Positions 1 through 50,006 of a stretch of 50,006 nt of DNA are shown here, one piece after another; position 1 is the first letter of the stretch; the number at the start of each line of letters is the position of its first letter. Origin of the DNA: Alphaproteobacteria bacterium (lineage in GTDB: Bacteria > Pseudomonadota > Alphaproteobacteria > SMXP01). Made by a program: the position numbers and the translations under genes. The stretch is taken from NCBI GenBank assembly GCA_021774995.1, contig JAJFIM010000172.1, forward strand, positions 1 to 50,006, given 5' to 3'. The notes below the pieces were generated by a model, which was not told where the DNA came from, did not search any database, and was given only the letters and a program-made list of their open reading frames with translations.

Positions 1-339
1 CATCAAAGTCGCCAGCAAGCCGATCAAGGTCATGGGCACGACCACGCGACTCACGACCATGACAGCCAAACGCAGGCAAGTGACCATCATCCTATAAATT
101 TGGATGTTGTGACCTATTTCAGCGAGTATTTGCATGTTGATCTGCAAAGCCCCGATCAAGTCGTGTTGAAAGCCTCAACGCCGGATTTACACGATATTGC
201 TTTTATCTTGCCTGCGGATATTAAGCCGCAACACCGCTATGAACTGGCTTCTGCTCAGAGCCGAGCGCCACCTGATTGGCGAAGGTATAGACAGGACAAT
301 ACTTCCCTTTATCTCTCAACGCAGCGTCTACGGATTTAG
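1..339 (+). CDS. C-terminal part of a histidine-rich putative metal-binding protein (5' end outside window; DUF2796/ZrgA-like is only a guess)
   Basis: Frame +1 is open from base 1 to TAG at 337-339. It begins HQSRQQADQGHGHDHATHDHDSQTQASDHH. Co-oriented with the downstream HupE/UreJ and His-tailed transporter genes. Confidence 0.4.
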   Translation, partial: HQSRQQADQGHGHDHATHDHDSQTQASDHHPINLDVVTYFSEYLHVDLQSPDQVVLKASTPDLHDIAFILPADIKPQHRYELASAQSRAPPDWRRYRQDNTSLYLSTQRLRI

Positions 340-437
340 AAATTAATTCGTAAGGCGTATTTTCGTGTCTGCTTTGCGGCGGACGCTCGTAATCCATGCG
401 CCTTTTCCTAACTTTCTAAACAACAACTCTCTAAACA

Positions 438-1178
438 ATGGAGACAATTTTAATGATTAATTATTTTCAATCTATGACGGGCAAAGACCGCCTGTTTGCC
501 TTTATGGGGCTGGCCATGATGATGGTTGCCCTGTTTGGCATTATCCCCGATGCGTGGGCACATGGCGTCACGCAAGGCGATAAAGGTTATATTCAAGAAA
601 CCGTGGGTATCCACCCAATCCCCTTTATCTACCTTGGTGCTAAACACATGATGACGGGCTATGACCACTTGCTGTTCTTGCTCGGCGTGATCTTCTTCCT
701 CTATCGCATGAAGGACGTAACCATTTATGTCAGCCTATTTGCGGTTGGCCATGTGGTGACGCTGCTTTCCGGCGTTTTGATGGAAATTAGCATTAGCTCG
801 TATATCATTGATGCCATTATCGGCTTTTCCGTGGTTTACAAGGCATTGGATAATATGGGGGCGTATCAACGCTGGTTTGGGGTTCAGCCCAATACCAAGG
901 TTGCAACATTCCTGTTTGGTCTAATGCACGGCTTTGGTTTGGCGACTAAAATTTTGGACTATGAATTATCGCCTGATGGACTGCTACCGAATTTGATCTT
1001 CTTCAATGTTGGTGTGGAGCTAGGACAAATTCTGGCACTGGCCGCGATCCTGATTGCGATTACCTATTGGCGAAAATCCGGTAGCTTCTTGCACCACGCT
1101 TATAAAGCCAATGCCGTCATGATGATGCTGGGCTTTTTGCTCATGTTTTATCAAATTACTGGCTACATCGTTCAATAA
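438..1178 (+). CDS. hupE: HupE/UreJ-family membrane protein (Ni/Co-type metal transporter family)
   Basis: 246-aa polytopic membrane ORF with signal-like N-terminus (..PDAWAHG). Has the family-typical H-x5-DH motif (HMMTGYDHLLFLLG) and a second MHGFG helix. The start could be the internal M at 450. Confidence 0.7.
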   Translation: METILMINYFQSMTGKDRLFAFMGLAMMMVALFGIIPDAWAHGVTQGDKGYIQETVGIHPIPFIYLGAKHMMTGYDHLLFLLGVIFFLYRMKDVTIYVSLFAVGHVVTLLSGVLMEISISSYIIDAIIGFSVVYKALDNMGAYQRWFGVQPNTKVATFLFGLMHGFGLATKILDYELSPDGLLPNLIFFNVGVELGQILALAAILIAITYWRKSGSFLHHAYKANAVMMMLGFLLMFYQITGYIVQ

Positions 1179-1209
1179 TTCAAACTGACAAACTTAAAAG
1201 GAAAACATA

Positions 1210-1818
1210 ATGTTTAATTCAAATATACCATCTGACAGAGAAGTGCCCTCAACAGGGAAGCTCATTAAATCAACCATTTTAGCAGCGATTACGGCTGGAA
1301 TTTTGCTGGTTACTGTGGTCATGCCTGCCGAATACGGCATTGACCCAACAGGAGTGGGCAATGCTATTGGCCTTAAACGCATGGGTGATATTAAAACCTC
1401 ACTAGCCGAAGAAGCGGCGCAAGATGCTGCTAAGGATACCCAAACCGCAGTTGTGGTTGAAGTTGAGACGGAGCCGCAAGTAGTATCGGAAACTGTACCT
1501 ACCCAAAGCCATGAAAGAGAAGTCACACTTGCGCCGGATGAAGGCACAGAGATTAAGCTGACCATGACCAAGGGCGCAAAGGTTGATTACGTGTGGAAAA
1601 CCAATGGCGGCAAAGCAAACTTTGATGTGCATGGTGACTCAAAGAAGCTGAAGATTGATTATCACAGCTACGCCAAAGGTTCAGAGCAGAAAAGCGAAGG
1701 TACGTTAGAGGCCGCTTTTAATGGAAATCATGGCTGGTTCTGGCGCAATCGTACGAAAGAGCCTTTGACTATTACCCTAAAAACTAACGGTGAATACACC
1801 GACATTAAGCGTTACTAA
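1210..1818 (+). CDS. N-terminally membrane-anchored protein of unknown function (the conserved 'transmembrane anchor protein' type that accompanies HupE-like genes)
   Basis: 202-aa ORF with RBS-like AAAGGAAAA upstream and one TM helix (LAAITAGILLVTVVMPA) followed by a soluble domain. The antisense ORFs 1194-1571 and 1402-1632 are low-complexity shadows. Confidence 0.6.
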   Translation: MFNSNIPSDREVPSTGKLIKSTILAAITAGILLVTVVMPAEYGIDPTGVGNAIGLKRMGDIKTSLAEEAAQDAAKDTQTAVVVEVETEPQVVSETVPTQSHEREVTLAPDEGTEIKLTMTKGAKVDYVWKTNGGKANFDVHGDSKKLKIDYHSYAKGSEQKSEGTLEAAFNGNHGWFWRNRTKEPLTITLKTNGEYTDIKRY

Positions 1819-1850
1819 ACCCACTCACGAGAAAAGAAAGGACAACTCTC

Positions 1851-1979
1851 ATGAAAAAACTAACCAACCCTAAAATTTTAATTCCTATTTTAATCGTTGT
1901 AGCTGTATTGATTGTTATCGCAGTCACCAGCATGACAGGCGGTGAAATGGCGGTCAGCGATCACGGCCATACACACTAG
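1851..1979 (+). CDS. 42-aa single-pass membrane peptide with His-rich tail (..SDHGHTH)
   Basis: ATG at 1851 preceded by AAAGGA. Translation MKKLTNPKILIPILIVVAVLIVIAVTSMTGGEMAVSDHGHTH, stop at 1977-1979. Below the 60-aa cutoff of the ORF track. Fills the gap between two co-oriented genes. Confidence 0.45.
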   Translation: MKKLTNPKILIPILIVVAVLIVIAVTSMTGGEMAVSDHGHTH

Positions 1980-1993
1980 AAAGTAACAGTAAA

Positions 1994-3337
1994 ATGCTAG
2001 AGCCACTCAAAAACTCGACCTACAGGCATTTGTTCTCAGCGCAGGTTATCGCGCTGTTAGGGACAGGCTTGACCACGGTGGCTCTAGCATTGCTGACCTA
2101 TGATCTGGCGGGCGACAAGGCCGGAACCGTCCTCGGCACAGCCCTTGCGCTTAAAATGGTGGCTTATGTGACCATTGCGCCGATTATTGGCGGGCTGGCA
2201 GCGGCCTTGCCGCGCAAAAGGGTTTTGGTCACGCTTGATCTTATCCGCGCTGGCTTTGTATTGTGCTTGCCGTTTGTCAGTGAAATCTGGCAAATCTATC
2301 TTATCATCTTCCTCATGCAATCCTGCTCTGCCGGATTCACGCCGATGTTTCAGGCGACCATACCGGATATTATTCCCGATGAAAAAACCTACACCAAAGC
2401 CTTGTCGCTTTCGCGGCTGGCCTATGATCTGGAATCTCTGGTTAGCCCGATGCTGGCGGCGCTGGCTCTATTGTTTATCAGCTTTGACGCACTGTTTGCC
2501 ACTAACGCCGTGGCCTTCCTGATTTCGGCGGCGCTGGTTGTTACAGCGACTTTTCCAAAAAGGGAGAGAGCCAAGGATGCCAGAGTTATATCGGTTTGGG
2601 AGAAAATCAGTTTCGGCACACGCGCCTATCTCGCCACGCCGCGCCTAAGAGGGTTGCTTGCGCTTTCTCTGGCTGTATCTGCGGCAGGGGCAATGGTGAT
2701 CGTCAATACAGTTGTGATTGTACGTGGTAGTTTCGGATTGGACGCGCAAGATGTGGCTCTGGCTTTTGCGGCCTATGGCGGCGGCTCAATGCTGGCAGCT
2801 TTTACACTTCCAAAGTTACTGGACTATCTGCCGGATCGTCCCGTTATGCTCAGCGGGGCAATTGTTCTGGCCGTTGGTTTACTGGCTGGCTCTACTGTTT
2901 CAACATTCTTCTGGCTTCTGCCCGTATGGTTTTTATTAGGCAGTGCAGCCTCGCTCATCAATACACCAACAGGGCGATTGCTTCGCCGTTCTTCTGCAGA
3001 ACAGGACCGCCCCGCTTATTTCGCCGCGCAGTTTTCTCTCTCTCATGCCTGCTGGTTAATTACATACCCGCTTGTCGGCTTTCTCGGCGCATCCATGGGT
3101 ATCACGGAAACGTTTTATATTCTGATAGGAATTGTATTACTGGGCTTTGTTCTTGCGCTGTTTTTATGGCCAGCCGAAGATCACGCAGCTCTTACCCATA
3201 CGCATAAAGACCTTGATCCCAATGATCCGCATTTAGCAGATGCTAAAGCCGTAAAAGATGGATATCGACATAACCATGATTACGTAATTGACAAAAAACA
3301 TCCTTCATGGCCAGGGCATAATAATTTTTTTAAATAG
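1994..3337 (+). CDS. MFS transporter with His-rich C-terminal tail
   Basis: 447 aa with ~12 hydrophobic helices and the MFS-like loop motif (PRKRVLVTLDLIRAG). Tail reads HTHKDLDPNDPH...RHNHDY...HPSWPGHNN. Confidence 0.8.
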   Translation: MLEPLKNSTYRHLFSAQVIALLGTGLTTVALALLTYDLAGDKAGTVLGTALALKMVAYVTIAPIIGGLAAALPRKRVLVTLDLIRAGFVLCLPFVSEIWQIYLIIFLMQSCSAGFTPMFQATIPDIIPDEKTYTKALSLSRLAYDLESLVSPMLAALALLFISFDALFATNAVAFLISAALVVTATFPKRERAKDARVISVWEKISFGTRAYLATPRLRGLLALSLAVSAAGAMVIVNTVVIVRGSFGLDAQDVALAFAAYGGGSMLAAFTLPKLLDYLPDRPVMLSGAIVLAVGLLAGSTVSTFFWLLPVWFLLGSAASLINTPTGRLLRRSSAEQDRPAYFAAQFSLSHACWLITYPLVGFLGASMGITETFYILIGIVLLGFVLALFLWPAEDHAALTHTHKDLDPNDPHLADAKAVKDGYRHNHDYVIDKKHPSWPGHNNFFK

Positions 3338-3629
3338 ATTGCCAAATCCAAACCAATAATAGTCCAATAACACCCCATCCAATGCAGAAAAACACCGCCA
3401 CGCGAATAAAAAGACCTAATGCACCTAATATTCCGCCAACAATACTGGATGGGACGATAGTGGCCGCAAATCTTGCCCATTTGGGCCATTCATCTGGAAT
3501 GAACTCTTGAAGGTTATAACCGGTAAAGCCCGCAGCAATGATAAAGACCCAAAAGCTCCATACGCTAATAGCGTGAACTTCGTATTCTTCTTCATCCATA
3601 AAATCATCGCCAACGCGTCTGTATGCCAT
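3330..3629 (-). CDS. small integral membrane protein, unknown function
   Basis: 99 aa with 3 predicted TM helices. It begins 3 nt after the stop of the upstream minus-strand gene (3632), at the end of the relaxase operon. Confidence 0.5.
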   Translation of the reverse strand: MAYRRVGDDFMDEEEYEVHAISVWSFWVFIIAAGFTGYNLQEFIPDEWPKWARFAATIVPSSIVGGILGALGLFIRVAVFFCIGWGVIGLLLVWIWQSI

Positions 3630-3631
3630 AA

Positions 3632-4054
3632 TTAAACCTCCTCACCCCGATCAGATAGAGGTTTTAACTCTGACATACCGCGCACGATGGTTTCCATGAA
3701 GGAATCCAGACGCGCATTGGCTTCGACCTCTTTCGGAGTTTTATCATCTTCTGGAATGGAAGGATGGTGCATAAAAAACTCATGGGTGAATTTTAAGATC
3801 AGCTCTTGGATAAAGGCCATATCTCTTGCACTTTTCTTACGGTGTGATGCCAGGGACGCAGAAAATTGATTATAAAGTTTCACCAAATCAGCATCCCGAT
3901 CATTACGATGTTCAGGAAACATCGCATAGCGAAGCCCATCATTGGTAATCGCTGATACATTGGGATTATGAGAGGCTTTCATTTGCTTCTCTAGCGCTTC
4001 CCATACATCTTCGTCAAAATAGACTGTTTTTTGAACACGTTTTGCTTTTGCCAT
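3632..4054 (-). CDS. ribbon-helix-helix DNA-binding protein, possible relaxosome accessory factor
   Basis: 140 aa. N-terminus KTVYFDEDVWEALEKQMK is a typical CopG/RHH strand-helix. Starts 3 nt after the relaxase stop. Confidence 0.55.
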   Translation of the reverse strand: MAKAKRVQKTVYFDEDVWEALEKQMKASHNPNVSAITNDGLRYAMFPEHRNDRDADLVKLYNQFSASLASHRKKSARDMAFIQELILKFTHEFFMHHPSIPEDDKTPKEVEANARLDSFMETIVRGMSELKPLSDRGEEV

Positions 4055-4056
4055 TT

Positions 4057-6111
4057 TTATAGTTCTCTTTCTTGATCTTTATCGTTTGCGCGCGCCTGTT
4101 CCTGTTGTTTGGCTTGCTCCAATGCCTTCATCTGGAATGTGCCGCGATCAAGCTCATTAAAGATGATTTTTGACCCCTTCTCTATCTCCGGCGCTTTATC
4201 CAATCTCGCCATTTGCAAATCTTTGCCTTGCATCACTACAGCCCATTTACCACTTTCAAGCTCTGTATGGCCCAAATAAGTATATTCTTTATTGGCACTG
4301 ACTTTTTGAGCATTAAACTCTAAGCCTGCTTTTGTAGCCAAGAATTTGCCTTCCTGATGCACTTCCATGACTGTTAGATCGCGTAAAGCAGTCTTTCTGA
4401 GTGCAAAATCACCATTGGATTGAATGAGGGCAAGATTGTTCTTCACAAGCCAGTCTTGGCGTTTTTCTAGCGCTTTTTCTAAATTCTGATCACTTTGGGC
4501 AATGCCTGATTTTGATCGAGAACGCGCATACAGTTCTTTATCAAGCCATGTTTTCTTGGCCGCATCGGTTAAATCTTCTGGCGCTTGGGCAGATAAAACA
4601 TCCAGTTTTGGATAGAAGCGCTTTTTCTCACGCGCATTGATTTTAGCTGATATTTCCGCGCCCTGTTTTATAACATCTTCTGGCACTTTATATCTCCCCT
4701 GCCCCATATCAACGACAGCTTCATTTTGCTCTAATGTTTCAATCCGCTTGATGTGAGAAGCTAAATATCCCTCTCTGGCATCTTCCTCGATGTAATTCTG
4801 CTCTTTTTCGATATAAAGGCGATGCTTTTCAATATCGTAAATACCATCATTTTGGCGTGCAATCAGGTTGATATTGTAATCCGCACGACCGCTAGACTGA
4901 TCGAATGGCCGCACACGTATTAAAGCACCCTTATCCAGTTTCTCGTAATTGAATGGCTCACCAACTGGCACATAGTGTTTACCGCCGCCAAGAGCTTCAA
5001 CAACAATATACTTCTTATCTGTCAATTCATCAGCTGGCCCTTTATCAAGAACGCGCCCCTCGATCGTGGCACCCTCGCCCGCTTTGAGTGAATACACCGC
5101 TAAATCATCTAACTCGCCATCTAATCTGCCATAAAGCTGTTTTATGACATCATTACGCGTGGCGATTTTATAGAGAACATCCTGATAACCTTCATTGAGA
5201 GTGAACATGCCCGGAGGAGACTCTATCGCCAATCCTGTTGTGGTCAGATAGTGCAAACGCCCCTTCAAGGAAGATTCATAATAAGCCGATTTATCAAAAT
5301 TATTTGCTTTACGAACATCAATAACGCCATCCTCATTGACCTGTCTTTCGATGAAACGATCTAAAGATGTTACGCGTAAGGCGTCCACTTCTTTTTCGAT
5401 AGATTTCTGAATATCATCCAGGCTACGCTCACCGAGCAGCTCTGTTGCTATCTCTTGCGCACGAGCGCGGACTCCAAAAGCAATGTAATCTCGCCCTATA
5501 ACCAGATCATTACCGCGCCCGTCCCTACCCTGAATAATAACATGAGCATGGGTATCATCCGTATCGTAATGAACCGCCCCAACCCAGCTTAACTTAACTT
5601 TCAAGTCACGCTCAACACACTTCATGACCTTGCGGATATAACCCTGAAAATCTTCTATATCTTCTCCGCGCTCTGGCGAGATAATCATTCTGAAATGGTG
5701 ACGATCATTTTTGCATAATTCAAAGAAATCTTGGCGCGCCAAACCTTCATTCTCACCATCAAACAGGATAGCTTTCTCGCCGTCCTGACCTGCCCTATTA
5801 CGGCTAATATAATGGATGTGATGATAGAGGTTTTGCCCACCACTCCCTGCGCCAGAGCCAACCCCTTTTGTCTTATTCTTCACTGGATTGACTTTAACAA
5901 CTACGCGCTGAGCTGATGCCATCCCTGCAAATGAGTTACCGCGATAAACTCCATCACGGCGTTTAATTTTCTTCGGGCCTGACGATCTATGGCCATGTCT
6001 ATTTAGCTTTTTGAAGAATGCCTTTCTGGGGCTGTCTCTTGTCACAACGAGAGGACGCGCAGCAGAGTTGCCACCCGTATCTTCCTCGTTATTGAGCCTG
6101 TCTAAAAACAT
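4057..6111 (-). CDS. conjugative relaxase, VirD2-like relaxase/mobilization nuclease with DUF3363-type C-terminal region
   Basis: 684 aa. Histidine triad block VGAVHYDTDDTHAHVIIQGRD. Also conserved RVVVK..., DRHHFRMIISPE and GRDYIAFGVRARAQE blocks, which I recognise from alphaproteobacterial plasmid relaxases. Confidence 0.85.
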   Translation of the reverse strand: MFLDRLNNEEDTGGNSAARPLVVTRDSPRKAFFKKLNRHGHRSSGPKKIKRRDGVYRGNSFAGMASAQRVVVKVNPVKNKTKGVGSGAGSGGQNLYHHIHYISRNRAGQDGEKAILFDGENEGLARQDFFELCKNDRHHFRMIISPERGEDIEDFQGYIRKVMKCVERDLKVKLSWVGAVHYDTDDTHAHVIIQGRDGRGNDLVIGRDYIAFGVRARAQEIATELLGERSLDDIQKSIEKEVDALRVTSLDRFIERQVNEDGVIDVRKANNFDKSAYYESSLKGRLHYLTTTGLAIESPPGMFTLNEGYQDVLYKIATRNDVIKQLYGRLDGELDDLAVYSLKAGEGATIEGRVLDKGPADELTDKKYIVVEALGGGKHYVPVGEPFNYEKLDKGALIRVRPFDQSSGRADYNINLIARQNDGIYDIEKHRLYIEKEQNYIEEDAREGYLASHIKRIETLEQNEAVVDMGQGRYKVPEDVIKQGAEISAKINAREKKRFYPKLDVLSAQAPEDLTDAAKKTWLDKELYARSRSKSGIAQSDQNLEKALEKRQDWLVKNNLALIQSNGDFALRKTALRDLTVMEVHQEGKFLATKAGLEFNAQKVSANKEYTYLGHTELESGKWAVVMQGKDLQMARLDKAPEIEKGSKIIFNELDRGTFQMKALEQAKQQEQARANDKDQEREL

Positions 6112-6444
6112 TTTTCTGATCTTCTTCGCTTTTAAATTCTTGTTTGGTTAGGCGCAAACGCGCACTAATTTACCCTTACAGTATATAACTTAATAAAACT
6201 TATTTCAAGAACTTTAAACTCTTAAATTACTCAATAATAACAATAAGTTCATATAAATATAATTTATATCTTTTATCTTGTATTAATATATCTCTATCTA
6301 TCCATACACCCTACATCATCCTTCTTTATCACAATCAATCCTCCACTCTCGTCTGCTTCCATACTTTTCAAACGCTTGCAAAATACAGTCTATGAACGCA
6401 CAAAAAACTCTGACCTATTAAAGCCAGAGTTTTATTTGAGATAG
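6112..6444. promoter_or_regulatory. AT-rich relaxase upstream region; candidate promoter/oriT (nick site not identified)
   Basis: 333 bp non-coding and strongly AT-rich, directly 5' of the relaxase operon. Only short hairpins seen (e.g. aactctg..cagagtt at ~6396-6432). No confident nic consensus. Confidence 0.3.
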
Positions 6445-6469
6445 AAAAAAGCCCCTCATTGCGAGGGGC
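6445..6469 (-). terminator. rho-independent terminator after the DUF736 gene
   Basis: gcccctc-attgc-gaggggc hairpin (6451-6469) followed on the minus strand by a T6 run (A6 at 6445-6450), 9 nt after the DUF736 stop. Confidence 0.65.
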
Positions 6470-6477
6470 TAGGTTCG

Positions 6478-6783
6478 TTAGTTTTGGCGTGACCAGATAA
6501 GAATATATTGATCGTCTTTTTGAACCAGGTTGGCGTAAATCGGATTTGGAAATTCCGGTGCATCAAGCTGTACTGAAACATATGAGTTTTGATTATCGCT
6601 AATCTTATTCCAACCTGCCCCAGCTTCAAAACCTCCGATTTTTGCTCTGAAATCAGGCTTGTTATCGTTTGTTTCACCATCACCGATGGGCTGTAATTTG
6701 AGGTGGAAATTCAGGGTTGCTGTTTTAAGCTTTCCTTCAAAACTACCATTTTCTTGTTTTTTCATATTTGCTATAATTGACAT
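6478..6783 (-). CDS. DUF736 domain protein (conserved conjugative-element protein)
   Basis: 101 aa. The pattern G..G.L.T..L......PI.......PD.R......E.GAGW.K.S.....Y.SV.LD.P.FP.PIYANLV......Y.LIWSR is the DUF736 signature as I remember it. Confidence 0.85.
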   Translation of the reverse strand: MSIIANMKKQENGSFEGKLKTATLNFHLKLQPIGDGETNDNKPDFRAKIGGFEAGAGWNKISDNQNSYVSVQLDAPEFPNPIYANLVQKDDQYILIWSRQN

Positions 6784-6900
6784 TGTATCTTCCTTTTAAT
6801 TTTACTCTTAGAACAACACCTTGTTGCTCTTTCTTATGGCGTAATAATTCACTGGCCGCTTTCGACGCGTCACAGATTAAATTTGTCTTTCGCGAGGAAT

Positions 6901-6916
6901 TTATCGCTTGCGATAA
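6901..6916. promoter_or_regulatory. perfect 16-bp palindrome TTATCGCTTGCGATAA upstream of the DUF736 gene (possible operator)
   Basis: Read directly from the sequence. Lies ~120 bp 5' of the DUF736 start on the minus strand. Confidence 0.3.
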
Positions 6917-7134
6917 AGGGGAAATTTATTCTTGACGCATAGGCGAAGGCAGGTCAGTTAAGTTAGCCAATTTAGAAAGGCATAAGGCTGTTTGGGCGGT
7001 AAATATTTCAACGGCAAAATTTTTAGGGTAATTTCATATATGACATAACATTAATAGTTTTAGAGGCTCTATCACCCCCCTATTCCATCCAATTACAAAA
7101 GAGTCATACTGAAAACGAAATCAGCATGGCGCTT

Positions 7135-7164
7135 AAAAATCGGAGGTTTTGAAGCTGGGGCAGG
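7135..7164 (+). pseudogene. 30-bp relic of a second, inverted DUF736 gene copy (encodes KIGGFEAGAG)
   Basis: 7135-7164 (aaaaatcggaggttttgaagctggggcagg) is the exact reverse complement of 6614-6643 inside the intact DUF736 gene. It ends 2 nt before the stop of the MTase gene. Confidence 0.6.
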
Positions 7165-7166
7165 TA

Positions 7167-8609
7167 TTATGCTGCGTCCTCATTTTGGGCATCACTGCCA
7201 AGCCATTGCCGACCCTTTGCAGCTGTCTTATTAAAAAGAGCCCAATCTTCATTATTTTTGAATGTCAGATGAACCGTTCCCTTCATATAGAATTTTATAT
7301 CGAAAAATCGGCTTTCGGTCAGATTATCAAAAGGGCTGTGAATATCACGGCCTAAAATATCAAACTTGCGCTTTAGCGCCTGCCCTATTGTTTCGCAATG
7401 TTCAAACGGGCGAGCTGTCATAAAACAAAGCACACGATCCAAATCATTATAAATATCCATTGAATGACCGTAATGCATACTGAAATATCGCCCCCATTTC
7501 TTGTTAAACTCACAGCCATAGGGAAAAACAATCTTCTTATTGATTTTATAATTATCGTTGCTTTTCCATCCTTCACTATGATTGCTATTGCCCTTGTAAT
7601 AACGGCATAACTCGTCAAATACGTTGGCAACGGATTGTTCAAAGAGTTTTTGGCGTTGTTCAAACACATTTTGAAGCGTGCCTTTAATATTTTCCTTTGT
7701 GAACGGAATATTGCCGTTCCTATCAACATCGCGCAAAAGCTCGTCACGCTGTTTTCTATCAAGGTGTTTGTGAAACTCCATCTTAGAAAACACCTCATGC
7801 CATGCAGTATTGCGGTGCTTTTTGATAAATGCGGCTTTGGCGGAATTGATATTTTTTGTCGCCATACCAAGAATGGAGGATAAATCGCTTTGATAGATGG
7901 TCACATTATTAGCATCCATATAGCTTTGGGCTTTGCGGATATGCTGGAAGGCTTTGAACATATTGGCGTTCGCCTCGTCATAGAAATGTTGCATATTCCC
8001 CAAGCGGTCTATGACAGCAGGAATATTCCCAAAATCAATATCATCATTCACGGCGCGTTCTGTTTTCTCTGTCGCCCATAAATCAAGACTATCGTCCTCA
8101 GCCTCCTTTTTAAGATAAACAAGCGCAACGTCCACGCCCGTTTTGCGCTCGGCTGTGGCGAAACAATCACCTAAATATTCAACCGCGCCGTTATTTTCTA
8201 TGATCTCAGCAAGTAATTTTCGGGTTTTTGTATAAGGGTTGCGGAGTGTTTCAGCATTGAGAAGACAAACAATCTCGCCAGAGAATAGAAAATTCCATGC
8301 TTTTAATAAATGCTCGTCCCCATTGGAAAATGGCGGGTTCATCAATATAGCGTCATAATAGCAAACACCATCATAGCTAAGAAAATCATGCCCCACGATT
8401 GGAAAGTCTTTATCACGCAATACCGCGCAAAGTTCGGGCGAATTTTCAATGCAATCAACCGACGCGGAGCGTCTTGATGCTAGGGTAAATTCAGCTATGT
8501 CGCCCTTTCCTGCGCTCGGCTCTAAAAAATGCTCTGCCGAACGGCTGATTTTAGAAAGCATAGTTTTTATTACGGCTTGAGGGGTTGGAAAAAATTCGTC
8601 TGTAAACAT
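7167..8609 (-). CDS. orphan N6-adenine DNA methyltransferase with DUF4942-type C-terminal domain (plasmid leading-region type)
   Basis: 480 aa. Motif I LEPSAGKGDI and motif IV MNPPFS. No cognate nuclease adjacent. Follows a ParB-like gene, as is common on conjugative elements. Confidence 0.8.
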   Translation of the reverse strand: MFTDEFFPTPQAVIKTMLSKISRSAEHFLEPSAGKGDIAEFTLASRRSASVDCIENSPELCAVLRDKDFPIVGHDFLSYDGVCYYDAILMNPPFSNGDEHLLKAWNFLFSGEIVCLLNAETLRNPYTKTRKLLAEIIENNGAVEYLGDCFATAERKTGVDVALVYLKKEAEDDSLDLWATEKTERAVNDDIDFGNIPAVIDRLGNMQHFYDEANANMFKAFQHIRKAQSYMDANNVTIYQSDLSSILGMATKNINSAKAAFIKKHRNTAWHEVFSKMEFHKHLDRKQRDELLRDVDRNGNIPFTKENIKGTLQNVFEQRQKLFEQSVANVFDELCRYYKGNSNHSEGWKSNDNYKINKKIVFPYGCEFNKKWGRYFSMHYGHSMDIYNDLDRVLCFMTARPFEHCETIGQALKRKFDILGRDIHSPFDNLTESRFFDIKFYMKGTVHLTFKNNEDWALFNKTAAKGRQWLGSDAQNEDAA

Positions 8610-8638
8610 CGATCTATCCTTATAAAAAATTGAGAAGT

Positions 8639-8671
8639 GAAACCACGCGCAAGGTCTTTGCGCGTGGTTTC
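8639..8671 (-). terminator. 14-bp perfect-stem hairpin between the ParB-like and MTase genes (attenuator/terminator-like)
   Basis: gaaaccacgcgcaa (8639-8652) pairs with ttgcgcgtggtttc (8658-8671). On the minus strand it is followed by a T-rich tract (..caatttttt). Confidence 0.4.
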
Positions 8672-8678
8672 ACGAGGG

Positions 8679-10400
8679 TTAAGCGGCAATTTGCTCTTGA
8701 ACTTCATCCTCGATGTCGTCTTGAACTTCATCTTGGATATTGTCGGGGTCAATCGCAGGGAATTGCATGCCTTGCGGAATCCAGAATTGCGTTTTCAATT
8801 CATCCGCACTTGGCGATTCAAGGGTCAGGACATGGGCAAAGTGTTTTGCCATTGACGATACCAACTCGCCCTTTTTATAGCCCTGCGCCGTTCCATATTT
8901 CAAAGAACACCCTGCATTTTGAATAATGCCGTATAGCTGTTCTTTGTTGCGTCTTTTCAAAAACGGCGCGTCTGGTCGCCATTGCTCACGCATATCAACT
9001 TTCAAAGCATTAGCAACATGATTGGAAACGCTATCTTCATAGGTATCGAGCGTATCTAAATAGACTGTGCCAAATTCCAAAGATTCGATTGTAAGGGCAA
9101 TATCCTCAAGCTGTTCATCCGATAAAACTTGAACGGCGTAATAAGCGTCCTGCACATCGTAATGGAAAAGGCTCTGTAAATCGCTCCACGTTGACTCCTC
9201 GTCCCCTTTATCAAAATAGCTTAAAAGAACACGCGCCTTTGCGTTAATGGCATCTAGTGAGGGTGAATGTGTTTCACCATCATCAAAATAACGTAAGCAA
9301 GGGTGATCTTTGAAAGTCGCTAATTTCTTGGCAACCAAGATTTCTTTAGCTTTGCGTGGATTGTTGATAATCGCATTTTGAACGGCAACGCATTTGTGCA
9401 TATTCATATACTTAACCAACGGCTTGCCATAGGTGGCTTTGGGCTTGGGTTTTAAAGCCACTACATTGGATTCATCAATTTCAGGACGAATAAGCCCTTT
9501 GTGAACCTCAACCTCGCCAGAGGATAGAATATTGACGATAACACCGCCTGTTTCCCCTTCTTCTGCCTCACTATATTGCCATGAAGAATAATAGCCTTCC
9601 TCAAGTTCTGCCCAATCATCGCTTTGGCCGTATTCATCAACTAATTTTTCAGCCGCTTGTTTTTGCAATTCATCAAATTGCTCGCGGTCATTAAAAAATG
9701 TGGTTTTATCTTCTGCCAATAAATCAGCGGTATAATCCCCCTCATAAAGCGCAGTATCGAAGATAGCCAAAGCAACATTGGGTTTTTCACCAATAAGCGA
9801 TTCCTTAATATCTTCTGGACTGTCGCACCACCCATTAAGAGCTTGGCGTAAAACGCGCGATTGTTCATCACTTGAACCAAGGGCAAAACTCTCGGCCTGT
9901 GCCAGTGATAATTCACCTTCAATAAGAGCTTGTGTGACTTCTTCATTGAGTTCCAAAAGCATTAAACGTCTGCGAATGGTGCTTGTCGTCAATCCTGTTT
10001 GACTTACAATTTCATCCAGTTTTTCACCATCTTTAATCAATGATGCAATAGCGTTTGCCTCTTCCAAGGGGCTTAAATTTTCCCTTTGGACATTTTCAAC
10101 GGTAGCCATACGAAGGATTTCTTCACTTGTGAGGTCGTCTTTAATTTCGACGTTCACCGAAAAATCTTTATCAATATCGCCACGCTCTAAGAGGTGATTA
10201 AGGGCGCGAAAGCGTCTTTCACCGCAAATTATCGTGTGCTTGCCACGTTTGGTTTGAGGGCTTTGAACAATCAAGTTTTGCAACAATCCATCTGTTTTTA
10301 TGGATTGGGCTAGTCCTTCAATGGATTTATCGTCAAAATTTTTGCGCGGATTATCCTTTGAAGTTTTGATTTGGTTTAGTTTTAAAGTTTGAGTAGTCAT
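8679..10400 (-). CDS. large ParB/Srx-domain protein (ParB-like nuclease domain, leading-region type)
   Basis: 573 aa. N-terminal ParB box (NPRKNFDDKSIEGLAQSIKTDGLLQNLIV ... GERRFRAL). Acidic repetitive C-terminus (QDEVQDDIEDEVQEQ). Confidence 0.85.
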   Translation of the reverse strand: MTTQTLKLNQIKTSKDNPRKNFDDKSIEGLAQSIKTDGLLQNLIVQSPQTKRGKHTIICGERRFRALNHLLERGDIDKDFSVNVEIKDDLTSEEILRMATVENVQRENLSPLEEANAIASLIKDGEKLDEIVSQTGLTTSTIRRRLMLLELNEEVTQALIEGELSLAQAESFALGSSDEQSRVLRQALNGWCDSPEDIKESLIGEKPNVALAIFDTALYEGDYTADLLAEDKTTFFNDREQFDELQKQAAEKLVDEYGQSDDWAELEEGYYSSWQYSEAEEGETGGVIVNILSSGEVEVHKGLIRPEIDESNVVALKPKPKATYGKPLVKYMNMHKCVAVQNAIINNPRKAKEILVAKKLATFKDHPCLRYFDDGETHSPSLDAINAKARVLLSYFDKGDEESTWSDLQSLFHYDVQDAYYAVQVLSDEQLEDIALTIESLEFGTVYLDTLDTYEDSVSNHVANALKVDMREQWRPDAPFLKRRNKEQLYGIIQNAGCSLKYGTAQGYKKGELVSSMAKHFAHVLTLESPSADELKTQFWIPQGMQFPAIDPDNIQDEVQDDIEDEVQEQIAA

Positions 10401-10442
10401 GGTATCAGCTCCTTTTTTGCTGTTGGTTGGTTTAAAAATGGG

Positions 10443-10796
10443 TTAAGCCGCAATCTGGCTTTGCCCCTCGTAAAACGCGGTTGCGTCTTTAACGAGTTGC
10501 CCCATGTGTTCCAAAGCGTTTTCATGTGCGCTTTGAATTGCTTTTTCGGTCACGCGCTTACACGGCTGTAGTGCAATGCCTGACTTAAAAAAATCTTGAA
10601 AAATGATCGTGGTTTCGGTTGCATAGCCGTCTTCACCTTTGCGAATACAAACGCTTGCGCTTGCGGATAATCCCCCTCTTGCTTTGGCTGTCCGCAATTT
10701 TAAAATGCGTGTGCCTTCGGGTGTTTCACCTAAAACGGCCTCGCTTGTTGCTTGCCATCCCTCGATTCCTTTTGAAATTTGTGTTTGATATGTCAT
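10443..10796 (-). CDS. hypothetical protein (117 aa from the RBS-supported start)
   Basis: The ORF track gives 10443-10847. The ATG at 10796 (MTYQTQIS..) is preceded by AAGGAA at good spacing, so I use it. No recognisable motif. Confidence 0.5.
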   Translation of the reverse strand: MTYQTQISKGIEGWQATSEAVLGETPEGTRILKLRTAKARGGLSASASVCIRKGEDGYATETTIIFQDFFKSGIALQPCKRVTEKAIQSAHENALEHMGQLVKDATAFYEGQSQIAA

Positions 10797-10824
10797 GTTT
10801 TTAGTTCCTTTTCTGGTTGGGTGA

Positions 10825-10983
10825 TTAAAGTCTGATTGGTGTTCCAAGACGCTCTACGCTTAGGATTGCGGAGCGTGGGCAACGCTCGGAGTCCATAACA
10901 AGCTGTATGGCTGTTTCCGCGTCCTTTGCAGGGGTTTGGATTGTGATTTGTGAAGTTCTGATTTTGAACGGAAATACTTGCAT
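10825..10983 (-). CDS. 52-aa hypothetical protein (not in ORF track)
   Basis: ATG at 10983 preceded by AAGGGGGA. Translation MQVFPFKIRTSQITIQTPAKDAETAIQLVMDSERCPRSAILSVERLGTPIRL. Fills the gap between two co-oriented genes. Confidence 0.35.
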   Translation of the reverse strand: MQVFPFKIRTSQITIQTPAKDAETAIQLVMDSERCPRSAILSVERLGTPIRL

Positions 10984-10995
10984 GATATTTCCCCC

Positions 10996-11391
10996 TTAAT
11001 ATTCGCTTGTCAGAAGCAAAACATTGTTCTGAAAATAAAAGCGGATTTGAGTTAGCGGAAAATCGGTAAAGATTATATTCTCGGCATAAAGCTCTTTTTC
11101 ATTACCATCTGTGCAAGTGAGCCTTGCGCCTTCGCCCTGTTCATTGAGTTTCAATGTCCATACGCAAAACTCTTGATTTTGCAGTGATGGAACGCAAGAT
11201 TGGCAATCAAATATTTTATCTATCAACCAGTACGCACCGCCTGTTTCCGCAACATATTGAACGCCCTCTGTATAGAGATAGGCTCTATAAAGTGAGTGCC
11301 TAAACCACGTTTCTGTACCGCAGAAATTTCTTAAATCCTCTGCTCTAAGGGTTGGTGTCTCTGTGATGTTTGCTGTCTGGTTCATTTTCAA
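10996..11391 (-). CDS. DUF6876-like conserved conjugative-element protein
   Basis: 131 aa. The blocks GTETWFRH, TEGVQYVAETGGAYWLIDKI, FTDFPL and NNVLLLTSEY match my memory of this family. Function unknown. Confidence 0.55.
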   Translation of the reverse strand: MKMNQTANITETPTLRAEDLRNFCGTETWFRHSLYRAYLYTEGVQYVAETGGAYWLIDKIFDCQSCVPSLQNQEFCVWTLKLNEQGEGARLTCTDGNEKELYAENIIFTDFPLTQIRFYFQNNVLLLTSEY

Positions 11392-11411
11392 TTCCTTTCT
11401 TTTTTAAATTG

Positions 11412-11439
11412 CGCCCCGAAACATACTTTTTTCGGGGCG
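11412..11439. other. 10-bp stem hairpin (cgccccgaaa / tttcggggcg) just 5' of the DUF6876-like gene
   Basis: Read directly from the sequence. No flanking T-run, so not a canonical terminator. Confidence 0.4.
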
Positions 11440-11729
11440 ACAGGAACTGGAGCCTGAAAGCGGCGAGAGCGGTCAAATCACAAACCCTTTGCAAAAGGGC
11501 TTGGGCTAAAAATCGAAAAAATTGCGGAAGGTTCGCGGTAAGCGTAGCGGCGTGAAAACCGTCATTTTTACTATTTTTTGGCTTTGGGAATTGACGGAGC
11601 GAGCCAAGACAAAACAGAAGTCATTTTAAGGGTCATGATTCAGCTACCCCACTTTCAAGGCCGCATGGGAGCAAAATCACCGAAAGCATAAATACTCCTG
11701 ACATTACAAAACGAGTGTCAGAAAGGATT

Positions 11730-11801
11730 ATGATGAAGAAGTTAATAATCAAATTCATTGTTATGAAGATTATAAAATGGCTTTTAGAAATGTTGTTCTA
11801 A
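11730..11801 (+). CDS. 23-aa Lys-rich hydrophobic peptide (speculative small toxin-like ORF)
   Basis: AAAGGA then ATGATG. Translation MMKKLIIKFIVMKIIKWLLEMLF, stop at 11799-11801. Followed by the hairpin gcagagtaa-gtgtgaag-ttactctgc (11814-11839). Confidence 0.25.
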   Translation: MMKKLIIKFIVMKIIKWLLEMLF

Positions 11802-12004
11802 GACCATTGAGTGAAGCAGAGTAAGTGTGAAGTTACTCTGCATTCATCCGATCCGCGTTAAGGATTGTCACCCGAATGGGCCGAAACGCTTGCAAAGTGG
11901 TTCGGTGAGCCTTTAGGCGAATAAAGCCTGACCCGCCACTTTTAAGCGGGTAACGCCGTGGTGAATTTTGTACCTGACTAATAGTGAAATCCAGCAGAAT
12001 CTAA

Positions 12005-12604
12005 TTATTCAGATCTTACAAATTCAATTAAAAGGCCATAATCGTGATTATCAGCGGCTTGCAAAGCCGCAATATATCGCGACCTTACATCACCTTTCCT
12101 TGTAATATCCCCTGCCCCCCATGTGAACCGCTCCTGATCCATAAAGTGCAACAAAATATCTGTGGCAAGGCGACTATGGCGGCCATTACCATTTGGAAAT
12201 GGGTGAATAAAGACGAGCCGGTGATGAAATCGCGCCGCTAATTCATCCGGCGGATATGTTGCATGATCGAGTTGATACTGTGTGTCATCGACAAGCTGCT
12301 TCAACTCTGTTGGAATGCGATACGCATCAATGCCGATATTACGCGCGGTTTTACGATATGACCCGGCCCACTCCCAGACTTCACCATACATTTTTTTATG
12401 CAGATCGTTTAAGAATTTTATATCAAGCGGATTGCGTTTTTTAGTAAATGCCCATAATTCACCTTTAACGATATTTTGCTGTTCAGCCTGATTAAGTTCA
12501 CCGCGCGTAGAGATATAAGACGGAATTAATCCCTCTTTTTCTTCTTCGGTTAAATCTGTTCCACCTTCTGATTCTTCAAATATATCGTCTAAATCATCAT
12601 TCAT
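12005..12604 (-). CDS. Fic-domain protein, 'mobile mystery protein B' type
   Basis: 199 aa. Canonical Fic motif HPFPNGNGRHSR. Overlaps the upstream HTH partner gene by 4 nt. Confidence 0.85.
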   Translation of the reverse strand: MNDDLDDIFEESEGGTDLTEEEKEGLIPSYISTRGELNQAEQQNIVKGELWAFTKKRNPLDIKFLNDLHKKMYGEVWEWAGSYRKTARNIGIDAYRIPTELKQLVDDTQYQLDHATYPPDELAARFHHRLVFIHPFPNGNGRHSRLATDILLHFMDQERFTWGAGDITRKGDVRSRYIAALQAADNHDYGLLIEFVRSE

Positions 12605-13062
12605 TTTTTATGATCCCAAATAATTTTATGTTGGTCGCGCAAAATCTGCGCGGCTAAATTTTCAATTTCATCGCTCAATGCCCCCTGCCCTAAATTTTGA
12701 GCTTCAAGGCGCATCGTATGGTCAACTTTGCCTATAATTTCAGCAGCAATACGGCGCGCGCGGCTTTGTAGAATATCTTCGAAAGAGCTTTTGGGAACAA
12801 AAGAATAAACAAAAGCGCAATCAAGAGCTTCTGCCGCGCGGCGCAAACTGGCCAATGTTACGGTTTCATCAATTTCTGCTTTTTCCAAAACAGTGATTCT
12901 GGGCGGAGAAACATTCAGGCGCGCGGCCAGTTGCTTTGAAGACATCCCCAATGCTTCCTTGACGGCCTTGATCCACCCCTTATGCGGCCTTTGCATTTTT
13001 TGCAATGGCGGCAGGGACGAAATCTTGTTGTCTAATGCTTTTCGTGCTGTATTTTTATTCAT
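12601..13062 (-). CDS. XRE-type HTH protein, 'mobile mystery protein A' type (partner of the Fic protein)
   Basis: 153 aa. HTH segment MSSKQLAARLNVSPPRITVLEK. The conserved pairing with a Fic gene matches the TIGRFAM mobile-mystery A/B pair as I recall it. Confidence 0.75.
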   Translation of the reverse strand: MNKNTARKALDNKISSLPPLQKMQRPHKGWIKAVKEALGMSSKQLAARLNVSPPRITVLEKAEIDETVTLASLRRAAEALDCAFVYSFVPKSSFEDILQSRARRIAAEIIGKVDHTMRLEAQNLGQGALSDEIENLAAQILRDQHKIIWDHKK

Positions 13063-13135
13063 TTAATTAACCTATAGATTAAATATCCCAGAAAAATATT
13101 AACTCATATATTAAATATTATCAAGAACAATTAAC

Positions 13136-14368
13136 TTAAAGGTTAATTTTTGACTTTATCAATGCGATAGAAGCAGGGCTAACACCATATTTCGCGGCCA
13201 GCTCTTCCCATTTTGATAAAGCGCCCTGCGTTTGAGTGATGATCTCTTCAATGCGCTCATTACCAAGTTTGGCCTCTTGGCCAAGTTTGCGTAAATGATC
13301 CTGCCCCGGATTACGTCCCTCGCCCATTACAAGCGTGCTTTGTTCGCCGCGCGGCCCTGAAGAAAACGTCAAATCATAAGCGGGTGAGAGTTGCCAGCCG
13401 CCCTGTTCATCCATCAAAAAGCTGAAGTTTTTAGAATGGTCGTCGCGATTATGCGCGAGAACATTAAAAACGGCGCATTTGTACATTTTTTCAACTTCGC
13501 GCATATCCCGCGTTAAAGAGCTGGTTAAAGCCATCAGATCCTCATAGTCCAAAGATGGGGTTCTATAATCAGAATGCAGCAACCCGCAAGCCGTGTGCAT
13601 ATGCACTTTTTTACGCCCTATACGATCAAAGCGTTTTATTGCAAAAAATCCTGCGCCAGCTTTCGCATCAAATAGATGAACTTGCGGCATAGAAATACCG
13701 GCCTCCATAGCCATCAGCGCGTAAACATATTCAATCGCGCCAGCATCCAGCCCGTCCTGCGCATTAGGGAATTTCACCATCCACGGCTGATAACCTTTGG
13801 CAAGATCAGATACACCATGCACAATATTTTCAAAATTCTTATCAACCCCAATCAGTGCTTTAGGGCGCGCGCCGCCTGATGAGCCGTTTAACGCAATAAG
13901 TTCAGCGAGAACGTCAGTCGCCTCCCCTTCCAAAACATCCCGTGATTGGCGCGCCAGCACATCAAGGCTAATCGGCTCATTGCTGTTATCACCACTATGA
14001 TCCGGTTCATAGACAAGCGCGCCTAAAGCACTCATTCCAACATGCGCCAATCTATCAAGCGGCGTAATATCCGAGGGTAAAATACCTTTAGACCGCGCCA
14101 AACGATCAAACAATAACCGCCCCCAACCATCAGGAAGACTGTCATTAAAAACCCCAGGCAACCCTTCAAACAAATGATAATCAAAACTGGTCACGCCTGA
14201 TTGAAGCGGCAAGCGTAGCGGTGAAATTTCAATGCCACCAGCAATAAATGAGGGATCATATTCGAAGTATATTTTACGCTCCCGCATAGCCAGACGGCCA
14301 ACAGGGATAGTTTTTTCACCGGAATTGAAACCGACTTTGATCTCTTTTACGTTTGTAATATCTTTCAT
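13136..14368 (-). CDS. hipA: HipA-family serine/threonine kinase toxin
   Basis: 410 aa. HipA N-terminal/coupling blocks (FEGLPGVFNDSLPDGWGR) and kinase core (AHNRDDHSKNFSF, SPAYDL). Confidence 0.9.
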   Translation of the reverse strand: MKDITNVKEIKVGFNSGEKTIPVGRLAMRERKIYFEYDPSFIAGGIEISPLRLPLQSGVTSFDYHLFEGLPGVFNDSLPDGWGRLLFDRLARSKGILPSDITPLDRLAHVGMSALGALVYEPDHSGDNSNEPISLDVLARQSRDVLEGEATDVLAELIALNGSSGGARPKALIGVDKNFENIVHGVSDLAKGYQPWMVKFPNAQDGLDAGAIEYVYALMAMEAGISMPQVHLFDAKAGAGFFAIKRFDRIGRKKVHMHTACGLLHSDYRTPSLDYEDLMALTSSLTRDMREVEKMYKCAVFNVLAHNRDDHSKNFSFLMDEQGGWQLSPAYDLTFSSGPRGEQSTLVMGEGRNPGQDHLRKLGQEAKLGNERIEEIITQTQGALSKWEELAAKYGVSPASIALIKSKINL

Positions 14369-14673
14369 TTTCGGCTCCCTCTTTGTCTTGTGGGCTTATT
14401 ATCATCTTCAAGAACCTCATCAATCGAGGAAAAGCTTTGCTGCGAAAGCTCCAAAGCATCGAGCATGGGCTCAAGACCGCCCACCACCATTTGGAGTTTC
14501 AGGAAAGATTCCAAAGAAATCGCGCCTTTTTGCTCAAATTTTCGTAAAGTCGGTAATGGAACACCGGAACGCTCCGCAAGCCCTTCTTGCGTCAAATCCA
14601 TGCCCAAGCGCCTTTGACGGACATTCTCAGCCAATTTTTTTTGCACTTTAGAAGGTGTTGTAAGTGATACCAT
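14365..14673 (-). CDS. hipB: HipB-like XRE HTH antitoxin
   Basis: 102 aa. HTH LTQEGLAERSGVPLPTLRKFE. 4-nt overlap with the hipA start. Confidence 0.8.
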   Translation of the reverse strand: MVSLTTPSKVQKKLAENVRQRRLGMDLTQEGLAERSGVPLPTLRKFEQKGAISLESFLKLQMVVGGLEPMLDALELSQQSFSSIDEVLEDDNKPTRQRGSRK

Positions 14674-14814
14674 TGTATTACATATCCCAATTTATGAGTG
14701 ATTAGTAATATTATAGTATTATTTGTATAATTTATCAAACAATAATCACCACGCGCAGCGCATCGTAATGATGTGCTTTTTATAAGTGGCGGTGCTAGAT
14801 ATCAAAGCAAATCC

Positions 14815-14850
14815 ATAGCTATTAGTTATTAACTGCTAACTAATAGCTAT
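14815..14850. repeat. inverted repeat atagctattagtta-N8-taactaatagctat containing the TAGTTATTAACT par motif (candidate centromere/terminator)
   Basis: 14-bp perfect arms at 14815-14828 and 14837-14850. Abuts the stop codon of the RHH partition gene. Confidence 0.5.
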
Positions 14851-15221
14851 TAACCTCTACGCCCTCTTCCCTTATGCTTTTGTATCAGATTGTCTTGCTC
14901 TTCAATGTTTAATGAATCAAAAGCATGAAGCGCTGCACGTATAATGTCTGAACCAGAGGATACAGTTCCATGTTTATTGATCGAATGCTTAATTGCCTTA
15001 TTTATGATTTCTTGATCAGATGGAAATAAAGAAAATGATTTAGTCGCTATCCGTTCTTTCTTTTTTACACCCTCCCTACTTTTGAAATTATTTTCTTCTG
15101 CTAAACGCCTAATTTTAGTTTCATCTATCTTTTTTAAATCTGGCGTCTTTGTGTCATTTGATTTGAAATCATCAAAGTTAATGTCTGAAAATGGATCTGA
15201 TGAATTATCTATGTCACTCAT
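14850..15221 (-). CDS. ParG-like ribbon-helix-helix partition (centromere-binding) protein
   Basis: 123 aa. 4-nt overlap with the parA stop. The C-terminal KSFSLFPSDQEIINKAIKH...DIIRAALHAF looks like an RHH fold, and the N-terminus looks disordered. Confidence 0.5.
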   Translation of the reverse strand: MSDIDNSSDPFSDINFDDFKSNDTKTPDLKKIDETKIRRLAEENNFKSREGVKKKERIATKSFSLFPSDQEIINKAIKHSINKHGTVSSGSDIIRAALHAFDSLNIEEQDNLIQKHKGRGRRG

Positions 15222-15916
15222 GCGGCAATCTCCTCTGATGTCTTTTTAGACTTCTGTCCTTGGATTTTTTTCATCGCTTCTGCCGCAAAGTTTGCAGCAT
15301 TACTTCTCGCTTTGTCCAAACCGCCAACTTGTAATGACGTTATTTGATTTAAAGTCAATTTATGATCAAAAATAGCCTTATACGCTTCTCTTTCGTGGAT
15401 TTCCGTTAAAAAACTATCAATTTTATTTTTCTCCAGACTATTCACCATACGTTTTAAACCTTTCGAACGGATAGCCGGGCTCGTTCTGGTTAATAAAATA
15501 GAAACGGGGATTTGCCGTCCGGTCACATTACATTGTCTTCTCACGAGAGCTACAGCACGAGCAGCCTCTTCTGCGTCTAATGTAGAACGTTGTGATGGTA
15601 TAATAACCAAATCTGCTTTTGAAATTGCATACGCTACGGCTAAGTTGGCCGTACCCTCTAAATCAACAACAACAATATCAGAAGTTTTGGCCGCCGCTTC
15701 AATATCCTCAATAATTGTTTCTTCACTATCATTTGAAGTCACTCTCAAGTTTTCAGCCTCTCCTCCTCCTTCACCCCATTTTGCGATTGGGTGATTAGGG
15801 TCTGCATCAATTACATGTGTTTTAAGACCACGATGTGCAAGTTCTGTTGCAAGCAGAAACGCTGATGTGGTTTTTCCTGCTCCTCCTTTTGAACTTGCGA
15901 AAACGATAACAGGCAT
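15218..15916 (-). CDS. parA: ParA-family partition ATPase (small type Ib)
   Basis: 232 aa. Deviant Walker A SSKGGAGKTT and Walker B VVVDLEG. Confidence 0.9.
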   Translation of the reverse strand: MPVIVFASSKGGAGKTTSAFLLATELAHRGLKTHVIDADPNHPIAKWGEGGGEAENLRVTSNDSEETIIEDIEAAAKTSDIVVVDLEGTANLAVAYAISKADLVIIPSQRSTLDAEEAARAVALVRRQCNVTGRQIPVSILLTRTSPAIRSKGLKRMVNSLEKNKIDSFLTEIHEREAYKAIFDHKLTLNQITSLQVGGLDKARSNAANFAAEAMKKIQGQKSKKTSEEIAA

Positions 15917-15934
15917 ATGGTTTCTCCATGTTGT

Positions 15935-15969
15935 TAGTTATTAACTAGTGTAATAGTAGTTAATAACTA
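15935..15969. promoter_or_regulatory. two 13-bp palindromes TAGTTA(T/A)TAACTA upstream of parA (candidate parC/operator)
   Basis: tagttattaacta at 15935-15947 and tagttaataacta at 15957-15969, 19 bp 5' of the parA start. The same motif recurs at 14824-14835. Confidence 0.5.
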
Positions 15970-16082
15970 TGGTGATGTCTACGATAATATTTAAGCTCAT
16001 AATCAACTTTCATTTTCTCTTTAAACAAGGCTATATCTCCTATTTCAGGCGCAAATCCAAGTAATTTAAATCCGCTCTGACA

Positions 16083-17495
16083 TTAAGCTCTCCCTCTTGT
16101 TTGGCTGCTCTCGGCTTGCTCGTTGTCATTATCGCGGCGCAGCTTGCCCATGACAGACTTGTGAAGCTTCAATTCGCCTGATTTTGCACGGTTTACCATC
16201 GCATTGAAGTAAGCACCGGGCTTCATCACGCGGTTTTCTTCGCGTAAATTCGCCTGATCTGTCAAAATGACACACACAGCGGCACCGATACGGCTCAAGG
16301 TCATGCACGCATGTCCCCATGAGCTTTGGGAAATCCCAAGTTTTCTGTTTAAACGATAGGCTGCTTCAACAAAATCATTGGCGTTCATAGGCCGCGGCTC
16401 CATTGGAAGCTCTGCCTTTAAGCGCTCACTTGAAATATTGAGGAGTTGTTTAAGGGTTACATGCTGAAGACCTGTTGAAAGAATGGTAGACTGTTCGTCT
16501 GATGATTCCTCTTTTTGCTCCGATCTTTTGCTCCCCTCTCCTTTTGAACCGATGTCTGATTGACGCTGTGGATTCTCGGCTACTTCCTCCTGAAGGAAAC
16601 TGGGCGAAGTCCTACTAGTACTTAATTTATTAAGTTGTTTTTTATTTGTATATTTGTAGTGAACGTCATTTGAATCGCCCTTGGGTGAATCTTTCTCCGT
16701 AATTGTATCGTTTTCTAGGCATTTTAAGCCCGCCTGATCGTGCTGCGATGCTTTTGCATTCAATATCTCATAAAGATCCTTATGCTTACCAAGAAGCTCT
16801 CTCAAGGCAATTAAATCCATATAGGTACGAATAGAGATCGCAATTTGCTCATAGCGGCCGGAAAAATCGACGAAATCAGCTTCATCAAGTGTGAATTCCT
16901 CACCAGACTCCCCTGCCCCGCTTTCTGCTTCTAACAATATGCTGCGAATTTGACGACGATACCATGAAATCTGGCGTTTTGTTTCCATCCATGCCTTATC
17001 ATAGAGCTGCTTTTCATGCAGCTTGTCCTGCAATTCGGCTTTCAAGTAAGCCAGAGGCGTTAATTCTGCGCCGAAAGCGAACATGATTTGTCCTGTTTCT
17101 GGGCATCTTTGGCCGAAACGTCTATGATTACCGCTGTCATGCCATGTTAAGGCACCAACCTCAAAGAGCTGTTTTTCAAGGATTTGGATTTGGCGTTCAG
17201 ATACGCCCATATCTAAAGCTGTTCTGGCAAGAGATTGATAAACGATCGGGCGACTCCCCTCCTCCCAGTCAATATCGCGCGTAAAGCTCATATAGTAATC
17301 AAGCAGCGCAATCATGCGCGGTGAAAATCCGGCCTTCTTCCCTGCCCTTTTCACGAGCAGAAGAAGATCATAACGATTGACGTTTTCTTCCAACCCTTCG
17401 AAATCTTCGCATTGTTCAAGTGAGTGTCTTAATTTGGGAGAAGCTATGCGCCCTCCTCCAGGCGTCGTCATTTCTGGTAAAATATGTGTTTGCAT
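16083..17495 (-). CDS. repC: RepC-family plasmid replication initiator
   Basis: 470 aa. Collinear by eye with RepC of repABC plasmids (TTPGGGR; FSPRMIALLDYYMSF; IVYQSLARTALDMGVSERQIQILEKQLFEVGALTWHDSGNHRRFG; FAFGAELTPL). No repA/repB of the classical type is adjacent. Confidence 0.75.
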   Translation of the reverse strand: MQTHILPEMTTPGGGRIASPKLRHSLEQCEDFEGLEENVNRYDLLLLVKRAGKKAGFSPRMIALLDYYMSFTRDIDWEEGSRPIVYQSLARTALDMGVSERQIQILEKQLFEVGALTWHDSGNHRRFGQRCPETGQIMFAFGAELTPLAYLKAELQDKLHEKQLYDKAWMETKRQISWYRRQIRSILLEAESGAGESGEEFTLDEADFVDFSGRYEQIAISIRTYMDLIALRELLGKHKDLYEILNAKASQHDQAGLKCLENDTITEKDSPKGDSNDVHYKYTNKKQLNKLSTSRTSPSFLQEEVAENPQRQSDIGSKGEGSKRSEQKEESSDEQSTILSTGLQHVTLKQLLNISSERLKAELPMEPRPMNANDFVEAAYRLNRKLGISQSSWGHACMTLSRIGAAVCVILTDQANLREENRVMKPGAYFNAMVNRAKSGELKLHKSVMGKLRRDNDNEQAESSQTRGRA

Positions 17496-17640
17496 GTTTT
17501 TTATCGCGAAGTCTGTAAATCACTGTGGATAAGGCTGCAGAAAAGGGTTTGCGGAAGTCACTTAAGACTTGCAACCGATTCGGGAACGCGATACCATTAT
17601 TGAAAGATTTAGATGAGGGTATCGCCTTCAAAGTTTAAAA

Positions 17641-17664
17641 ACCGCCGCGCCAACGGCGGTTTTT
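17641..17664. terminator. bidirectional rho-independent terminator in the repC leader region
   Basis: accgccg-cgccaa-cggcggt followed by TTTT (17661-17664) and preceded by AAAA. Confidence 0.6.
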
Positions 17665-17736
17665 CCTTATCTGGGATGGTTTAAAAGACTGTTGGTGCGC
17701 TCCTTCGAGGTTTGTTGTGGTTAAGTGAAGATATTT

Positions 17737-18062
17737 GATTCCCCAAGGAAGGGAATCGGAATACCTTAAAGCTATCAGAAACGTGTTACTTTCGCAACCG
17801 ACACATTTGACACTGAATAAACGTCAATACGTAACCTCCGAATAGGTAACTACAGGCTTATAGCCGTGTATAGGACTTCGTAACGTAACTGACATATACA
17901 CATGTAACACTTATTTACATTGTTAGAATGTCTAATTACGTCATAATGTGTATAGTTACGTCACCTTTGACGCTTCTGACGTTAATAAACAGGGTGACAC
18001 AATGGACATTCTTTGCTATTTTTAGGCGTGTCAGAAGTGTTTAAAACTGTAAGGAGTGTCAA
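17737..18062. promoter_or_regulatory. repeat-dense intergenic region (TTACGTCA, CGTAAC, TGACAC/GTGTCA motifs); candidate iteron/operator array
   Basis: TTACGTCA at 17936 and 17956. CGTAAC at 17830, 17879 and 17884. TGACAC at 17808 and 17995. GTGTCA at 18028 and 18056. IR gattccc-N7-gggaatc at 17737-17757. Confidence 0.3.
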
Positions 18063-18710
18063 ATGTCACAAGTGAGCATCACAGAAGCAGCTAAGATGGC
18101 AGGTGTCAGCAGGGCCACAATATATAATGATATTGATTCTGGCACCCTGTCCTTTGAAACTGGGCCTAAAGAAAAAAAGATGATAAACGTCGCTGAACTA
18201 CAGCGCGTCTATAAAACACTCAAATCACCTAATGAAACTGACGAGTCTAAGGATGTTGAAAAACGTCAAGATCGTCAGAATGACGTAACCAACGGGGCAG
18301 GGGGGCAATTTGCTGTTCTTCAAGAGCGTTTAAAAGCTCAAGAAAAACAAAACGAGCATTTAGAGGAGCTATTGAAAAAAGAACAGGACGAGCGCAAACG
18401 CGAACGTGAAACCGCCAAACAATTTGAAGATTACATGAAAGAACAGCTCTCCAATCAAGGCGACAGTATTAAGAACTTTACGCGGCTACTTGAAGATCAG
18501 CGCGGAGCAAAATCAAATGACGATCAGGACGAGTTGAAAGAAACCGTTTTAGCGCTCAAAAAAGAGTTAGACGACCAAAAAGAAGACACACGCAAGAAAG
18601 AAGAAGCGCGCCGTCAGGCGCTCAAAAAACGCCAAGAGCTTGAAAAGAAAGAAGCCGAAGAAGAAGAGGCTGAAAAAAATAAGTCATTTTTCAAAAAATT
18701 ATTTGGATAA
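18063..18710 (+). CDS. KfrA-like protein: N-terminal HTH plus long Lys/Glu-rich coiled coil
   Basis: 215 aa. HTH ITEAAKMAGVSRATIYNDIDSG, followed by charged heptad-like sequence to the C-terminus. Confidence 0.6.
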   Translation: MSQVSITEAAKMAGVSRATIYNDIDSGTLSFETGPKEKKMINVAELQRVYKTLKSPNETDESKDVEKRQDRQNDVTNGAGGQFAVLQERLKAQEKQNEHLEELLKKEQDERKRERETAKQFEDYMKEQLSNQGDSIKNFTRLLEDQRGAKSNDDQDELKETVLALKKELDDQKEDTRKKEEARRQALKKRQELEKKEAEEEEAEKNKSFFKKLFG

Positions 18711-18730
18711 TCTGGAGTAGAGGAGGGGGC

Positions 18731-19146
18731 TTATTTTTTTCTCTTCCATATCCAGGGCATTTCAAAATCCATAGACCAAAGGCCGCGCTGTTCATTCTTC
18801 GCGGCTTTTTGCTGTTCGCTATACGCACCTTTGCTGTATCTCGGATAATCAAAAGCAAAGCCGGCACTAACCATTAATGCGGCCACGTCTTCGCCATGAA
18901 CATAACAACGCGCTACAATGCGTTTATAACGGTCGGTATTCACGCGCTCACATTGTAACTGTGCGCCTTTGGTTAAATTTACAAGCCTTTGACGGGCATA
19001 TTTTCCACAAGGGACATTCGAGCCACTTTTGATACAGGTTTGATGATACTCTGGGGCATCAATCCCCCATAAGCGAACCTCTTGGCCGTCAATGGCAAAG
19101 CTATCACCATCCCGAATGAATAAATCATCGGCGAGGGCAGATACAG
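18731..19146 (-). pseudogene. 3' fragment of a thermonuclease (SNase-like) gene interrupted by an IS
   Basis: SNase blocks RLWGIDAPE, RYKRIVARCY and GLW. The extra 74 N-terminal residues in the track ORF (to 19369) are read out of IS sequence. Confidence 0.8.
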
Positions 19147-20494
19147 TATTTGTGCTTAAGGAGTGAGGTTGGTTGTTCTCCATGTTAAAAAGAAAGTGAA
19201 CATCAACCTTTAAAACAATGGAGAACACCCATGAAATATTATGTCGGATTAGACGTCTCAGTAAAAGAAACTTCTGTATGTATTGTAAATCAGGATGGCG
19301 ATATGATTGCAGAAAAATCAATTTTATCCGAACCTGAAAGTCTCGCTCAATATTTAGAATCTCATGCAATCAAATATGAACGCGTAGGGATTGAGGCAGG
19401 ATGTATAACGCCTTGGCTTTATCACGAATTGACAGCGATCGGATTACCCATGATCTGCATTGAAACACGCCACGCAAAAGCGGCGATGTCTGCACAGAAC
19501 ATAAAAACTGATAAAAATGATGCTCGTGGCATTGCTCACATAATGCGTACTGGATGGTATAAGACCGTACATGTGAAAAGTGACGAAAGCCAAAAAATAC
19601 GCGTTCTTCTAAACAATCGTAAATGCTTGCAAAACAAGGCTATTGATGTCGAAGCTCAAATCAGAGGAACATTAAAGGTTTTCGGACATAAGGTTGGGCG
19701 CATTTCAATAAAGGCTTTTGAGCACAGAGTGAGAGATCTCATTGGAGATAGTGACGAACTCATACTTTATATTGAACCGCTCTTAATCGTACGCGGACAG
19801 TTAAGAACACAATTTCAGAAATTGGATAACATGATAATGCAAATAGCTAAAAATGATATGGTTTGTGAACAATTTATGAGCATTCCGGGAGTAGGGGCTC
19901 TAACAGCTTTGACATTCAAGGCCGCCATTGATAGCCCTAAACGCTTTTCAAAATCAAAAAATGTAGGCGTCCATTTAGGATTAACGCCGCGCAAGTATGC
20001 TTCCGGTGAAATTGATTATAGTGGAAGAATTACAAAATGCGGAGATGCAGGCGCACGATACCATCTTTATATCGCTGCACAGCATCTCATCAATAAAGTT
20101 AAAAAATGCTGCCCCCTTAAAGAATGGGGAATTCGTATCGCAAAAAGATCATCGCCACAAAAAGCCTATGTTGCCGTCGCCAGAAAGCTGTCTGTCATAA
20201 TGCATCGTATGTGGGTGGATGGGACATATTATGAACATGCGTAAGCAAAATACGAAACAGCAAGTCTTATAAAAGAATTCCTGAAAGGGGAATAATGTCC
20301 GGTTAGGACGATAATGAGATGAATATGTGGCCTCCCTTGTGACTTAGATTACGCAGGGCAGATTATATCTCTCGTTTTTGTTTGTAAGGTATCATGAGAC
20401 AGTCTTTAAGCTGATCTCGTAGAGAAGGATAATCCTGACCAGATATTAAGAAAACGCATGGAGTAAGAATATGCCCAGTTGACAAGCACAAATA
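19147..20494 (+). mobile_element. IS110-family insertion sequence (~1348 bp; ends good to a few bp), IS1111-like layout with long 3' non-coding end
   Basis: 11-bp terminal inverted repeat tatttgtgctt (19147-19157) / aagcacaaata (20484-20494). Removing 19147-20494 restores an in-frame 155-aa nuclease with a signal peptide. No target duplication, as expected for IS110. Confidence 0.8.
19231..20244 (+). CDS. IS110-family DEDD transposase/recombinase
   Basis: 337 aa. Has YVGLDVS, VGIEAG, KTDKNDARGIA and the C-terminal SIPGVGALTA block typical of the family. Confidence 0.9.
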   Translation: MKYYVGLDVSVKETSVCIVNQDGDMIAEKSILSEPESLAQYLESHAIKYERVGIEAGCITPWLYHELTAIGLPMICIETRHAKAAMSAQNIKTDKNDARGIAHIMRTGWYKTVHVKSDESQKIRVLLNNRKCLQNKAIDVEAQIRGTLKVFGHKVGRISIKAFEHRVRDLIGDSDELILYIEPLLIVRGQLRTQFQKLDNMIMQIAKNDMVCEQFMSIPGVGALTALTFKAAIDSPKRFSKSKNVGVHLGLTPRKYASGEIDYSGRITKCGDAGARYHLYIAAQHLINKVKKCCPLKEWGIRIAKRSSPQKAYVAVARKLSVIMHRMWVDGTYYEHA

Positions 20495-20546
20495 GAGAAG
20501 GGGAGGCGGCCAATACCGCGCATGTAATGATTAAGCATAATCTCAT
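20495..20546 (-). pseudogene. 5' fragment (signal peptide, MRLCLIITCAVLAASPS) of the IS-split thermonuclease gene
   Basis: ATG at 20546 with GAGGA 10 nt upstream. 52 nt + 416 nt (18731-19146) = 468 nt, in frame. Confidence 0.7.
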
Positions 20547-20619
20547 GTCTTAATATTCCTCATTTTTCAAAAAATCTCTATTACAAATATTCAAATTACT
20601 TGGATAGAGGAGGGGGCGG

Positions 20620-21498
20620 CTATGCCGCCTCCCGCATTTCAGAACTGCTATAAAGAAAATCAACGGCTTTTTGCGCGTGAGACGCCGCCGAAAAAATGAA
20701 TTTCTTGTCGTCTTTAAGCGCTTTGAGCCAGCACGCAATATATTGGGCATGATCGGCGCGTGGCAGGGCTTCAACGCCTGTTGAAGCACAAGCCATAGCT
20801 GCGCCCAATTCGGCTACTAATTCCTCAAAAGCATAATCTGACTTATTAAATTTTTCAGATGGAAAACGATCAAGGCGGTGCTTTGCGCCTGTCCAGTGGG
20901 TTAATTCATGGAGTAGGGTGCTGTAATAGTTTTCCGTGGCCGTAGAGTCAGCGGTATCTTTAAAACGCTCTGGGGAGGGCATATTAATAAAATCGCCAGA
21001 AGGGGAATAATAAGCCTTAATTTCACCATGACGTATATCAGCGCCACTAGCATCAATCAACGCATCTGCCGCGCCTATTGAGGCAATCTCAGAGGGCTTA
21101 AAATCCGCGTCTAGCGCAAACCCTTCCACCTGATCGGCATTGAATACGCGTGACCAACGCGCAAACATGCGCTGTGATTGTTCTTCATTATCATGGCTTG
21201 GCTCTTGTTGGAGCATTTTCCAAAAAACGATTTGAGCGGATTTTTCGCCTTTTTTGACCTGTGCGCCACGTTCTTGCCATTGCTTATATGTTGCCCAGAT
21301 TCCAGATTGGTAGCCTTCACTCATTTGATAAGCCCAGAGCAGGGGAACATTAACGCCTTTATATCGTTTCGCCGTTAAAGCATTTTCTGGCAACTGTGTA
21401 ACCCCATGCCACGGCAATTCAAATTTTCCATTAAGCCCTGCTTCAAGTGCATCTATAATTCTATTTGTAACATCTTGGTAAACATCGTTCTTATTCAT
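20620..21498 (-). CDS. ardC: ArdC antirestriction protein (N-terminal ssDNA-binding domain plus zincin-like metalloprotease)
   Basis: 292 aa. N-terminal DVYQDVTNRIIDALEAG...PW...RYKGVNVPLLW and the metalloprotease motif HELTHWTG. Confidence 0.9.
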   Translation of the reverse strand: MNKNDVYQDVTNRIIDALEAGLNGKFELPWHGVTQLPENALTAKRYKGVNVPLLWAYQMSEGYQSGIWATYKQWQERGAQVKKGEKSAQIVFWKMLQQEPSHDNEEQSQRMFARWSRVFNADQVEGFALDADFKPSEIASIGAADALIDASGADIRHGEIKAYYSPSGDFINMPSPERFKDTADSTATENYYSTLLHELTHWTGAKHRLDRFPSEKFNKSDYAFEELVAELGAAMACASTGVEALPRADHAQYIACWLKALKDDKKFIFSAASHAQKAVDFLYSSSEMREAA

Positions 21499-21919
21499 TT
21501 CACTAATCCTTTAATGAGAGTTGGGTTGCGTCATGCAACCTTGTCTCCGGCGAGGATCGGGTAGCAAAGGTCAAGCGATGAAGGTTTTGGAGAAAACCCT
21601 TGTCGAAAAAATCGGCGAAATATTCTTGTCCTTTTCAAACGCAGAGCTGAAAAAGCAGGAATATGTTCGATCTAATTTTTGGATTAAGCGCTTGACCTGC
21701 GCGAGGCTGAAAGCCTTAGAATAATTTAAACTGTCAAATTATAAATCGTAGATAACACACTGAATTTAATATAAAAGATATATGCTAGACTTACAAAACT
21801 ACTCGTATCGTTTTTAACTAGCGAACATTGCTAATGTTTTACTTTAAGTGAGGGTTTTGCTCTTGGTCTAGGATGTTTTATTCAGACGGGAATTTTAACG
21901 AGTAGGGCAGATAACAACT

Positions 21920-21954
21920 TTATCCACAATTTCAGTGGATGGAATTGTGGATAG
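21920..21954. promoter_or_regulatory. cluster of DnaA-box-like sequences in the ardC upstream region
   Basis: Perfect TTATCCACA at 21920-21928. cTATCCACA on the other strand at 21946-21954. The two form a 10-bp inverted repeat (tatccacaat/attgtggata) around a third degenerate box. Confidence 0.4.
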
Positions 21955-21985
21955 AATAATTAGTTCTGAAAACTATATAACGATC

Positions 21986-22477
21986 TTATTTGTTTTTATT
22001 CTTTACCGCATCAGCCGGCATTGGTACGCGCGCACTAAAGCCCCAAGTATCATCAAACTCTGCACGTTTTTCCAAAAGATCTGGTTGTGGGGTAGGGGGC
22101 TTTATATGCGGTAGCGGCTTTTTCTTGGTCTTATTGCCACCCTTATCCAGTCTTGGAATTGAGAGTTTTGATTTCTGGTATTGGATTAGAAGGTTATTAT
22201 CGTCTGTACAGACAACAAGTTCGGCCTCTACAGGATACGTGCTTGTGATCTTCAAAAGCTGCCGACCATCAACTTCAATTCCTGCATCGAAAATACCGTC
22301 AAATGCTATGTCCATGCCCTTTTTGTGGAAAGCCGCATCAGTGACAGTAATATGACCTTCCGTTTGCTCTTCGATAAGCAGTGGAAATGGTGCCTTTCGT
22401 TTCTTATTTATTCTTCCGGCTGAAAATTTAACAGCAGCGGCAAACTCTCCAGCATTAACTTTTATCACTGAGGCCAT
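21986..22477 (-). CDS. hypothetical protein with Lys/Pro-rich C-terminal segment
   Basis: 163-aa ORF, 2-nt gap from the upstream lipoprotein gene. No motif that I can name confidently. Confidence 0.5.
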   Translation of the reverse strand: MASVIKVNAGEFAAAVKFSAGRINKKRKAPFPLLIEEQTEGHITVTDAAFHKKGMDIAFDGIFDAGIEVDGRQLLKITSTYPVEAELVVCTDDNNLLIQYQKSKLSIPRLDKGGNKTKKKPLPHIKPPTPQPDLLEKRAEFDDTWGFSARVPMPADAVKNKNK

Positions 22478-22479
22478 TA

Positions 22480-22887
22480 TTATTGTGTCTTTTCATTTAC
22501 ATAGATAGCATCACCTTGCAGTGTTTGGTATTCGTCTGTTCCCGAATAGAAAAACCCACCGCCGTTAGTAGAGGGCGTATAACTACTATAGCTATCATGC
22601 TTCTCTCCCATCCCACTGAGAATGACGCCATTAGCTCCTATTTTAGCGGCTTGCTTTTTAAGTTCTTCTACAGCGCGATCCAGAGCATCTTGTTGTGAGA
22701 GAACCTCTACTGCTTCAGATTTTACAATACCAATATTTTCAAAATTTGTTTTAGGCGCGTGGCGATACACTGTTACCAAAGAAGGGTCTATAGGATTACG
22801 TCTCTCGCCCGTAACCAATGCCGATCCCGTGGCGCACCCAACGAGAATTAGCGTTAGCATCAAAATAGAGAATTGTCGTAAAATCAT
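22480..22887 (-). CDS. lipoprotein, unknown function
   Basis: 135 aa. Signal peptide with lipobox LILVGC. Confidence 0.7.
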   Translation of the reverse strand: MILRQFSILMLTLILVGCATGSALVTGERRNPIDPSLVTVYRHAPKTNFENIGIVKSEAVEVLSQQDALDRAVEELKKQAAKIGANGVILSGMGEKHDSYSSYTPSTNGGGFFYSGTDEYQTLQGDAIYVNEKTQ

Positions 22888-22972
22888 AACATCACCTTCA
22901 TTTTCCTTAAACTAGACACAGTTTATTACAAACTGACCGCTTGCAAAACATAATCTTGAAGGTTGCGTCATT

Positions 22973-23287
22973 TTAATTAATCACATCCCTTAAGACTCGC
23001 AGCAGTAAAAACATCGCATAGGTGTCTTGTTTACAGTATTCAGTAAGGTTATCCCATAGCGTAGGTAATTCGCTCTCAGGTAAACTTCCATTGATGAATG
23101 CTCCGTACTGGCGCATGGCTTCGCCGCCATGACCAATCTCAAGATCATCATAACTCAAATCCGTAAAAGCAGGCAAAACCGCTTTAATTGAAGCAGAGCT
23201 GTTCTGGCTTGGATTATAAAGCCACAGTGCTTTCGGACATTGCAGCCCTCTCACATATTGAGATTTTGATATTTTATGTGACGTCAT
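22973..23287 (-). pseudogene. probable internally deleted DUF2779-family gene (N-terminal ~27 aa fused to C-terminal ~75 aa)
   Basis: 104 aa. ISKSQYVRGLQCPKALWL is the usual N-terminus, and LSYDDLEIGHGGEAM...EYCKQDTYAMFLLLRVL the usual C-terminus, of ~450-500-aa DUF2779 proteins as I recall them. Confidence 0.45.
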
Positions 23288-23363
23288 AGTAATCGCTTAT
23301 TGTCATGTTCTTAAAAATGGCTTATTTTCTCATTTATACATTCTTCTAGATAATGAGGGAATA

Positions 23364-23561
23364 GTGAAAACCGACATTTTAACAGTGAAAGAGCTTTCGG
23401 AATACCTCAAGCTCAATGAAAAAACTGCTTATCGGCTCGCAGCCAAGGGAGAAATCCCTGGCTTTAAGGTTGGTGGAAGTTGGCGTTTTAACAAGGCAGA
23501 TATAGACAACTGGATACAACAGCAAAAAGCCGTATCCAACAAAAATAGAGAAAAGAGTTAG
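23364..23561 (+). CDS. excisionase-type (MerR-like) HTH DNA-binding protein, first gene of the defence operon
   Basis: 65 aa with GTG start. LTVKELSEYLKLNEKTAYRLAAKGEIPGFKVGGSWRFNKADIDNWI is the classic 'excisionase family' HTH. Confidence 0.75.
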   Translation: MKTDILTVKELSEYLKLNEKTAYRLAAKGEIPGFKVGGSWRFNKADIDNWIQQQKAVSNKNREKS

Positions 23562-23563
23562 AT

Positions 23564-26320
23564 TTGAACGCCGTAGAGATCGAAGAGGCAATATCACTTT
23601 TAGCGGAACAATCATTTGATCCGGCTGAATTTCCGTATGCGTTTTTAGAAGCCTTTGGCAACAAAACTACGACAATCAAACAATTAAGAAAAGGCACTAG
23701 CAATAAATCCGATATAGAAGGCGGTGTGCTACAGCGTAACAATATTCACATGGCTGTTTGTGCAGAGGGCAGGGTAGAAGAAACGCTCCAAAAACTTAAA
23801 GACAGCCCCCCAACAGCAAAATCCAAGGCTAAATTTATTCTAGCCACTGATGGTAAAGATTTTCAGGCTGAGGACGTAAATAGCGGCGAAACCGTTGCCT
23901 GCGACTATTCTAACTTTCATAATCACTTCGGCTTTTTCCTCCCTTTAGCTGGCATCAGCACCGTAAAACAAATACGTGAAAATTCCTTTGATATTAAGGC
24001 CACAAGCCGCCTGAACAAGCTTTACATCGAACTGCTGCAACATAATCCCGAATGGGCATCAGAAGAGCGTCGTCATGACATGAATCATTTCTTGGCGCGG
24101 TTGATTTTCTGCTTCTTTGCCGAAGATACCGATATTTTTAACGGCGATAATCTATTTACCGCCACCGTTGAAAAAATGAGTAACGGCAATGTAGAAAACA
24201 CCCATGAGATCATAGGTGAAATTTTCCGCGCAATGGATACTAAACAGCCAGAACGCGCGGAAAAGAACATCAAGAACTGGGCAAATGACTTCCCATACGT
24301 AAACGGAGAATTGTTTTCCGGCTCAACAGAAACACCAAAATTTACCAAAATCGCTCGCTCTTACCTGATTCATGTAGGCAATCTGGACTGGAAACAAATC
24401 AATCCTGACATTTTTGGCTCAATGATACAGGCCGTGGCAGATGATGAGGAACGCGGCGCATTGGGGATGCACTATACTTCCGTGCCAAATATATTAAAGG
24501 TGCTTAACCCGTTATTCCTTGATGACCTTCGCGAAAAGCTTGAAGAAGCTGGTGACAGCAAGATTAAGCTTCTTAATCTGCGAAAACGAATAGCGCGTAT
24601 TCGTGTTTTCGATCCAGCTTGTGGGTCTGGTAACTTTCTTGTTATCGCCTATAAGCAAATGCGGGAAATCGAGCATGAAATCAATAAACGGCGCGGCGAA
24701 ACTGGCCAATCCAGTGAAATTCCACTTACAAATTACCGAGGGATAGAGTTGCGGGATTTTTCAGCAGAAGTAGCGCGATTAGCTCTTATTATTGCTGAGT
24801 ATCAATGTGACGTTCTCTATCGTGGCCAACAACTTGCCTTGGCCGAATTTCTACCTCTAAATGCTGAAAATTGGATTACACAGGGAAACGCTTTACGAAT
24901 AGATTGGCTATCAGTATGTCCTCCGACAGGCACAAGCGTAAAGCTACATGGTGATGACTTATTTAATACGCCACTCGATCAGTCTGAAATAGACTTTGAG
25001 AATGAGGGCGGTGAAACCTATATCTGTGGAAACCCTCCATATTTAGGGTCTACATGGCAATCCAAAGAACAAAAATCCGATCTGGAAGCAATTTTTAAAG
25101 ATCATACAAAAACATGGAAGTCATTGGATTATGTAGCGGGTTGGTTTATGAAAGCCGCCGAATACGGCAGACATACAAATGCAGCAGCGGCCTTTGTGTC
25201 AACTAATTCAATATGCCAAGGCCAACAAGTGCCTATCCTTTGGCCTTTGATTTTTAAAACCGACCATGAAATTTCATTTGCACATACTTCCTTCAAATGG
25301 GCAAATCTAGCGAGCTATAACGCCGGTGTCACTGTTGTAATTGTCGGAATATCAAACCAAGCAGGAAAAACAAGACGATTGTTCTCAATAGGCGAGGATG
25401 AAAATACGATTGAAAAAAGAGCTGAAAATATAAATGCCTATTTAGCAGTCGGCGCAAACATTATAGTGAGCAAGGAATCAAAGCCATTAAATAATTTAAC
25501 CTCCATGGATTTTGGAAGTAAGCCTGTAGATGGAGGCAATCTATTTTTAAATCTAACTGAAAAAAAGAGTCTAATTTTTAAGCATAAAGAGGCTAAAAAA
25601 TATATTCATTCTTATTCAAACTCCGAAGAATTCATAAATGGCAAACAACGATTTTGTCTTTGGATTAATGATAATGATTATGAAACGGCAAAAGAATTAC
25701 CAGAAATAGGGCAACGCCTGAACGCTGTTAAAAAAATGCGAGAAGAGAGTTCAAAAGTTCAAACTCAAAATATGGCTGCTTGTCCTCACAAGTTTGGTGA
25801 AGTCAGACATCGTGATAGTTCCTATACAATGGTTGTTCCTCGTGTAAGTTCTGAAAATCGTGATTTTCTTCCTGTAGGCTTAGTCAAAGGAGGGACGATT
25901 GTCGGCGACCGGAATTTTGCGCTTTACGATGCGCCGCTTTGGAATATGGCGTTAATTGCTTCACGCCTACACTGGGTTTGGATCGGTACAGTATGCGTTC
26001 GCATGAGAACGGACTTTTCTTATTCCAACACGCTTGGCTGGAACACGTTTCCCGTTCCGCCGCTTACTGAAAAAAACAAAGAAGACTTAACTGCTTGCGC
26101 CGAAGAAATCCTGATAGCGCGGGAACGGCATTTTCCGGCCACCATTGCCGACCTTTATAATCCAGACAATATGCCGGAAGATTTACGCCGCGCCCATGAT
26201 CGTAACGATGAAGTGTTAGAACGTATCTATATCGGCCGCCGCTTTAAAAATGACACCGAACGCCTCGAAAAACTCTTCGATCTCTACACTCAAATGACAA
26301 CCAAGGGGAGGGTAGCATGA
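23564..26320 (+). CDS. MmeI/PglX-family gamma-class N6-adenine DNA methyltransferase with own TRD; N-terminal nuclease-like domain appears catalytically dead
   Basis: 918 aa with TTG start. Helical motif FLARLIFCFFAEDTDIF, motif I VFDPACGSGNFL, motif IV GNPPYLGS. No D..ExK block in the first 170 aa. Confidence 0.85.
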   Translation: MNAVEIEEAISLLAEQSFDPAEFPYAFLEAFGNKTTTIKQLRKGTSNKSDIEGGVLQRNNIHMAVCAEGRVEETLQKLKDSPPTAKSKAKFILATDGKDFQAEDVNSGETVACDYSNFHNHFGFFLPLAGISTVKQIRENSFDIKATSRLNKLYIELLQHNPEWASEERRHDMNHFLARLIFCFFAEDTDIFNGDNLFTATVEKMSNGNVENTHEIIGEIFRAMDTKQPERAEKNIKNWANDFPYVNGELFSGSTETPKFTKIARSYLIHVGNLDWKQINPDIFGSMIQAVADDEERGALGMHYTSVPNILKVLNPLFLDDLREKLEEAGDSKIKLLNLRKRIARIRVFDPACGSGNFLVIAYKQMREIEHEINKRRGETGQSSEIPLTNYRGIELRDFSAEVARLALIIAEYQCDVLYRGQQLALAEFLPLNAENWITQGNALRIDWLSVCPPTGTSVKLHGDDLFNTPLDQSEIDFENEGGETYICGNPPYLGSTWQSKEQKSDLEAIFKDHTKTWKSLDYVAGWFMKAAEYGRHTNAAAAFVSTNSICQGQQVPILWPLIFKTDHEISFAHTSFKWANLASYNAGVTVVIVGISNQAGKTRRLFSIGEDENTIEKRAENINAYLAVGANIIVSKESKPLNNLTSMDFGSKPVDGGNLFLNLTEKKSLIFKHKEAKKYIHSYSNSEEFINGKQRFCLWINDNDYETAKELPEIGQRLNAVKKMREESSKVQTQNMAACPHKFGEVRHRDSSYTMVVPRVSSENRDFLPVGLVKGGTIVGDRNFALYDAPLWNMALIASRLHWVWIGTVCVRMRTDFSYSNTLGWNTFPVPPLTEKNKEDLTACAEEILIARERHFPATIADLYNPDNMPEDLRRAHDRNDEVLERIYIGRRFKNDTERLEKLFDLYTQMTTKGRVA

Positions 26321-27000
26321 GGTTTGCATTAGTAGATAATAGGAAAGTTGCACCACAACCAAAGATGCAAGGAACTTGCCCTCATTGCGGTGAGGTTATG
26401 ATCTCAAAATGTGGAAGAACCAAAGTTTGGCATTGGGCGCATAAGTCACGAGAAGTATGTGATCCATGGTGGGAAAATGAAACAGAATGGCATCGAAATT
26501 GGAAAAACCAATTTCCTGTAGAATGGCAAGAAATTTCAGCCATTGATGAGCTTACTGGAGAGCGCCATATAGCAGATGTTAAAACACCAGATGCCTTTAC
26601 TGTAGAATTTCAACACTCTCCGATGCCCCCAGAAGAAATGATCGCACGAGAATCTTTCTACGGAAATATGATATGGATAATTGATGGTTTAAGAAATGAC
26701 CTAGATGTTAGCTATTTCAATATGGGTTTAAGCAGAGAACCCGTTAATGTCGATGGACCGCAAGCCCACGCGTTTGAGTGGTGGGGAAGAAGCCGTTTGA
26801 TGCATAATTGGTCAGAAGCTAAGTCGAGAGTCTTTCTTGATTTTGGAGATGAATTTTATAATGGCAAGCCCATGCTGTGGGTACTGATATGTTTTGATAA
26901 AACAACAAAACAGGGTGTTGTAGGCCCATACCCTAAAGCTCTGCTGATTGAAAATATTGTAAACAACAAATGGTGCGACATACCATCCATAACTGAATAA
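26317..27000 (+). CDS. CoiA-like PD-(D/E)xK-superfamily nuclease-fold protein
   Basis: 227 aa. CPHCG zinc knuckle, HWAHKS, ETEWHRNWK, RHIADV, VEFQHSP and MIWIIDG follow the CoiA family order. ATGA overlap with the MTase stop. Confidence 0.65.
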   Translation: MRFALVDNRKVAPQPKMQGTCPHCGEVMISKCGRTKVWHWAHKSREVCDPWWENETEWHRNWKNQFPVEWQEISAIDELTGERHIADVKTPDAFTVEFQHSPMPPEEMIARESFYGNMIWIIDGLRNDLDVSYFNMGLSREPVNVDGPQAHAFEWWGRSRLMHNWSEAKSRVFLDFGDEFYNGKPMLWVLICFDKTTKQGVVGPYPKALLIENIVNNKWCDIPSITE

Positions 27001-27022
27001 ATAGAAAGCTGTAGGAATTATC

Positions 27023-29074
27023 ATGACCGAAAATAAAAGCATACCATCCGTTACTGTAAATTATAAAAGTACAGGCAGCTCCACTTCATCTAACGAGCTA
27101 GGTATGCGCCCAATGCAAGAACGCGCCTATGAAAAGCGCGGTGAACAATATTTGCTTATTAAATCGCCGCCAGCATCGGGGAAGAGTAGGGCGCTCATGT
27201 TCATCGCTCTTGATAAGCTTGAAAATCAAGGCGTGAAGCAAGCCATTATTGCCGTACCAGAGAAATCTATCGGTTCGAGTTTTGCCGATGAACCTCTTAC
27301 AGGCTTCGGCTTTTATTATGATTGGCATGTAGAACCAAAATGGAATCTATGCAACGCCCCTGGGGAGGATGGCAGGAAGATAAATTCAGTTAAATCCTTC
27401 CTTGAAAGCGAAGATAAAATTCTTGTCTGCACACACGCAACTTTTCGCTTTGCCATAGAGCGTTTTGGGGTTGAAGCCTTTGACGACCGTTTAATAGCTA
27501 TAGATGAGTTCCACCATGTCAGTGCTGAAGAGGATAATGTCCTTGGTTCACAGCTTAAACAACTCGTTTCCCGAGACAAAGTGCATGTTGTGGCCATGAC
27601 GGGCTCATATTTTCGCGGTGATGCTAACCCTGTTTTAGCGCCTGATGATGAAGCCAAATTTGATACTGTCACATACACTTACTATGAACAGCTTAACGGC
27701 TATGAATATCTGAAAACGCTTAATATTGGCTATTACTTCTATAGCGAGGCATATGCCGATGAAATTTTAAATGTTCTTGATCCGAATGAAAAAACGATCA
27801 TTCATATACCAAACGTCAATTCCCGCGAAAGTATGGGCGACAAAATCAAAGAAGTTGAACATATCATTGAAGAACTAGGCGACTGGCAAGGGATCGATCC
27901 GGACACTGGCTTTCATTTAGTGAAAACATCAGAGGGGAAAACCATACGAATTGCTGATTTGGTTGATGATGATAAATCAAAGCGCGACAAGGTTTCCGCT
28001 TCCTTAAAACGTCCAGAGGCTAAAAAGAACCGTGACCACGTTGATATTATCATCGCGCTTGGCATGGCAAAAGAGGGTTTTGACTGGATTTGGTGCGAAC
28101 ATGCACTCACCGTAGGTTATCGTTCTAGCCTGACGGAAATAGTACAAATTATTGGGCGTGCCACAAGAGACGCACCTGCAAAAACCCATGCTCGTTTCAC
28201 AAATCTGATTGCTGAACCGGACGCTGCGGAAGACGCCGTTACTGACGCTGTAAACGATACCCTTAAAGCAATTTCAGCCAGCTTGTTGATGGAACAAGTG
28301 CTTGCACCAAAATTCAATTTTGTGCCTAAAAACCCACAAAATACCGCAGACCCAGATTTTGATTACGGGGAAGGGGGCTATAATCCAGATAAGTGTAATG
28401 TCGGTTTTAACGATCAAAGCGGTCAATTTCAGATCGAGATAAAAGGTCTAACAGAACCAAAGAGTGAAAACGCACAACGTATTTGCCAAGAAGATTTAAA
28501 CGAGGTTATTGCGGCTTTCGCTCAAGACAAGCAAGCGATCGAGCGCGGCCTGTTTGATGAAGAAATGGTGCCAGAGGAGCTGACGCAAGTTCGAATGGGG
28601 AAAATAATCAAAGATAAATACCCTGAACTGGATGATGAAGATCAAGAATCTGTACGGCAACATGCTATAGCAGCGCTGAACTTCACGCAAAAAGCAAAAG
28701 AAACACTTAACAACGATGATGAATTAGGAGGGCGTGGTAATACAGCTTTGATTGATGGCGTTCGTAAATTTACAATGGATGTCCGTGATTTGGATGTTGA
28801 TTGGATAGACAGCATTAACCCATTCAGCGAGGCATACTCAATTCTCTCCAAAGCTATGACTGAGCAAAGCTTAAAAGCAATGGCAGAGGTCATATCAGCC
28901 AGAAAACCTAATATATCAGCGGATGAAGCGCGCGAATTAGCAAAACGGGGGCTAAAGTTCAAACAAGAGCGTGGCAGGTTGCCTGATATTAAATCTGCTG
29001 ATCCTTGGGAACAACGTATGGCGCAGGGCATTGCCTTCCTAGCACGCATGAAAGCAGAGGCCGCTAATGGCTAA
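27023..29074 (+). CDS. SF2 (ResIII/DEAD-DEAH-type) helicase without an intrinsic nuclease domain
   Basis: 683 aa. Motif I SPPASGKS, II AIDEFHH, III AMTGS, VI VQIIGRATR. ~280-aa helical C-terminal extension ending in a 'GRLP' module. Confidence 0.85.
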   Translation: MTENKSIPSVTVNYKSTGSSTSSNELGMRPMQERAYEKRGEQYLLIKSPPASGKSRALMFIALDKLENQGVKQAIIAVPEKSIGSSFADEPLTGFGFYYDWHVEPKWNLCNAPGEDGRKINSVKSFLESEDKILVCTHATFRFAIERFGVEAFDDRLIAIDEFHHVSAEEDNVLGSQLKQLVSRDKVHVVAMTGSYFRGDANPVLAPDDEAKFDTVTYTYYEQLNGYEYLKTLNIGYYFYSEAYADEILNVLDPNEKTIIHIPNVNSRESMGDKIKEVEHIIEELGDWQGIDPDTGFHLVKTSEGKTIRIADLVDDDKSKRDKVSASLKRPEAKKNRDHVDIIIALGMAKEGFDWIWCEHALTVGYRSSLTEIVQIIGRATRDAPAKTHARFTNLIAEPDAAEDAVTDAVNDTLKAISASLLMEQVLAPKFNFVPKNPQNTADPDFDYGEGGYNPDKCNVGFNDQSGQFQIEIKGLTEPKSENAQRICQEDLNEVIAAFAQDKQAIERGLFDEEMVPEELTQVRMGKIIKDKYPELDDEDQESVRQHAIAALNFTQKAKETLNNDDELGGRGNTALIDGVRKFTMDVRDLDVDWIDSINPFSEAYSILSKAMTEQSLKAMAEVISARKPNISADEARELAKRGLKFKQERGRLPDIKSADPWEQRMAQGIAFLARMKAEAANG

Positions 29075-30290
29075 AAAACAAGCTTTTACAGATGATGATA
29101 ATGCACTTTTGGAAGAATTAGGCATAGAAACCGAAATTAAGAAAGCGGTTGCTCATACACCAAAAGAGGAGCGGATCATTTCCGGTTTTGAAGAAATACA
29201 AAAATTTATCGAGGATAATGGACGATTGCCTGAACATGGCGAAGATAAGGACATATTTGAACGTCTTTACGCGGTTAGGCTCGATCAAATTCGCAAGCAA
29301 GAAGAAAGCCTAACTCTTCTTAAAAATATTGATTCCCAAAACCTTTTGGATGGAAGCTACGAAGCGGCTGTAGATGTCCCAGATGATATTGACGATGATG
29401 AACTTCTAGCGCAGCTCGGTGTTGATATTGAGAGTGACAACTCCATTACAACATTAACGCATGTTAAGCCTCGCGCTGAGATAAGGGCTGCGGAAGAAAT
29501 TGCCAATCGTACCCCTTGCGAAGATTTTGAGAAATTCAAACCAGTCTTTCAAGCCGTTCAAAAAGAATTGGATATGGGCGTTAGGATTTCTCGAATAATT
29601 CGTAAAGATGCCGGCTTTTTAAAAACAGATATTAAGCAGAGAGAATTTTTCATTCTAGGCGGCCAAACTCTATATATTGCTGAGGTTGGCGAAACTATAA
29701 AAGCGCCTAACGGCCAAACAGACGCACGATTACGCGTCATTTATTCAAATGGTACTGAAAGTGATATTCTGCTTCGTTCGCTTCAACGCGCCATTTATAA
29801 AGATGAAGCGAGCAGGCATATTACAAACCCCACGGCTGGGCCTTTATTTTCCGACAAAGATAGTGAAGGTGATTTAGAAAGCGGCACTATCTATGTGCTT
29901 CGAAGCCTTTCAGATCACCCAACAGTCATAGAAAACAGAGACATTGTTCATAAAATCGGGGTTACTGGTGGTGATGTTGAAAAACGTATTACCAACGCTA
30001 AAAATGACCCAACTTTCCTCATGGCCGGTGTAGAAATCATTGCCACATACAAGCTGGCAAATATCAGCCGCACAAAACTTGAAAAAATCATTCATAAGTT
30101 CTTCAATGCTGCAAAGCTAGATATTGAAATCATAGACCGATTTGGAAAGCCTGTTACAGCTAGAGAATGGTTCTTAGTGCCAGTGTTCGTCATTGACGAA
30201 ATGGTAGAAAAAATTAGAGATGGTAGCATAAGCGAATATTATTATGACCCTAAATCTGCGTCATTAAAGAAAATGGCGGGTCTAAACTAA
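29067..30290 (+). CDS. T5orf172/MUG113 (GIY-YIG-like) domain protein with N-terminal 'GRLP' helical module
   Basis: 407 aa. C-terminal domain has GTIYVLRS...HKIGVTGGDVEKRI...AREWF. 8-nt overlap with the helicase gene. Confidence 0.8.
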   Translation: MAKKQAFTDDDNALLEELGIETEIKKAVAHTPKEERIISGFEEIQKFIEDNGRLPEHGEDKDIFERLYAVRLDQIRKQEESLTLLKNIDSQNLLDGSYEAAVDVPDDIDDDELLAQLGVDIESDNSITTLTHVKPRAEIRAAEEIANRTPCEDFEKFKPVFQAVQKELDMGVRISRIIRKDAGFLKTDIKQREFFILGGQTLYIAEVGETIKAPNGQTDARLRVIYSNGTESDILLRSLQRAIYKDEASRHITNPTAGPLFSDKDSEGDLESGTIYVLRSLSDHPTVIENRDIVHKIGVTGGDVEKRITNAKNDPTFLMAGVEIIATYKLANISRTKLEKIIHKFFNAAKLDIEIIDRFGKPVTAREWFLVPVFVIDEMVEKIRDGSISEYYYDPKSASLKKMAGLN

Positions 30291-31285
30291 TGGGATTACT
30301 ACAGAACGCAATTTACTCAATAGAAGTTGGTATTGAGGACTATCAGGAAGGTGAAGACAAAAGAAATGTATCTGCTGTTCGAAACGTATATGCAGGCATC
30401 CTTCTTCTCCTAAAAGAAAAGCTAGTACGCCTTTCACCTGAATATGACCCCGACCTTCTTATAAAAAAGCGTTTAATTCCACAAAAGAACAAAGCTGGTG
30501 ACGTCGAATTTATTGGAGCCGGAAAAACAACAGTAAACCTCAAAGAGATAGAAGTTAGGTTTAAGAATCTAGGGGTAAGCGTAGACTGGAGCCGACTTTA
30601 CGAAATAAGCCGCCTGCGAAATGAACTTGAGCACTATTACACAGATAAATCTCCTGGGCTGGTACGAGAAACTCTAGCCAAATCATTTCTTATCATAAGA
30701 GATTTTTTAACAAACGAACTAGACGAAAGCCCCGTCTCTATAATCGATCGCGATCTATGGCCTGCGTTCTTAGAGATTGAAGAAGTGTTTTTTGCAGAAG
30801 AAAAAGTATGTAAAGAGTCATTTAAAGGTTTTAACTGGAAGTATGAAACAATAAATCAAGCGGTAAAGCATGCTAAATGTTATTTCTGCGAGTCCTCACT
30901 TGTACAACTTATTGAGCATGAGCCATACGACGATAAACCAGCAGGCAAGCCTCTTTTCAAAGAGTTTCTTACAAAAATGCAATGTAACTCTTGTGGGGAG
31001 CCTATTGATTACTGGCCAGATTTCTTTGAAAAATGCGTAGAAGAGCTTTTGTACACTGATTCATATATCGCCGCTACTGAAGGAGGCATCCCTCCCTACG
31101 ATTCCTGCCCTGAATGCGGAAAAAATACATTTATATTTGAAGAGGGGTGCTGTGTTGCCTGTGATTATAAACCTGAGCATGAGGGGTGCGCTCGCTGTAG
31201 TAATCACATAGGCCTTGATGAACAAGATTTGAACGGATTGTGTTCTTACTGCGCTAACCTAGCTGAAAAAATCAGGAGAGAATAA
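30290..31285 (+). CDS. uncharacterised protein: N-terminal helical domain with RNxxxH (HEPN-like) motif plus C-terminal cluster of six CxxC pairs
   Basis: 331 aa. RLRNELEH at aa 108-115 (nt 30611-30634). CYFC, CNSC, CPEC, CVAC, CARC and CSYC in the last 130 aa. Start overlaps the upstream stop (TAATG), and its stop abuts the next start (TAAATG). Confidence 0.6.
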   Translation: MGLLQNAIYSIEVGIEDYQEGEDKRNVSAVRNVYAGILLLLKEKLVRLSPEYDPDLLIKKRLIPQKNKAGDVEFIGAGKTTVNLKEIEVRFKNLGVSVDWSRLYEISRLRNELEHYYTDKSPGLVRETLAKSFLIIRDFLTNELDESPVSIIDRDLWPAFLEIEEVFFAEEKVCKESFKGFNWKYETINQAVKHAKCYFCESSLVQLIEHEPYDDKPAGKPLFKEFLTKMQCNSCGEPIDYWPDFFEKCVEELLYTDSYIAATEGGIPPYDSCPECGKNTFIFEEGCCVACDYKPEHEGCARCSNHIGLDEQDLNGLCSYCANLAEKIRRE

Positions 31286-32557
31286 ATGCCAACTCAGCCT
31301 GTAGCTATAACACCACCGCATACGGCCATAACTTCTTGGAGCGGTTTTATATACCAGGGCAAGGTTGCCCTGTATCACGTCCTTTGTTTACTAGAAATGC
31401 GACAAGAGTGTGAGGGATACAAATTACAGCTAGATAGCCTAGAAGATTTTGCAATTTTAGACGCTCATTCAAACCCAGTGTCTTTGCATCAAGTGAAAGC
31501 TAAAAAAACTCAATATTATAACGATTACCAAGCTGACATTATCAAAACGAAAGTAAAAGCAGCCTATTGCAATTCTGACCAAGCCTTCTTTCATACAGCC
31601 AGAGAAATTACTGATAAAACTCCAACAGAAATTGCTTCAGATGAAGAACCTGTAAAGCTGTATGAATATGATGGCAAATTCTATTGTGGAGTCGACGAAA
31701 TAGATAGCCAGATTGAAGGACAATTAAAAAAACTATGGGAAGGACAAAGTTTTAAGGAAGCTGATAGCTATACTAGAATAGCTCGTCAGCATTTTGATCA
31801 AATAATATTCAAACAAGTTTTAGCTATCCATGGAATAGTTCACGAAGGCACTCAAAGTGATACGGCAGCGGCATTTAATGAAACCATAGATTTTGATAAA
31901 TTCATTAAGCTTATAGACCATCACAATTTGATGACAATAGGCCAAAGTGAAGAATATTGGCTCTATATTCTTCTAAATGACATGCATCAATATTACCAAG
32001 AATACTGCATTAGTGAAGAGGGTAGCTTCGAAGAAGGCGAAGCAGAAAAACTGGCCAATTATATGTATGCTATAAGCAAACTAAACGAAAAAGAAATACT
32101 GCTCTTTATTAGAAGCATTACTCCACACCGAAAAGGAACCTTAAATTCTCTATCAGAATATAAGGACGAAACGTTTAACCGAGACGACTTTCACTTTGCT
32201 TTCTTAAAAATTCTAAAAACGCTTAAAAAAACGGAGATGAATAAAGGTAATTTATTGCAATGGTTGAAATTAGGCGACTTCTTTTTTCCTACAGCTATCT
32301 CATCACCGCCAAGCGCCACTACAAATGTCTGTATGAAAATCGTAAAGAATTTTAAGAACACTGATTTAGAAGTTTTATATGAAAGGTCTAAATTGATAAC
32401 CTCTGATATTGATGAACCCTCAATTTACGATGCCGTTTCTCATATTATCGGCACTGAGGGTATGGACGACATAGAAAGCAGTGAATACAATATTCTAAAT
32501 TTAAAAAAAGTAGCACTTATATCTTTAGATAAAGCAAAAGATGAAATTAATGATTGA
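31286..32557 (+). CDS. lmuA: Lamassu/ABC-3C effector with N-terminal Cap4/DUF4297-type PD-(D/E)xK nuclease (LmuA/DdmA-like)
   Basis: 423 aa. GFIYQGKVAL ... LDSLEDFAIL ... LHQVKAK is the DUF4297/Cap4 nuclease pattern. Confidence 0.7.
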   Translation: MPTQPVAITPPHTAITSWSGFIYQGKVALYHVLCLLEMRQECEGYKLQLDSLEDFAILDAHSNPVSLHQVKAKKTQYYNDYQADIIKTKVKAAYCNSDQAFFHTAREITDKTPTEIASDEEPVKLYEYDGKFYCGVDEIDSQIEGQLKKLWEGQSFKEADSYTRIARQHFDQIIFKQVLAIHGIVHEGTQSDTAAAFNETIDFDKFIKLIDHHNLMTIGQSEEYWLYILLNDMHQYYQEYCISEEGSFEEGEAEKLANYMYAISKLNEKEILLFIRSITPHRKGTLNSLSEYKDETFNRDDFHFAFLKILKTLKKTEMNKGNLLQWLKLGDFFFPTAISSPPSATTNVCMKIVKNFKNTDLEVLYERSKLITSDIDEPSIYDAVSHIIGTEGMDDIESSEYNILNLKKVALISLDKAKDEIND

Positions 32558-33269
32558 TCTTATAAAAAATATTTTTACTAGCTACGGCTACACAAATACT
32601 GGATTAGACTCTCCAGATTTAACTTTGTACTCAAGTTCAGGTGATAGAGAGGAATATTGGCTGGTAACTCGAATTAATTCCGAGACTGACGCCTTACAAG
32701 AACAGCAAAACTTTTTTGATCGATGTGCCACACACATTGATAGTCCTACCTTAGAGAAAAATGTATCACTTTTGATGGTTTGGGAAACATCTGGTCACCT
32801 TCCACTAGAGGACCTTAAGAGAAAGATCATGCAAATAGAAGAAGACGCATATTTCTTTAAAAAATATGTTTTGCATTATGCGCCGCAACAAAAAGTAGCT
32901 CTGCAGCAAGAGCTAGGAGAAGAAAACAGCTTAAAAGATTTTCTATCCGAAAAAATAGTCAACCAGGACATATTTAAAAGATACAAAAATGAAAAATTAG
33001 AGAATAGCCATACAATGACTTGGGAATCTCTAATATATCGAATGGCGATTAAAATCCCTTTCATAAACGTAAAAATTGAATCTAAAGATGATTTAGGTTC
33101 CCTAAAGAGAGAAAACCAAGAGGCAATTGATGAAAAAGAGGCGCATATAATTGAGATAAATGAAAAGCTCTTCTCTTTGAGAAAGCAAGATTACCTTTTT
33201 GACGCTGAGACCGCACCAGAGGAGTTATTGGATGCTCTAGAGGAGGAACTAAATGAAAATCAGAATTAA
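32541..33269 (+). CDS. lmuC: Lamassu/ABC-3C middle component (LmuC/DdmB-like)
   Basis: 242 aa, acidic and helical. Assigned from its position between the nuclease effector and the SMC-like ATPase, with 17-nt overlaps on both sides. Confidence 0.55.
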   Translation: MKLMIDLIKNIFTSYGYTNTGLDSPDLTLYSSSGDREEYWLVTRINSETDALQEQQNFFDRCATHIDSPTLEKNVSLLMVWETSGHLPLEDLKRKIMQIEEDAYFFKKYVLHYAPQQKVALQQELGEENSLKDFLSEKIVNQDIFKRYKNEKLENSHTMTWESLIYRMAIKIPFINVKIESKDDLGSLKRENQEAIDEKEAHIIEINEKLFSLRKQDYLFDAETAPEELLDALEEELNENQN

Positions 33270-35604
33270 GCGCATAAAAGTTGAGGGGTTTAAGTGCTTT
33301 CAGAGTTTTTCAAGAAACTTTTACAGCGAAAACATAATAATATTCGATGGGCCAAATGGATTTGGCAAAACATCTTTTTACGACGCAATTGAATTTCTTT
33401 TCACCGGCCAAGTTCGACGCTATGAAGAATTAGTGACAAGCATTGTTGATAAAAGAAGCAATAGCCAAGACGGAAGCCCACTCTTAAATAAAGACTATGA
33501 TGGGGAGGGCTTAAGTATTAAAGCTGAATTAGAGGTTAATGGAGAGACCGTCTTTTTAATGAGAAAAGAAAGTGCAGTCACTTTAAGGTCACAACAAAAA
33601 ATAAGTTCTACAAAACTCCCATTGTACCGACTGAAAAGCTTCGAAGATAACAATCCACCACGCGAAGAAAACGAGACAGAATACTTACAAGGTCTTTTTG
33701 GAAAAGATTACATCGAAAATTTTGAATATCTCAATTATATAGAGCAACAAGAAAATATATATCTACTCAAACAACCTGACAAAGGTCGTGCCACTGCAAT
33801 TGCTCATCTCTTTAAAACTTCAGAGTTTCAAAATAAAATCCAACTGATTACCGATGCAAAGAAAAAGCTTAAAAAGCTCTGTGATGCTGATAAAAAAAGG
33901 CAATTAGAATCACAAAAGCAAGATCTTGATGAACAAGAAAAACGTTTTAATGAAAGTGAAATAAATCAAGCAGATTACACGCGTTTGATCAATTGGAAAG
34001 AAATAGTATGGGACAAAAAACAAATCGACGTTCCAATATCTAGCTTTGTAGAATGGCTTGATGATGATGGCGAATTAGATGGGCTACTACAGCTAGTCAG
34101 CCATCACAAAGAGTATAAGAAAGAACGAGAAAATAGAAAAATCAAGGCACTACTTGATAATGAACCCCTATTAAAACAGTACATACAGTATTGGAAATAT
34201 ATAGAGAAAGAACCCAGCCTATCACGCGCACTGAGTTTACAAGATGAAATAACTGATTTTTTAAAATCCTATGAAAATGGTGTTGTAAACCACATTGAAA
34301 AAGATCCCTTTGTTTTAAGCGAAGATCTTAAAAGTATATTACAACAAACAGAACTAATTGATTACACAAGCTACACCCCAAGTTTAGAGCATATAAAATC
34401 AGTTCAAAGCAGAACTAACTCCTTCTCTGTAATGTTGACTAAAATTCAAAGTACCAGACAGAATTTTATTGATAAATTTTTAAAGCACTCAACAGAGTTA
34501 GCACATGAAGGCGCTTGTCCATTATGCGGTTACTCATGGGAAGATTTAGAAAAACTAAAAAAAGAATTTAAAGAACAAGAAAAGCATTTCCAAGTCTTGA
34601 TAGAGAAAGAAGGAGCTGAGCTAAATCGAGCAGTAGAAGCCTTTGAAAAACAAACATTAGTTCCTTTGAAAACGTTTTTAACTGAATATAAAAATCAGCA
34701 CAAAATAGACAAAGAATTTGTTCTTAAATTGCAGAAGGCAGTACAAAACAGAGATCATTTACATAGGTTAAACCAGGCTTTAGAAGCTAGAGGCATCAAC
34801 ACTCTTGAATACACGAAAGAAGCAAACATTGGTCATGATGAAGTAGGAATAAATGCGTTACTCAGAGAAATATCGTCTCAAGTAAAGGCAGTGGACTATG
34901 AAAAAATACAGTCAAACTATGATGCACTATTTATAGAAATCTTTGAAAAAAGCTTTGATAAGCTCAGTTCAATAAGCGCTGATGATATGAAAAATAAAAT
35001 TACATTCATAAAATCACAATTTGCCCTTAAGAGAAGTGAAGATATTCAGAAAAAACGTAAAGAATATACACACTCTGAAAAACTATTTAAGCGAGCAAAA
35101 AATACACACTTAAAACTAAGTGAACTGGAGAAAATATACAAAAAATCTTTAAGTGACTATCAAAGTAGTTTTATCGAAAATATAGAAATATTATTTCATA
35201 TCTACTATGGACGGATAGCACAAGAAACAAAGAATAGCTTGGGGCTTTTTATTCAATCCGATGGAAGTGCTATAAAATTTTTAGAACACCATTCCAGAGA
35301 TACTGACGCGATTTTTACTATGAGTGCCGGCCAATTGGCGACACTAGTAATCGCTTTTACACTTGCATTAAACAAACGGTTTTCTAAAAACAAGCTTCTC
35401 TTTATTGATGATCCCATACAAACGTTAGATGAGTTAAATATAGCCGGTTTAGTTGAGTTGTTGCGTAATGAGTTTGATGACCAACAAATTTTCTTATCTA
35501 CGCACGAAGATTCAATGTCCACTTACATTAGGTATAAATTTAAAAAATTCGGACTCCAGCACGAAAGACTAAGCTTTAAAGAAGCACAACTTAAAGCTAT
35601 CTGA
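33253..35604 (+). CDS. lmuB: Lamassu SMC/Rad50-like ABC ATPase (LmuB/DdmC-like) with central CxxC zinc hook
   Basis: 783 aa. Walker A GPNGFGKTS, signature MSAGQLATL, Walker B LLFIDDP, LSTHE. Long coiled coil with CPLCG at aa 422-426. Confidence 0.8.
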   Translation: MKIRIKRIKVEGFKCFQSFSRNFYSENIIIFDGPNGFGKTSFYDAIEFLFTGQVRRYEELVTSIVDKRSNSQDGSPLLNKDYDGEGLSIKAELEVNGETVFLMRKESAVTLRSQQKISSTKLPLYRLKSFEDNNPPREENETEYLQGLFGKDYIENFEYLNYIEQQENIYLLKQPDKGRATAIAHLFKTSEFQNKIQLITDAKKKLKKLCDADKKRQLESQKQDLDEQEKRFNESEINQADYTRLINWKEIVWDKKQIDVPISSFVEWLDDDGELDGLLQLVSHHKEYKKERENRKIKALLDNEPLLKQYIQYWKYIEKEPSLSRALSLQDEITDFLKSYENGVVNHIEKDPFVLSEDLKSILQQTELIDYTSYTPSLEHIKSVQSRTNSFSVMLTKIQSTRQNFIDKFLKHSTELAHEGACPLCGYSWEDLEKLKKEFKEQEKHFQVLIEKEGAELNRAVEAFEKQTLVPLKTFLTEYKNQHKIDKEFVLKLQKAVQNRDHLHRLNQALEARGINTLEYTKEANIGHDEVGINALLREISSQVKAVDYEKIQSNYDALFIEIFEKSFDKLSSISADDMKNKITFIKSQFALKRSEDIQKKRKEYTHSEKLFKRAKNTHLKLSELEKIYKKSLSDYQSSFIENIEILFHIYYGRIAQETKNSLGLFIQSDGSAIKFLEHHSRDTDAIFTMSAGQLATLVIAFTLALNKRFSKNKLLFIDDPIQTLDELNIAGLVELLRNEFDDQQIFLSTHEDSMSTYIRYKFKKFGLQHERLSFKEAQLKAI

Positions 35605-35736
35605 ATTGTAGAATAAATAAAATGTTTTTAATTAACATAATGGTGTAGCACCAAAGCCTGGTAACCCATTATAAAGCGACCGGAGCATCATAAGATATGA
35701 AGCTAAGAATTTTTGTTAAAAAAGAGAGAATAAGAC

Positions 35737-37146
35737 ATGCACGAAATCATCTGCCCGCACTGCGATAAGGCATTCAAAATCGACGAAGCCGGATATGCCG
35801 ACATTCTAAAGCAGGTTCACGATAGTGAGTTTGAGCAACAGTTGCATGATAGGCTTGAACTGGCCGAAAAGGACAAACTAAAGGAAGTGGAGCTCGCCAA
35901 GAGTAATATCAAAAACGAAATGCAGGAAGTTGCGGCAGCTAAGGATACTGAGATTAATGAATTGAAAGCAAAATTAGATGCTGGTGAGGTGGCACGGAAA
36001 TTAGCAGTGGCAGAAGCTCTAAGTGCTGTAGAGAAAGAACGCGACGTGCTTGCCAACGAACTAAAGCAGGTGAAGCAAGATAGTCTTGCTGCTTCAAAGT
36101 TAGCTGAGGCAAACCTTTCTAAGGAGCTGCAGGGGGTTTCTACATCAAAGGATGCAGAGATTCAGGGGTTAAATGCAAAACTAAATTCCAACGAAATTGC
36201 ACAGAAACTAGCTATCACCGAAGCACTTGGAGCGGTTGAGAAGGAGCGTGACGAACTGAAAAATGGTCTTATACAATCAAAGCTTGAGAAGGAAATTTCT
36301 GAGAAAGCGCTCAAAGACAAGTATAAGACCCAGATAAGAGATCGTGATGATGCTATTGAACGTCTCAAGGATATGAAGGCTCGCCTGTCGACCAAAATGG
36401 TTGGAGAAACCCTTGAGCAGCACTGTGAAACAGAGTTTAATCGTATTCGAGCGACAGCGTTTCCAAGAGCTTATTTCGAGAAGGATAACGACGCAAGTGC
36501 CGGCAGCAAAGGCGACTATATTTTTCGTGACTCAAATGAGTCCGGTACTGAAATCGTCTCAGTTATGTTTGAGATGAAGAATGAGAATGATGAAACAGCG
36601 ACAAAAAAGAAGAACGAAGATTTTCTTAAAGAACTCGATAAGGATCGTAATGAAAAGAACTGTGAATATGCGATCTTAGTATCTCTTCTTGAGCCTGAGA
36701 GCGAGCTTTACAATTCAGGTATTGTCGACGTGTCCCACCGTTATCAGAAAATGTATGTCGTTCGACCTCAATTTTTTATCCCAATCATTACGTTGTTGCG
36801 AAATGCCGCTCAAAATTCACTGCAATACAAAACAGAACTTGCTATGGTAAAGTCACAAAGCATTGATATTACTAACTTCGAGGACGATCTAGATGAGTTT
36901 AAAACAGGTTTTGCACGGAACTACGAACTAGCATCCAAGAAATTTAAAACGGCTATTTCTGAGATCGATAAAACTATCGACCATCTTCAAAAAACCAAGG
37001 ATGCACTACTCGGATCAGAGAACAACCTCCGCCTTGCAAATAACAAAGCTGACGACTTGTCCGTCAAAAAACTAACCAAGAATAATCCAACGATGGCCAA
37101 GAAGTTTGCCGATCGTAAGGATAATGATACAATTGATTCTGATTAA
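35737..37146 (+). CDS. DUF2130-family protein (N-terminal zinc ribbon, coiled coil, C-terminal PD-(D/E)xK-like domain)
   Basis: 469 aa. [17 protein letters not shown] start, a tandemly duplicated coiled-coil segment, and a C-terminal GDYIFRD...FEMKNE block. Confidence 0.75.
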
Positions 37147-37467
37147 GACACCAATATCTGTATCAACGAAATATTCTCTATAATTTTTGATTAAACCATT
37201 GATAGGGAATATAAATTTACCCATAACTTTTAGAGTGATAATATAGATTACGGAAATTGATGTATTTTCTAAACAGATAATTTAGCGACTTTTTGCTCTT
37301 TTGCATCAAAATTATCAATATACTCCTCAATCTCACTAAAAAGAGGTGTCAGTCTATAGGGATGCATTTACATGGACAAAGGGAGTCTCAATCGTGCCAG
37401 AAACAACCAATTATCCATAAAAAAAGATATGATAACCTCTAGCATGAGAAGGATTGATAGGTAGTTA

Positions 37468-37848
37468 TCAACGCTTCAGTGCTAACAAACATAATGCGCC
37501 AACACTCAAAAAACAGGCCATGTTTAGGTCTGGACTATTTGGTTCATGTCCAGCCGCCCATGTAACAAAATGCTGGCAGTTAAATAATAAGAACCATTTT
37601 TGTCCCAAAGCACTTCGCGCGTTTCTCGCGACCTGTGATGATGGAAGAGTTGATGTATATTTCTTTGAAATTATAACATCGCAACCATTCGCATACTCTT
37701 CCACCAATGACATTACAACGCCACCAGAAAACGGCGTATTATGAATGACCATCAATTGATGTCCGTGCATTACCACAATGCCTGGGTGAGTTATCACTCC
37801 TGCTTTTTTTCTTTCTACGATTGCCCCCTCATAAAACCTTGACCACAT
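37468..37848 (-). CDS. LRAT/PLAAT-like (NlpC/P60 superfamily, 'NC domain') protein with C-terminal TM anchor
   Basis: 126 aa. H-box THPGIVVMHGHQLMVIHN, catalytic-Cys box GQKWFLLFNCQHFV (compare NCEHFV in PLAAT/HRASLS), C-terminal hydrophobic helix MACFLSVGALCLLAL. Confidence 0.7.
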   Translation of the reverse strand: MWSRFYEGAIVERKKAGVITHPGIVVMHGHQLMVIHNTPFSGGVVMSLVEEYANGCDVIISKKYTSTLPSSQVARNARSALGQKWFLLFNCQHFVTWAAGHEPNSPDLNMACFLSVGALCLLALKR

Positions 37849-37917
37849 AACATTTCCTTTTTATAATTTAAATTAACAAATAACCATTAACAAATACGAT
37901 AACGGATAATTGAAAAA

Positions 37918-38289
37918 ATGCAAGAACAATCTATTGCTACTAGTTATGCAGCCATATTGGGGCAAATGATCAAGCAGCTAAGAGAGGCAAAGAATGCGGA
38001 TCAGGCCAATCTAGCTAATCATTTAGGTGTTAGCGTCATGACCATTTCGAGAATTGAGAGTGGAGATACTGTTCTGGACGTGCCTCAAATGGAAAAAGTG
38101 GCTAGTTTTTTTAATATGGAAGCCACCGATTTTTTTGAGAACTCACTTAAAATAAAGAAGAAAGCAGAGAATCAAAATTATACGGTATTTCAAAATAAAA
38201 AAGAAATTAACAAACACTCTAATGTAGCCTTGTTAAGCGTTGCAGCCATTGTGGGCATTGTTGCTGGTATTATGCTGTCAAAGAAATAA
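37918..38289 (+). CDS. XRE-family HTH protein with C-terminal transmembrane anchor
   Basis: 123 aa. HTH QANLANHLGVSVMTISRIESG. C-terminal TM VALLSVAAIVGIVAGIML. Divergent from the LRAT-like gene across a 69-bp spacer. Confidence 0.7.
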   Translation: MQEQSIATSYAAILGQMIKQLREAKNADQANLANHLGVSVMTISRIESGDTVLDVPQMEKVASFFNMEATDFFENSLKIKKKAENQNYTVFQNKKEINKHSNVALLSVAAIVGIVAGIMLSKK

Positions 38290-38326
38290 GGTTTAGGAAA
38301 TTAAAAATTACGTAACTCTTGAAGAG

Positions 38327-41275
38327 ATGTGCATGGATCAAAAGACCTTCAAATCACTGCTAAAATACTATCTCTCCTGCATGGATGCGGAGGAAGCGAC
38401 TCATCTGCAGCTTAGGAAAAATCAAGAAAACAAAAGCTATATCTTCTTGAACAGTAATAAAGGTGAGAGCCTGTTTTCAGAAGATCTGCCTCAATTAGAA
38501 CTATCAGTCACGGACAGCAGACAAAAAAAGTTTATTGAGCGTAAAGCCCCCAATACAGAGACTCTCATTGACCTCCAATATGGTTTTCCTGTTTTTGTGG
38601 ATGAGAAGGACATGCTTTCTCCTTTGTTTTTTGTAGAAGTGGAAGCTGCATTTTCTGACCAAAATACACTGCGCATTCTTCCTCAAATTAAAAGCTTCTC
38701 AATAAATCGCGTGCATTTTGTCAAACAATATGGCGCAGAGGAAACGCAGCGTATTTGTGAAGAGCTTGAAGGTGAATTTGGTAGCTTCGAAGCCCGCATT
38801 AAGGCTGCACAACCCTATATCCCTTCTCTTGCAAAGAAATCAAAACATGAATGGATAGAGCGCCCTATTCTTTTTCGTACAAACTTTGGCGGGTCGCGAT
38901 CTGGGCAACGTTATGACCTGACCCATCTGCTCAAAGATAAGAATGCGTATAGCAAAGATACGGCCTTAAAATACTTTCTTCAGGCAAATGAAAACACCAC
39001 GCAGGAAAATAGTTACAATAATATTGATCCATCCATCTTGGAAATTGGTTCACTTAACGCTCAGCAAGAAGAAGCTGTAGCTAAAGGGTTAGTGGAACCG
39101 TTATCTGTTGTTACCGGTCCTCCAGGAACCGGGAAAACACAGGTGGTTACAGCTTTACTGGCGAGCGCGATTTATAACAATGAGACAGTTTTATTCTCCA
39201 GCAATAACAATATGCCCGTTGACGGTGTGTATGAGCGCTTAGGCCAAAACACCGGAGGCATAGGAAATTGGCTTATGCGTCTGGGCAATCAGAGCAAGAG
39301 GCAGTCTTGTTATAAAGTAATATCCTCTTTGTTAGAGCGCGCTGAAACGAGCGACTTCTCGGACCTTTCATCAAATGCTGAAAAAGAGGAGTTCGCTGAT
39401 TTAGAACGAGATATTATAAAAGCGCGCGCATCACTAAAAAAGGCGCAGACTTTACAAGAAGAGATATCCAAACTGCACAATAAAGAGAAAGTTATTGAGC
39501 AAAGGCTTCCGGAAAGCTGGGTTCAGCAATTTTCTGATATTGATCCAATTACTTTAGACCAAAGCCTCCTTAAAAAGTTAGGTAGGCACAGCTGTTCGGG
39601 GTTTTGGCTTTGGTTGCGTCATAAGCTGCTTGGCGTAGAGAGGTTTGTAAGCGCGCATAATGCACAGCTCACCAAGCTATGTGGTGATGATGACTGTTTA
39701 TCAGAATATGAAGGATGGCTTCTTTTAGATGAAAATTGGGATGAGTCGGTCAGCAAGGCCCAGCAGGTCGTTAAATATTTATCGCAACATCAAAGCTGGA
39801 GTTCATGCATCCAAAAACGCCGGCGCTTAGAGGATAAAATAGCTCAGCATTCTTCAATTACGGATGTGTTTGATTTGAAAATCAAAAAATCAAAGGCTTC
39901 TCAAGCATTATTTGAAAAATGGTGGCTTCATAATATCAAAAACCAAACTAAAGAGGCTGTAGAAGCCTTTAAAAACTATTTTAAAGATACTGATAACTAT
40001 GATGCCGGCAGACATAAGCGTCTTGCAAAATCCATAAACGCATTAAAGCGCTTTTTCCCGATTTGGATCACAACAAATCAATCCGCCAGTGCCATTATGC
40101 CTCCGCAGGCTGCATTGTTTGATTTGGTTGTCATTGATGAGGCTGGACAGTGCGATATCCCTTCTATTATCCCGCTTCTTTATCGGGCCAAACGCGTTGT
40201 TATTATTGGCGACCCTCATCAATTTAAGCACATCACATCATTAAAAGATGATATGGAGCACGCTATTGCCCAAGAAATAGGGATAGAAGAAATTGTAGAT
40301 GAATGGTCGTTTACGCGCAGGTCTGCCTTTGATCGCTCTTATGCCTCTGCAGAATCTACATCATTTTTAAAACAGCATTATCGTTGCCACCCTGACATTA
40401 TTGAGTTCTCAAATCTAAATTTCTACGATGGAAAACTGATTGAACAGATAGCACTATCGCAATTTCAAAATCGATTACCTATCGAAGAGCATGGCCTTAT
40501 ATGGCACAATACGAGGGGGGAGGCGCGCAAAGCGAAGAAAGGTGCATGGAACCCAGCAGAAATTGAGAAAACAGTACAAATATTTGAGCGTTGGGCAGAG
40601 CAAGGTTTGTTTGCTGATCCTACAATCACTTATGGCATTGTGACACCTTTCCGCAAGCAAGTTGAAGAAATGCGCAAAGCATTATCAAACCTCTCTTGGT
40701 TTCGATCCGTTGAGGATCGTTTTACAATCGGTACAGCGCATAGTTTTCAAGGGAGCGAATGTGACGTCTTGGTTTATTCTCCTGTTGTTGCGGAGGGTAT
40801 GGAGAATTACCTCATTAAATTTGCAGCAGCTCAAAAAGACTTGATTAACGTCACAGTCACCCGTGCAAAAAATTTACTTTATATCGTTGGTGATCTTCAT
40901 GCATGCCAAGCAGCCTCATCGGATACTCCATTACATCAACTTGCCACTTACGCTGAACGTATTCGAAAGCAACAACAGCACCCTATGAATGCCGCTGAAA
41001 AAGCGATGGCTGAAGTGCTGGAAGGTCTGAAATTGAGCTATGTACCTCAATATGAACTTGGGCAGTACCGTCTTGATTTTATGCTCAATTCCCCTTCAGG
41101 AGAACGTTACGATGTTGAGGTTGATGGCGATATTCACCTCACGGCAGATGCAATTAAGCATGATGAGAGGCGGGATGCTTATGTTGAGAGCAGAGGTTTA
41201 AAAATACTGCGATTTGCTGCGCGTGACGTCATTCACAAGCCTGAAGTAATCAAAGAGAGGCTTATGCGCATCTGA
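38327..41275 (+). CDS. SF1 (DNA2/Upf1-like, AAA_11/AAA_12) helicase fused to C-terminal DUF559/Vsr-like endonuclease; Hhe-like single-gene defence candidate
   Basis: 982 aa. Walker A GPPGTGKTQ, VVIDEAGQC, IGDPHQ, YRCHP, GTAHSFQGSECDVLV, VTVTRAK. The C-terminal YRLDF...DVEVDGDIH...D..R...L...G..ILRF is the DUF559 pattern. Confidence 0.8.
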   Translation: MCMDQKTFKSLLKYYLSCMDAEEATHLQLRKNQENKSYIFLNSNKGESLFSEDLPQLELSVTDSRQKKFIERKAPNTETLIDLQYGFPVFVDEKDMLSPLFFVEVEAAFSDQNTLRILPQIKSFSINRVHFVKQYGAEETQRICEELEGEFGSFEARIKAAQPYIPSLAKKSKHEWIERPILFRTNFGGSRSGQRYDLTHLLKDKNAYSKDTALKYFLQANENTTQENSYNNIDPSILEIGSLNAQQEEAVAKGLVEPLSVVTGPPGTGKTQVVTALLASAIYNNETVLFSSNNNMPVDGVYERLGQNTGGIGNWLMRLGNQSKRQSCYKVISSLLERAETSDFSDLSSNAEKEEFADLERDIIKARASLKKAQTLQEEISKLHNKEKVIEQRLPESWVQQFSDIDPITLDQSLLKKLGRHSCSGFWLWLRHKLLGVERFVSAHNAQLTKLCGDDDCLSEYEGWLLLDENWDESVSKAQQVVKYLSQHQSWSSCIQKRRRLEDKIAQHSSITDVFDLKIKKSKASQALFEKWWLHNIKNQTKEAVEAFKNYFKDTDNYDAGRHKRLAKSINALKRFFPIWITTNQSASAIMPPQAALFDLVVIDEAGQCDIPSIIPLLYRAKRVVIIGDPHQFKHITSLKDDMEHAIAQEIGIEEIVDEWSFTRRSAFDRSYASAESTSFLKQHYRCHPDIIEFSNLNFYDGKLIEQIALSQFQNRLPIEEHGLIWHNTRGEARKAKKGAWNPAEIEKTVQIFERWAEQGLFADPTITYGIVTPFRKQVEEMRKALSNLSWFRSVEDRFTIGTAHSFQGSECDVLVYSPVVAEGMENYLIKFAAAQKDLINVTVTRAKNLLYIVGDLHACQAASSDTPLHQLATYAERIRKQQQHPMNAAEKAMAEVLEGLKLSYVPQYELGQYRLDFMLNSPSGERYDVEVDGDIHLTADAIKHDERRDAYVESRGLKILRFAARDVIHKPEVIKERLMRI

Positions 41276-41312
41276 TTGCAGCATTTATACTAAGAAAAGA
41301 ATAAATAAACTT

Positions 41313-41510
41313 ATGAAGCAAAATAACAAAAAAATTAATGGTTATGTAGAAACGATCACCACGTCCTCAGCTAAATTTGGAGGGTTTGTTCATAGAATTC
41401 GTATCCGCAATAAAAACTACAGTCTGTTTAATGATTCCGACCTTTGTTTGGTAAAGCAAGGGGACCTGGTGGAGTTCACATTTTTCAATACAGGAAGGGG
41501 TAGAGCGTAG
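41313..41510 (+). CDS. hypothetical 65-aa protein
   Basis: ORF only. No recognisable motif. Confidence 0.3.
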   Translation: MKQNNKKINGYVETITTSSAKFGGFVHRIRIRNKNYSLFNDSDLCLVKQGDLVEFTFFNTGRGRA

Positions 41511-41638
41511 CTGTTATATAGGCTCATTTACTCTGAATATTGTTGTTTTTCAAAGTGTTACAGGATTCACTTTAAAGGTGGACTCGATAATGGGGGTTGA
41601 CCACTATTACAAGATATTTTTATCTGTTATATTTTCTT

Positions 41639-42034
41639 ATGAGCCTATTTGATAAAAAACATTGCGCAGAGTTTGCCAAAACATTAACGGCCATGTGTGT
41701 TCGTAATGCAGAAATAGAACATATTCATGCTGGAAAAGCCCCTATCACAAAAACTGGTGATTATTCTGATGTGAAAATAATTGATGCCGAGGGTAATGAA
41801 TTCTCTTGGCATGAAGCTTCTCATATTTCAGATAATGAGATGAAAATATTGATGAAGGGCATAGTAAATAGGCTTTACACGTTTTTCATGCAAGGCGATG
41901 ATCCTCGTTTTGATAAGAATATGGAGTACCAAAAGCGATTTACACACAAATGGGACGAGCCAGAGATAGATAAAAATCTTGACTGCACGAAAGAAAATCC
42001 ATTTTCAGAGATATGCTCTAATAACAGCAAATGA
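41639..42034 (+). CDS. hypothetical protein (131 aa from the ATG; the track ORF starts at a TTG at 41597)
   Basis: ORF with an ATG at 41639 (MSLFDKKH..). No recognisable motif. Confidence 0.4.
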   Translation: MSLFDKKHCAEFAKTLTAMCVRNAEIEHIHAGKAPITKTGDYSDVKIIDAEGNEFSWHEASHISDNEMKILMKGIVNRLYTFFMQGDDPRFDKNMEYQKRFTHKWDEPEIDKNLDCTKENPFSEICSNNSK

Positions 42035-42066
42035 CCCAAGCAGCATAAAACTCTGTTTCCTTGTAA

Positions 42067-42531
42067 TTATTGATAAAAATATTGCCCTAAATACTCTCCA
42101 TTAACCCACATTTTGACGTAATGGGGCTTTGGCCGGATCAAAGCTTGATAATTCTCGCACCTGTCATTCTCTTGATATTGCCCAGGAGCGCATTGTGTAC
42201 GGTAGCACAAACCTTGCGTAGCCCTATATCCTTGCTGTTTTTCTCTTAAAACATAACCCTCATCACACGGCTCAAAACGCTCGTAACCTAGTTGATAGTA
42301 CCCATCAACTTTTTCTCCATTTGGCCCTGTTGTGCATGACGATAATTTAGGAAGAGGATCTCGACCTTTCTTTATGCGCTTCTTAAATTCACTATAGGCT
42401 CCGCCACAACCTGACGGGAATCCACCCGGCAAACAAATCCAAATAGCGCAGGCGTCTTGACTAGAAGCCAGTGCCGTTTTGCCATTGAAAATAATCAACA
42501 CAGCCACCACGATCATCATAAAAAATTTCAT
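42067..42531 (-). CDS. secreted cysteine-rich protein, possibly TrbM-like conjugal transfer protein
   Basis: 154 aa with a signal peptide. The CAIWICLPGGFPSGC block resembles the C.A.LCL motif of TrbM (from memory). Operonic with the XRE regulator. Confidence 0.35.
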   Translation of the reverse strand: MKFFMMIVVAVLIIFNGKTALASSQDACAIWICLPGGFPSGCGGAYSEFKKRIKKGRDPLPKLSSCTTGPNGEKVDGYYQLGYERFEPCDEGYVLREKQQGYRATQGLCYRTQCAPGQYQENDRCENYQALIRPKPHYVKMWVNGEYLGQYFYQ

Positions 42532-42926
42532 TTACTTTTATCCTCCTGCTCTATGAAAGAAGTCTGATACTGCTGAGAAAATTGTCGCAATGTTCTAATA
42601 AGCGCTAAAAAATCAACCCTGATGTCGTTTGGCACACTATAGAATTCACTTACAAGTTGAAGAAGGTCATGATCTTCAATGTTAAACGGCGCGAGCTTCT
42701 CTATAAAAAAGTAATTGATGGAAACGCCAAGAATATCAGCACAATTCTTAAGTCTTTCTGCCGATAGCCTATTCTCACCTGTTTCATATTTGTGAATTTG
42801 CTGCGCTCTAACGCCTATAAGGTCACCTAATTCCCCCTGTGACAGCCTTCTGTTTTGGCGAAGAAAACTTAATTTTCTTCCTAAATTTGCGTTAAAGTCT
42901 ATGTTTTCTGATCTGGCTTGCTCCAT
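42528..42926 (-). CDS. XRE-family transcriptional regulator divergent from virB2
   Basis: 132 aa. HTH LSQGELGDLIGVRAQQIHKYETGENRLS. Confidence 0.8.
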   Translation of the reverse strand: MEQARSENIDFNANLGRKLSFLRQNRRLSQGELGDLIGVRAQQIHKYETGENRLSAERLKNCADILGVSINYFFIEKLAPFNIEDHDLLQLVSEFYSVPNDIRVDFLALIRTLRQFSQQYQTSFIEQEDKSK

Positions 42927-43191
42927 TTTTTTATCCGTTCATTTGGTTCACAAGCACAAGCCAAAGTTTCCAATCTCGTAACTTCATAGACACATATCCC
43001 TAAAATTAGGCCAACAAGGGCATGTGCGGGTTAATACTGAGATTATGATCGGGATTATCTGCTCACATAATAGGATTCAACCTATTGCGTATAAGTTTAG
43101 TCCATTTTTAAACCCTGACGTGAAAGCCCTTGTAATTACAGAGAGATAGCCTTCTATGGGAGAAAATAACGAATTCAAATGAGGGAGTACC

Positions 43192-43482
43192 ATGCGCAGC
43201 ACACATCTATTATTCTTAATGCTTTCACTGATACTTATTTCATTTCCTGAAACTGCATATGCACAAGCGTTATTTGATTCAGGCACTAATTTCCTTACTG
43301 CTCTGCAAAATCTTCTTACCAACACATGGGCGCGGATTATCGCCATCATTGCTGTTATTGGCCTTGGCATACTCTGGATGACAGGAAGATTGGCATGGGG
43401 TGTTGCCGCTTCAATTATTGGCGGAATTATACTTGTATTCGGCGCTCCTGCGATCGTGGACAGTATAGCTGGCTCGCTTTAG
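43192..43482 (+). CDS. virB2: VirB2/TrbC-type T4SS pilin
   Basis: 96 aa. Signal peptide ending AYAQ, two hydrophobic helices, position ahead of virB3/virB4. Confidence 0.85.
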   Translation: MRSTHLLFLMLSLILISFPETAYAQALFDSGTNFLTALQNLLTNTWARIIAIIAVIGLGILWMTGRLAWGVAASIIGGIILVFGAPAIVDSIAGSL

Positions 43483-43493
43483 AGAGCCGGCAA

Positions 43494-43802
43494 ATGAATT
43501 ATGAAGAAGATATAGATTTTGACCCATTATTTGTTGGTATGACCAGGCCCCCAATAGTCATGGGCGTTCCAATGGAATTTTTCGGTATCAACTTTATTTT
43601 ATTTGGAATAGGCATGATCGCTTTTTCTTCTTTAACAGCAAAAGCCCTTTTTGTTTTGCTGGCCTGTTTGCCTCTCCATGCTTTGGGGTACATCGCAACT
43701 GAGAAAGAGCCTCACTGGATGAGTATATATCTCACAAAAATTACCAAGTGTGGCCCTATCCAAAACAAGGGCTTTTGGAAAACCAATAGCTATAAACCAT
43801 GA
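43494..43802 (+). CDS. virB3: VirB3
   Basis: 102 aa from the ATG at 43494 (MNYEEDIDFDPLFVGMTRPPIVMGVP..). The 56 residues added in the track ORF (from 43326) overlap virB2 out of frame. Confidence 0.85.
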   Translation: MNYEEDIDFDPLFVGMTRPPIVMGVPMEFFGINFILFGIGMIAFSSLTAKALFVLLACLPLHALGYIATEKEPHWMSIYLTKITKCGPIQNKGFWKTNSYKP

Positions 43803-43817
43803 GGGTAAGAAATAATT

Positions 43818-46226
43818 TTGTTAAAAGCCATAAGAAGAAAGGATATGCAGCTTGGAAGAATCGCGCAGCGTGAAGTTTCTGCGGCAAGCTTCATTCCGTA
43901 TTCAAGGCATTATGACGACACAACATTAAAAACCAAAGCAGGATACCTTCTCAAAATTATAAAGATTGAAGGCCTTCCTTTTGAAACGGCCGATCAAGCT
44001 GATTTAAACGCCAGAAAGAACATCCGCGCTACACTTTTAAGAGGCATCAGCAACTCTCGCTTTGCTATTTATCATCACACTATTCGCCGCCGCGTATCAG
44101 ATAAGCTAGACGGATTATTTGAAAATGATTGGTGCCGGCAACTTGATACAGCCTATCAAGAAAAGCTGTCTCAAAAGAATATGTTCGTGAACGAACAATA
44201 TATTACAATCGTGAGACGCCCCCCGCAGAGCAAAATTGGAATAATGGCCAATATTAGCGGCATCGTCTTTTCTTCTGTAGATCGGTCTGCACGAGAACAA
44301 AAAGACTTTGAAAACCTTAAAGCTCTCAACGAAGCCGTAAACAATATCGTTTCAACTCTAAAACCATACAAACCAAGGGTTTTGAGTGTTATTGATACTG
44401 ACAAAGGTGCATTTTCAGAAAACTTATCGTTTCTTTCCTATTTGATAAATTTGGAAGATAAGCAGGTACGCTTGCCCGCCTGCTCTATAGCAGAATATTT
44501 GCCTGAAAAACGGATTTCATTTGGACGAGAAACTTTTGAAATGCGAGGGGCGGCATCAAGTGATGTCAAGCTAGGCGCAGTGTTATCAGTTAAAGAATAC
44601 GATAACTCTACCGGCCCTGGTATGTTAGATTCATTCCTTCGCCTTCCCCATGAATTTATACTGACACAATCTTTTGGTTTTGTTGATAGGCAGACCTCCC
44701 TCAGCGCCATGAACGAAGCTGAAAGGAAAATGATTGCTTCAGAACAAGGAGCAGACAGCCTTATTATAGATATTCAAGACGCAAAAAATGACCTGTCTTC
44801 GGGAAAATCTTCATTTGGAGAACATCATATTTCACTGACTGTCTTTGCGGACGATAAAGACCAGCTTGATAAATCAATCAGTGACTCATTGAGTGCATTT
44901 ACCAATATTGGCTTAATTTGTACACGTGAAGATGTAAATTTAGAACCTGCGTTTTGGGCAAATCTACCTGCTAACTTCAGCTATATTTCGAGAAGATCAC
45001 TTATCTCAAACCAAAATTTCGCCAGTTTTGCCAGTCTGCATACTTTTCCAGCCGGAAGCAAAACTGAGAACCACTGGGGCAGTGCAATTACTAGGCTAGA
45101 AACAACCTCTGGCACACCATACTGGTTCAATTTTCATGAGCGTGATGTCGGAAATTTTACGGTTATCGGCCCTACTGGTACAGGCAAAACCGTTTTACTA
45201 ACTTTTCTCATGGCTCAAGCACAAAGATTAAAACCACGTTCTGTATATTTCGATAAAGATCGAGGAGCTGAAATCTTTATACGAGCGATTGGTGGCGAAT
45301 ATACGATTGTAAGCCCTGGCAAGCCTACGGGATTAAACCCACTACTATTACAAGATACGCCCAAAAACAGAGGGTTTTTAAGAGACTGGCTACAGCTTCT
45401 TGTATCTGACGATAATCATCACCGATTAACATCGAAAGAAATTGATATTATTTCGGACGCCGTAAATGCAAATTATGAAGCCCCTCCTGAAAACAGACGC
45501 CTGCGCTATTTGGCAGAACTTTTGGCAGGTTATGGATCAGAAAACGACTCTTCACTTGGGGAACGCATTGCGAAATGGCACTCCAATGGTGAACGGGCGT
45601 GGTTATTTGACAGTGCCACTGACAGCTTATCACTAGACAACCAAACTATTGGATTTGATTTAACATCAATTCTGGATGATCCAAAAGCCCGCGCTCCTTG
45701 GCTTCTATACGTTTTTCATAGAATTGACGAACTGCTTGATGGGCAAAAAACCATTCTCATGCTCGATGAGGGCTGGAAGATGCTTGATGACCCCGTATTT
45801 ACAGCGCGCATAAAAGATTGGATGAAAACAATCCGTAAACAAAACGGCATACTCGGTTTTGCAACACAATCTGTCAGAGATGCACTGAACTCAGAGGTTG
45901 GCGATACGATAATTGAACAATCATTTACCCAAATATTTTTGCCCAATAATAAAGCGTCTGAAGAAGATTACTGTAAGGGTTTTGGCCTTACCCACCAAGA
46001 GCTAATGATAATCCGTGAACTTACACCAGAGTCACGCTGTTTCTTAGTAAAGCACGGCAGCGACTCTGTGATCGCCAAACTAGATTTAGACAACATGGAT
46101 GATTTCATTTCAGTGCTATCCGGCAGAACTGAAACTGTGAAGCTCCTTGAAGAGATTATGGACGAAACTGGGACAGAACCAGATAAGTGGCTGAACGCAT
46201 TTTTACAAAGGAGTAGGAAGCTATGA
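43818..46226 (+). CDS. virB4: VirB4 T4SS ATPase
   Basis: 802 aa with TTG start. Walker A GPTGTGKT and Walker B ILMLDEGW. Typical size and position. Confidence 0.95.
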   Translation: MLKAIRRKDMQLGRIAQREVSAASFIPYSRHYDDTTLKTKAGYLLKIIKIEGLPFETADQADLNARKNIRATLLRGISNSRFAIYHHTIRRRVSDKLDGLFENDWCRQLDTAYQEKLSQKNMFVNEQYITIVRRPPQSKIGIMANISGIVFSSVDRSAREQKDFENLKALNEAVNNIVSTLKPYKPRVLSVIDTDKGAFSENLSFLSYLINLEDKQVRLPACSIAEYLPEKRISFGRETFEMRGAASSDVKLGAVLSVKEYDNSTGPGMLDSFLRLPHEFILTQSFGFVDRQTSLSAMNEAERKMIASEQGADSLIIDIQDAKNDLSSGKSSFGEHHISLTVFADDKDQLDKSISDSLSAFTNIGLICTREDVNLEPAFWANLPANFSYISRRSLISNQNFASFASLHTFPAGSKTENHWGSAITRLETTSGTPYWFNFHERDVGNFTVIGPTGTGKTVLLTFLMAQAQRLKPRSVYFDKDRGAEIFIRAIGGEYTIVSPGKPTGLNPLLLQDTPKNRGFLRDWLQLLVSDDNHHRLTSKEIDIISDAVNANYEAPPENRRLRYLAELLAGYGSENDSSLGERIAKWHSNGERAWLFDSATDSLSLDNQTIGFDLTSILDDPKARAPWLLYVFHRIDELLDGQKTILMLDEGWKMLDDPVFTARIKDWMKTIRKQNGILGFATQSVRDALNSEVGDTIIEQSFTQIFLPNNKASEEDYCKGFGLTHQELMIIRELTPESRCFLVKHGSDSVIAKLDLDNMDDFISVLSGRTETVKLLEEIMDETGTEPDKWLNAFLQRSRKL

Positions 46227-46969
46227 AATTATTAAAAATATTGATGCTCTCCGCCGCAATTTTGGTTTGCCAAAACTTGGAAGTTAAAGCGCAGGGCATA
46301 CCCGTCTATGACAATGCAGGCTTCGTGCAACTGATTGCACAAGTAAATGCTATGGCTGATGACTACCAAAAACAAATCCAGCAGCTTGAAGAAGCAGTCA
46401 GGCAATCAGACGCCATTACCGGCACGCGGAACATGGGTGATGTAGCAAACGGGCTATTAGAACAGCAATTACGCGAGTATCTCCCTAATACGTGGCAAGA
46501 GACTATGAATATTATAAACAGCGGAAATATCCCAACCGGCGCACTTGGCACACAAAGCATATACAGCAATCTCTATGATGAATACTCCCCATTAACTGGA
46601 TCGGATTTAATGCCATCAGATCCATCAAGCAATGTCGCCAAAGCAATAGATCGCAGAACCGAAACAACCTATGCAGCCATGTCTGCAAGCGAACAAGCAT
46701 ACAATAATGTTCCTGTAAGAATGCAAACCTATGAAACATTATTAGACGAGCTTAATAGCAGCGATGATCTAAAAACGTCCGTGGATCTTCAAGCTAGAAT
46801 TACAGCAGAAAACGGAGTGGCACTTAATGAGCTGATGAGGCTCAACGCAATTCGTATTCAACAAAATGCGTCAGTTGATAACGAAACACTGATGAATAGC
46901 CGCAGAGCCAGCTCATTCAATGTCTACGACCCTGCCCTTGCAAGAGCAGCTATGGAACTACCAAACTAA
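46223..46969 (+). CDS. virB5: VirB5/TrbJ-family minor pilus subunit
   Basis: 248 aa. Signal peptide, then QGIPVYD and coiled-coil sequence. ATGA overlap with virB4. Confidence 0.75.
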   Translation: MKLLKILMLSAAILVCQNLEVKAQGIPVYDNAGFVQLIAQVNAMADDYQKQIQQLEEAVRQSDAITGTRNMGDVANGLLEQQLREYLPNTWQETMNIINSGNIPTGALGTQSIYSNLYDEYSPLTGSDLMPSDPSSNVAKAIDRRTETTYAAMSASEQAYNNVPVRMQTYETLLDELNSSDDLKTSVDLQARITAENGVALNELMRLNAIRIQQNASVDNETLMNSRRASSFNVYDPALARAAMELPN

Positions 46970-46980
46970 GGAGAAAAACT

Positions 46981-47166
46981 ATGAAAAAACTACTCACTAT
47001 TGCCTGCGTAATATCTGCACTTTCCCTTGGCGGCTGTGCTTCTCAATACAAAGAGAAAAAAGCCCCGTGCGGAAATGCAAAAACAGCCTCTTTATCGAGC
47101 AATCCCTGTGATCCACTGCCAATCAATGTCGCGGTGATTAAAACAAAGGGCACTAAAAACTCATGA
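46981..47166 (+). CDS. VirB7-like small lipoprotein
   Basis: 61 aa. Lipobox LSLGGC. The PCDPLPINV segment resembles the VirB9-binding P-[ILV]-N motif of VirB7/TraN. Confidence 0.5.
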   Translation: MKKLLTIACVISALSLGGCASQYKEKKAPCGNAKTASLSSNPCDPLPINVAVIKTKGTKNS

Positions 47167-47558
47167 GAAAAAAAATCTTAATAACATCACTGGCCGCAAC
47201 GCTGAGCTTAACGGCCTGCTTTGGTGAAAAGAACCCTCTTAACGAAATTTCTCCTACGATTTTAGCCAATGAAATATTTGAAATTGGAGAGGATGCAAAT
47301 GATTGTATGCAGCTCTGGGACAACCCAAAAGCCGCAAGCCCTCAAGGAGTTATATATCAAACTTGCGAGGACAGCGCTTCCAAAATCGCCATTCATTTCA
47401 CAAAAGCAGGATACGGCGACATAACTGCTTACAACGTAAAATCCCTAAATAATTGGGAGAATATTGAGGCCGAAGTGAAAGTCTTGAGAAAAACTAGGCG
47501 TGAAAACGTAGGAGATACAATGAAAAACGTATTTCCAGACTGGAGCAAACAGCCTTGA
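47163..47558 (+). CDS. lipoprotein, possible entry-exclusion (Eex-like) protein
   Basis: 131 aa. Lipobox LSLTAC. Lies between virB5 and virB6, where pKM101-type systems carry eex. Confidence 0.45.
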   Translation: MRKKILITSLAATLSLTACFGEKNPLNEISPTILANEIFEIGEDANDCMQLWDNPKAASPQGVIYQTCEDSASKIAIHFTKAGYGDITAYNVKSLNNWENIEAEVKVLRKTRRENVGDTMKNVFPDWSKQP

Positions 47559-48562
47559 TTGAAACGATCATCAATAATGTTGATTCAATTATACTCGCTT
47601 TCGTTCAAGGAGCGTTCGGGAGCTTGACACCTATTGTGCAAATTCTCTGGCGCCTGATGTTTATTATTTTCATAGCTGTTTTTGGCTATAAGGTCATCAT
47701 TTCGGGGCGATTTGCGGCCAACGATCTTATCGTGAACACATTGAAAATCATAATCCTCCTGCTCATTGCAACAGAATGGGACACCTTTTTTCTTCTCGTC
47801 TACAATATGGCCACTGATTTACCTTCAGACATTGCCGGACAAATAATGAGCGGTGCCGCAAACGCCACTCCTGGGGCAGTCGCCAGTGATGATGCTTCTG
47901 CAAATCTTATCCTTTCTGACTTTTATGATCGCGCATTGGTCATAGTGACCCAAATTTTGGAAGGTGCGAGATGGTATGAGGTGGGTAAATACTTTTATGC
48001 TTTTATTATATGGTTTGGTGCATTGGCTCTTTCAGGATATGCCGCGATGTTAATCGTTTTGTCCAAGATTGCGGTGGCTATTTTATTATCAATCGGCCCC
48101 CTATTCATCCTTCTGCTGATATTTGCAAACACGCGCTCTTTATTTGAAGGTTGGCTAAGGACGTTACTCAACTATGCGGTCATTCCTATATTCGTGTATG
48201 CGTTATTGGCTTTACTGCTGACTATTTCAGACCCGCCCCTCGTAAGTTTAGAGAACAATACAACGGGTTCTTCAAATACCCTTTCTTATATTGGCGCGTT
48301 TATTTTTGTCTCGTTTGTTTCTGTCTTACTTTTAATGCAGGTAATGAATATTGCCGCATCAATAACAGGCGGATTATCACTCTCAACAATGGGATCAGCC
48401 TCATGGGGTGTAAGAACGGCTGGACGCTTAGGAAAAGGCACTCCAAAAGGCGCATTTACATCAGGCGTCTTCGCTTATAACGCCGCCCGCCATCCTGTCC
48501 AGTCATCAAAAGCCATTGGTAAACGATTGGCCACGTCAGCAAAAAAGATTAGAGGGTTTTAA
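47555..48562 (+). CDS. virB6: VirB6/TrbL-family inner-membrane T4SS protein
   Basis: 335 aa, polytopic, TTG start overlapping the upstream stop. Position before virB8. Confidence 0.8.
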   Translation: MIETIINNVDSIILAFVQGAFGSLTPIVQILWRLMFIIFIAVFGYKVIISGRFAANDLIVNTLKIIILLLIATEWDTFFLLVYNMATDLPSDIAGQIMSGAANATPGAVASDDASANLILSDFYDRALVIVTQILEGARWYEVGKYFYAFIIWFGALALSGYAAMLIVLSKIAVAILLSIGPLFILLLIFANTRSLFEGWLRTLLNYAVIPIFVYALLALLLTISDPPLVSLENNTTGSSNTLSYIGAFIFVSFVSVLLLMQVMNIAASITGGLSLSTMGSASWGVRTAGRLGKGTPKGAFTSGVFAYNAARHPVQSSKAIGKRLATSAKKIRGF

Positions 48563-48564
48563 AT

Positions 48565-49239
48565 ATGTCTAAGAATAGAGAGGATTATTACAATAAAGCA
48601 TCAACGTGGGATCAAGAGATAATCGCCAATGCGTTAATTTCTAAGAAACGTGCTTGGATTGTCGCTTTTTTCTGTATGGGTATTTCAATGTTAAGCCTGT
48701 TCACGCTTATTTTGATTTTACCCTTAAAAACCTTTGAGCCTTATGTTGTTACCGTCGATAGGGCTACTGGCTATTTGGAAGTGGCTAAAGGTTTGAACGA
48801 TTTAACCCTCTCAGAAGATGAAGCTGTCACTGAAGCAAACCTTGTGAAGTATGTTTCTTTGAGAGAACAATACAATCCCGCCATCTTAAAAGAGAACTAT
48901 GAAACTGTTGAAATCATGTCAGATGGACAGGCCTTAAAAGAGTATCAAGAGCTATGGGCGGCGAGTAACTCTAATAATCCATCCATAAAATTAGGCCGTA
49001 AAACCTCGATAGATATAAAAATAAAATCTGTTTCCTTCATTAACGACAAAACAGCTTCCATCCGCTTCTTACGTGAAGTTAGAGAGAATGATCGCGTAAA
49101 AACCAGCCATTGGAACGCAGTCATACAATTCCGCTATTCACAAAAACCTATGCAGATGAAAGACAGATTTTCTAACCCCCTTGGATTCCAAGTCACAACT
49201 TACCGCGTCAACCCAGAAGTATTGGAGATTATACGATGA
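48565..49239 (+). CDS. virB8: VirB8
   Basis: 224 aa. N-terminal TM helix followed by an NTF2-like periplasmic domain (YVVTVDRATGY ... NPLGFQVTTYR). Confidence 0.9.
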   Translation: MSKNREDYYNKASTWDQEIIANALISKKRAWIVAFFCMGISMLSLFTLILILPLKTFEPYVVTVDRATGYLEVAKGLNDLTLSEDEAVTEANLVKYVSLREQYNPAILKENYETVEIMSDGQALKEYQELWAASNSNNPSIKLGRKTSIDIKIKSVSFINDKTASIRFLREVRENDRVKTSHWNAVIQFRYSQKPMQMKDRFSNPLGFQVTTYRVNPEVLEIIR

Positions 49240-50006
49240 AACTAAAACCCCTACTCTTAAACACAGCCATAATTTCTTGCTTATTTATAAGCCCTGCTCT
49301 GGCTGGAAAAAACCCTCGGCCAATGACTGCCGATGCCCGTGTAAAAATTGTGACATACCATGAAAGTGACGTTTATCAAGTCAGAGGGCATTACGGATAT
49401 TCAACCGTGATTGAATTGTCGCCCAAAGAACGTATCGAAACAATATCACTAGGAGATACGGAGAGCTGGCAGGTCATGAAGCCTGGAAAACCAAATATCA
49501 TGTTTATCAAGCCTCTTGAGGAAGACGCCGCTACCAACATGACGGTCATTACAGATAAAAGAATGTATACGTTTGAGCTTACAGCCAGCCAAGCATATTC
49601 CCACAGGTCACCCGATCTAACATTTCGTCTAAAATTCCACTACGCAGACGATGCCGCACAAGAATTAGCCTACATTGGAAGTGTGTCAGAAGCCTATTAT
49701 AACCCGCTTGAAGGCACTGACGCTACAGACTTGAATTTTGATTACAGCTATGCCGGATCAAAAAGATTGCGCCCTATTCGAGCCTTTGATGATGGCGTTT
49801 TCACATACTTTCAATTCAAAGATTTTGATGTAATGCCTGCTGTTTTTGCCGTTGATGAAAATGGAAATGAACGCCTTGTTAATTTTAATGTGCAAGGAAA
49901 ATATGTGGTTGTTTCCGGCTTAGGATCACAATTCACTTTAAGAGACGGCGAGACAGCCACCTGCATTTTCAATGAAACATTTCCAAAACCAGAACCCGAA
50001 GTGGTC
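49236..50006 (+). CDS. virB9: VirB9 (3' end outside window)
   Basis: ATGA overlap with virB8. MKLKPLLLNTAIISCLFISPALAG signal, then VKIVTYHESDVYQVRGHYGYSTVIEL...SLGDTESWQV..., typical of VirB9. The frame is open to the window end. Not in the ORF track because it has no stop. Confidence 0.9.
   Translation, partial: MKLKPLLLNTAIISCLFISPALAGKNPRPMTADARVKIVTYHESDVYQVRGHYGYSTVIELSPKERIETISLGDTESWQVMKPGKPNIMFIKPLEEDAATNMTVITDKRMYTFELTASQAYSHRSPDLTFRLKFHYADDAAQELAYIGSVSEAYYNPLEGTDATDLNFDYSYAGSKRLRPIRAFDDGVFTYFQFKDFDVMPAVFAVDENGNERLVNFNVQGKYVVVSGLGSQFTLRDGETATCIFNETFPKPEPEVV

Follow-up and report, generated by a model that had tools for sequence, protein, structure and literature searches.

A class of MmeI homologs devoid of the PD-ExK motif, and diverging from MmeI in the first ~100 aa, was described by Morgan et al. 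in 2009 (PMC2731913) as "invariably" flanked by genes for a YeeB-like DEAD helicase and a YeeC-like GIY-YIG protein; it was proposed that the MmeI-like subunit provides specificity and methylation and that the helicase and nuclease subunits cut. In Bacillus subtilis, DnmA (YeeA) makes m6A at GACGAG, and dnmA-yeeB-yeeC neither restricted plasmid uptake nor protected against three phages (Nye et al. 2020, PMC7261158; Fernandez et al. 2023, PMC9973331). In Vibrio crassostreae, resistance to some phages requires yeeAB (Piel et al. 2021, bioRxiv 10.1101/2021.05.05.442762). Given the B. subtilis result, restriction by the YeeABC family is proven in one Vibrio strain only, and for yeeA and yeeB only.

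The locus analyzed here occupies positions 23364 to 30290 of a 50,006-nt window, by which we mean the whole stretch of DNA under study, on contig JAJFIM010000172.1 of assembly GCA_021774995.1, from an Alphaproteobacteria bacterium (SMXP01). The five open reading frames of an initial annotation (Table 1), the motifs quoted in it, and the overlaps of 4 nt (ATGA) between B and C and of 8 nt between D and E were all confirmed in the translations and coordinates. The same-strand gene array runs on to position 35604, beyond the bounds first drawn; downstream of E lie F, a PDC-S64 gene, and G-H-I, a Lamassu-like ABC-3C system. The cluster sits in a defense island on a conjugative element.

Table 1. 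Positions (in the window) and assignments of the features of the locus
Feature	Positions	Strand	Assignment
A	23364-23561	+	65 aa; HTH_17/excisionase-type DNA-binding protein, MAD1-like
B	23564-26320	+	918 aa; TTG start; MmeI-family gamma-class N6-adenine methyltransferase, YeeA/DnmA-type subunit
B N-terminal domain	23564-24040	+	aa 1-159; MmeI_N, homologous to MmeI PD-ExK nuclease domain
C	26317-27000	+	227 aa; short CoiA-like protein, B/D junction
D	27023-29074	+	683 aa; SF2 helicase/translocase, YeeB ortholog
E	29067-30290	+	407 aa; YeeC ortholog, C-terminal T5orf172 (GIY-YIG-like) domain

Protein B matches five Pfam domains, namely, MmeI_N (residues 1 to 159; E 3.7e-35), MmeI_hel, MmeI_Mtase (E 1.7e-119), MmeI_TRD (E 6.8e-85), and MmeI_C, and scores 986 bits against the PADLOC REase_MTase_IIG model. 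Its translation carries the gamma-class N6A methyltransferase motif I VFDPACGSGNFL and motif IV GNPPY, and orthologs with 59 to 78% identity are found in more than 100 loci. In a phmmer comparison with MmeI (PDB 5HR4), residues 89 to 913 of B aligned with residues 108 to 904 of MmeI (466 bits); the alignment began only at these residues. A profile of 85 B-type N-termini was compared by hhalign with an intact MmeI-type N-domain, made from an MmeI-like enzyme of locus L044 and from MmeI itself. The MmeI N-terminus used in this comparison is consistent with the published residue numbers (PMC2731913) and with the intact L044 sequence. The two profiles matched with a probability of 99.9% (E 7e-31), with G54, A64, and C66 of B falling at the positions of D70, E80, and K82 of MmeI; across the 85 B-type sequences, these columns hold G/A, A/K/L, and C/A/S, respectively. 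By these alignments, B is a full-length MmeI-family protein that has lost the D/E/K triad, as the initial annotation had proposed. With G54, A64, and C66 in place of the triad, B cannot be a single-chain endonuclease, and partner genes are needed; since the N-terminal domain is conserved even though the triad is lost, it has probably been repurposed for docking or communication. The predicted roles of B itself are site recognition and protective methylation.

The helicase, D, consists of a core (approximately residues 1 to 420; Pfam DEAD/ResIII plus a weak Helicase_C match) and a conserved C-terminal region of ~260 aa; Pfam revealed no recognizable nuclease domain. Against YeeB and YeeC sequences taken from Fig. 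S5 of PMC9973331, D showed 49% identity over 631 aa with B. subtilis YeeB (558 bits) and 45% over the full length with V. crassostreae YeeB, whose respective YeeC partners were 37% (E 1e-55) and 30% (E 4e-47) identical to E. Protein E contains a T5orf172 domain at residues 273 to 384 (E 1.5e-12), together with a MUG113 match; among 108 orthologs, its HKIG and EWF motifs are conserved in at least 95%, and part of each of the GxxY.LRS and R-containing motifs is conserved in 70 to 95%. Both YeeC proteins read YKIG where E reads HKIG. These Pfam results bear out the earlier descriptions of D and E, and, in loci anchored on D, E always lies directly 3' of D. A "GRLP" module said to be common to the C-terminus of D and the N-terminus of E received weak support (BLASTP, 11 residues, E 0.013; hhalign of the ortholog profiles, probability 25%, E 7.6e-4, 28 columns).

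B resembles MmeI beyond its first ~100 residues (466 bits, five Pfam domains) and lacks PD-ExK, and it is accompanied by a YeeB-like helicase and a YeeC-like T5orf172 protein; the order methyltransferase, helicase, T5orf172 and the strand are kept, with C inserted and the helicase therefore at position +2, where the published arrangement has the helicase at +1 and the T5orf172 protein at +2. The B. subtilis and V. crassostreae clusters likewise combine a PD-ExK-less MmeI homolog, a helicase, and a T5orf172 protein in the same order and orientation, whereas the present locus has an extra CoiA-like gene between methyltransferase and helicase and an HTH gene upstream. On the strength of these homologies, B-D-E is a YeeA(DnmA)-YeeB-YeeC cluster, with D and E direct homologs of YeeB and YeeC. 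The system had been annotated as a candidate undescribed one; it belongs to the class reported by Morgan et al. in 2009 (PMC2731913), and what is new is the embedded CoiA-like gene C.

The HTH gene A (Pfam HTH_17, E 1.2e-18; 79.2 bits against NCBIfam MADS1, cut-off 80) has homologs directly 5' of B in some loci only (L090, L092, L096, L099, L115, L163, L165, and L194 to L197). A is thus facultative in this upstream position, and it probably controls transcription of the operon.

In all 113 D-anchored loci, B, D, and E were colinear wherever the contig reached. The B-D junction was spanned in 96 of these loci, which form the base for the junction counts: the two genes were directly adjacent in 45 and separated by inserts in 51, so strict contiguity is no hallmark of the YeeABC family. 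The inserts fall into ~35 clusters, with domain matches to RhuM, YhcG, Bro-N, PDDEXK_4, NucS-like, and sub-threshold PLD-like proteins, as well as AAA_15, AAA_13, two RTs, Schlafen/AlbA_2, Mrr, YobI, Fic, and HNH; PADLOC matches among them were DRT RT_UG5-nitrilase, AbiP2, an AriA-like ATPase, PDC-S06, and PDC-S26. The embedding of defense genes within defense systems is an established concept ("guilt by embedding," Payne et al. 2024; TgvAB), and the B/D junction is a hot spot for alternative embedded defense genes.

C was present in only 1 of these 96 junctions, and three-gene B-D-E clusters without C were found on Spirosoma-type contigs. The arrangement A-B-C-D-E or B-C-D-E recurs in several phyla (L002 to L005, L007, L166, and L194 to L198), and the loci that carry C are polyphyletic on helicase D. 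Most of 80 loci with C homologs lack B, D, and E, and their neighbors are heterogeneous: one homolog lies inside a Type I restriction-modification (RM) operon (L006; HsdM-HsdS-Ymh-C-x-HsdR), another after Thoeris (L018), a third 5' of the intact MmeI-like enzyme (L044), and a fourth alone between metY-like and metX-like genes (L001). C is facultative cargo at the B/D junction, translationally coupled to B through the ATGA overlap. Its facultative distribution and its unrelated contexts indicate that C is not the missing nuclease of B-D-E; the conserved nuclease candidate of the cluster is E. The initial annotation had cleavage supplied in trans by C and/or E and driven by D, and helicase-driven cleavage in trans remains reasonable, without C as the missing nuclease.

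Only CoiA_N gave a Pfam match to C (33.7 bits, cut-off 26.3), and this domain was present in all 73 family members; CoiA_nuc, the other domain of the CoiA pair (PF25164 and PF06054), was sub-threshold in C (14.4 bits, cut-off 20.3) and in 58 of the 73 (best E 2.8e-4). Thirty-six columns are invariant among the 73 sequences, by which C is under purifying selection; they include an N-terminal zinc finger (C21, C24, H39, and H42) and D87, E97, and Q99 of a PD-(D/E)XK-like core, D87-x9-E97-x-Q99. In an AlphaFold model (pLDDT 87.6), strands were predicted at 83 to 89 and 95 to 99, and D87 and E97 sit on them. Fold matches were obtained in BFVD (E 6e-18 to 1e-4), one of them to a phage "Competence protein"; no solved structure in the PDB matched significantly. 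Relatives of C occur in Proteobacteria, Acidobacteria, Chloroflexota, Bacteroidota, and others, including RM or defense contexts. Genuine CoiA is a PD-(D/E)XK ssDNA/structure-specific endonuclease with active-site residues D95 (beta2) and E105 (beta3), and works synergistically with a helicase (Hardy et al., bioRxiv 2024.02.06.579203). In both proteins, a C2H2-like zinc finger at the N-terminus precedes the core, which is PD-(D/E)XK in CoiA and PD-(D/E)XK-like in C, and the 10-residue spacing of D95 and E105 is that of D87 and E97. In contrast, CoiA belongs to the competence regulon of Bacillota, is a D-loop resolvase, and has a long C-terminal extension (the old full-length Pfam CoiA model has 390 positions), whereas C, at 227 aa, comes from other phyla and lies outside a competence regulon. 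The validated defense system PD-lambda-4 (Vassallo et al. 2022) comprises an ATPase and a CoiA-N-like protein, PD-lambda-4B, with which C shares the CoiA_N region; no PADLOC model, that of PD-lambda-4 included, matched C. From these features, C is a candidate for a self-contained embedded defense gene.

Based on these data, we consider it probable that B-D-E is a three-component, Type I-like restriction/defense module of the YeeABC family, derived from MmeI-type enzymes, and that C is independent cargo outside its core. We infer complex formation, the cutting subunit, and the action of C as follows. B would recognize an asymmetric site via its own TRD and methylate adenine (m6A), thereby marking self DNA, and its N-terminal domain, with the catalytic residues lost, would most likely couple B to D and E. 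D would be the ATP-driven SF2 motor, and unmethylated foreign DNA would likely be cut by E, which is translationally coupled to D; A would be an optional HTH regulator. C most likely acts alone, serving in defense as an endonuclease specific for DNA structures or ssDNA, and is co-expressed with the RM-like module.

Alternatively, C could be an add-on of one sub-lineage that works together with the module; it might, for instance, cut DNA unwound by D in a structure-specific manner and so broaden or strengthen restriction. In the C sub-clade (56 to 97% identity), all close relatives with an examined context, L001 excepted, have the gene between B and D, with translational coupling to one or both neighbors (in L198, the C stop overlaps the D start), which allows for a functional tie to B, D, and E in that lineage. 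By analogy, the CoiA-RadA and YraN-ComM nuclease/helicase pairs, the synergy of CoiA with a helicase, and the ATPase/CoiA-N-like pairing of PD-lambda-4 may point the same way. However, C relatives that are 56 to 67% identical reside in the Type I RM operon of L006 or alone among the housekeeping genes of L001, the B/D slot holds dozens of unrelated genes, and the PADLOC model of PD-lambda-4 does not match C; such cooperation therefore appears unlikely to us.

It can also be argued that C is a free-standing nuclease gene that is mobile and selfish, behaves in a homing-like way, and brings its host no defense benefit. The solo insertion in L001, the very mixed neighborhoods, the occurrence of C homologs in viral proteomes, and the highly conserved targets that B offers at its 3' end and D at its 5' end are compatible with this proposal, which we nonetheless think quite unlikely: neither a target-site duplication nor a homing signature was seen, purifying selection acts on C, and the slot is occupied by many different genes, including several known defense genes, as expected of a general cargo site and not of C-specific homing. 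The suggestion that B-D-E is a relic, with B an orphan regulatory methyltransferase and D and E inactive, as proposed for B. subtilis from the dnmA-yeeB-yeeC data, is very doubtful for this locus. All of the open reading frames are intact and coupled, and D keeps the C-terminal tail of V. crassostreae YeeB that is missing from B. subtilis YeeB. In addition, among the more than 8000 database relatives of D, the best 120, which span phyla, are 83 to 100% identical to it, and the cluster adjoins PDC-S64 and Lamassu in a defense island on a conjugative element. Finally, the obligate four-gene system of the initial annotation, in which C, alone or together with E, takes the place of the lost MmeI nuclease and is driven by D, is hardly tenable and largely refuted already by the distribution of C, since, despite its zinc finger, the invariant D87/E97/Q99, the coupling to B, and the recurrence across several phyla, C is absent from 95 of the 96 junctions (45 of them with B and D adjacent), is missing from the B. 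subtilis and V. crassostreae clusters, which are described as dnmA-yeeB-yeeC, mostly occurs without B, D, and E in the 80 loci, and is carried by loci that are polyphyletic on D.

Several other assignments were considered and rejected. A single-chain MmeI-family Type IIL/IIG enzyme retains the N-terminal PD-ExK triad that is absent from B, in which the methyltransferase, TRD, and C-terminal domains are kept. For Type I and Type III RM, Pfam found no Methylase_S, HSDR_N, or EcoEI_R_C, and D has only the DEAD/ResIII/Helicase_C core. For BREX, DISARM, MADS, and Hma, PADLOC gave only weak PglX, DrmMI, and mad2 matches to the methyltransferase core of B and no system-specific match to C, D, or E; the markers sought were PglZ, BrxC, and BrxL; DrmA, DrmB, and DrmC; MAD2 to MAD8; and the Hma ATPase. 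MAD2 scored 14.9 bits against a cut-off of 720, and the MAD1-like A alone came near its cut-off (79.2 versus 80). Pfam and PADLOC thus agree with the original placement of the set outside Type I, Type III, BREX, and DISARM; PADLOC v2 has no models for YeeB, YeeC, or C.

The module proposed here shares with MmeI (Type IIL; PDB 5HR4) a homologous N-domain, a helical spacer, a gamma-class methyltransferase, a TRD, and a C-terminal domain. Like Type I RM systems, it would keep modification and specificity separate from motor and nuclease functions; unlike them, with their HsdS and HsdR subunits and a PD-(D/E)XK nuclease fold, it would carry specificity within the methyltransferase chain and divide motor and nuclease between two proteins, the latter GIY-YIG-like. 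Type I RM operons are also often broken by embedded defense genes (RhuM, YhcG, Fic, PrrC-like, and TgvAB). [quoted passage not shown] (2024) are nested cargo, part of it known defense, and the same holds for about half of the YeeABC-type clusters, a host that lies outside the systems of that survey.

The operon in the window is a new and rare four-gene variant of a known, mechanistically unsolved family. The initial annotation had proposed five open reading frames here; their coordinates are exact, every motif that it quoted was found in the window translations, and the overlaps of B with C (ATGA) and of D with E (8 nt) were confirmed. The MmeI_N domain of B covers residues 1 to 159 (Pfam, E = 3.7e-35), and PADLOC scored B as a Type IIG restriction endonuclease-methyltransferase (986 bits), with no specific match for C, D, or E. 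A scan for promoters and terminators in window positions 22800 to 37500 gave no signals above those of shuffled sequences.

Genes of the operon and of its surroundings in the window
Feature	Position	Strand	Content
337-aa ORF	19231-20244		IS110-family transposase look (by eye only)
ArdC	20620-21498	-	anti-restriction gene
104-aa ORF	22973-23287	-	just upstream of A
A	23364-23561	+	Pfam HTH_17
B	23564-26320	+	Pfam: five MmeI domains (MmeI_N, helical spacer, MTase, TRD, C)
C	26317-27000	+	Pfam: CoiA_N only
D	27023-29074	+	Pfam DEAD/ResIII and weak Helicase_C
E	29067-30290	+	Pfam T5orf172, residues 273-384
F	after E, 30290-35604 span	+	331 aa, PADLOC candidate PDC-S64, cysteine-rich
G-H-I	after F, up to 35604	+	LmuA-like/CTD1, MComp1, LmuB-like ABC ATPase
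DUF2130 protein	35737-37146		
SF1 helicase	38327-41275		982 aa, AAA_11/AAA_12

Sequence comparison predicts that B, the MmeI-family methyltransferase (MTase), is nuclease dead. The phmmer alignment of B with MmeI (5HR4) starts only at B residue 89, the equivalent of MmeI residue 108. We compared 85 B-type N-termini from related loci with two references, the intact MmeI-like protein of locus L044, which was found by chance and carries YIDLLWKQNILVEMKSRG, and the MmeI N-terminus, which fits the published E25, E51, D70, E80, and K82. The positions of these five MmeI residues are from earlier work (PMC2731913). B-type and intact MmeI-type N-termini aligned by hhalign with a probability of 99.9% (E = 7e-31), and the MAFFT and hhalign registers agreed in placing G54, A64, and C66 of B at the D, E, and K positions, respectively, which upholds the initial proposal of a dead nuclease. 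Across the B clade (n = 85), these columns hold G/A, A/K/L, and C/A/S. The rest of the N-domain is well conserved; therefore, it appears to have been kept for another role.

B, the SF2 helicase D, and the T5orf172/GIY-YIG-like protein E form an abundant and constant core. In the protein collection, more than 8000 clusters are related to D (E <= 1e-10). The top 120, many being from other phyla, share 83 to 100% identity with D and represent Bacteroidota, Alphaproteobacteria, Verrucomicrobiota, and further groups; identity within the D family reaches 95% across phyla. A search of the contig index for an exact D match retrieved no entry. D is unusually conserved, the MTase and the T5orf172 protein of the same loci being approximately 60 to 73% and 55 to 70% identical, respectively. 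Contigs with 86 to 87% identical helicases encode an MmeI-like protein, the helicase, and the T5orf172 protein alone, in that order; C is absent, and the same ATGA and 8-nt overlaps are kept. Across 113 loci retrieved via D (D-anchored) from collections of metagenomes, viruses, and assemblies, B-D-E colinearity holds as far as the contigs reach. E always overlaps D by 8 nt, and its motifs GxxY...HKIG...R...EWF are conserved.

C, the short CoiA-like protein, does not share this constancy, and the four-gene unit first suggested for B-C-D-E did not survive the survey. Of the 96 D-anchored loci that extend across the B-D junction, just one (L166) has C there. By helicase identity, the 11 B-D-E loci that carry C fall into seven or more separate lineages, each of which has C-less loci as its nearest helicase neighbors. 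For example, the D protein of the window is 87% identical to that of C-less L081, compared with 72 to 77% for those of the C-carrying loci L002 to L007.

The same junction, equivalent to window positions 26320 to 27023, is used by many other genes in loci L081 to L193. B and D lie within 250 nt of each other in 45 of the 96 loci, and inserts of 0.26 to 5.7 kb are present in 51, the inserted ORFs forming approximately 35 clusters. By Pfam, this cargo includes RhuM, YhcG/DUF1016, Bro-N, PDDEXK_4, NucS-like, AAA_15 and AAA_13 ATPases, two reverse transcriptases, Schlafen/AlbA_2, Mrr, YobI NTPase, Fic, and HNH, together with a weak, subthreshold PLD-like match; small BrnT/BrnA-like and HigB/ImmA-like ORFs were judged by eye from translations only. 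PADLOC matched 5 of 10 cargo representatives tested (DRT RT_UG5-nitrilase, 967 bits; PDC-S06, 763 bits; AbiP2, 685 bits; AriA-like, 250 bits; PDC-S26, 245 bits). At least four recurrent cargo families were matched by neither Pfam nor PADLOC; their proteins are 135, 278 (with an RNYIHP motif), 260, and 316 to 388 aa long. In L139 (positions 2644 to 4372), three cargo genes stand between B and D, and a partial copy of approximately the first 66 codons of D follows each of the first two (80% and 47% identity). To judge from its sequence, this locus looks like a trace left by recombination events that stacked cassettes within the helicase gene's conserved 5' end. There are precedents for the embedding of defense genes (Payne et al. 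2024; TgvAB), and the MTase/helicase junction, rich in embedded genes, could be mined for new defense genes, C included.

The C family itself is large: the protein collection contains approximately 2600 clusters of it, and GTDB species representatives have 257 relatives. In the contexts examined, close relatives (approximately 62 to 97% identity) occupy the B-D junction, joined by a second cargo gene in L005 and L197. The exception is L001 (8458 to 11826), where a C homolog (67%) stands alone between a metY-like gene (Cys/Met PLP enzyme) and a metX-like gene (alpha/beta-hydrolase), with no restriction-modification (RM) or defense gene nearby. Elsewhere, homologs are found inside a Type I operon (L006, 56%; HsdM-HsdS-Hypoth_Ymh-C-x-HsdR), after HsdS-HsdM (L009), directly upstream of the intact MmeI-like enzyme of L044, after a Thoeris cluster (L018), and after a helicase/ATPase set in a Rhodobacterales plasmid clade. 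RM or defense operons are a frequent but not the only location of C. No constant partner was found among 131 neighbors from 55 nonredundant loci; these neighbors contain 122 Pfam families, of which the AAA_21, AAA_15, and AAA_23 ATPases are the commonest. The varied contexts and the lack of a constant partner suggest that C is self-contained. In L014 of Chromobacterium fluminis (10001 to 12026), a homolog of F (27%) lies approximately 370 nt downstream of a C homolog (46%), so that C-like and PDC-S64-like genes are neighbors in a second, unrelated locus.

In the window, the gene array continues past 30290 on the same strand, with overlapping or abutting ends, so that A to I form one codirectional array of 12 kb in which G-H-I make up a Lamassu-like ABC-3C system. 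RepC, ParB, HipA, ArdC, VirB4, and TrbL genes mark the window as a portion of a conjugative element; a PLSDB megablast for the source replicon found no relative. ArdC lies 1.9 kb upstream of A, and the 337-aa ORF lies between the replication/partition genes and ArdC. Loci L194 to L196 share ArdC, a gene of 163 aa, and A-B-C-D-E with the window (97% identity for C and 94% for D). Downstream of E, PDC-S64 and Lamassu are replaced in these loci by GmrSD and a SIR2/DUF87(HerA-like) gene pair, which suggests that the region after E is also a defense swap site in this plasmid family. Where the window has the 104-aa ORF, the same loci encode a DUF2779 protein of 496 aa and a second protein of 785 aa; the 104-aa ORF may be a deletion remnant. 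The DUF2130 protein and the SF1 helicase, which is fused to a DUF559/MTES_1575 restriction-endonuclease-like domain, may be further defense genes of the island.

In an alignment of 73 C homologs, 36 columns are invariant, among them C21, C24, H39, H42, C48, D49, H84, D87, E97, Q99, and S101. The AlphaFold model of C is confident (pLDDT 87.6) and places D87 and E97 on consecutive strands. A fold search with this model against the PDB gave nothing significant (best YaeQ, E = 0.09), the best of these nonsignificant folds (YaeQ, I-Bth0305I, and T7 endonuclease I) being of the PD-(D/E)XK type; a search of PDB sequences with the family profile gave zero matches. Predicted viral structures matched C with E values of 6e-18 to 1e-4, among them a phage "Competence protein." CoiA_N is present in all 73 members, and the CoiA nuclease model matches 58 of them weakly, below threshold (best E = 2.8e-4). 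Bona fide CoiA, which is restricted to Bacillota, is a structure-specific endonuclease of the PD-(D/E)XK type; it has a C2H2-like finger at its N-terminus, D95 and E105 as active-site residues, and the RadA helicase as its partner (Hardy et al., bioRxiv 2024.02.06.579203). C shares this finger and the D-x9-E spacing with CoiA; however, it is shorter and occurs in a different biological setting. In the validated Escherichia coli system PD-lambda-4, a CoiA-N-like protein is found beside an ATPase (Vassallo et al. 2022). Membership of C in PD-lambda-4 was rejected, since neither that model nor any other in PADLOC matches any of the 73 members.

These features make the C family a candidate embedded defense gene. 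One explanation may be that C represents a new single-gene anti-phage/anti-plasmid nuclease and that the MTase/helicase junction is a previously unsurveyed "guilt-by-embedding" site. The first part is suggested by the lack of a PADLOC match and by the recurrence of C in YeeABC-type and Type I operons and beside Type IIL enzymes, and the second by the cargo found in approximately half of the clusters, with its at least four unmatched recurrent families. Taken jointly, we regard the two as a tentative and rather unlikely proposition. The cargo slot and the C family are nevertheless the more interesting by-products of this work, and operons that carry C offer a natural test of whether an embedded nuclease cooperates with its host RM module.

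The core was initially thought to be undescribed; however, its class was published in 2009, when MmeI homologs were divided into two sets (Morgan et al. 2009, PMC2731913). The second set has no PD-ExK motif, differs over the first approximately 100 residues, and "invariably" adjoins a YeeB-like DEAD helicase and a YeeC-like protein with the GIY-YIG motif. In the model of those authors, the MmeI-like subunit provides specificity and protective, probably single-strand, methylation, and its altered N-terminal domain contacts separate helicase and endonuclease subunits in a Type I-like architecture; YeeA alone has no endonuclease activity (PMC2731913). YeeA (DnmA) makes m6A at GACGAG, and plasmid uptake was not restricted (Nye et al. 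2020, PMC7261158). The dnmA-yeeB-yeeC synteny is conserved, and no protection was seen against three Bacillus phages (Fernandez et al. 2023, PMC9973331). In Vibrio crassostreae 7F1_18, inactivation of yeeAB restored sensitivity to one phage group (Piel et al. 2021, bioRxiv 10.1101/2021.05.05.442762). In comparisons with the sequences printed in Fig. S5 of PMC9973331, D showed 49% identity to Bacillus subtilis YeeB (631 aa aligned) and 45% to V. crassostreae YeeB over its full length; for E, identity to the respective YeeC proteins was 37% and 30%. Based on these identities and the published class definition, B-D-E is assigned to the YeeA(DnmA)-YeeB-YeeC family. Membership in Hma, MADS, BREX, or DISARM was rejected on PADLOC and NCBIfam profile results.

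We postulate that B would recognize and methylate the target site, by homology with MmeI and DnmA, and that its dead nuclease-like N-domain would bridge it to D and E, as envisioned by Morgan et al., with D as the motor and E as the nuclease. A is probably a controller protein; its homologs are found upstream in a minority of loci, and it nearly reaches the threshold of the MAD1 model. C would be cargo coexpressed with the core and would have a nuclease-type function of its own. The initial interpretation is therefore retained in spirit for a nuclease-dead methylase with cleavage in trans, and is abandoned for novelty and for the role of C.

The core has been known since 2009, and its mechanism is still unsolved. 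PADLOC v2.0.0 has no YeeB or YeeC models and calls B merely as a Type IIG enzyme; therefore, pipelines will keep presenting the core as new or B as a complete Type IIG enzyme, and it is useful to record the right assignment. The YeeABC-type family is also very abundant. At E residue 295, in the second T5orf172 motif, HKIG is found in at least 95% of 108 orthologs, whereas the B. subtilis and V. crassostreae YeeC proteins have YKIG/YKVG; the usual second GIY-YIG tyrosine is a histidine in the E clade. The "GRLP" module that D and E were initially said to share is unproven, the likeness of the D tail to the E N-terminus being weak by both pairwise BLASTP and profile-profile comparison. V. crassostreae YeeB keeps a D-type tail, and YeeC contains a similar motif. 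Like the active Vibrio YeeB, and unlike the inactive B. subtilis YeeB, from which it is missing, D has the tail, which may therefore matter.

Follow-up and report, generated by a model that had tools for sequence, protein, structure and literature searches.

Genomic context of S64

The window, i.e. the whole 50,006-nucleotide stretch of contig JAJFIM010000172.1 that was analysed, contains a nine-gene operon in which the gene referred to here as S64 lies between an MmeI-like/CoiA-like/helicase/T5orf172 module and a Lamassu system (LmuA, MComp1 and LmuB) (Table 1). The 331-aa open reading frame proposed in a first-pass annotation of this DNA was borne out by the ORF listing and translation, and the two junctions, TAATG at the 5' end and TAAATG at the 3' end, likewise agreed with its description of the gene as translationally coupled on both sides. 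Upstream, a single base is common to the T5orf172 stop codon (30288-30290) and the S64 ATG at 30290. Downstream, the S64 stop codon (31283-31285) stands directly against the lmuA ATG at 31286, and the Shine-Dalgarno sequence of lmuA, AGGAGAG at 31274-31280, sits within the 3' end of S64. The GC content of S64 is 0.40, compared with 0.335-0.354 for the three Lamassu genes, and the upstream genes are similar to S64 in composition. A scan for promoters and terminators between 22.8 and 36.2 kb returned counts at the level of shuffled sequence.

Table 1. Coordinates of S64, its junctions and its predicted domains within the window
Feature	Coordinates	Strand	Basis
TAATG junction, T5orf172 stop/S64 start	30288-30292	+	Sequence read
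S64 ORF, complete, 331 aa, ATG to TAA	30290-31285	+	ORF listing and translation
Predicted N-terminal HEPN-like domain, approximately residues 1-145	30290-30724	+	AF2 models, topology, hhalign
Core helix 2, SAVRNxxAGILLLxKEKL, most conserved block	30362-30433	+	Alignment A1; BLASTP
R110-N111-E-L-E114-H115, predicted catalytic Rx4H motif, C-terminal end of core helix 3	30617-30634	+	
Helical connector, approximately residues 146-194	30725-30871	+	Alignment and model
Predicted zinc ribbon 1, C197/C200 ... C232/C235	30872-31000	+	Alignment, model
Predicted C-terminal double zinc ribbon, C273/C276 + C288/C291; C300/C303 + C318/C321	31100-31258	+	Alignments, Pfam
3' junction with AGGAGAG Shine-Dalgarno, TAA and lmuA ATG	31274-31288	+	Sequence read

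Domain architecture of the S64 protein

Three parts make up the S64 protein: an N-terminal helical domain of HEPN-like type, a helical connector, and an array of predicted Cys4 zinc ribbons, also three in number. The AF2 models (pLDDT 88.9 and 92.0) agree with the earlier description of a helical N-terminal half, and place helices of the N-terminal domain at residues 3-20, 23-48, 100-115 and 122-143, with an insert at residues 49-99 between helices 2 and 3 that consists of a beta-hairpin (59-81) and a further helix (84-94). In the published description of HEPN domains (PMC3710099), helices 2 and 3 of a four-helix up-and-down core are separated by an insert and the Rx4-6H motif closes helix 3. 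The order predicted for S64, in which H1 and H2 are followed by the insert, then by H3 with the motif at its C-terminal end, and lastly by H4, agrees with that description. The stretch RLRNELEH, already singled out in the first-pass annotation for R110 and H115, is present in the translation as residues 108-115. In an alignment of 36 homologues extending down to 26% identity, R110, E114 and H115 are invariant, and conservation of N111, which follows R as the polar residue (N/D/H) typical of HEPN, reaches at least 90%; RNxxEH is also kept in 37 of 38 genome copies, the exception being L045 with RKDIER. Core helix 2 contributes the invariant positions R25, S28, R31-N32, G36 and K42 in alignment A1.

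As to the HEPN four-helix core that the earlier description named as a check, the helix order fits, but Foldseek returned no significant HEPN match. With the full-length model, nothing was found in the PDB at E<0.3 and no match in the PDB and BFVD at E<=0.001, with one uncharacterised metagenomic Siphoviridae protein scoring E=3e-3. The N-terminal domain model alone gave as its best PDB match a FAT-domain four-helix bundle (E 0.38), with HEPN entries appearing at non-significant values only (E>2), namely 2hsb (TM 0.62, E=2.7), 8xeh_B and 7bxo_F, and comparison of the N-domain profile with PDB sequences gave nothing meaningful. Given these results, the fold evidence for HEPN is topological only, no structural proof is claimed, and the assignment is transitive, via DUF3644/HEC-08. 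Where family members do show weak HMM matches, all of these are to HEPN models: Csx1 (9 members), DUF3644 (6), HEC-08 (2) and CARF_HEPN (2). The identification of the N-terminal domain as a predicted HEPN domain is supported by this combination of motif, topology and profile evidence.

The connector that follows contains the invariant residues P148 and W157 and a near-invariant C174. Of the 15 cysteines in the protein, twelve fall into the CxxC pairs CYFC197, CNSC232, CPEC273, CVAC288, CARC300 and CSYC318, exactly the six pairs counted previously, with the knuckles flanked by short strands in the model. All four cysteines of the first ribbon are invariant among the 36 homologues, with modelled strands at residues 205-210 and 228-232, and in the C-terminal pair of ribbons seven of the eight cysteines are invariant in alignment A1, and the eighth, C321, does not vary within the closer set A2. 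Because R110, E114, H115 and 11 cysteines are invariant in the 36 homologues, these features are not the product of chance. The Pfam double zinc ribbon model DZR (PF12773) matches 29 of the 36 family members weakly (best E=3.2e-5), the S64 protein itself falling below the Pfam threshold, and the full S64 profile gave only weak zinc-ribbon matches among PDB sequences (the eIF2-beta zinc ribbon, matched by ribbon 1, at E=0.0015, and eL37 at approximately 0.01). The conserved cysteine pattern and the weak DZR matches are consistent with the three zinc ribbons suggested in the first-pass annotation.

Family membership and relationship to HEC-08

The view of S64 as an orphan that could not be placed in a named family has to be revised, as the protein matches the PADLOC PDC-S64 HMM PDLC05058 at E=2e-42 (residues 3-296, aligned to positions 10-286 of the 305-position profile) and a second PADLOC model, PDLC05059, at E=1.6e-4. 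All 36 aligned homologues match the PDC-S64 model, whereas Pfam and NCBIfam scans of the S64 protein gave no match above threshold. PDC-S64 was catalogued in PADLOC as a single-gene phage defence candidate by guilt-by-embedding, the PDC systems numbering 145 candidates in the source paper (Payne et al., bioRxiv 10.1101/2024.01.29.577857). The name 'PDC-S64' was not found in a literature search, nor in the supplements of the PADLOC preprint that were searched, and no account of the family's domains or of an experiment on it came to light.

Profile comparison connects this family with HEC-08, which guards Escherichia coli against phage and whose defence is abolished by mutation of the motif histidine H128 (bioRxiv 10.1101/2024.01.29.577857). 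Using hhalign, the S64 family alignment matched a 24-sequence HEC-08 alignment across 287 columns (98.3% probability, E=1.5e-14), motif on motif, the S64 RNxxxH falling on HRNKxIH of HEC-08, and the N-terminal domain alone aligned with HEC-08/DUF3644 at 77.5% (E=1.9e-5). Four members of the HEC-08 alignment carry Pfam DUF3644, which is classed as HEPN (PMC3710099), and in a BLASTP comparison with the HEC-08 homologue at L081 residues 10-47 of S64, covering core helix 2, aligned with residues 21-59. The S64 protein itself did not match the HEC-08 HMM (PADLOC PDLC04162) even at E<=10 and is for this reason filed as belonging to a sister family rather than as a member; only 2 of the 36 family members matched this HMM (best E=9.6e-4), and the S64 protein did not match Pfam DUF3644. 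At the level of profile homology, PDC-S64 is a distant sister family of HEC-08/DUF3644.

This relationship also bears on whether the protein is an enzyme. S64 could instead lack catalytic activity and be a zinc-ribbon protein that binds nucleic acid or has a regulatory role, with a helical domain that merely resembles HEPN, which would accord with fold searches lacking a significant HEPN match and with zinc ribbons weakly resembling those of eIF2-beta, eL37 and TFIIB. This is, however, decidedly unlikely, given that the R, N, E and H of the exact HEPN motif are invariant across phyla, which is hard to explain without catalysis, and that the homologous HEC-08 needs its motif histidine for defence.

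Distribution and genomic neighbourhoods

Homologues of the S64 protein form 108 clusters at 90% identity, and a locus search built on the closer set of 15 sequences identified 128 loci in species-representative genomes. At greater distance, the profile search recovered 1,719 representatives of 50%-identity clusters at E<=1e-3 from many phyla. Among these 1,719, the top 150 are almost all 305-330 aa in length, indicating that the stand-alone architecture is the norm; a 732-aa open frame in the G312 homologue was considered as a possible fusion and rejected as a high-GC artefact. The distribution is patchy: out of 401 genomes of the class, 6 carry S64, as do 0 of 3 genomes of the same family. 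It is also found on 13 plasmid records, 12 of which are conjugative or mobilisable, while tblastn against 50,697 phage records gave no match.

Comparison of the window's nine neighbour proteins with all ORFs of 80 genome loci by BLASTP identified no homologue of T5orf172, the helicase, LmuA or LmuB within 8 kb of S64. The sole neighbour match was a CoiA-like gene following the S64 homologue in L039 (51% identical to that of the window), so that family-wide co-occurrence with T5orf172 or lmuA, put forward as a check in the first-pass annotation, was rejected. A 412-aa ORF coupled 5' of S64 in L022, L026 and L031 was considered as a T5orf172 relative and proved to be a tyrosine integrase. No partner gene is common to about 90 other loci. 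In three of the four closest relatives (L001, L002 and L086), DNA homology starts and stops at the ends of the S64 ORF, and their neighbourhoods differ (PDC-S06; type I RM with SIR2; an SMEK operon); relatives at 86%, 85% and 79% identity have neighbours unlike those of the window. Elsewhere S64 adjoins defence genes including PDC-S06, type I RM with SIR2, BREX PglX, AbiL, AbiU and DUF1156-DUF499, as well as integrases, Tn3, KfrA and the toxin-antitoxin pairs BrnT/BrnA and RelE/ParE. One copy of 42% GC lies alone between sdhA and sdhB, which have a GC content of 67-70%. The unit that travels between defence islands, plasmids and integrative elements is thus S64 by itself, and no fixed partner gene accompanies it.

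These neighbourhoods do not support an adaptor joining the helicase/nuclease block to Lamassu, as had been suggested earlier, since there is no conserved partner and the relatives' homology ends at the ORF borders. Membership as a fifth component of the MmeI-like/CoiA-like/helicase/T5orf172 module, for example as an RNase or nucleic-acid-binding subunit of a restriction-like system, is very improbable. The TAATG overlap, the GC content shared with the upstream genes, the CoiA-like gene in L039 and a small GIY-YIG gene that precedes S64 in L086 would fit such a role; against it, among the loci compared, homologues of the helicase, T5orf172 and MmeI-like genes occur near S64 in the window only, homology with the relatives begins at the S64 ATG and not 5' of it, and the metagenome contig L089 carries S64 without this module.

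The same contig provides an argument for a link in the other direction. L089, alone among the loci of the four closest relatives, has Lamassu genes adjoining S64, in an S64-LmuA-MComp1 block with the same junction as the window and amino acid identities of 81%, 70% and 70%. As no gene was called in the 618 bp preceding S64 in this contig, S64 would head the operon there. Together with the abutting stop and start codons and the lmuA Shine-Dalgarno sequence inside S64, this arrangement could indicate a lineage-specific accessory of the Lamassu operon, such as an extra sensor or back-up effector acting with LmuA, MComp1 and LmuB. As an account of S64 this is unlikely, however, given the lack of LmuA or LmuB homologues within 8 kb of S64 in all 80 genome loci, the different genes adjoining the relatives at 86%, 85% and 79%, the breaks in homology at the ORF ends, the difference in GC content between S64 and the Lamassu genes, and the filing of PDC-S64 by PADLOC as a single-gene candidate. 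There may be a lineage-specific link between S64 and Lamassu, given the block in L089.

The association with mobile elements allows for a further explanation, namely that S64 is not directed against phage but is a toxin, an addiction module or some other selfish gene that stabilises plasmids and integrative elements. Its occurrence on conjugative or mobilisable plasmids, its proximity to toxin-antitoxin pairs, Tn3, integrases and KfrA, and the frequency of HEPN domains among toxins (PMC3710099) all point this way, yet there is no conserved adjacent antitoxin gene, many adjoining genes are bona fide defence genes, and the homologous HEC-08 confers phage defence, leaving this explanation with a low probability.

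Proposed function and significance

Overall, S64 is probably a self-contained single-protein anti-phage effector combining HEPN and zinc-ribbon modules, a member of PDC-S64 and a sister of HEC-08, and its most likely role is that of a self-contained abortive-infection RNase within a defence operon. Under this model, two HEPN domains would pair as a dimer and so create a metal-independent endoribonuclease site from R110, N111 and H115, while the zinc-ribbon array would either keep the enzyme off or provide recognition of RNA or of the trigger. On infection, cleavage of cellular and/or phage RNA would then stop translation, as in abortive infection. The position of S64 in the nine-gene operon would reflect the embedding of an independent defence gene and not a mechanical link between the two modules. 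Functional cooperation may nevertheless occur in this lineage, considering how tightly S64 is coupled on either side and that L089 shares the S64-Lamassu block.

A more speculative possibility, to which only a small probability is attached, is that PDC-S64 and HEC-08 belong to a single superfamily of plug-in HEPN/zinc-ribbon cassettes that are swapped with gene precision, exactly at ORF boundaries, and can enter unrelated operons, with S64 having become in this lineage the leader gene of a Lamassu operon with which it cooperates, for example as an RNA-level second layer that responds to the same trigger signal. This idea derives from the three relatives in which homology ends at the start codon and at the stop codon, the 42%-GC copy between sdhA and sdhB, and the second S64-LmuA-MComp1 block.

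The nine-gene operon is not one machine but a patchwork in which three or more units can be separated, which matters for tests of the neighbouring MmeI-like module or of Lamassu. PDC-S64, a catalogued but undescribed candidate family, now has a domain-level and predicted mechanistic reading, is tied by profile homology to a defence gene with an experimental test, and offers R110 and H115 as concrete residues for mutation. PDC-S64 and HEC-08 together would make a broader class of single-gene HEPN-plus-zinc-ribbon defence proteins with approximately 1,700 representatives (50% identity) in many phyla. For specialists in phage defence, these findings on S64 will hold little surprise.

Comparison with known systems

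Within PDC-S64, itself a bioinformatic candidate family, the S64 protein is a member with nothing different in kind. Classical HEPN abortive-infection RNases and toxins, such as RnlA/LsoA, the anticodon nucleases PrrC/RloC, AbiU2/AbiV/AbiJ and HEPN-MNT toxins (e.g. SO_3166), resemble S64 in their Rx4-6H chemistry, predicted to be metal-independent, their location embedded in defence islands or R-M loci, and the expected abortive outcome, although S64 gave no significant match to solved HEPN structures by sequence or by fold. Unlike these systems, S64 lacks an ABC ATPase, an MNT antitoxin or an RnlB-like partner, and its sensing or regulatory part would be the triple zinc-ribbon array.

Closer in architecture is the EC042_2821/DUF3644 (PF12358) clade, described as HEPN proteins with a conserved Rx4-6H motif, zinc-ribbon fusions and a presence in R-M operons (Anantharaman et al. 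2013, PMC3710099). PF12358 is matched below threshold by 7 of the 36 S64 family members (best E=0.013), and the wHTH and REase fusions also described for EC042_2821 proteins (PMC3710099) are both lacking in S64. Relative to HEC-08, pairwise identity is approximately 18%, S64 has six CxxC pairs (three ribbons) where HEC-08 relatives have eight conserved pairs (four ribbons), and the invariant EHWSL block of the latter is missing from S64. Nevertheless, the two families align end to end, with an N-terminal HEPN domain followed by zinc-finger-like modules, share the helix-2 block AGIxLLLK and a similar length (approximately 355 aa for HEC-08 and 330 aa for S64), and both occur as single genes embedded in or adjoining other defence systems.

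Sequence features, conservation and predicted fold

The ORF listing, translation and reading of the sequence confirmed the physical description of S64 in the first-pass annotation, that is, its ORF, HEPN-like motif, six CxxC pairs (15 cysteines in total) and coupling to the genes on both sides. The preceding gene encodes a T5orf172 domain (Pfam PF10544, E=1.5e-12) and ends in a TAATG junction, where the last base of its TAA is the A of the S64 ATG. The S64 TAA directly abuts the ATG of the next gene, identified by PADLOC as lmuA, whose Shine-Dalgarno sequence AGGAGAG lies within the S64 ORF. The protein had been regarded as an orphan, which is incorrect, as PADLOC-DB holds a model of its own for it (PDC-S64, PDLC05058, E=2e-42, residues 3-296).

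Across 36 sequences with identity down to 26%, the invariant positions were G14, D17, R25, S28, R31, N32, G36, L39, L40, K42, P50, R110, E114, H115 and W157, together with eleven cysteines of the six pairs, and N111 was nearly invariant. R-N-x-x-E-H was kept in 37 of 38 genome copies, the exception being a copy from a Terriglobales MAG (L045) with RKDIER in its place, which is probably a catalytically dead variant. The arginine and histidine on whose conservation the HEPN reading had been made to depend are therefore clearly conserved among homologues.

AlphaFold2 models made with the family alignment were confident, with a pLDDT of 88.9 and pTM of 0.77 at full length, and 92.0 and 0.89 for residues 1-180. 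The predicted order of elements in the N-domain fits the published HEPN core, in which two alpha-hairpins often have an insert separating helix 2 from helix 3 (Anantharaman et al., PMC3710099). Foldseek returned no significant match for the whole model or for the N-domain alone, and solved HEPN entries (2hsb, TM 0.62; 8xeh, a HEPN-MNT complex; and 7bxo) were among the best TM-scores solely at E>2.

Coordinates of S64, its neighbours and its homologous loci
Feature	Location	Details
Module upstream of S64	window 23564-30290	MmeI-family, CoiA-like, helicase and T5orf172 genes
CoiA-like gene	window 26317-27000	
S64 ORF	window 30290-31285 (+)	331 aa
Lamassu genes	window 31286-35604	LmuA (ABC-3C CTD1), MComp1, LmuB/SMC-like
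Helix	S64 residues 3-20	
Helix	S64 residues 23-48	
Insert	S64 residues 59-81, 84-94	beta-hairpin, helix
Helix	S64 residues 100-115	motif at its end, then loop
RLRNELEH	S64 residues 108-115	
Helix	S64 residues 122-143	
CxxC pairs	S64 residues 197, 232, 273, 288, 300, 318	
eIF2-beta match	window 30692-30979 (residues 135-230)	S64 family profile, E=0.0015
blastn homology to L001	window 30288-31291	86% aa
blastn homology to L002	window 30296-31289	85% aa
blastn homology to L086	window 30290-31289	79% aa
S64-LmuA-MComp1 block	L089 8001-11046; window 30289-33338	
Plasmid operon	L001 6193-10059 (also L090-L094)	SMEK_N, 221 aa, S64, 358 aa; tightly coupled
S64 between KfrA-like and CoiA-like genes	L039 1464-3153	Arenimonas MAG
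S64 between sdhA and sdhB	L097 4254-5210 (G312:C1, about 2924753-2925709)	318 aa
RKDIER copy	L045 8001-8540	Terriglobales MAG

Homology to HEC-08

Weak PADLOC HMM matches of family members fell consistently on HEPN models (Csx1 in 9/36, DUF3644 in 6/36, HEC-08 and CARF_HEPN in 2/36 each), and seven members weakly matched Pfam DUF3644, a HEPN family of the EC042_2821 clade that is reported to occur fused to zinc ribbons and in R-M operons (PMC3710099). HEC-08 is a tested defence gene whose product has an N-domain match to the HEPN toxin SO_3166, and its defence was lost when the motif histidine H128 was mutated (bioRxiv 10.1101/2024.01.29.577857). A HEC-08 profile was built from 24 relatives, of which four carried a precomputed PF12358, and a 358-aa homologue (HMM E=9.8e-68, motif HRNKWIH) encoded by another genome of this class was used for single-sequence comparison. 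Alignment of the S64 and HEC-08 family profiles by hhalign gave 98.3% probability (E=1.5e-14, 287 columns) with the two motifs in register, and 77.5% (E=1.9e-5) with the S64 N-domain alone; BLASTP between single sequences aligned the helix-2 block alone. This profile-profile match indicates that PDC-S64 is a remote sister of HEC-08. Membership of HEC-08 itself was rejected, as the window protein did not match the HEC-08 HMM and the family has six CxxC pairs rather than the eight conserved in HEC-08 relatives. It is highly probable that S64 is a HEPN-like, zinc-ribbon protein of family PDC-S64 that is homologous to HEC-08. Separately, the C-terminal helical-plus-zinc-ribbon region of eIF2-beta weakly matched the family profile, and the last two S64 ribbons weakly matched ribosomal protein eL37 (E about 0.01), similarities that may be generic zinc-ribbon likeness and no more.

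Distribution

In a word-indexed search, homologues fell into 108 clusters from gamma-, beta-, alpha- and deltaproteobacteria, cyanobacteria and myxobacteria. Scanning species-representative genomes yielded 128 loci and widened the range to Acidobacteriota, Gemmatimonadota, Nitrospirota, Verrucomicrobiota, Bacteroidota, Chloroflexota and Firmicutes. An exhaustive profile search at E<=1e-3 gave 1,719 representatives clustered at 50% identity, 517 of them at E<=1e-30, and nearly all of the best 150 were 305-330 aa long. Within the window's class, S64 was present in 6/401 genomes from six genera and in 0/3 genomes of the same family, a patchy spread that is the pattern of an accessory gene. No copy was found in phage records, and 12 of the 13 plasmid records with S64 were conjugative or mobilisable; all 13 copies are annotated as 'hypothetical protein', and no literature text describing PDC-S64 was found.

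Neighbourhoods and cassette behaviour

The window MmeI-like, CoiA-like, helicase, T5orf172, LmuA, MComp1, LmuB, DUF2130 and MkoC-like proteins were compared by BLASTP with all ORFs lying no more than 8 kb from S64 at 80 loci. The sole match was a CoiA-like protein (51% identical) in an Arenimonas MAG, and neighbour clustering found no common family beyond synteny within Psychrobacter. The 97 immediate neighbours scanned were heterogeneous, and included defence genes (AbiL, AbiU, type I/II/IIG R-M, PglX, PD-T7-5, several PDCs, AIPR), mobile-element genes (integrases, IS110, KfrA), toxin-antitoxin parts and ordinary genes at island edges.

The blastn homology between the window and three close relatives (L001, L002 and L086) covers the S64 ORF and nothing else, with borders at most 6 nt from the start and stop codons, indicating that recombination or selection preserves exactly one ORF in otherwise unrelated contexts. 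L001 is a marine plasmid with an RP-C replication protein, on which the S64 operon lies next to Tn3 and BrnT/A; its SMEK protein matches the N-terminal part of the Argonaute-associated PADLOC model 'Aga_REase-PNTD1-PNTD2', and its 221-aa and 358-aa proteins had no Pfam or PADLOC match. The neighbours in L086 are a small GIY-YIG gene and a type I R-M plus SIR2 cluster, another of the closest relatives adjoins a PDC-S06 ABC ATPase, and on a Methylomonas plasmid S64 follows DUF1156-DUF499 genes. The nearest homologues, L001 and L002, are binned in Micavibrio and Nitrospirota MAGs, different phyla, which points either to a recent horizontal transfer or to plasmid contigs that were binned wrongly. 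In a complete high-GC genome, an S64 homologue (GC 0.42) stands alone between sdhA (GC 0.70) and sdhB (GC 0.67), with gaps of only 23 bp and 97 bp and no flanking repeats or recombinase seen; it is a foreign cassette of one gene within an operon of housekeeping function.

Relationship to Lamassu and the upstream module

The first-pass annotation had also proposed an adaptor linking the helicase/nuclease block to Lamassu. For the family this is unsupported, as neighbours are unshared apart from the single CoiA-like match, and neither T5orf172 nor lmuA co-occurred with S64 at the 80 loci. Outside those loci, one metagenome contig, L089, keeps lmuA next to S64. This contig is a conjugative element that encodes a TraG/TrwB-like coupling protein, and it is the one exception among the closest relatives to homology ending at the S64 ORF. 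It carries the same S64-LmuA-MComp1 block, which matches the window as far as the end of the contig (nucleotide identity 74%; amino-acid identity 81/70/70%, respectively), with 618 bp lacking a called gene where the window has T5orf172, and without the four-gene module. In this sublineage S64 thus heads the Lamassu operon and travels with it, and an adaptor role there is only weakly possible. The window operon is therefore a fusion of separable units, in which an S64-Lamassu block was joined to the upstream module. The products of that module include an MmeI-family type IIG protein of full length (PADLOC REase_MTase_IIG, E=4e-297), which has all five MmeI Pfam domains, and a helicase of the DEAD/ResIII type that weakly matches PbeA; no PADLOC system name covers its CoiA-like, helicase and T5orf172 genes together.

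The GC content of S64 (0.40) resembles that of the upstream genes (0.40-0.44), whereas that of the Lamassu genes is 0.335-0.354, a contrast which argues against long co-residence. The Lamassu genes are also distinctly lower in GC than the genes on both sides (0.40-0.44), suggesting separate origins. Taken together, the unshared neighbours, ORF-only homology and GC content indicate that S64 is an autonomous cassette.

Proposed mechanism and comparison with known systems

These comparisons demonstrate the architecture, the conserved motif, the HEC-08 homology and the distribution of S64 as a stand-alone gene across defence and mobile contexts. By analogy with HEPN biochemistry (PMC3710099), the domains would pair, with R110, N111 and H115 of two subunits forming a metal-independent RNase site whose products would end in a 2',3'-cyclic phosphate. 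Autoinhibition of the enzyme, or recognition of RNA or a phage trigger, may be the role of the triple zinc-ribbon array, and activation in infection would lead to RNA degradation and abortion of the infection. This full reading, of a HEPN/zinc-ribbon RNase that aborts infection, is considered somewhat more likely than not.

The new elements are the gene-precise cassette behaviour of S64, the mosaic nature of the nine-gene window operon, the residues to mutate in S64, and the explicit homology of PDC-S64 to HEC-08. The family was already catalogued as a candidate, and its architecture, the same in S64 and HEC-08, and its putative mechanism are those already known from HEC-08 and the DUF3644 HEPN clade.

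Follow-up and report, generated by a model that had tools for sequence, protein, structure and literature searches.

Enzymes of the LRAT/PLAAT group are known as acyltransferases as well as phospholipases (PMC12994826), and PLAAT phospholipases break down damaged organelle membranes (PMC12017856). In bacteria, the permuted NlpC/P60 phospholipase toxins Tox-Act1 and TseH cleave PG and PE. Their catalytic His and Cys residues are needed for toxicity, and they are neutralised at the membrane by an immunity protein bearing a transmembrane (TM) segment (PMC12994826). Here we analysed a divergent gene pair in a 50,006-nt stretch of DNA (the window), which combines a small LRAT/PLAAT-like enzyme with an XRE-family protein ending in a TM helix. 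The first-pass annotation of this DNA knew of no described defence system of such composition. This agrees with our searches: the enzyme matched 0 families among the PADLOC-DB v2.0.0 protein models at E<=0.1, and no description of the pair was found in the literature on LRAT, PLAAT or NlpC/P60 proteins in CBASS, anti-phage, defence or toxin-antitoxin (TA) contexts.

The two divergent genes occupy 822 bp (37468-38289) and are separated by a shared control region (Table 1). Re-reading of the sequence placed both open reading frames, the 69-bp spacer and two 11-bp repeats exactly where the first-pass annotation had put them. Homology to loci L001 and L002 is confined to 37470-38285/38289 (blastn). 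As homology to other loci ends at both stop codons, the pair forms a portable unit, and we read 37468-38289 as a two-gene cassette that is self-contained and spreads horizontally. Conserved inverted or direct repeats were looked for in the flanks of the cassette and none were found, which rules out mobility via such flanking repeats. Both genes, tails included, are under purifying selection (dN/dS 0.05-0.13), with values of 0.06-0.13 for the enzyme and 0.05-0.08 for the XRE protein.

Table 1. Features of the cassette and the adjoining helicase gene (window coordinates).
Feature	Position	Strand	Remarks
Enzyme gene	37468..37848	-	126 aa, tail-anchored LRAT/PLAAT-like Cys-His enzyme (predicted), presumed effector
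Enzyme C-terminal anchor helix LNMACFLSVGALCLLAL	37477..37527	-	residues 108-124, then Lys-Arg and stop; Kyte-Doolittle mean 2.20
Asn90-Cys91-Gln92-His93 codons (NC box)	37570..37581	-	N90, C91 and H93 invariant
Cys91 codon TGC	37576-37578	-	predicted acyl-enzyme nucleophile; read in sequence
His36 codon CAT (VIHN)	37741..37743	-	third triad position; invariant in close clade
His21 codon CAC (H-box, HPGIVV)	37786..37788	-	predicted general base; invariant in alignment A3
Promoter-like site for XRE gene, TTGACC-17 nt-TATAAT	37839..37867	+	predicted; 11/12 consensus positions
Control region shared by the two divergently transcribed genes, between their start codons	37849..37917	.	69 bp
Two 11-bp direct repeats ATTAACAAATA	37872-37882 and 37886-37896	+	presumed operator; 14 bp apart; exactly two copies in spacer
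XRE gene	37918..38289	+	123 aa, tail-anchored XRE-family putative repressor
Third operator-like word AAATTAACAAA	38204..38214	+	intragenic in XRE gene; exact copy of 37870-37880
XRE C-terminal anchor helix VALLSVAAIVGIVAGIM	38224..38274	+	residues 103-119, contains GIVAG, then LSKK and stop; Kyte-Doolittle mean 2.67
SF1 AAA_11/AAA_12 helicase gene with DUF559/MTES_1575 nuclease domain	38327..41275	+	starts 37 nt after XRE stop

The enzyme matches Pfam LRAT (PF04970) with 25.6 bits against a cutoff of 24.3 (E 1.6e-5), which is marginal for a single sequence. LRAT was its only domain match, and no Peptidase_M78 domain was found in it. Foldseek comparison of the AF2 model (pLDDT 82.5) returned the PLAAT3/AdPLA structures 4fa0, 7zom and 4dot as the top three matches (E 1.6e-5 to 9e-5), with TM-scores of 0.68-0.70 when normalised by target length. 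Further, a 61-sequence family profile run against the PDB recovered PLAAT2/3/4 chains at E 2e-10 to 2e-6 (PLAAT2 at E 2e-10) and aligned NCEHF of PLAAT2/3 with the NCQHF box of the enzyme. Model and profile confirm that the 126-aa product truly belongs to the LRAT/PLAAT-fold enzymes, as the first-pass annotation had suspected from the HPGIVV, VIHN and NC boxes. All three boxes could be read in the codons (His21, His36, and Cys91 within NCQHFV). Among the 61 diverse members of alignment A3, H21, N90, C91, H93 and S105 are invariant. The proposed H/H/C triad thus holds for His21 and Cys91 whereas the His36 position is occupied by Ser or Cys in many distant family members.

An exhaustive search yielded 399 cluster representatives of the enzyme family at E<=1e-3, nearly all of them 115-150 aa long. 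A terminal hydrophobic helix follows the NC box in 130 of the 138 family members in which this box is recognisable, and the enzyme itself shows the claimed C-terminal TM helix in a eukaryotic PLAAT-like layout. No signal peptide region or N-terminal trafficking domain was detected in the enzyme, which carries a C-terminal anchor only. Two basic residues directly follow the tails of both the enzyme and the XRE protein. The catalytic domain of ~105 residues is predicted to be held by the tail anchor at the cytoplasmic face of the inner membrane. Relatives of the enzyme also show weak, sub-threshold similarity to PPPDE (Peptidase_C97) isopeptidases, so that a peptide or isopeptide substrate is conceivable. 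An apparent PspA/IM30 fusion in distant relatives was ruled out as a membrane clue (27.5 bits against the Pfam cutoff of 33.9). Longer LRAT proteins on Aeromonas, Acinetobacter, Pectobacterium, Priestia, Cupriavidus and Caballeronia replicons belong to a different subfamily and have no XRE-TM partner.

The divergent neighbour matches HTH_3 with 38.3 bits against a cutoff of 23 (E 1.4e-9) and does end in a TM helix, as had been noted. Its AF2 model (pLDDT 91.5) agrees with the five-helix arrangement of XRE/HTH_3 regulators. The best structural matches of the HTH domain were the restriction-modification (R-M) controllers C.BclI, C.AhdI and C.Esp1396I (TM-score 0.76-0.84, normalised by target length; rmsd 1.4-1.5 Å), and DdrO and Stl were also among the matches. 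Only generic HTH models of PADLOC-DB v2.0.0 were hit (HTH_VI, RmrA N-terminus, PDC-M69A and Control_protein), and profile similarity to HipB, MqsA, PezA and ParS-type antitoxins is weak and at the level of the HTH. The tail helix is present in every partner XRE protein, down to 24% identity, and the juxtamembrane sequence is not conserved in distant pairs. Based on the tails, the XRE protein is predicted to lie on the same membrane face as the enzyme. In Staphylococcus, XRE proteins bearing two TM helices were rejected as members of the same module, their partner being an unrelated secreted protein.

The first-pass annotation called the spacer repeats operator-like. The two exact copies are there and their period is conserved in relatives, but the count over the window is near expectation: allowing <=1 mismatch, the repeat matches 4 times in the whole 50 kb against about 3 expected, and by itself this count is therefore not significant. 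The weight of the repeats, as we read the sequence, is on position and conservation, not on count. A core TAWWTGWTAAT with the 14-bp period is seen again in spacers of relatives that have reached saturation at synonymous sites. The 14-bp-period repeat is found in L025, L031 and L035, and a 21-bp period in L007. Spacer identity is 72-90% among loci with a synonymous divergence of about 0.6-1.9, so the spacer changes more slowly than synonymous sites do, and its GTTA/ATTA cores are invariant. The conserved repeats sit, as a putative operator, between the predicted -10 box and the XRE start codon, while the -35 box overlaps enzyme codons 2-4. Both promoter hexamers are kept in L001-L005; promoter-like sites are no more numerous in the region than chance would give. 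In case of the third, intragenic word, constraint on DNA and on protein cannot be separated because the word encodes a conserved KEINK motif.

The synteny of enzyme and XRE-TM protein was borne out widely. Among the loci examined, 16 distinct ones from Alpha-, Beta- and Gammaproteobacteria carry the divergent pair, with identities falling to about 24-35%. All 16 pairs are divergent, with spacers of 26-131 bp. When loci were reached via the XRE-TM protein, the enzyme was present in 9/9 distinct loci (three by homologue look-up and six in species-representative genomes; three reached by both routes). The identities of both proteins co-vary between pairs (r=0.83). Pairing is obligatory. Over the same loci, identities of 36-56% for the enzyme compared with 61-72% for the regulator indicate that the enzyme evolves faster. 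The family is rare: the XRE-based scan of species genomes gave 6 genomes, all with the enzyme. A metagenome scan gave only one locus, which was already known. A scan of 185,579 species genomes for the close-clade enzyme pattern returned zero, which is an artefact of pattern specificity since the XRE-based scan gave 6.

Most copies belong to a defence island, a plasmid or a transposon. Genes found nearby include SIR2-HerA, ApeA, Hachiman, Gabija-like genes, GmrSD/HEPN and R-M systems, and further neighbours or carriers are ABC-3C, AbiEi, Tn7-like cargo, plasmids and a conjugative element. Several copies are chromosomal and lie within clusters of recognised defence systems, and at least one locus (L039) sits among metabolic genes in a non-defence context. 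In the window, VirB (conjugation) genes are found 5 kb from the cassette. The DNA of the region had no match in plasmid and phage collections. Searches of phages (tblastn of the enzyme), PHROGs and IMG/VR (enzyme or XRE profile) were all negative, from which we conclude that the cassette is not phage-borne.

The gene downstream of the XRE gene starts 37 nt past it, as first annotated. The label "Hhe-like helicase" was right as to the helicase and only loosely right as to Hhe: Mokosh MkoC/MkoA models score better (E 4.6e-57 against 2.2e-16 for Hhe), and the NCBIfam Hhe model gives 74 bits against a cutoff of 2000 bits. In the 37-nt gap no promoter-like or terminator-like site was found, and in this window the helicase and XRE genes probably share one transcript. 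Seven loci have a co-oriented defence-type gene 36-226 nt past the XRE gene; in 7 others the next gene is convergent, and its identity varies by locus. With a downstream gene that varies in this way and homology that stops at the stop codons, the helicase was ruled out as a member of the cassette.

A sister branch of the enzyme forms the last gene of SMODS-E2-patatin CBASS operons in L011-L013. There, its gene either overlaps that of the patatin phospholipase or directly adjoins it; the branch lacks an XRE-TM partner and shares the operon with HTH and M78 regulators. For the cassette analysed here, no SMODS or patatin gene adjoins it, and none was found among the window open reading frames scanned (20.6-49.2 kb). 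The CBASS-linked branch suggests that the enzyme acts as an immune effector. The CBASS operons contain no dedicated antidote, and the enzyme may for this reason not be lethal alone.

The earlier interpretation of the pair is partly supported overall. Of the refuting conditions named in the first-pass annotation, the two open to computation, loss of the catalytic Cys/His in homologues and lack of synteny elsewhere, did not occur. We propose that the cassette probably works as a switchable membrane-damaging toxin; to its fuller form, a mobile, repressor-gated toxin or abortive-infection module that targets membrane lipids, we give a little less than an even chance. The repressor, probably dimerised via its GxxxG-type tail helix, would occupy the repeated GTTAA-type sites, located immediately 3' of its own near-consensus promoter and covering the promoter of the enzyme gene, and would thereby keep the enzyme gene silent and limit its own synthesis. 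Because both proteins share one membrane surface in our predictions, the repressor may also curb the enzyme directly. Loss of repression, through envelope or membrane perturbation, infection or repressor decay, would allow the enzyme to be made. It would then deacylate or transacylate inner-membrane phospholipids in a PLAAT-like manner, and the resulting membrane damage would stop or kill the cell, which would amount to abortive infection or to addiction to the carrier element. Inferred in this scheme are binding of the repressor to the repeats, the choice of lipid substrate, the toxic effect, the trigger and any phage phenotype. Several points speak against a toxin. The genes are divergent and do not form a co-directional TA operon, transcriptional gating alone cannot yield post-segregational killing, and gating by transcription needs host transcription to be active during infection. 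Further, the third triad residue is variable, L039 has a metabolic context, and the promoter-site count is at chance.

The fold and the shared membrane face would also suit a regulated-proteolysis switch, in which the papain-fold enzyme is an anchored thiol peptidase or isopeptidase that cuts the membrane-held XRE repressor close to the anchor. Such a switch would be modelled on the action of ImmA on ImmR, CapP on CapH and PprI on DdrO, with neighbouring defence genes as output, here the helicase-nuclease at 38327-41275. NlpC/P60 enzymes do include peptidases, the PPPDE matches of relatives point the same way, the HTH domain has DdrO and Stl among its structural matches, and the seven same-strand defence-type genes and the site-free gap before the helicase would fit a shared transcript. 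However, since the next gene is convergent in seven other loci and homology ends at the stop codons, the cassette must carry its own output. The closest relatives in sequence and structure are lipid acyl-hydrolases and acyltransferases and not peptidases, the juxtamembrane sequence of the repressor is not kept in distant pairs, and as terminal CBASS gene the enzyme stands beside an effector without any XRE-TM protein. We regard proteolytic switching as improbable.

A similarly small probability is given to lipid repair or remodelling. Here, the tethered XRE protein would sense bilayer damage and induce an acyltransferase that re-acylates lysophospholipids, protecting the cell from phospholipase attack by its own CBASS patatin or by T6SS lipases, or from phage or colicin damage. 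The acyltransferase activity of LRAT/PLAAT enzymes (PMC12994826), translational coupling to patatin in CBASS without an antidote (as for a non-toxic accessory), the suitability of a membrane-tethered sensor-regulator as detector of membrane state and the setting of L039 all favour repair, but a patchy, rare and horizontally mobile distribution over plasmids, Tn7-like elements and defence islands is more what one expects of conflict genes than of homeostasis, and the faster evolution of the enzyme also argues against it. Pure addiction, finally, would cast the XRE-TM protein as a labile antitoxin that neutralises pre-made enzyme by membrane contact, with no anti-phage role. This is in line with the HTH-level similarity to antitoxins, with the usual antitoxin layout of an N-terminal DNA-binding domain and a C-terminal partner-binding segment, with the conserved tail helix and with carriers such as a conjugative element, plasmids and a Tn7-like transposon. 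The two-gene TA alternative had already been raised in the first-pass annotation and fares poorly, as divergent transcription is unlike the bicistronic arrangement of a classical two-gene TA operon. Chromosomal copies inside clusters of recognised defence systems and the immune role suggested by the CBASS-linked branch also count against it, and we consider pure addiction a long shot.

Within the preferred toxin reading, a more specific proposal is that the cassette is an unrecognised anti-phage or abortive-infection system, with an inner-membrane PLAAT-type phospholipase as the killer and a tethered repressor reporting envelope breach or perturbation. We consider this rather unlikely. If true, together with the CBASS-linked branch it would make PLAAT-fold enzymes an immune effector class common to bacteria and animals, and eukaryotic PLAATs (and picornaviral 2A H/NC proteins) would descend from, or converge with, a bacterial defence effector of the same design. 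If the toxin reading is right, it would add a new effector chemistry to defence and TA systems, namely attack on membrane lipids from the cytoplasmic face by PLAAT-type thiol acyl-hydrolysis, and a new regulatory design in which a repressor whose sole extra feature is a tail anchor acts as a gene switch on the membrane. It would also provide a function-testable bacterial counterpart of the eukaryotic PLAAT family with its role in organelle membrane breakdown. An accessory gene so far unannotated would be flagged in some patatin-type CBASS operons, if our reading is right. With only 822 bp and sharp boundaries, the cassette is easy to synthesise and test.

Compared with known systems, the enzyme has the same permuted NlpC/P60 fold as eukaryotic PLAAT/HRASLS and LRAT proteins (PF04970; 4fa0, 4dot, 7zom, 4dpz) and the same order of H-box, second polar residue and NCEHF-type nucleophile box, followed by a common Ser-x-Gln/Asp-Leu/Val linker and a single C-terminal membrane helix. 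Unlike PLAATs, it is bacterial, only 126 aa long, about 23% identical and of predicted activity only, has NCQHF in place of NCEHF, and is encoded beside a dedicated putative repressor on mobile DNA. The picornavirus 2A H-box/NC proteins (7zv1, 7zv6) likewise have an H-box/NC fold and then a hydrophobic C-terminal segment. They are part of a eukaryotic RNA-virus polyprotein and have no known catalysis, and their similarity to the enzyme is very distant (weak profile match, E 0.002-0.003). Tox-Act1 and TseH are bacterial conflict toxins of the same superfamily, a role that for our enzyme we infer. They are secreted, act in the periplasm of rivals and form clades separate from LRAT, whereas the enzyme would be intracellular and tail-anchored and has no secretion-linked neighbours. 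Their immunity protein has no DNA-binding domain, in contrast to the XRE partner. CBASS with the patatin effector CapV achieves defence by phospholipid destruction and in some operons encodes the sister-branch enzyme right after patatin; the cassette differs from it by having no cyclase, nucleotide sensor or patatin gene.

On the regulatory side, type II TA systems with XRE antitoxins (HipBA, HigBA, MqsRA, RES-Xre) resemble the cassette as two-gene mobile units with a probably autoregulating HTH protein. The cassette differs by its divergent genes, a toxin family new for TA and two tail-anchored partners, with neutralisation being hypothetical. The C proteins of R-M systems are small XRE-type autoregulators: they recognise repeated sites at the promoter of their own gene and gate a toxic gene carried by mobile DNA. 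They are soluble, about 75-80 aa long and co-transcribed with the nuclease, whereas the XRE-TM protein has gained a beta-strand linker and a membrane anchor and is partnered by a divergent LRAT-like gene instead of a restriction endonuclease. The CapH/CapP, ImmR/ImmA and DdrO/PprI pairs, like the cassette, combine an XRE repressor with a hydrolase near defence or mobile genes. These pairs use a soluble M78 metallopeptidase and normally co-directional genes, whereas the cassette combines a PLAAT-fold thiol enzyme with a repressor, both predicted to be membrane-anchored, from divergent genes.

An enzyme of the LRAT/PLAAT type and an XRE-family protein with a C-terminal transmembrane helix (XRE-TM) form a divergent cassette, and both open reading frames, the 69-bp gap between them and two spacer copies of the repeat ATTAACAAATA were found as the first-pass annotation had claimed. 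Its expectation that the pair would be syntenic elsewhere was borne out by 16 distinct pairs, and this synteny rules out chance adjacency of the two genes. In gene-context look-ups, close-clade enzyme homologues (comparison loci L001-L007) had the same divergent partner at every locus, as did L009 and L010 at 34-37% enzyme identity. Searches with tblastn against plasmids yielded pairs from cultured bacteria on Vibrio anguillarum p15 (WP_019283185 and WP_019283186) and Polaromonas sp. H1N pH1NP1 (WP_181375202 and WP_181375203). Starting from the XRE protein, a divergent LRAT-like tail-anchored neighbour was present for 3/3 homologues looked up (124-127 aa) and at 6/6 loci found in species-representative genomes (Emcibacter, Kordiimonas, Micavibrio, a Rickettsiales MAG and two other Alphaproteobacteria MAGs); these loci are nine distinct ones, three being reached by both routes. 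Pairwise identities of enzyme and partner co-vary (r=0.83, a value inflated by shared ancestry), with faster divergence in the enzyme than in the repressor, and both genes, tails included, are under purifying selection (dN/dS 0.05-0.13). Nucleotide homology of the window to L001 or L002 spans 37470-38285/38289 only, i.e. two genes and spacer from stop codon to stop codon. The gene past the XRE gene was rejected as a cassette member because its orientation varies: 7 loci have it on the same strand and 7 have it convergent.

The LRAT/PLAAT fold proposed for the enzyme was confirmed. The protein narrowly exceeds the Pfam LRAT threshold (25.6 vs 24.3 bits), and the best three PDB matches of its AF2 model (eight homologues as input, pLDDT 82.5) are human PLAAT3/AdPLA/HRASLS3 (E 1.6e-5 to 9e-5, TM-score 0.68-0.70 normalised by target length). 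A word-indexed search returned eight close relatives only, and an exhaustive profile search with E<=1e-3 as the limit gave a family of 399 cluster representatives, of which nearly all have 115-150 aa and match through to the C-terminal helix. Among the residues invariant in a 61-sequence alignment (His21, Asn90, Cys91, His93 and Ser105) are the catalytic His and Cys, at positions 21 and 91, whose conservation had been anticipated. The corresponding profile matches PLAAT2, PLAAT3 and PLAAT4 chains (E 2e-10 to 2e-6), with PLAAT NCEHF aligned to the enzyme NC box; the alignment also takes in the Ser-x-Gln motif that precedes the anchor. His36 is kept in the close clade and replaced by Ser or Cys in many other family members. 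A hydrophobic helix follows the NC box in 130 of the 138 members in which this box is recognisable. The enzyme matched no family in PADLOC, NCBIfam or PHROGs.

The partner contains an HTH_3 domain, and its AF2 model (39 homologues as input, pLDDT 91.5) is structurally closest to the R-M controller proteins C.BclI, C.AhdI and C.Esp1396I, followed by DdrO, ClgR, Stl and SinR, with all matches limited to the ~66-residue HTH core. Past this core, a long helix is predicted, then a short beta-strand that would pair with the N-terminus. The tail carries small-xxx-small motifs (GIVAG in the window, GAALG in L010 and L015) which would be compatible with helix-helix pairing.

The -35 box of the XRE promoter falls within enzyme-gene codons 2-4, and both hexamers are kept in close loci. 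The repeat array begins 5 bp past the -10 box and must overlap whichever promoter drives the enzyme gene leftwards. ATTAACAAATA is not over-represented in the window (4 matches with at most one mismatch vs ~3 expected); the weight of the repeats rests on position and conservation, not on counts. Spacer identity is 72-90% between loci with a synonymous divergence of ~0.6 to 1.9. The XRE >=58% superclade keeps a 14-bp-period repeat, TAWWTGWTAAT, with GTTA/ATTA cores; the L007 period is 21 bp, and distant pairs have other repeats or palindromes at the same position, such as TATATTCA-N5-TGAATATA in L009. This layout is that of an autoregulated repressor gating a divergent gene, with the repressor presumably binding the repeats. 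The operator-like word AAATTAACAAA recurs as a third, exact copy within the XRE coding sequence, at a distance of ~330 bp from those in the spacer, and L001 has conserved this intragenic copy. Because the stretch also codes for the conserved KEINK motif, any role at the DNA level (looping, or a roadblock ahead of the helicase gene) is inseparable from constraint on the protein.

The window belongs to a conjugative plasmid or ICE, with genes for ArdC and VirB3, B4, B5, B6 and B8; its GC content is 41.5% (cassette 38%) and it contains no tRNA genes. The defence cluster runs from MmeI-type R-M through DEAD helicase, T5orf172, ABC-3C, DUF2130 and the cassette to an SF1 helicase-nuclease. The MmeI to T5orf172 genes may be a further defence operon, and the ABC/SMC-like ATPase of ABC-3C also matches LmuB and MADS3 models. 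The DUF2130 protein had no PADLOC match; the same gene adjoins the cassette in L008, at 91% nucleotide identity. As annotated at first pass, the helicase-nuclease starts 37 nt past the XRE stop, and the XRE promoter probably drives its transcription too. The description "Hhe-like" holds only loosely, as Mokosh MkoC/MkoA are its best PADLOC matches and it scores well under the Hhe and ProA cutoffs. Its homologues come after the cassette in L003-L005. Further downstream, there is a 4-nt overlap between a second XRE HTH gene and an ORF without a known family; they could form a TA-like or regulatory pair of their own. An N6_N4 methyltransferase gene (with a ParB_N domain in L008) and then a DUF5681 gene are common to the flanks of L001, L003-L005 and L008, and a 195-aa gene and a GIY-YIG gene are common to those of L001 and L008. 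The shared flanks suggest a common mobile-element family with a variable defence hotspot.

Features of the window, its two tail-anchored proteins and the comparison loci (L numbers)
Feature	Locus	Position	Strand	Details
ArdC anti-restriction/metallopeptidase gene	window	20620-21498
MmeI-family type IIL R-M enzyme, CoiA_N-like protein, DEAD/ResIII helicase, T5orf172/MUG113 protein	window	23564-30290		918 aa;; 683 aa; 407 aa
ABC-3C three-component system	window	31286-35604		CTD1 (423 aa), MComp1 (242 aa), ABC/SMC-like ATPase (783 aa)
DUF2130 protein	window	35737-37146		469 aa; N-terminal zinc-ribbon-like start, coiled coil
Enzyme gene	window	37468-37848	-	126 aa
XRE promoter-like site	window	37839-37867		TTGACC-17-TATAAT; near-consensus, 11/12
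ATTAACAAATA repeats	window	37872-37882, 37886-37896
XRE gene	window	37918-38289	+	123 aa
Intragenic AAATTAACAAA	window	38204-38214
Intragenic AAATTAACAAA	L001	7626-7644
SF1 helicase (AAA_11/AAA_12)	window	38327-41275		982 aa; C-terminal DUF559/MTES_1575 nuclease
Second XRE HTH gene and ORF	window	42067-42926	-	132 aa; 154 aa
VirB3, VirB4, VirB5-like, VirB6/TrbL, VirB8 genes	window	43326-49239
Enzyme anchor helix	window	residues 108-124		hydrophobic, C-terminal; then Lys-Arg
Partner tail helix	window	residues 103-119		VALLSVAAIVGIVAGIM; after about a dozen polar residues; ends in LSKK
Tail-anchored LRAT-like terminal CBASS gene	L011	5001-5366
Same	L012	5001-5366
Same	L013	5001-5363
Longer LRAT subfamily	L021	3986-5041
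Same	L022	3998-4663
Same	L023	3971-4477
Same	L024	3962-4507
Two-TM XRE locus	L020	2404-3420		Staphylococcus aureus plasmids
Neighbours	L001			SIR2-HerA, ApeA
Neighbours	L002			BrxC-like, TerB, DEAD set; helicase-DUF2726 and Hhe-like genes
Neighbours	L003, L004			Trypsin_2, MrcB_N/NOV_C, OLD-UvrD genes
Neighbour	L009			AbiEi
Neighbours	L010, L025			recombinases
Neighbours	L015			restriction endonuclease, type I R-M
Neighbours	L019			GIY-YIG, DEAD, PDDEXK genes
Neighbours	L031			MvaI/BcnI R-M, GmrSD-HEPN, Hachiman
Neighbours	L035			Tn7-like TnsB, TniB, TniQ
Neighbour	L037			CHAT protein
Neighbours	L039			metabolic genes only; single such case
Neighbours	L041			Gabija-like OLD ATPase, UvrD

A sister branch of the enzyme is found in CBASS operons. 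Two homologues with ~30% identity to the enzyme, P0165 and P0167, have the same H-box, NCDHF box, SPQL motif and tail anchor, and their genes are the last in SMODS-E2-patatin operons, overlapping the patatin gene or starting 13 nt after it. HTH and Peptidase_M78 regulators lie upstream, and no XRE-TM partner is present. Among plasmid-borne relatives, P0165 is closest to the Polaromonas enzyme, and this one does have an XRE-TM partner, so that CBASS and XRE-TM contexts are intermingled in a single family. The LRAT-like gene would be an accessory CBASS gene, of which we found no description.

We tentatively favor a repressor-gated PLAAT-type membrane-lipid toxin serving abortive infection or addiction. 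Precedents are Tox-Act1 and TseH, phospholipase toxins that belong to the superfamily of the enzyme and whose immunity protein is embedded in the membrane (PMC12994826), and the breakdown of damaged organelle membranes by PLAATs (PMC12017856). A lipid repair response seems improbable to us. Plain repression has no use for the conserved tail anchor of the repressor, and its presence suggests either that the membrane is sensed or that repressor and enzyme are in direct contact. Judged by gene context, the CBASS loci show that the enzyme would be able to act without a tethered repressor, beside a membrane-lipid effector, and this placement argues that the cassette does its work through the enzyme, which would then not serve to modify the repressor. 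A proteolytic anti-repressor switch controlling neighbouring genes is placed among the unlikely explanations, and we likewise give little credence to addiction only, without an anti-phage role.

Two look-alikes were encountered. A different, longer LRAT subfamily (HYSG...NNCEHF, 168-221 aa) occurs on Aeromonas, Acinetobacter, Pectobacterium and Priestia plasmids (L021-L024), without an XRE-TM partner beside these genes and with Gly/Ala/Thr-rich tails in the Aeromonas and Acinetobacter proteins. The Aeromonas gene adjoins DUF2787, RadC and YeeU-type genes, in agreement with a Vibrio association cluster (PMC12409351). On Staphylococcus aureus plasmids, an XRE protein with two C-terminal TM helices is encoded divergently from a small secreted protein; this is a further way of anchoring an XRE protein to the membrane and has no relation to the LRAT pair. 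In full-text literature searches, LRAT-family genes close to defence genes were mentioned only in passing, for Vibrio and Psychrobacter. Small modules of a toxin and a regulator are already known from defence islands; new here are the family of the effector, the tail anchors on both proteins and the link to CBASS.
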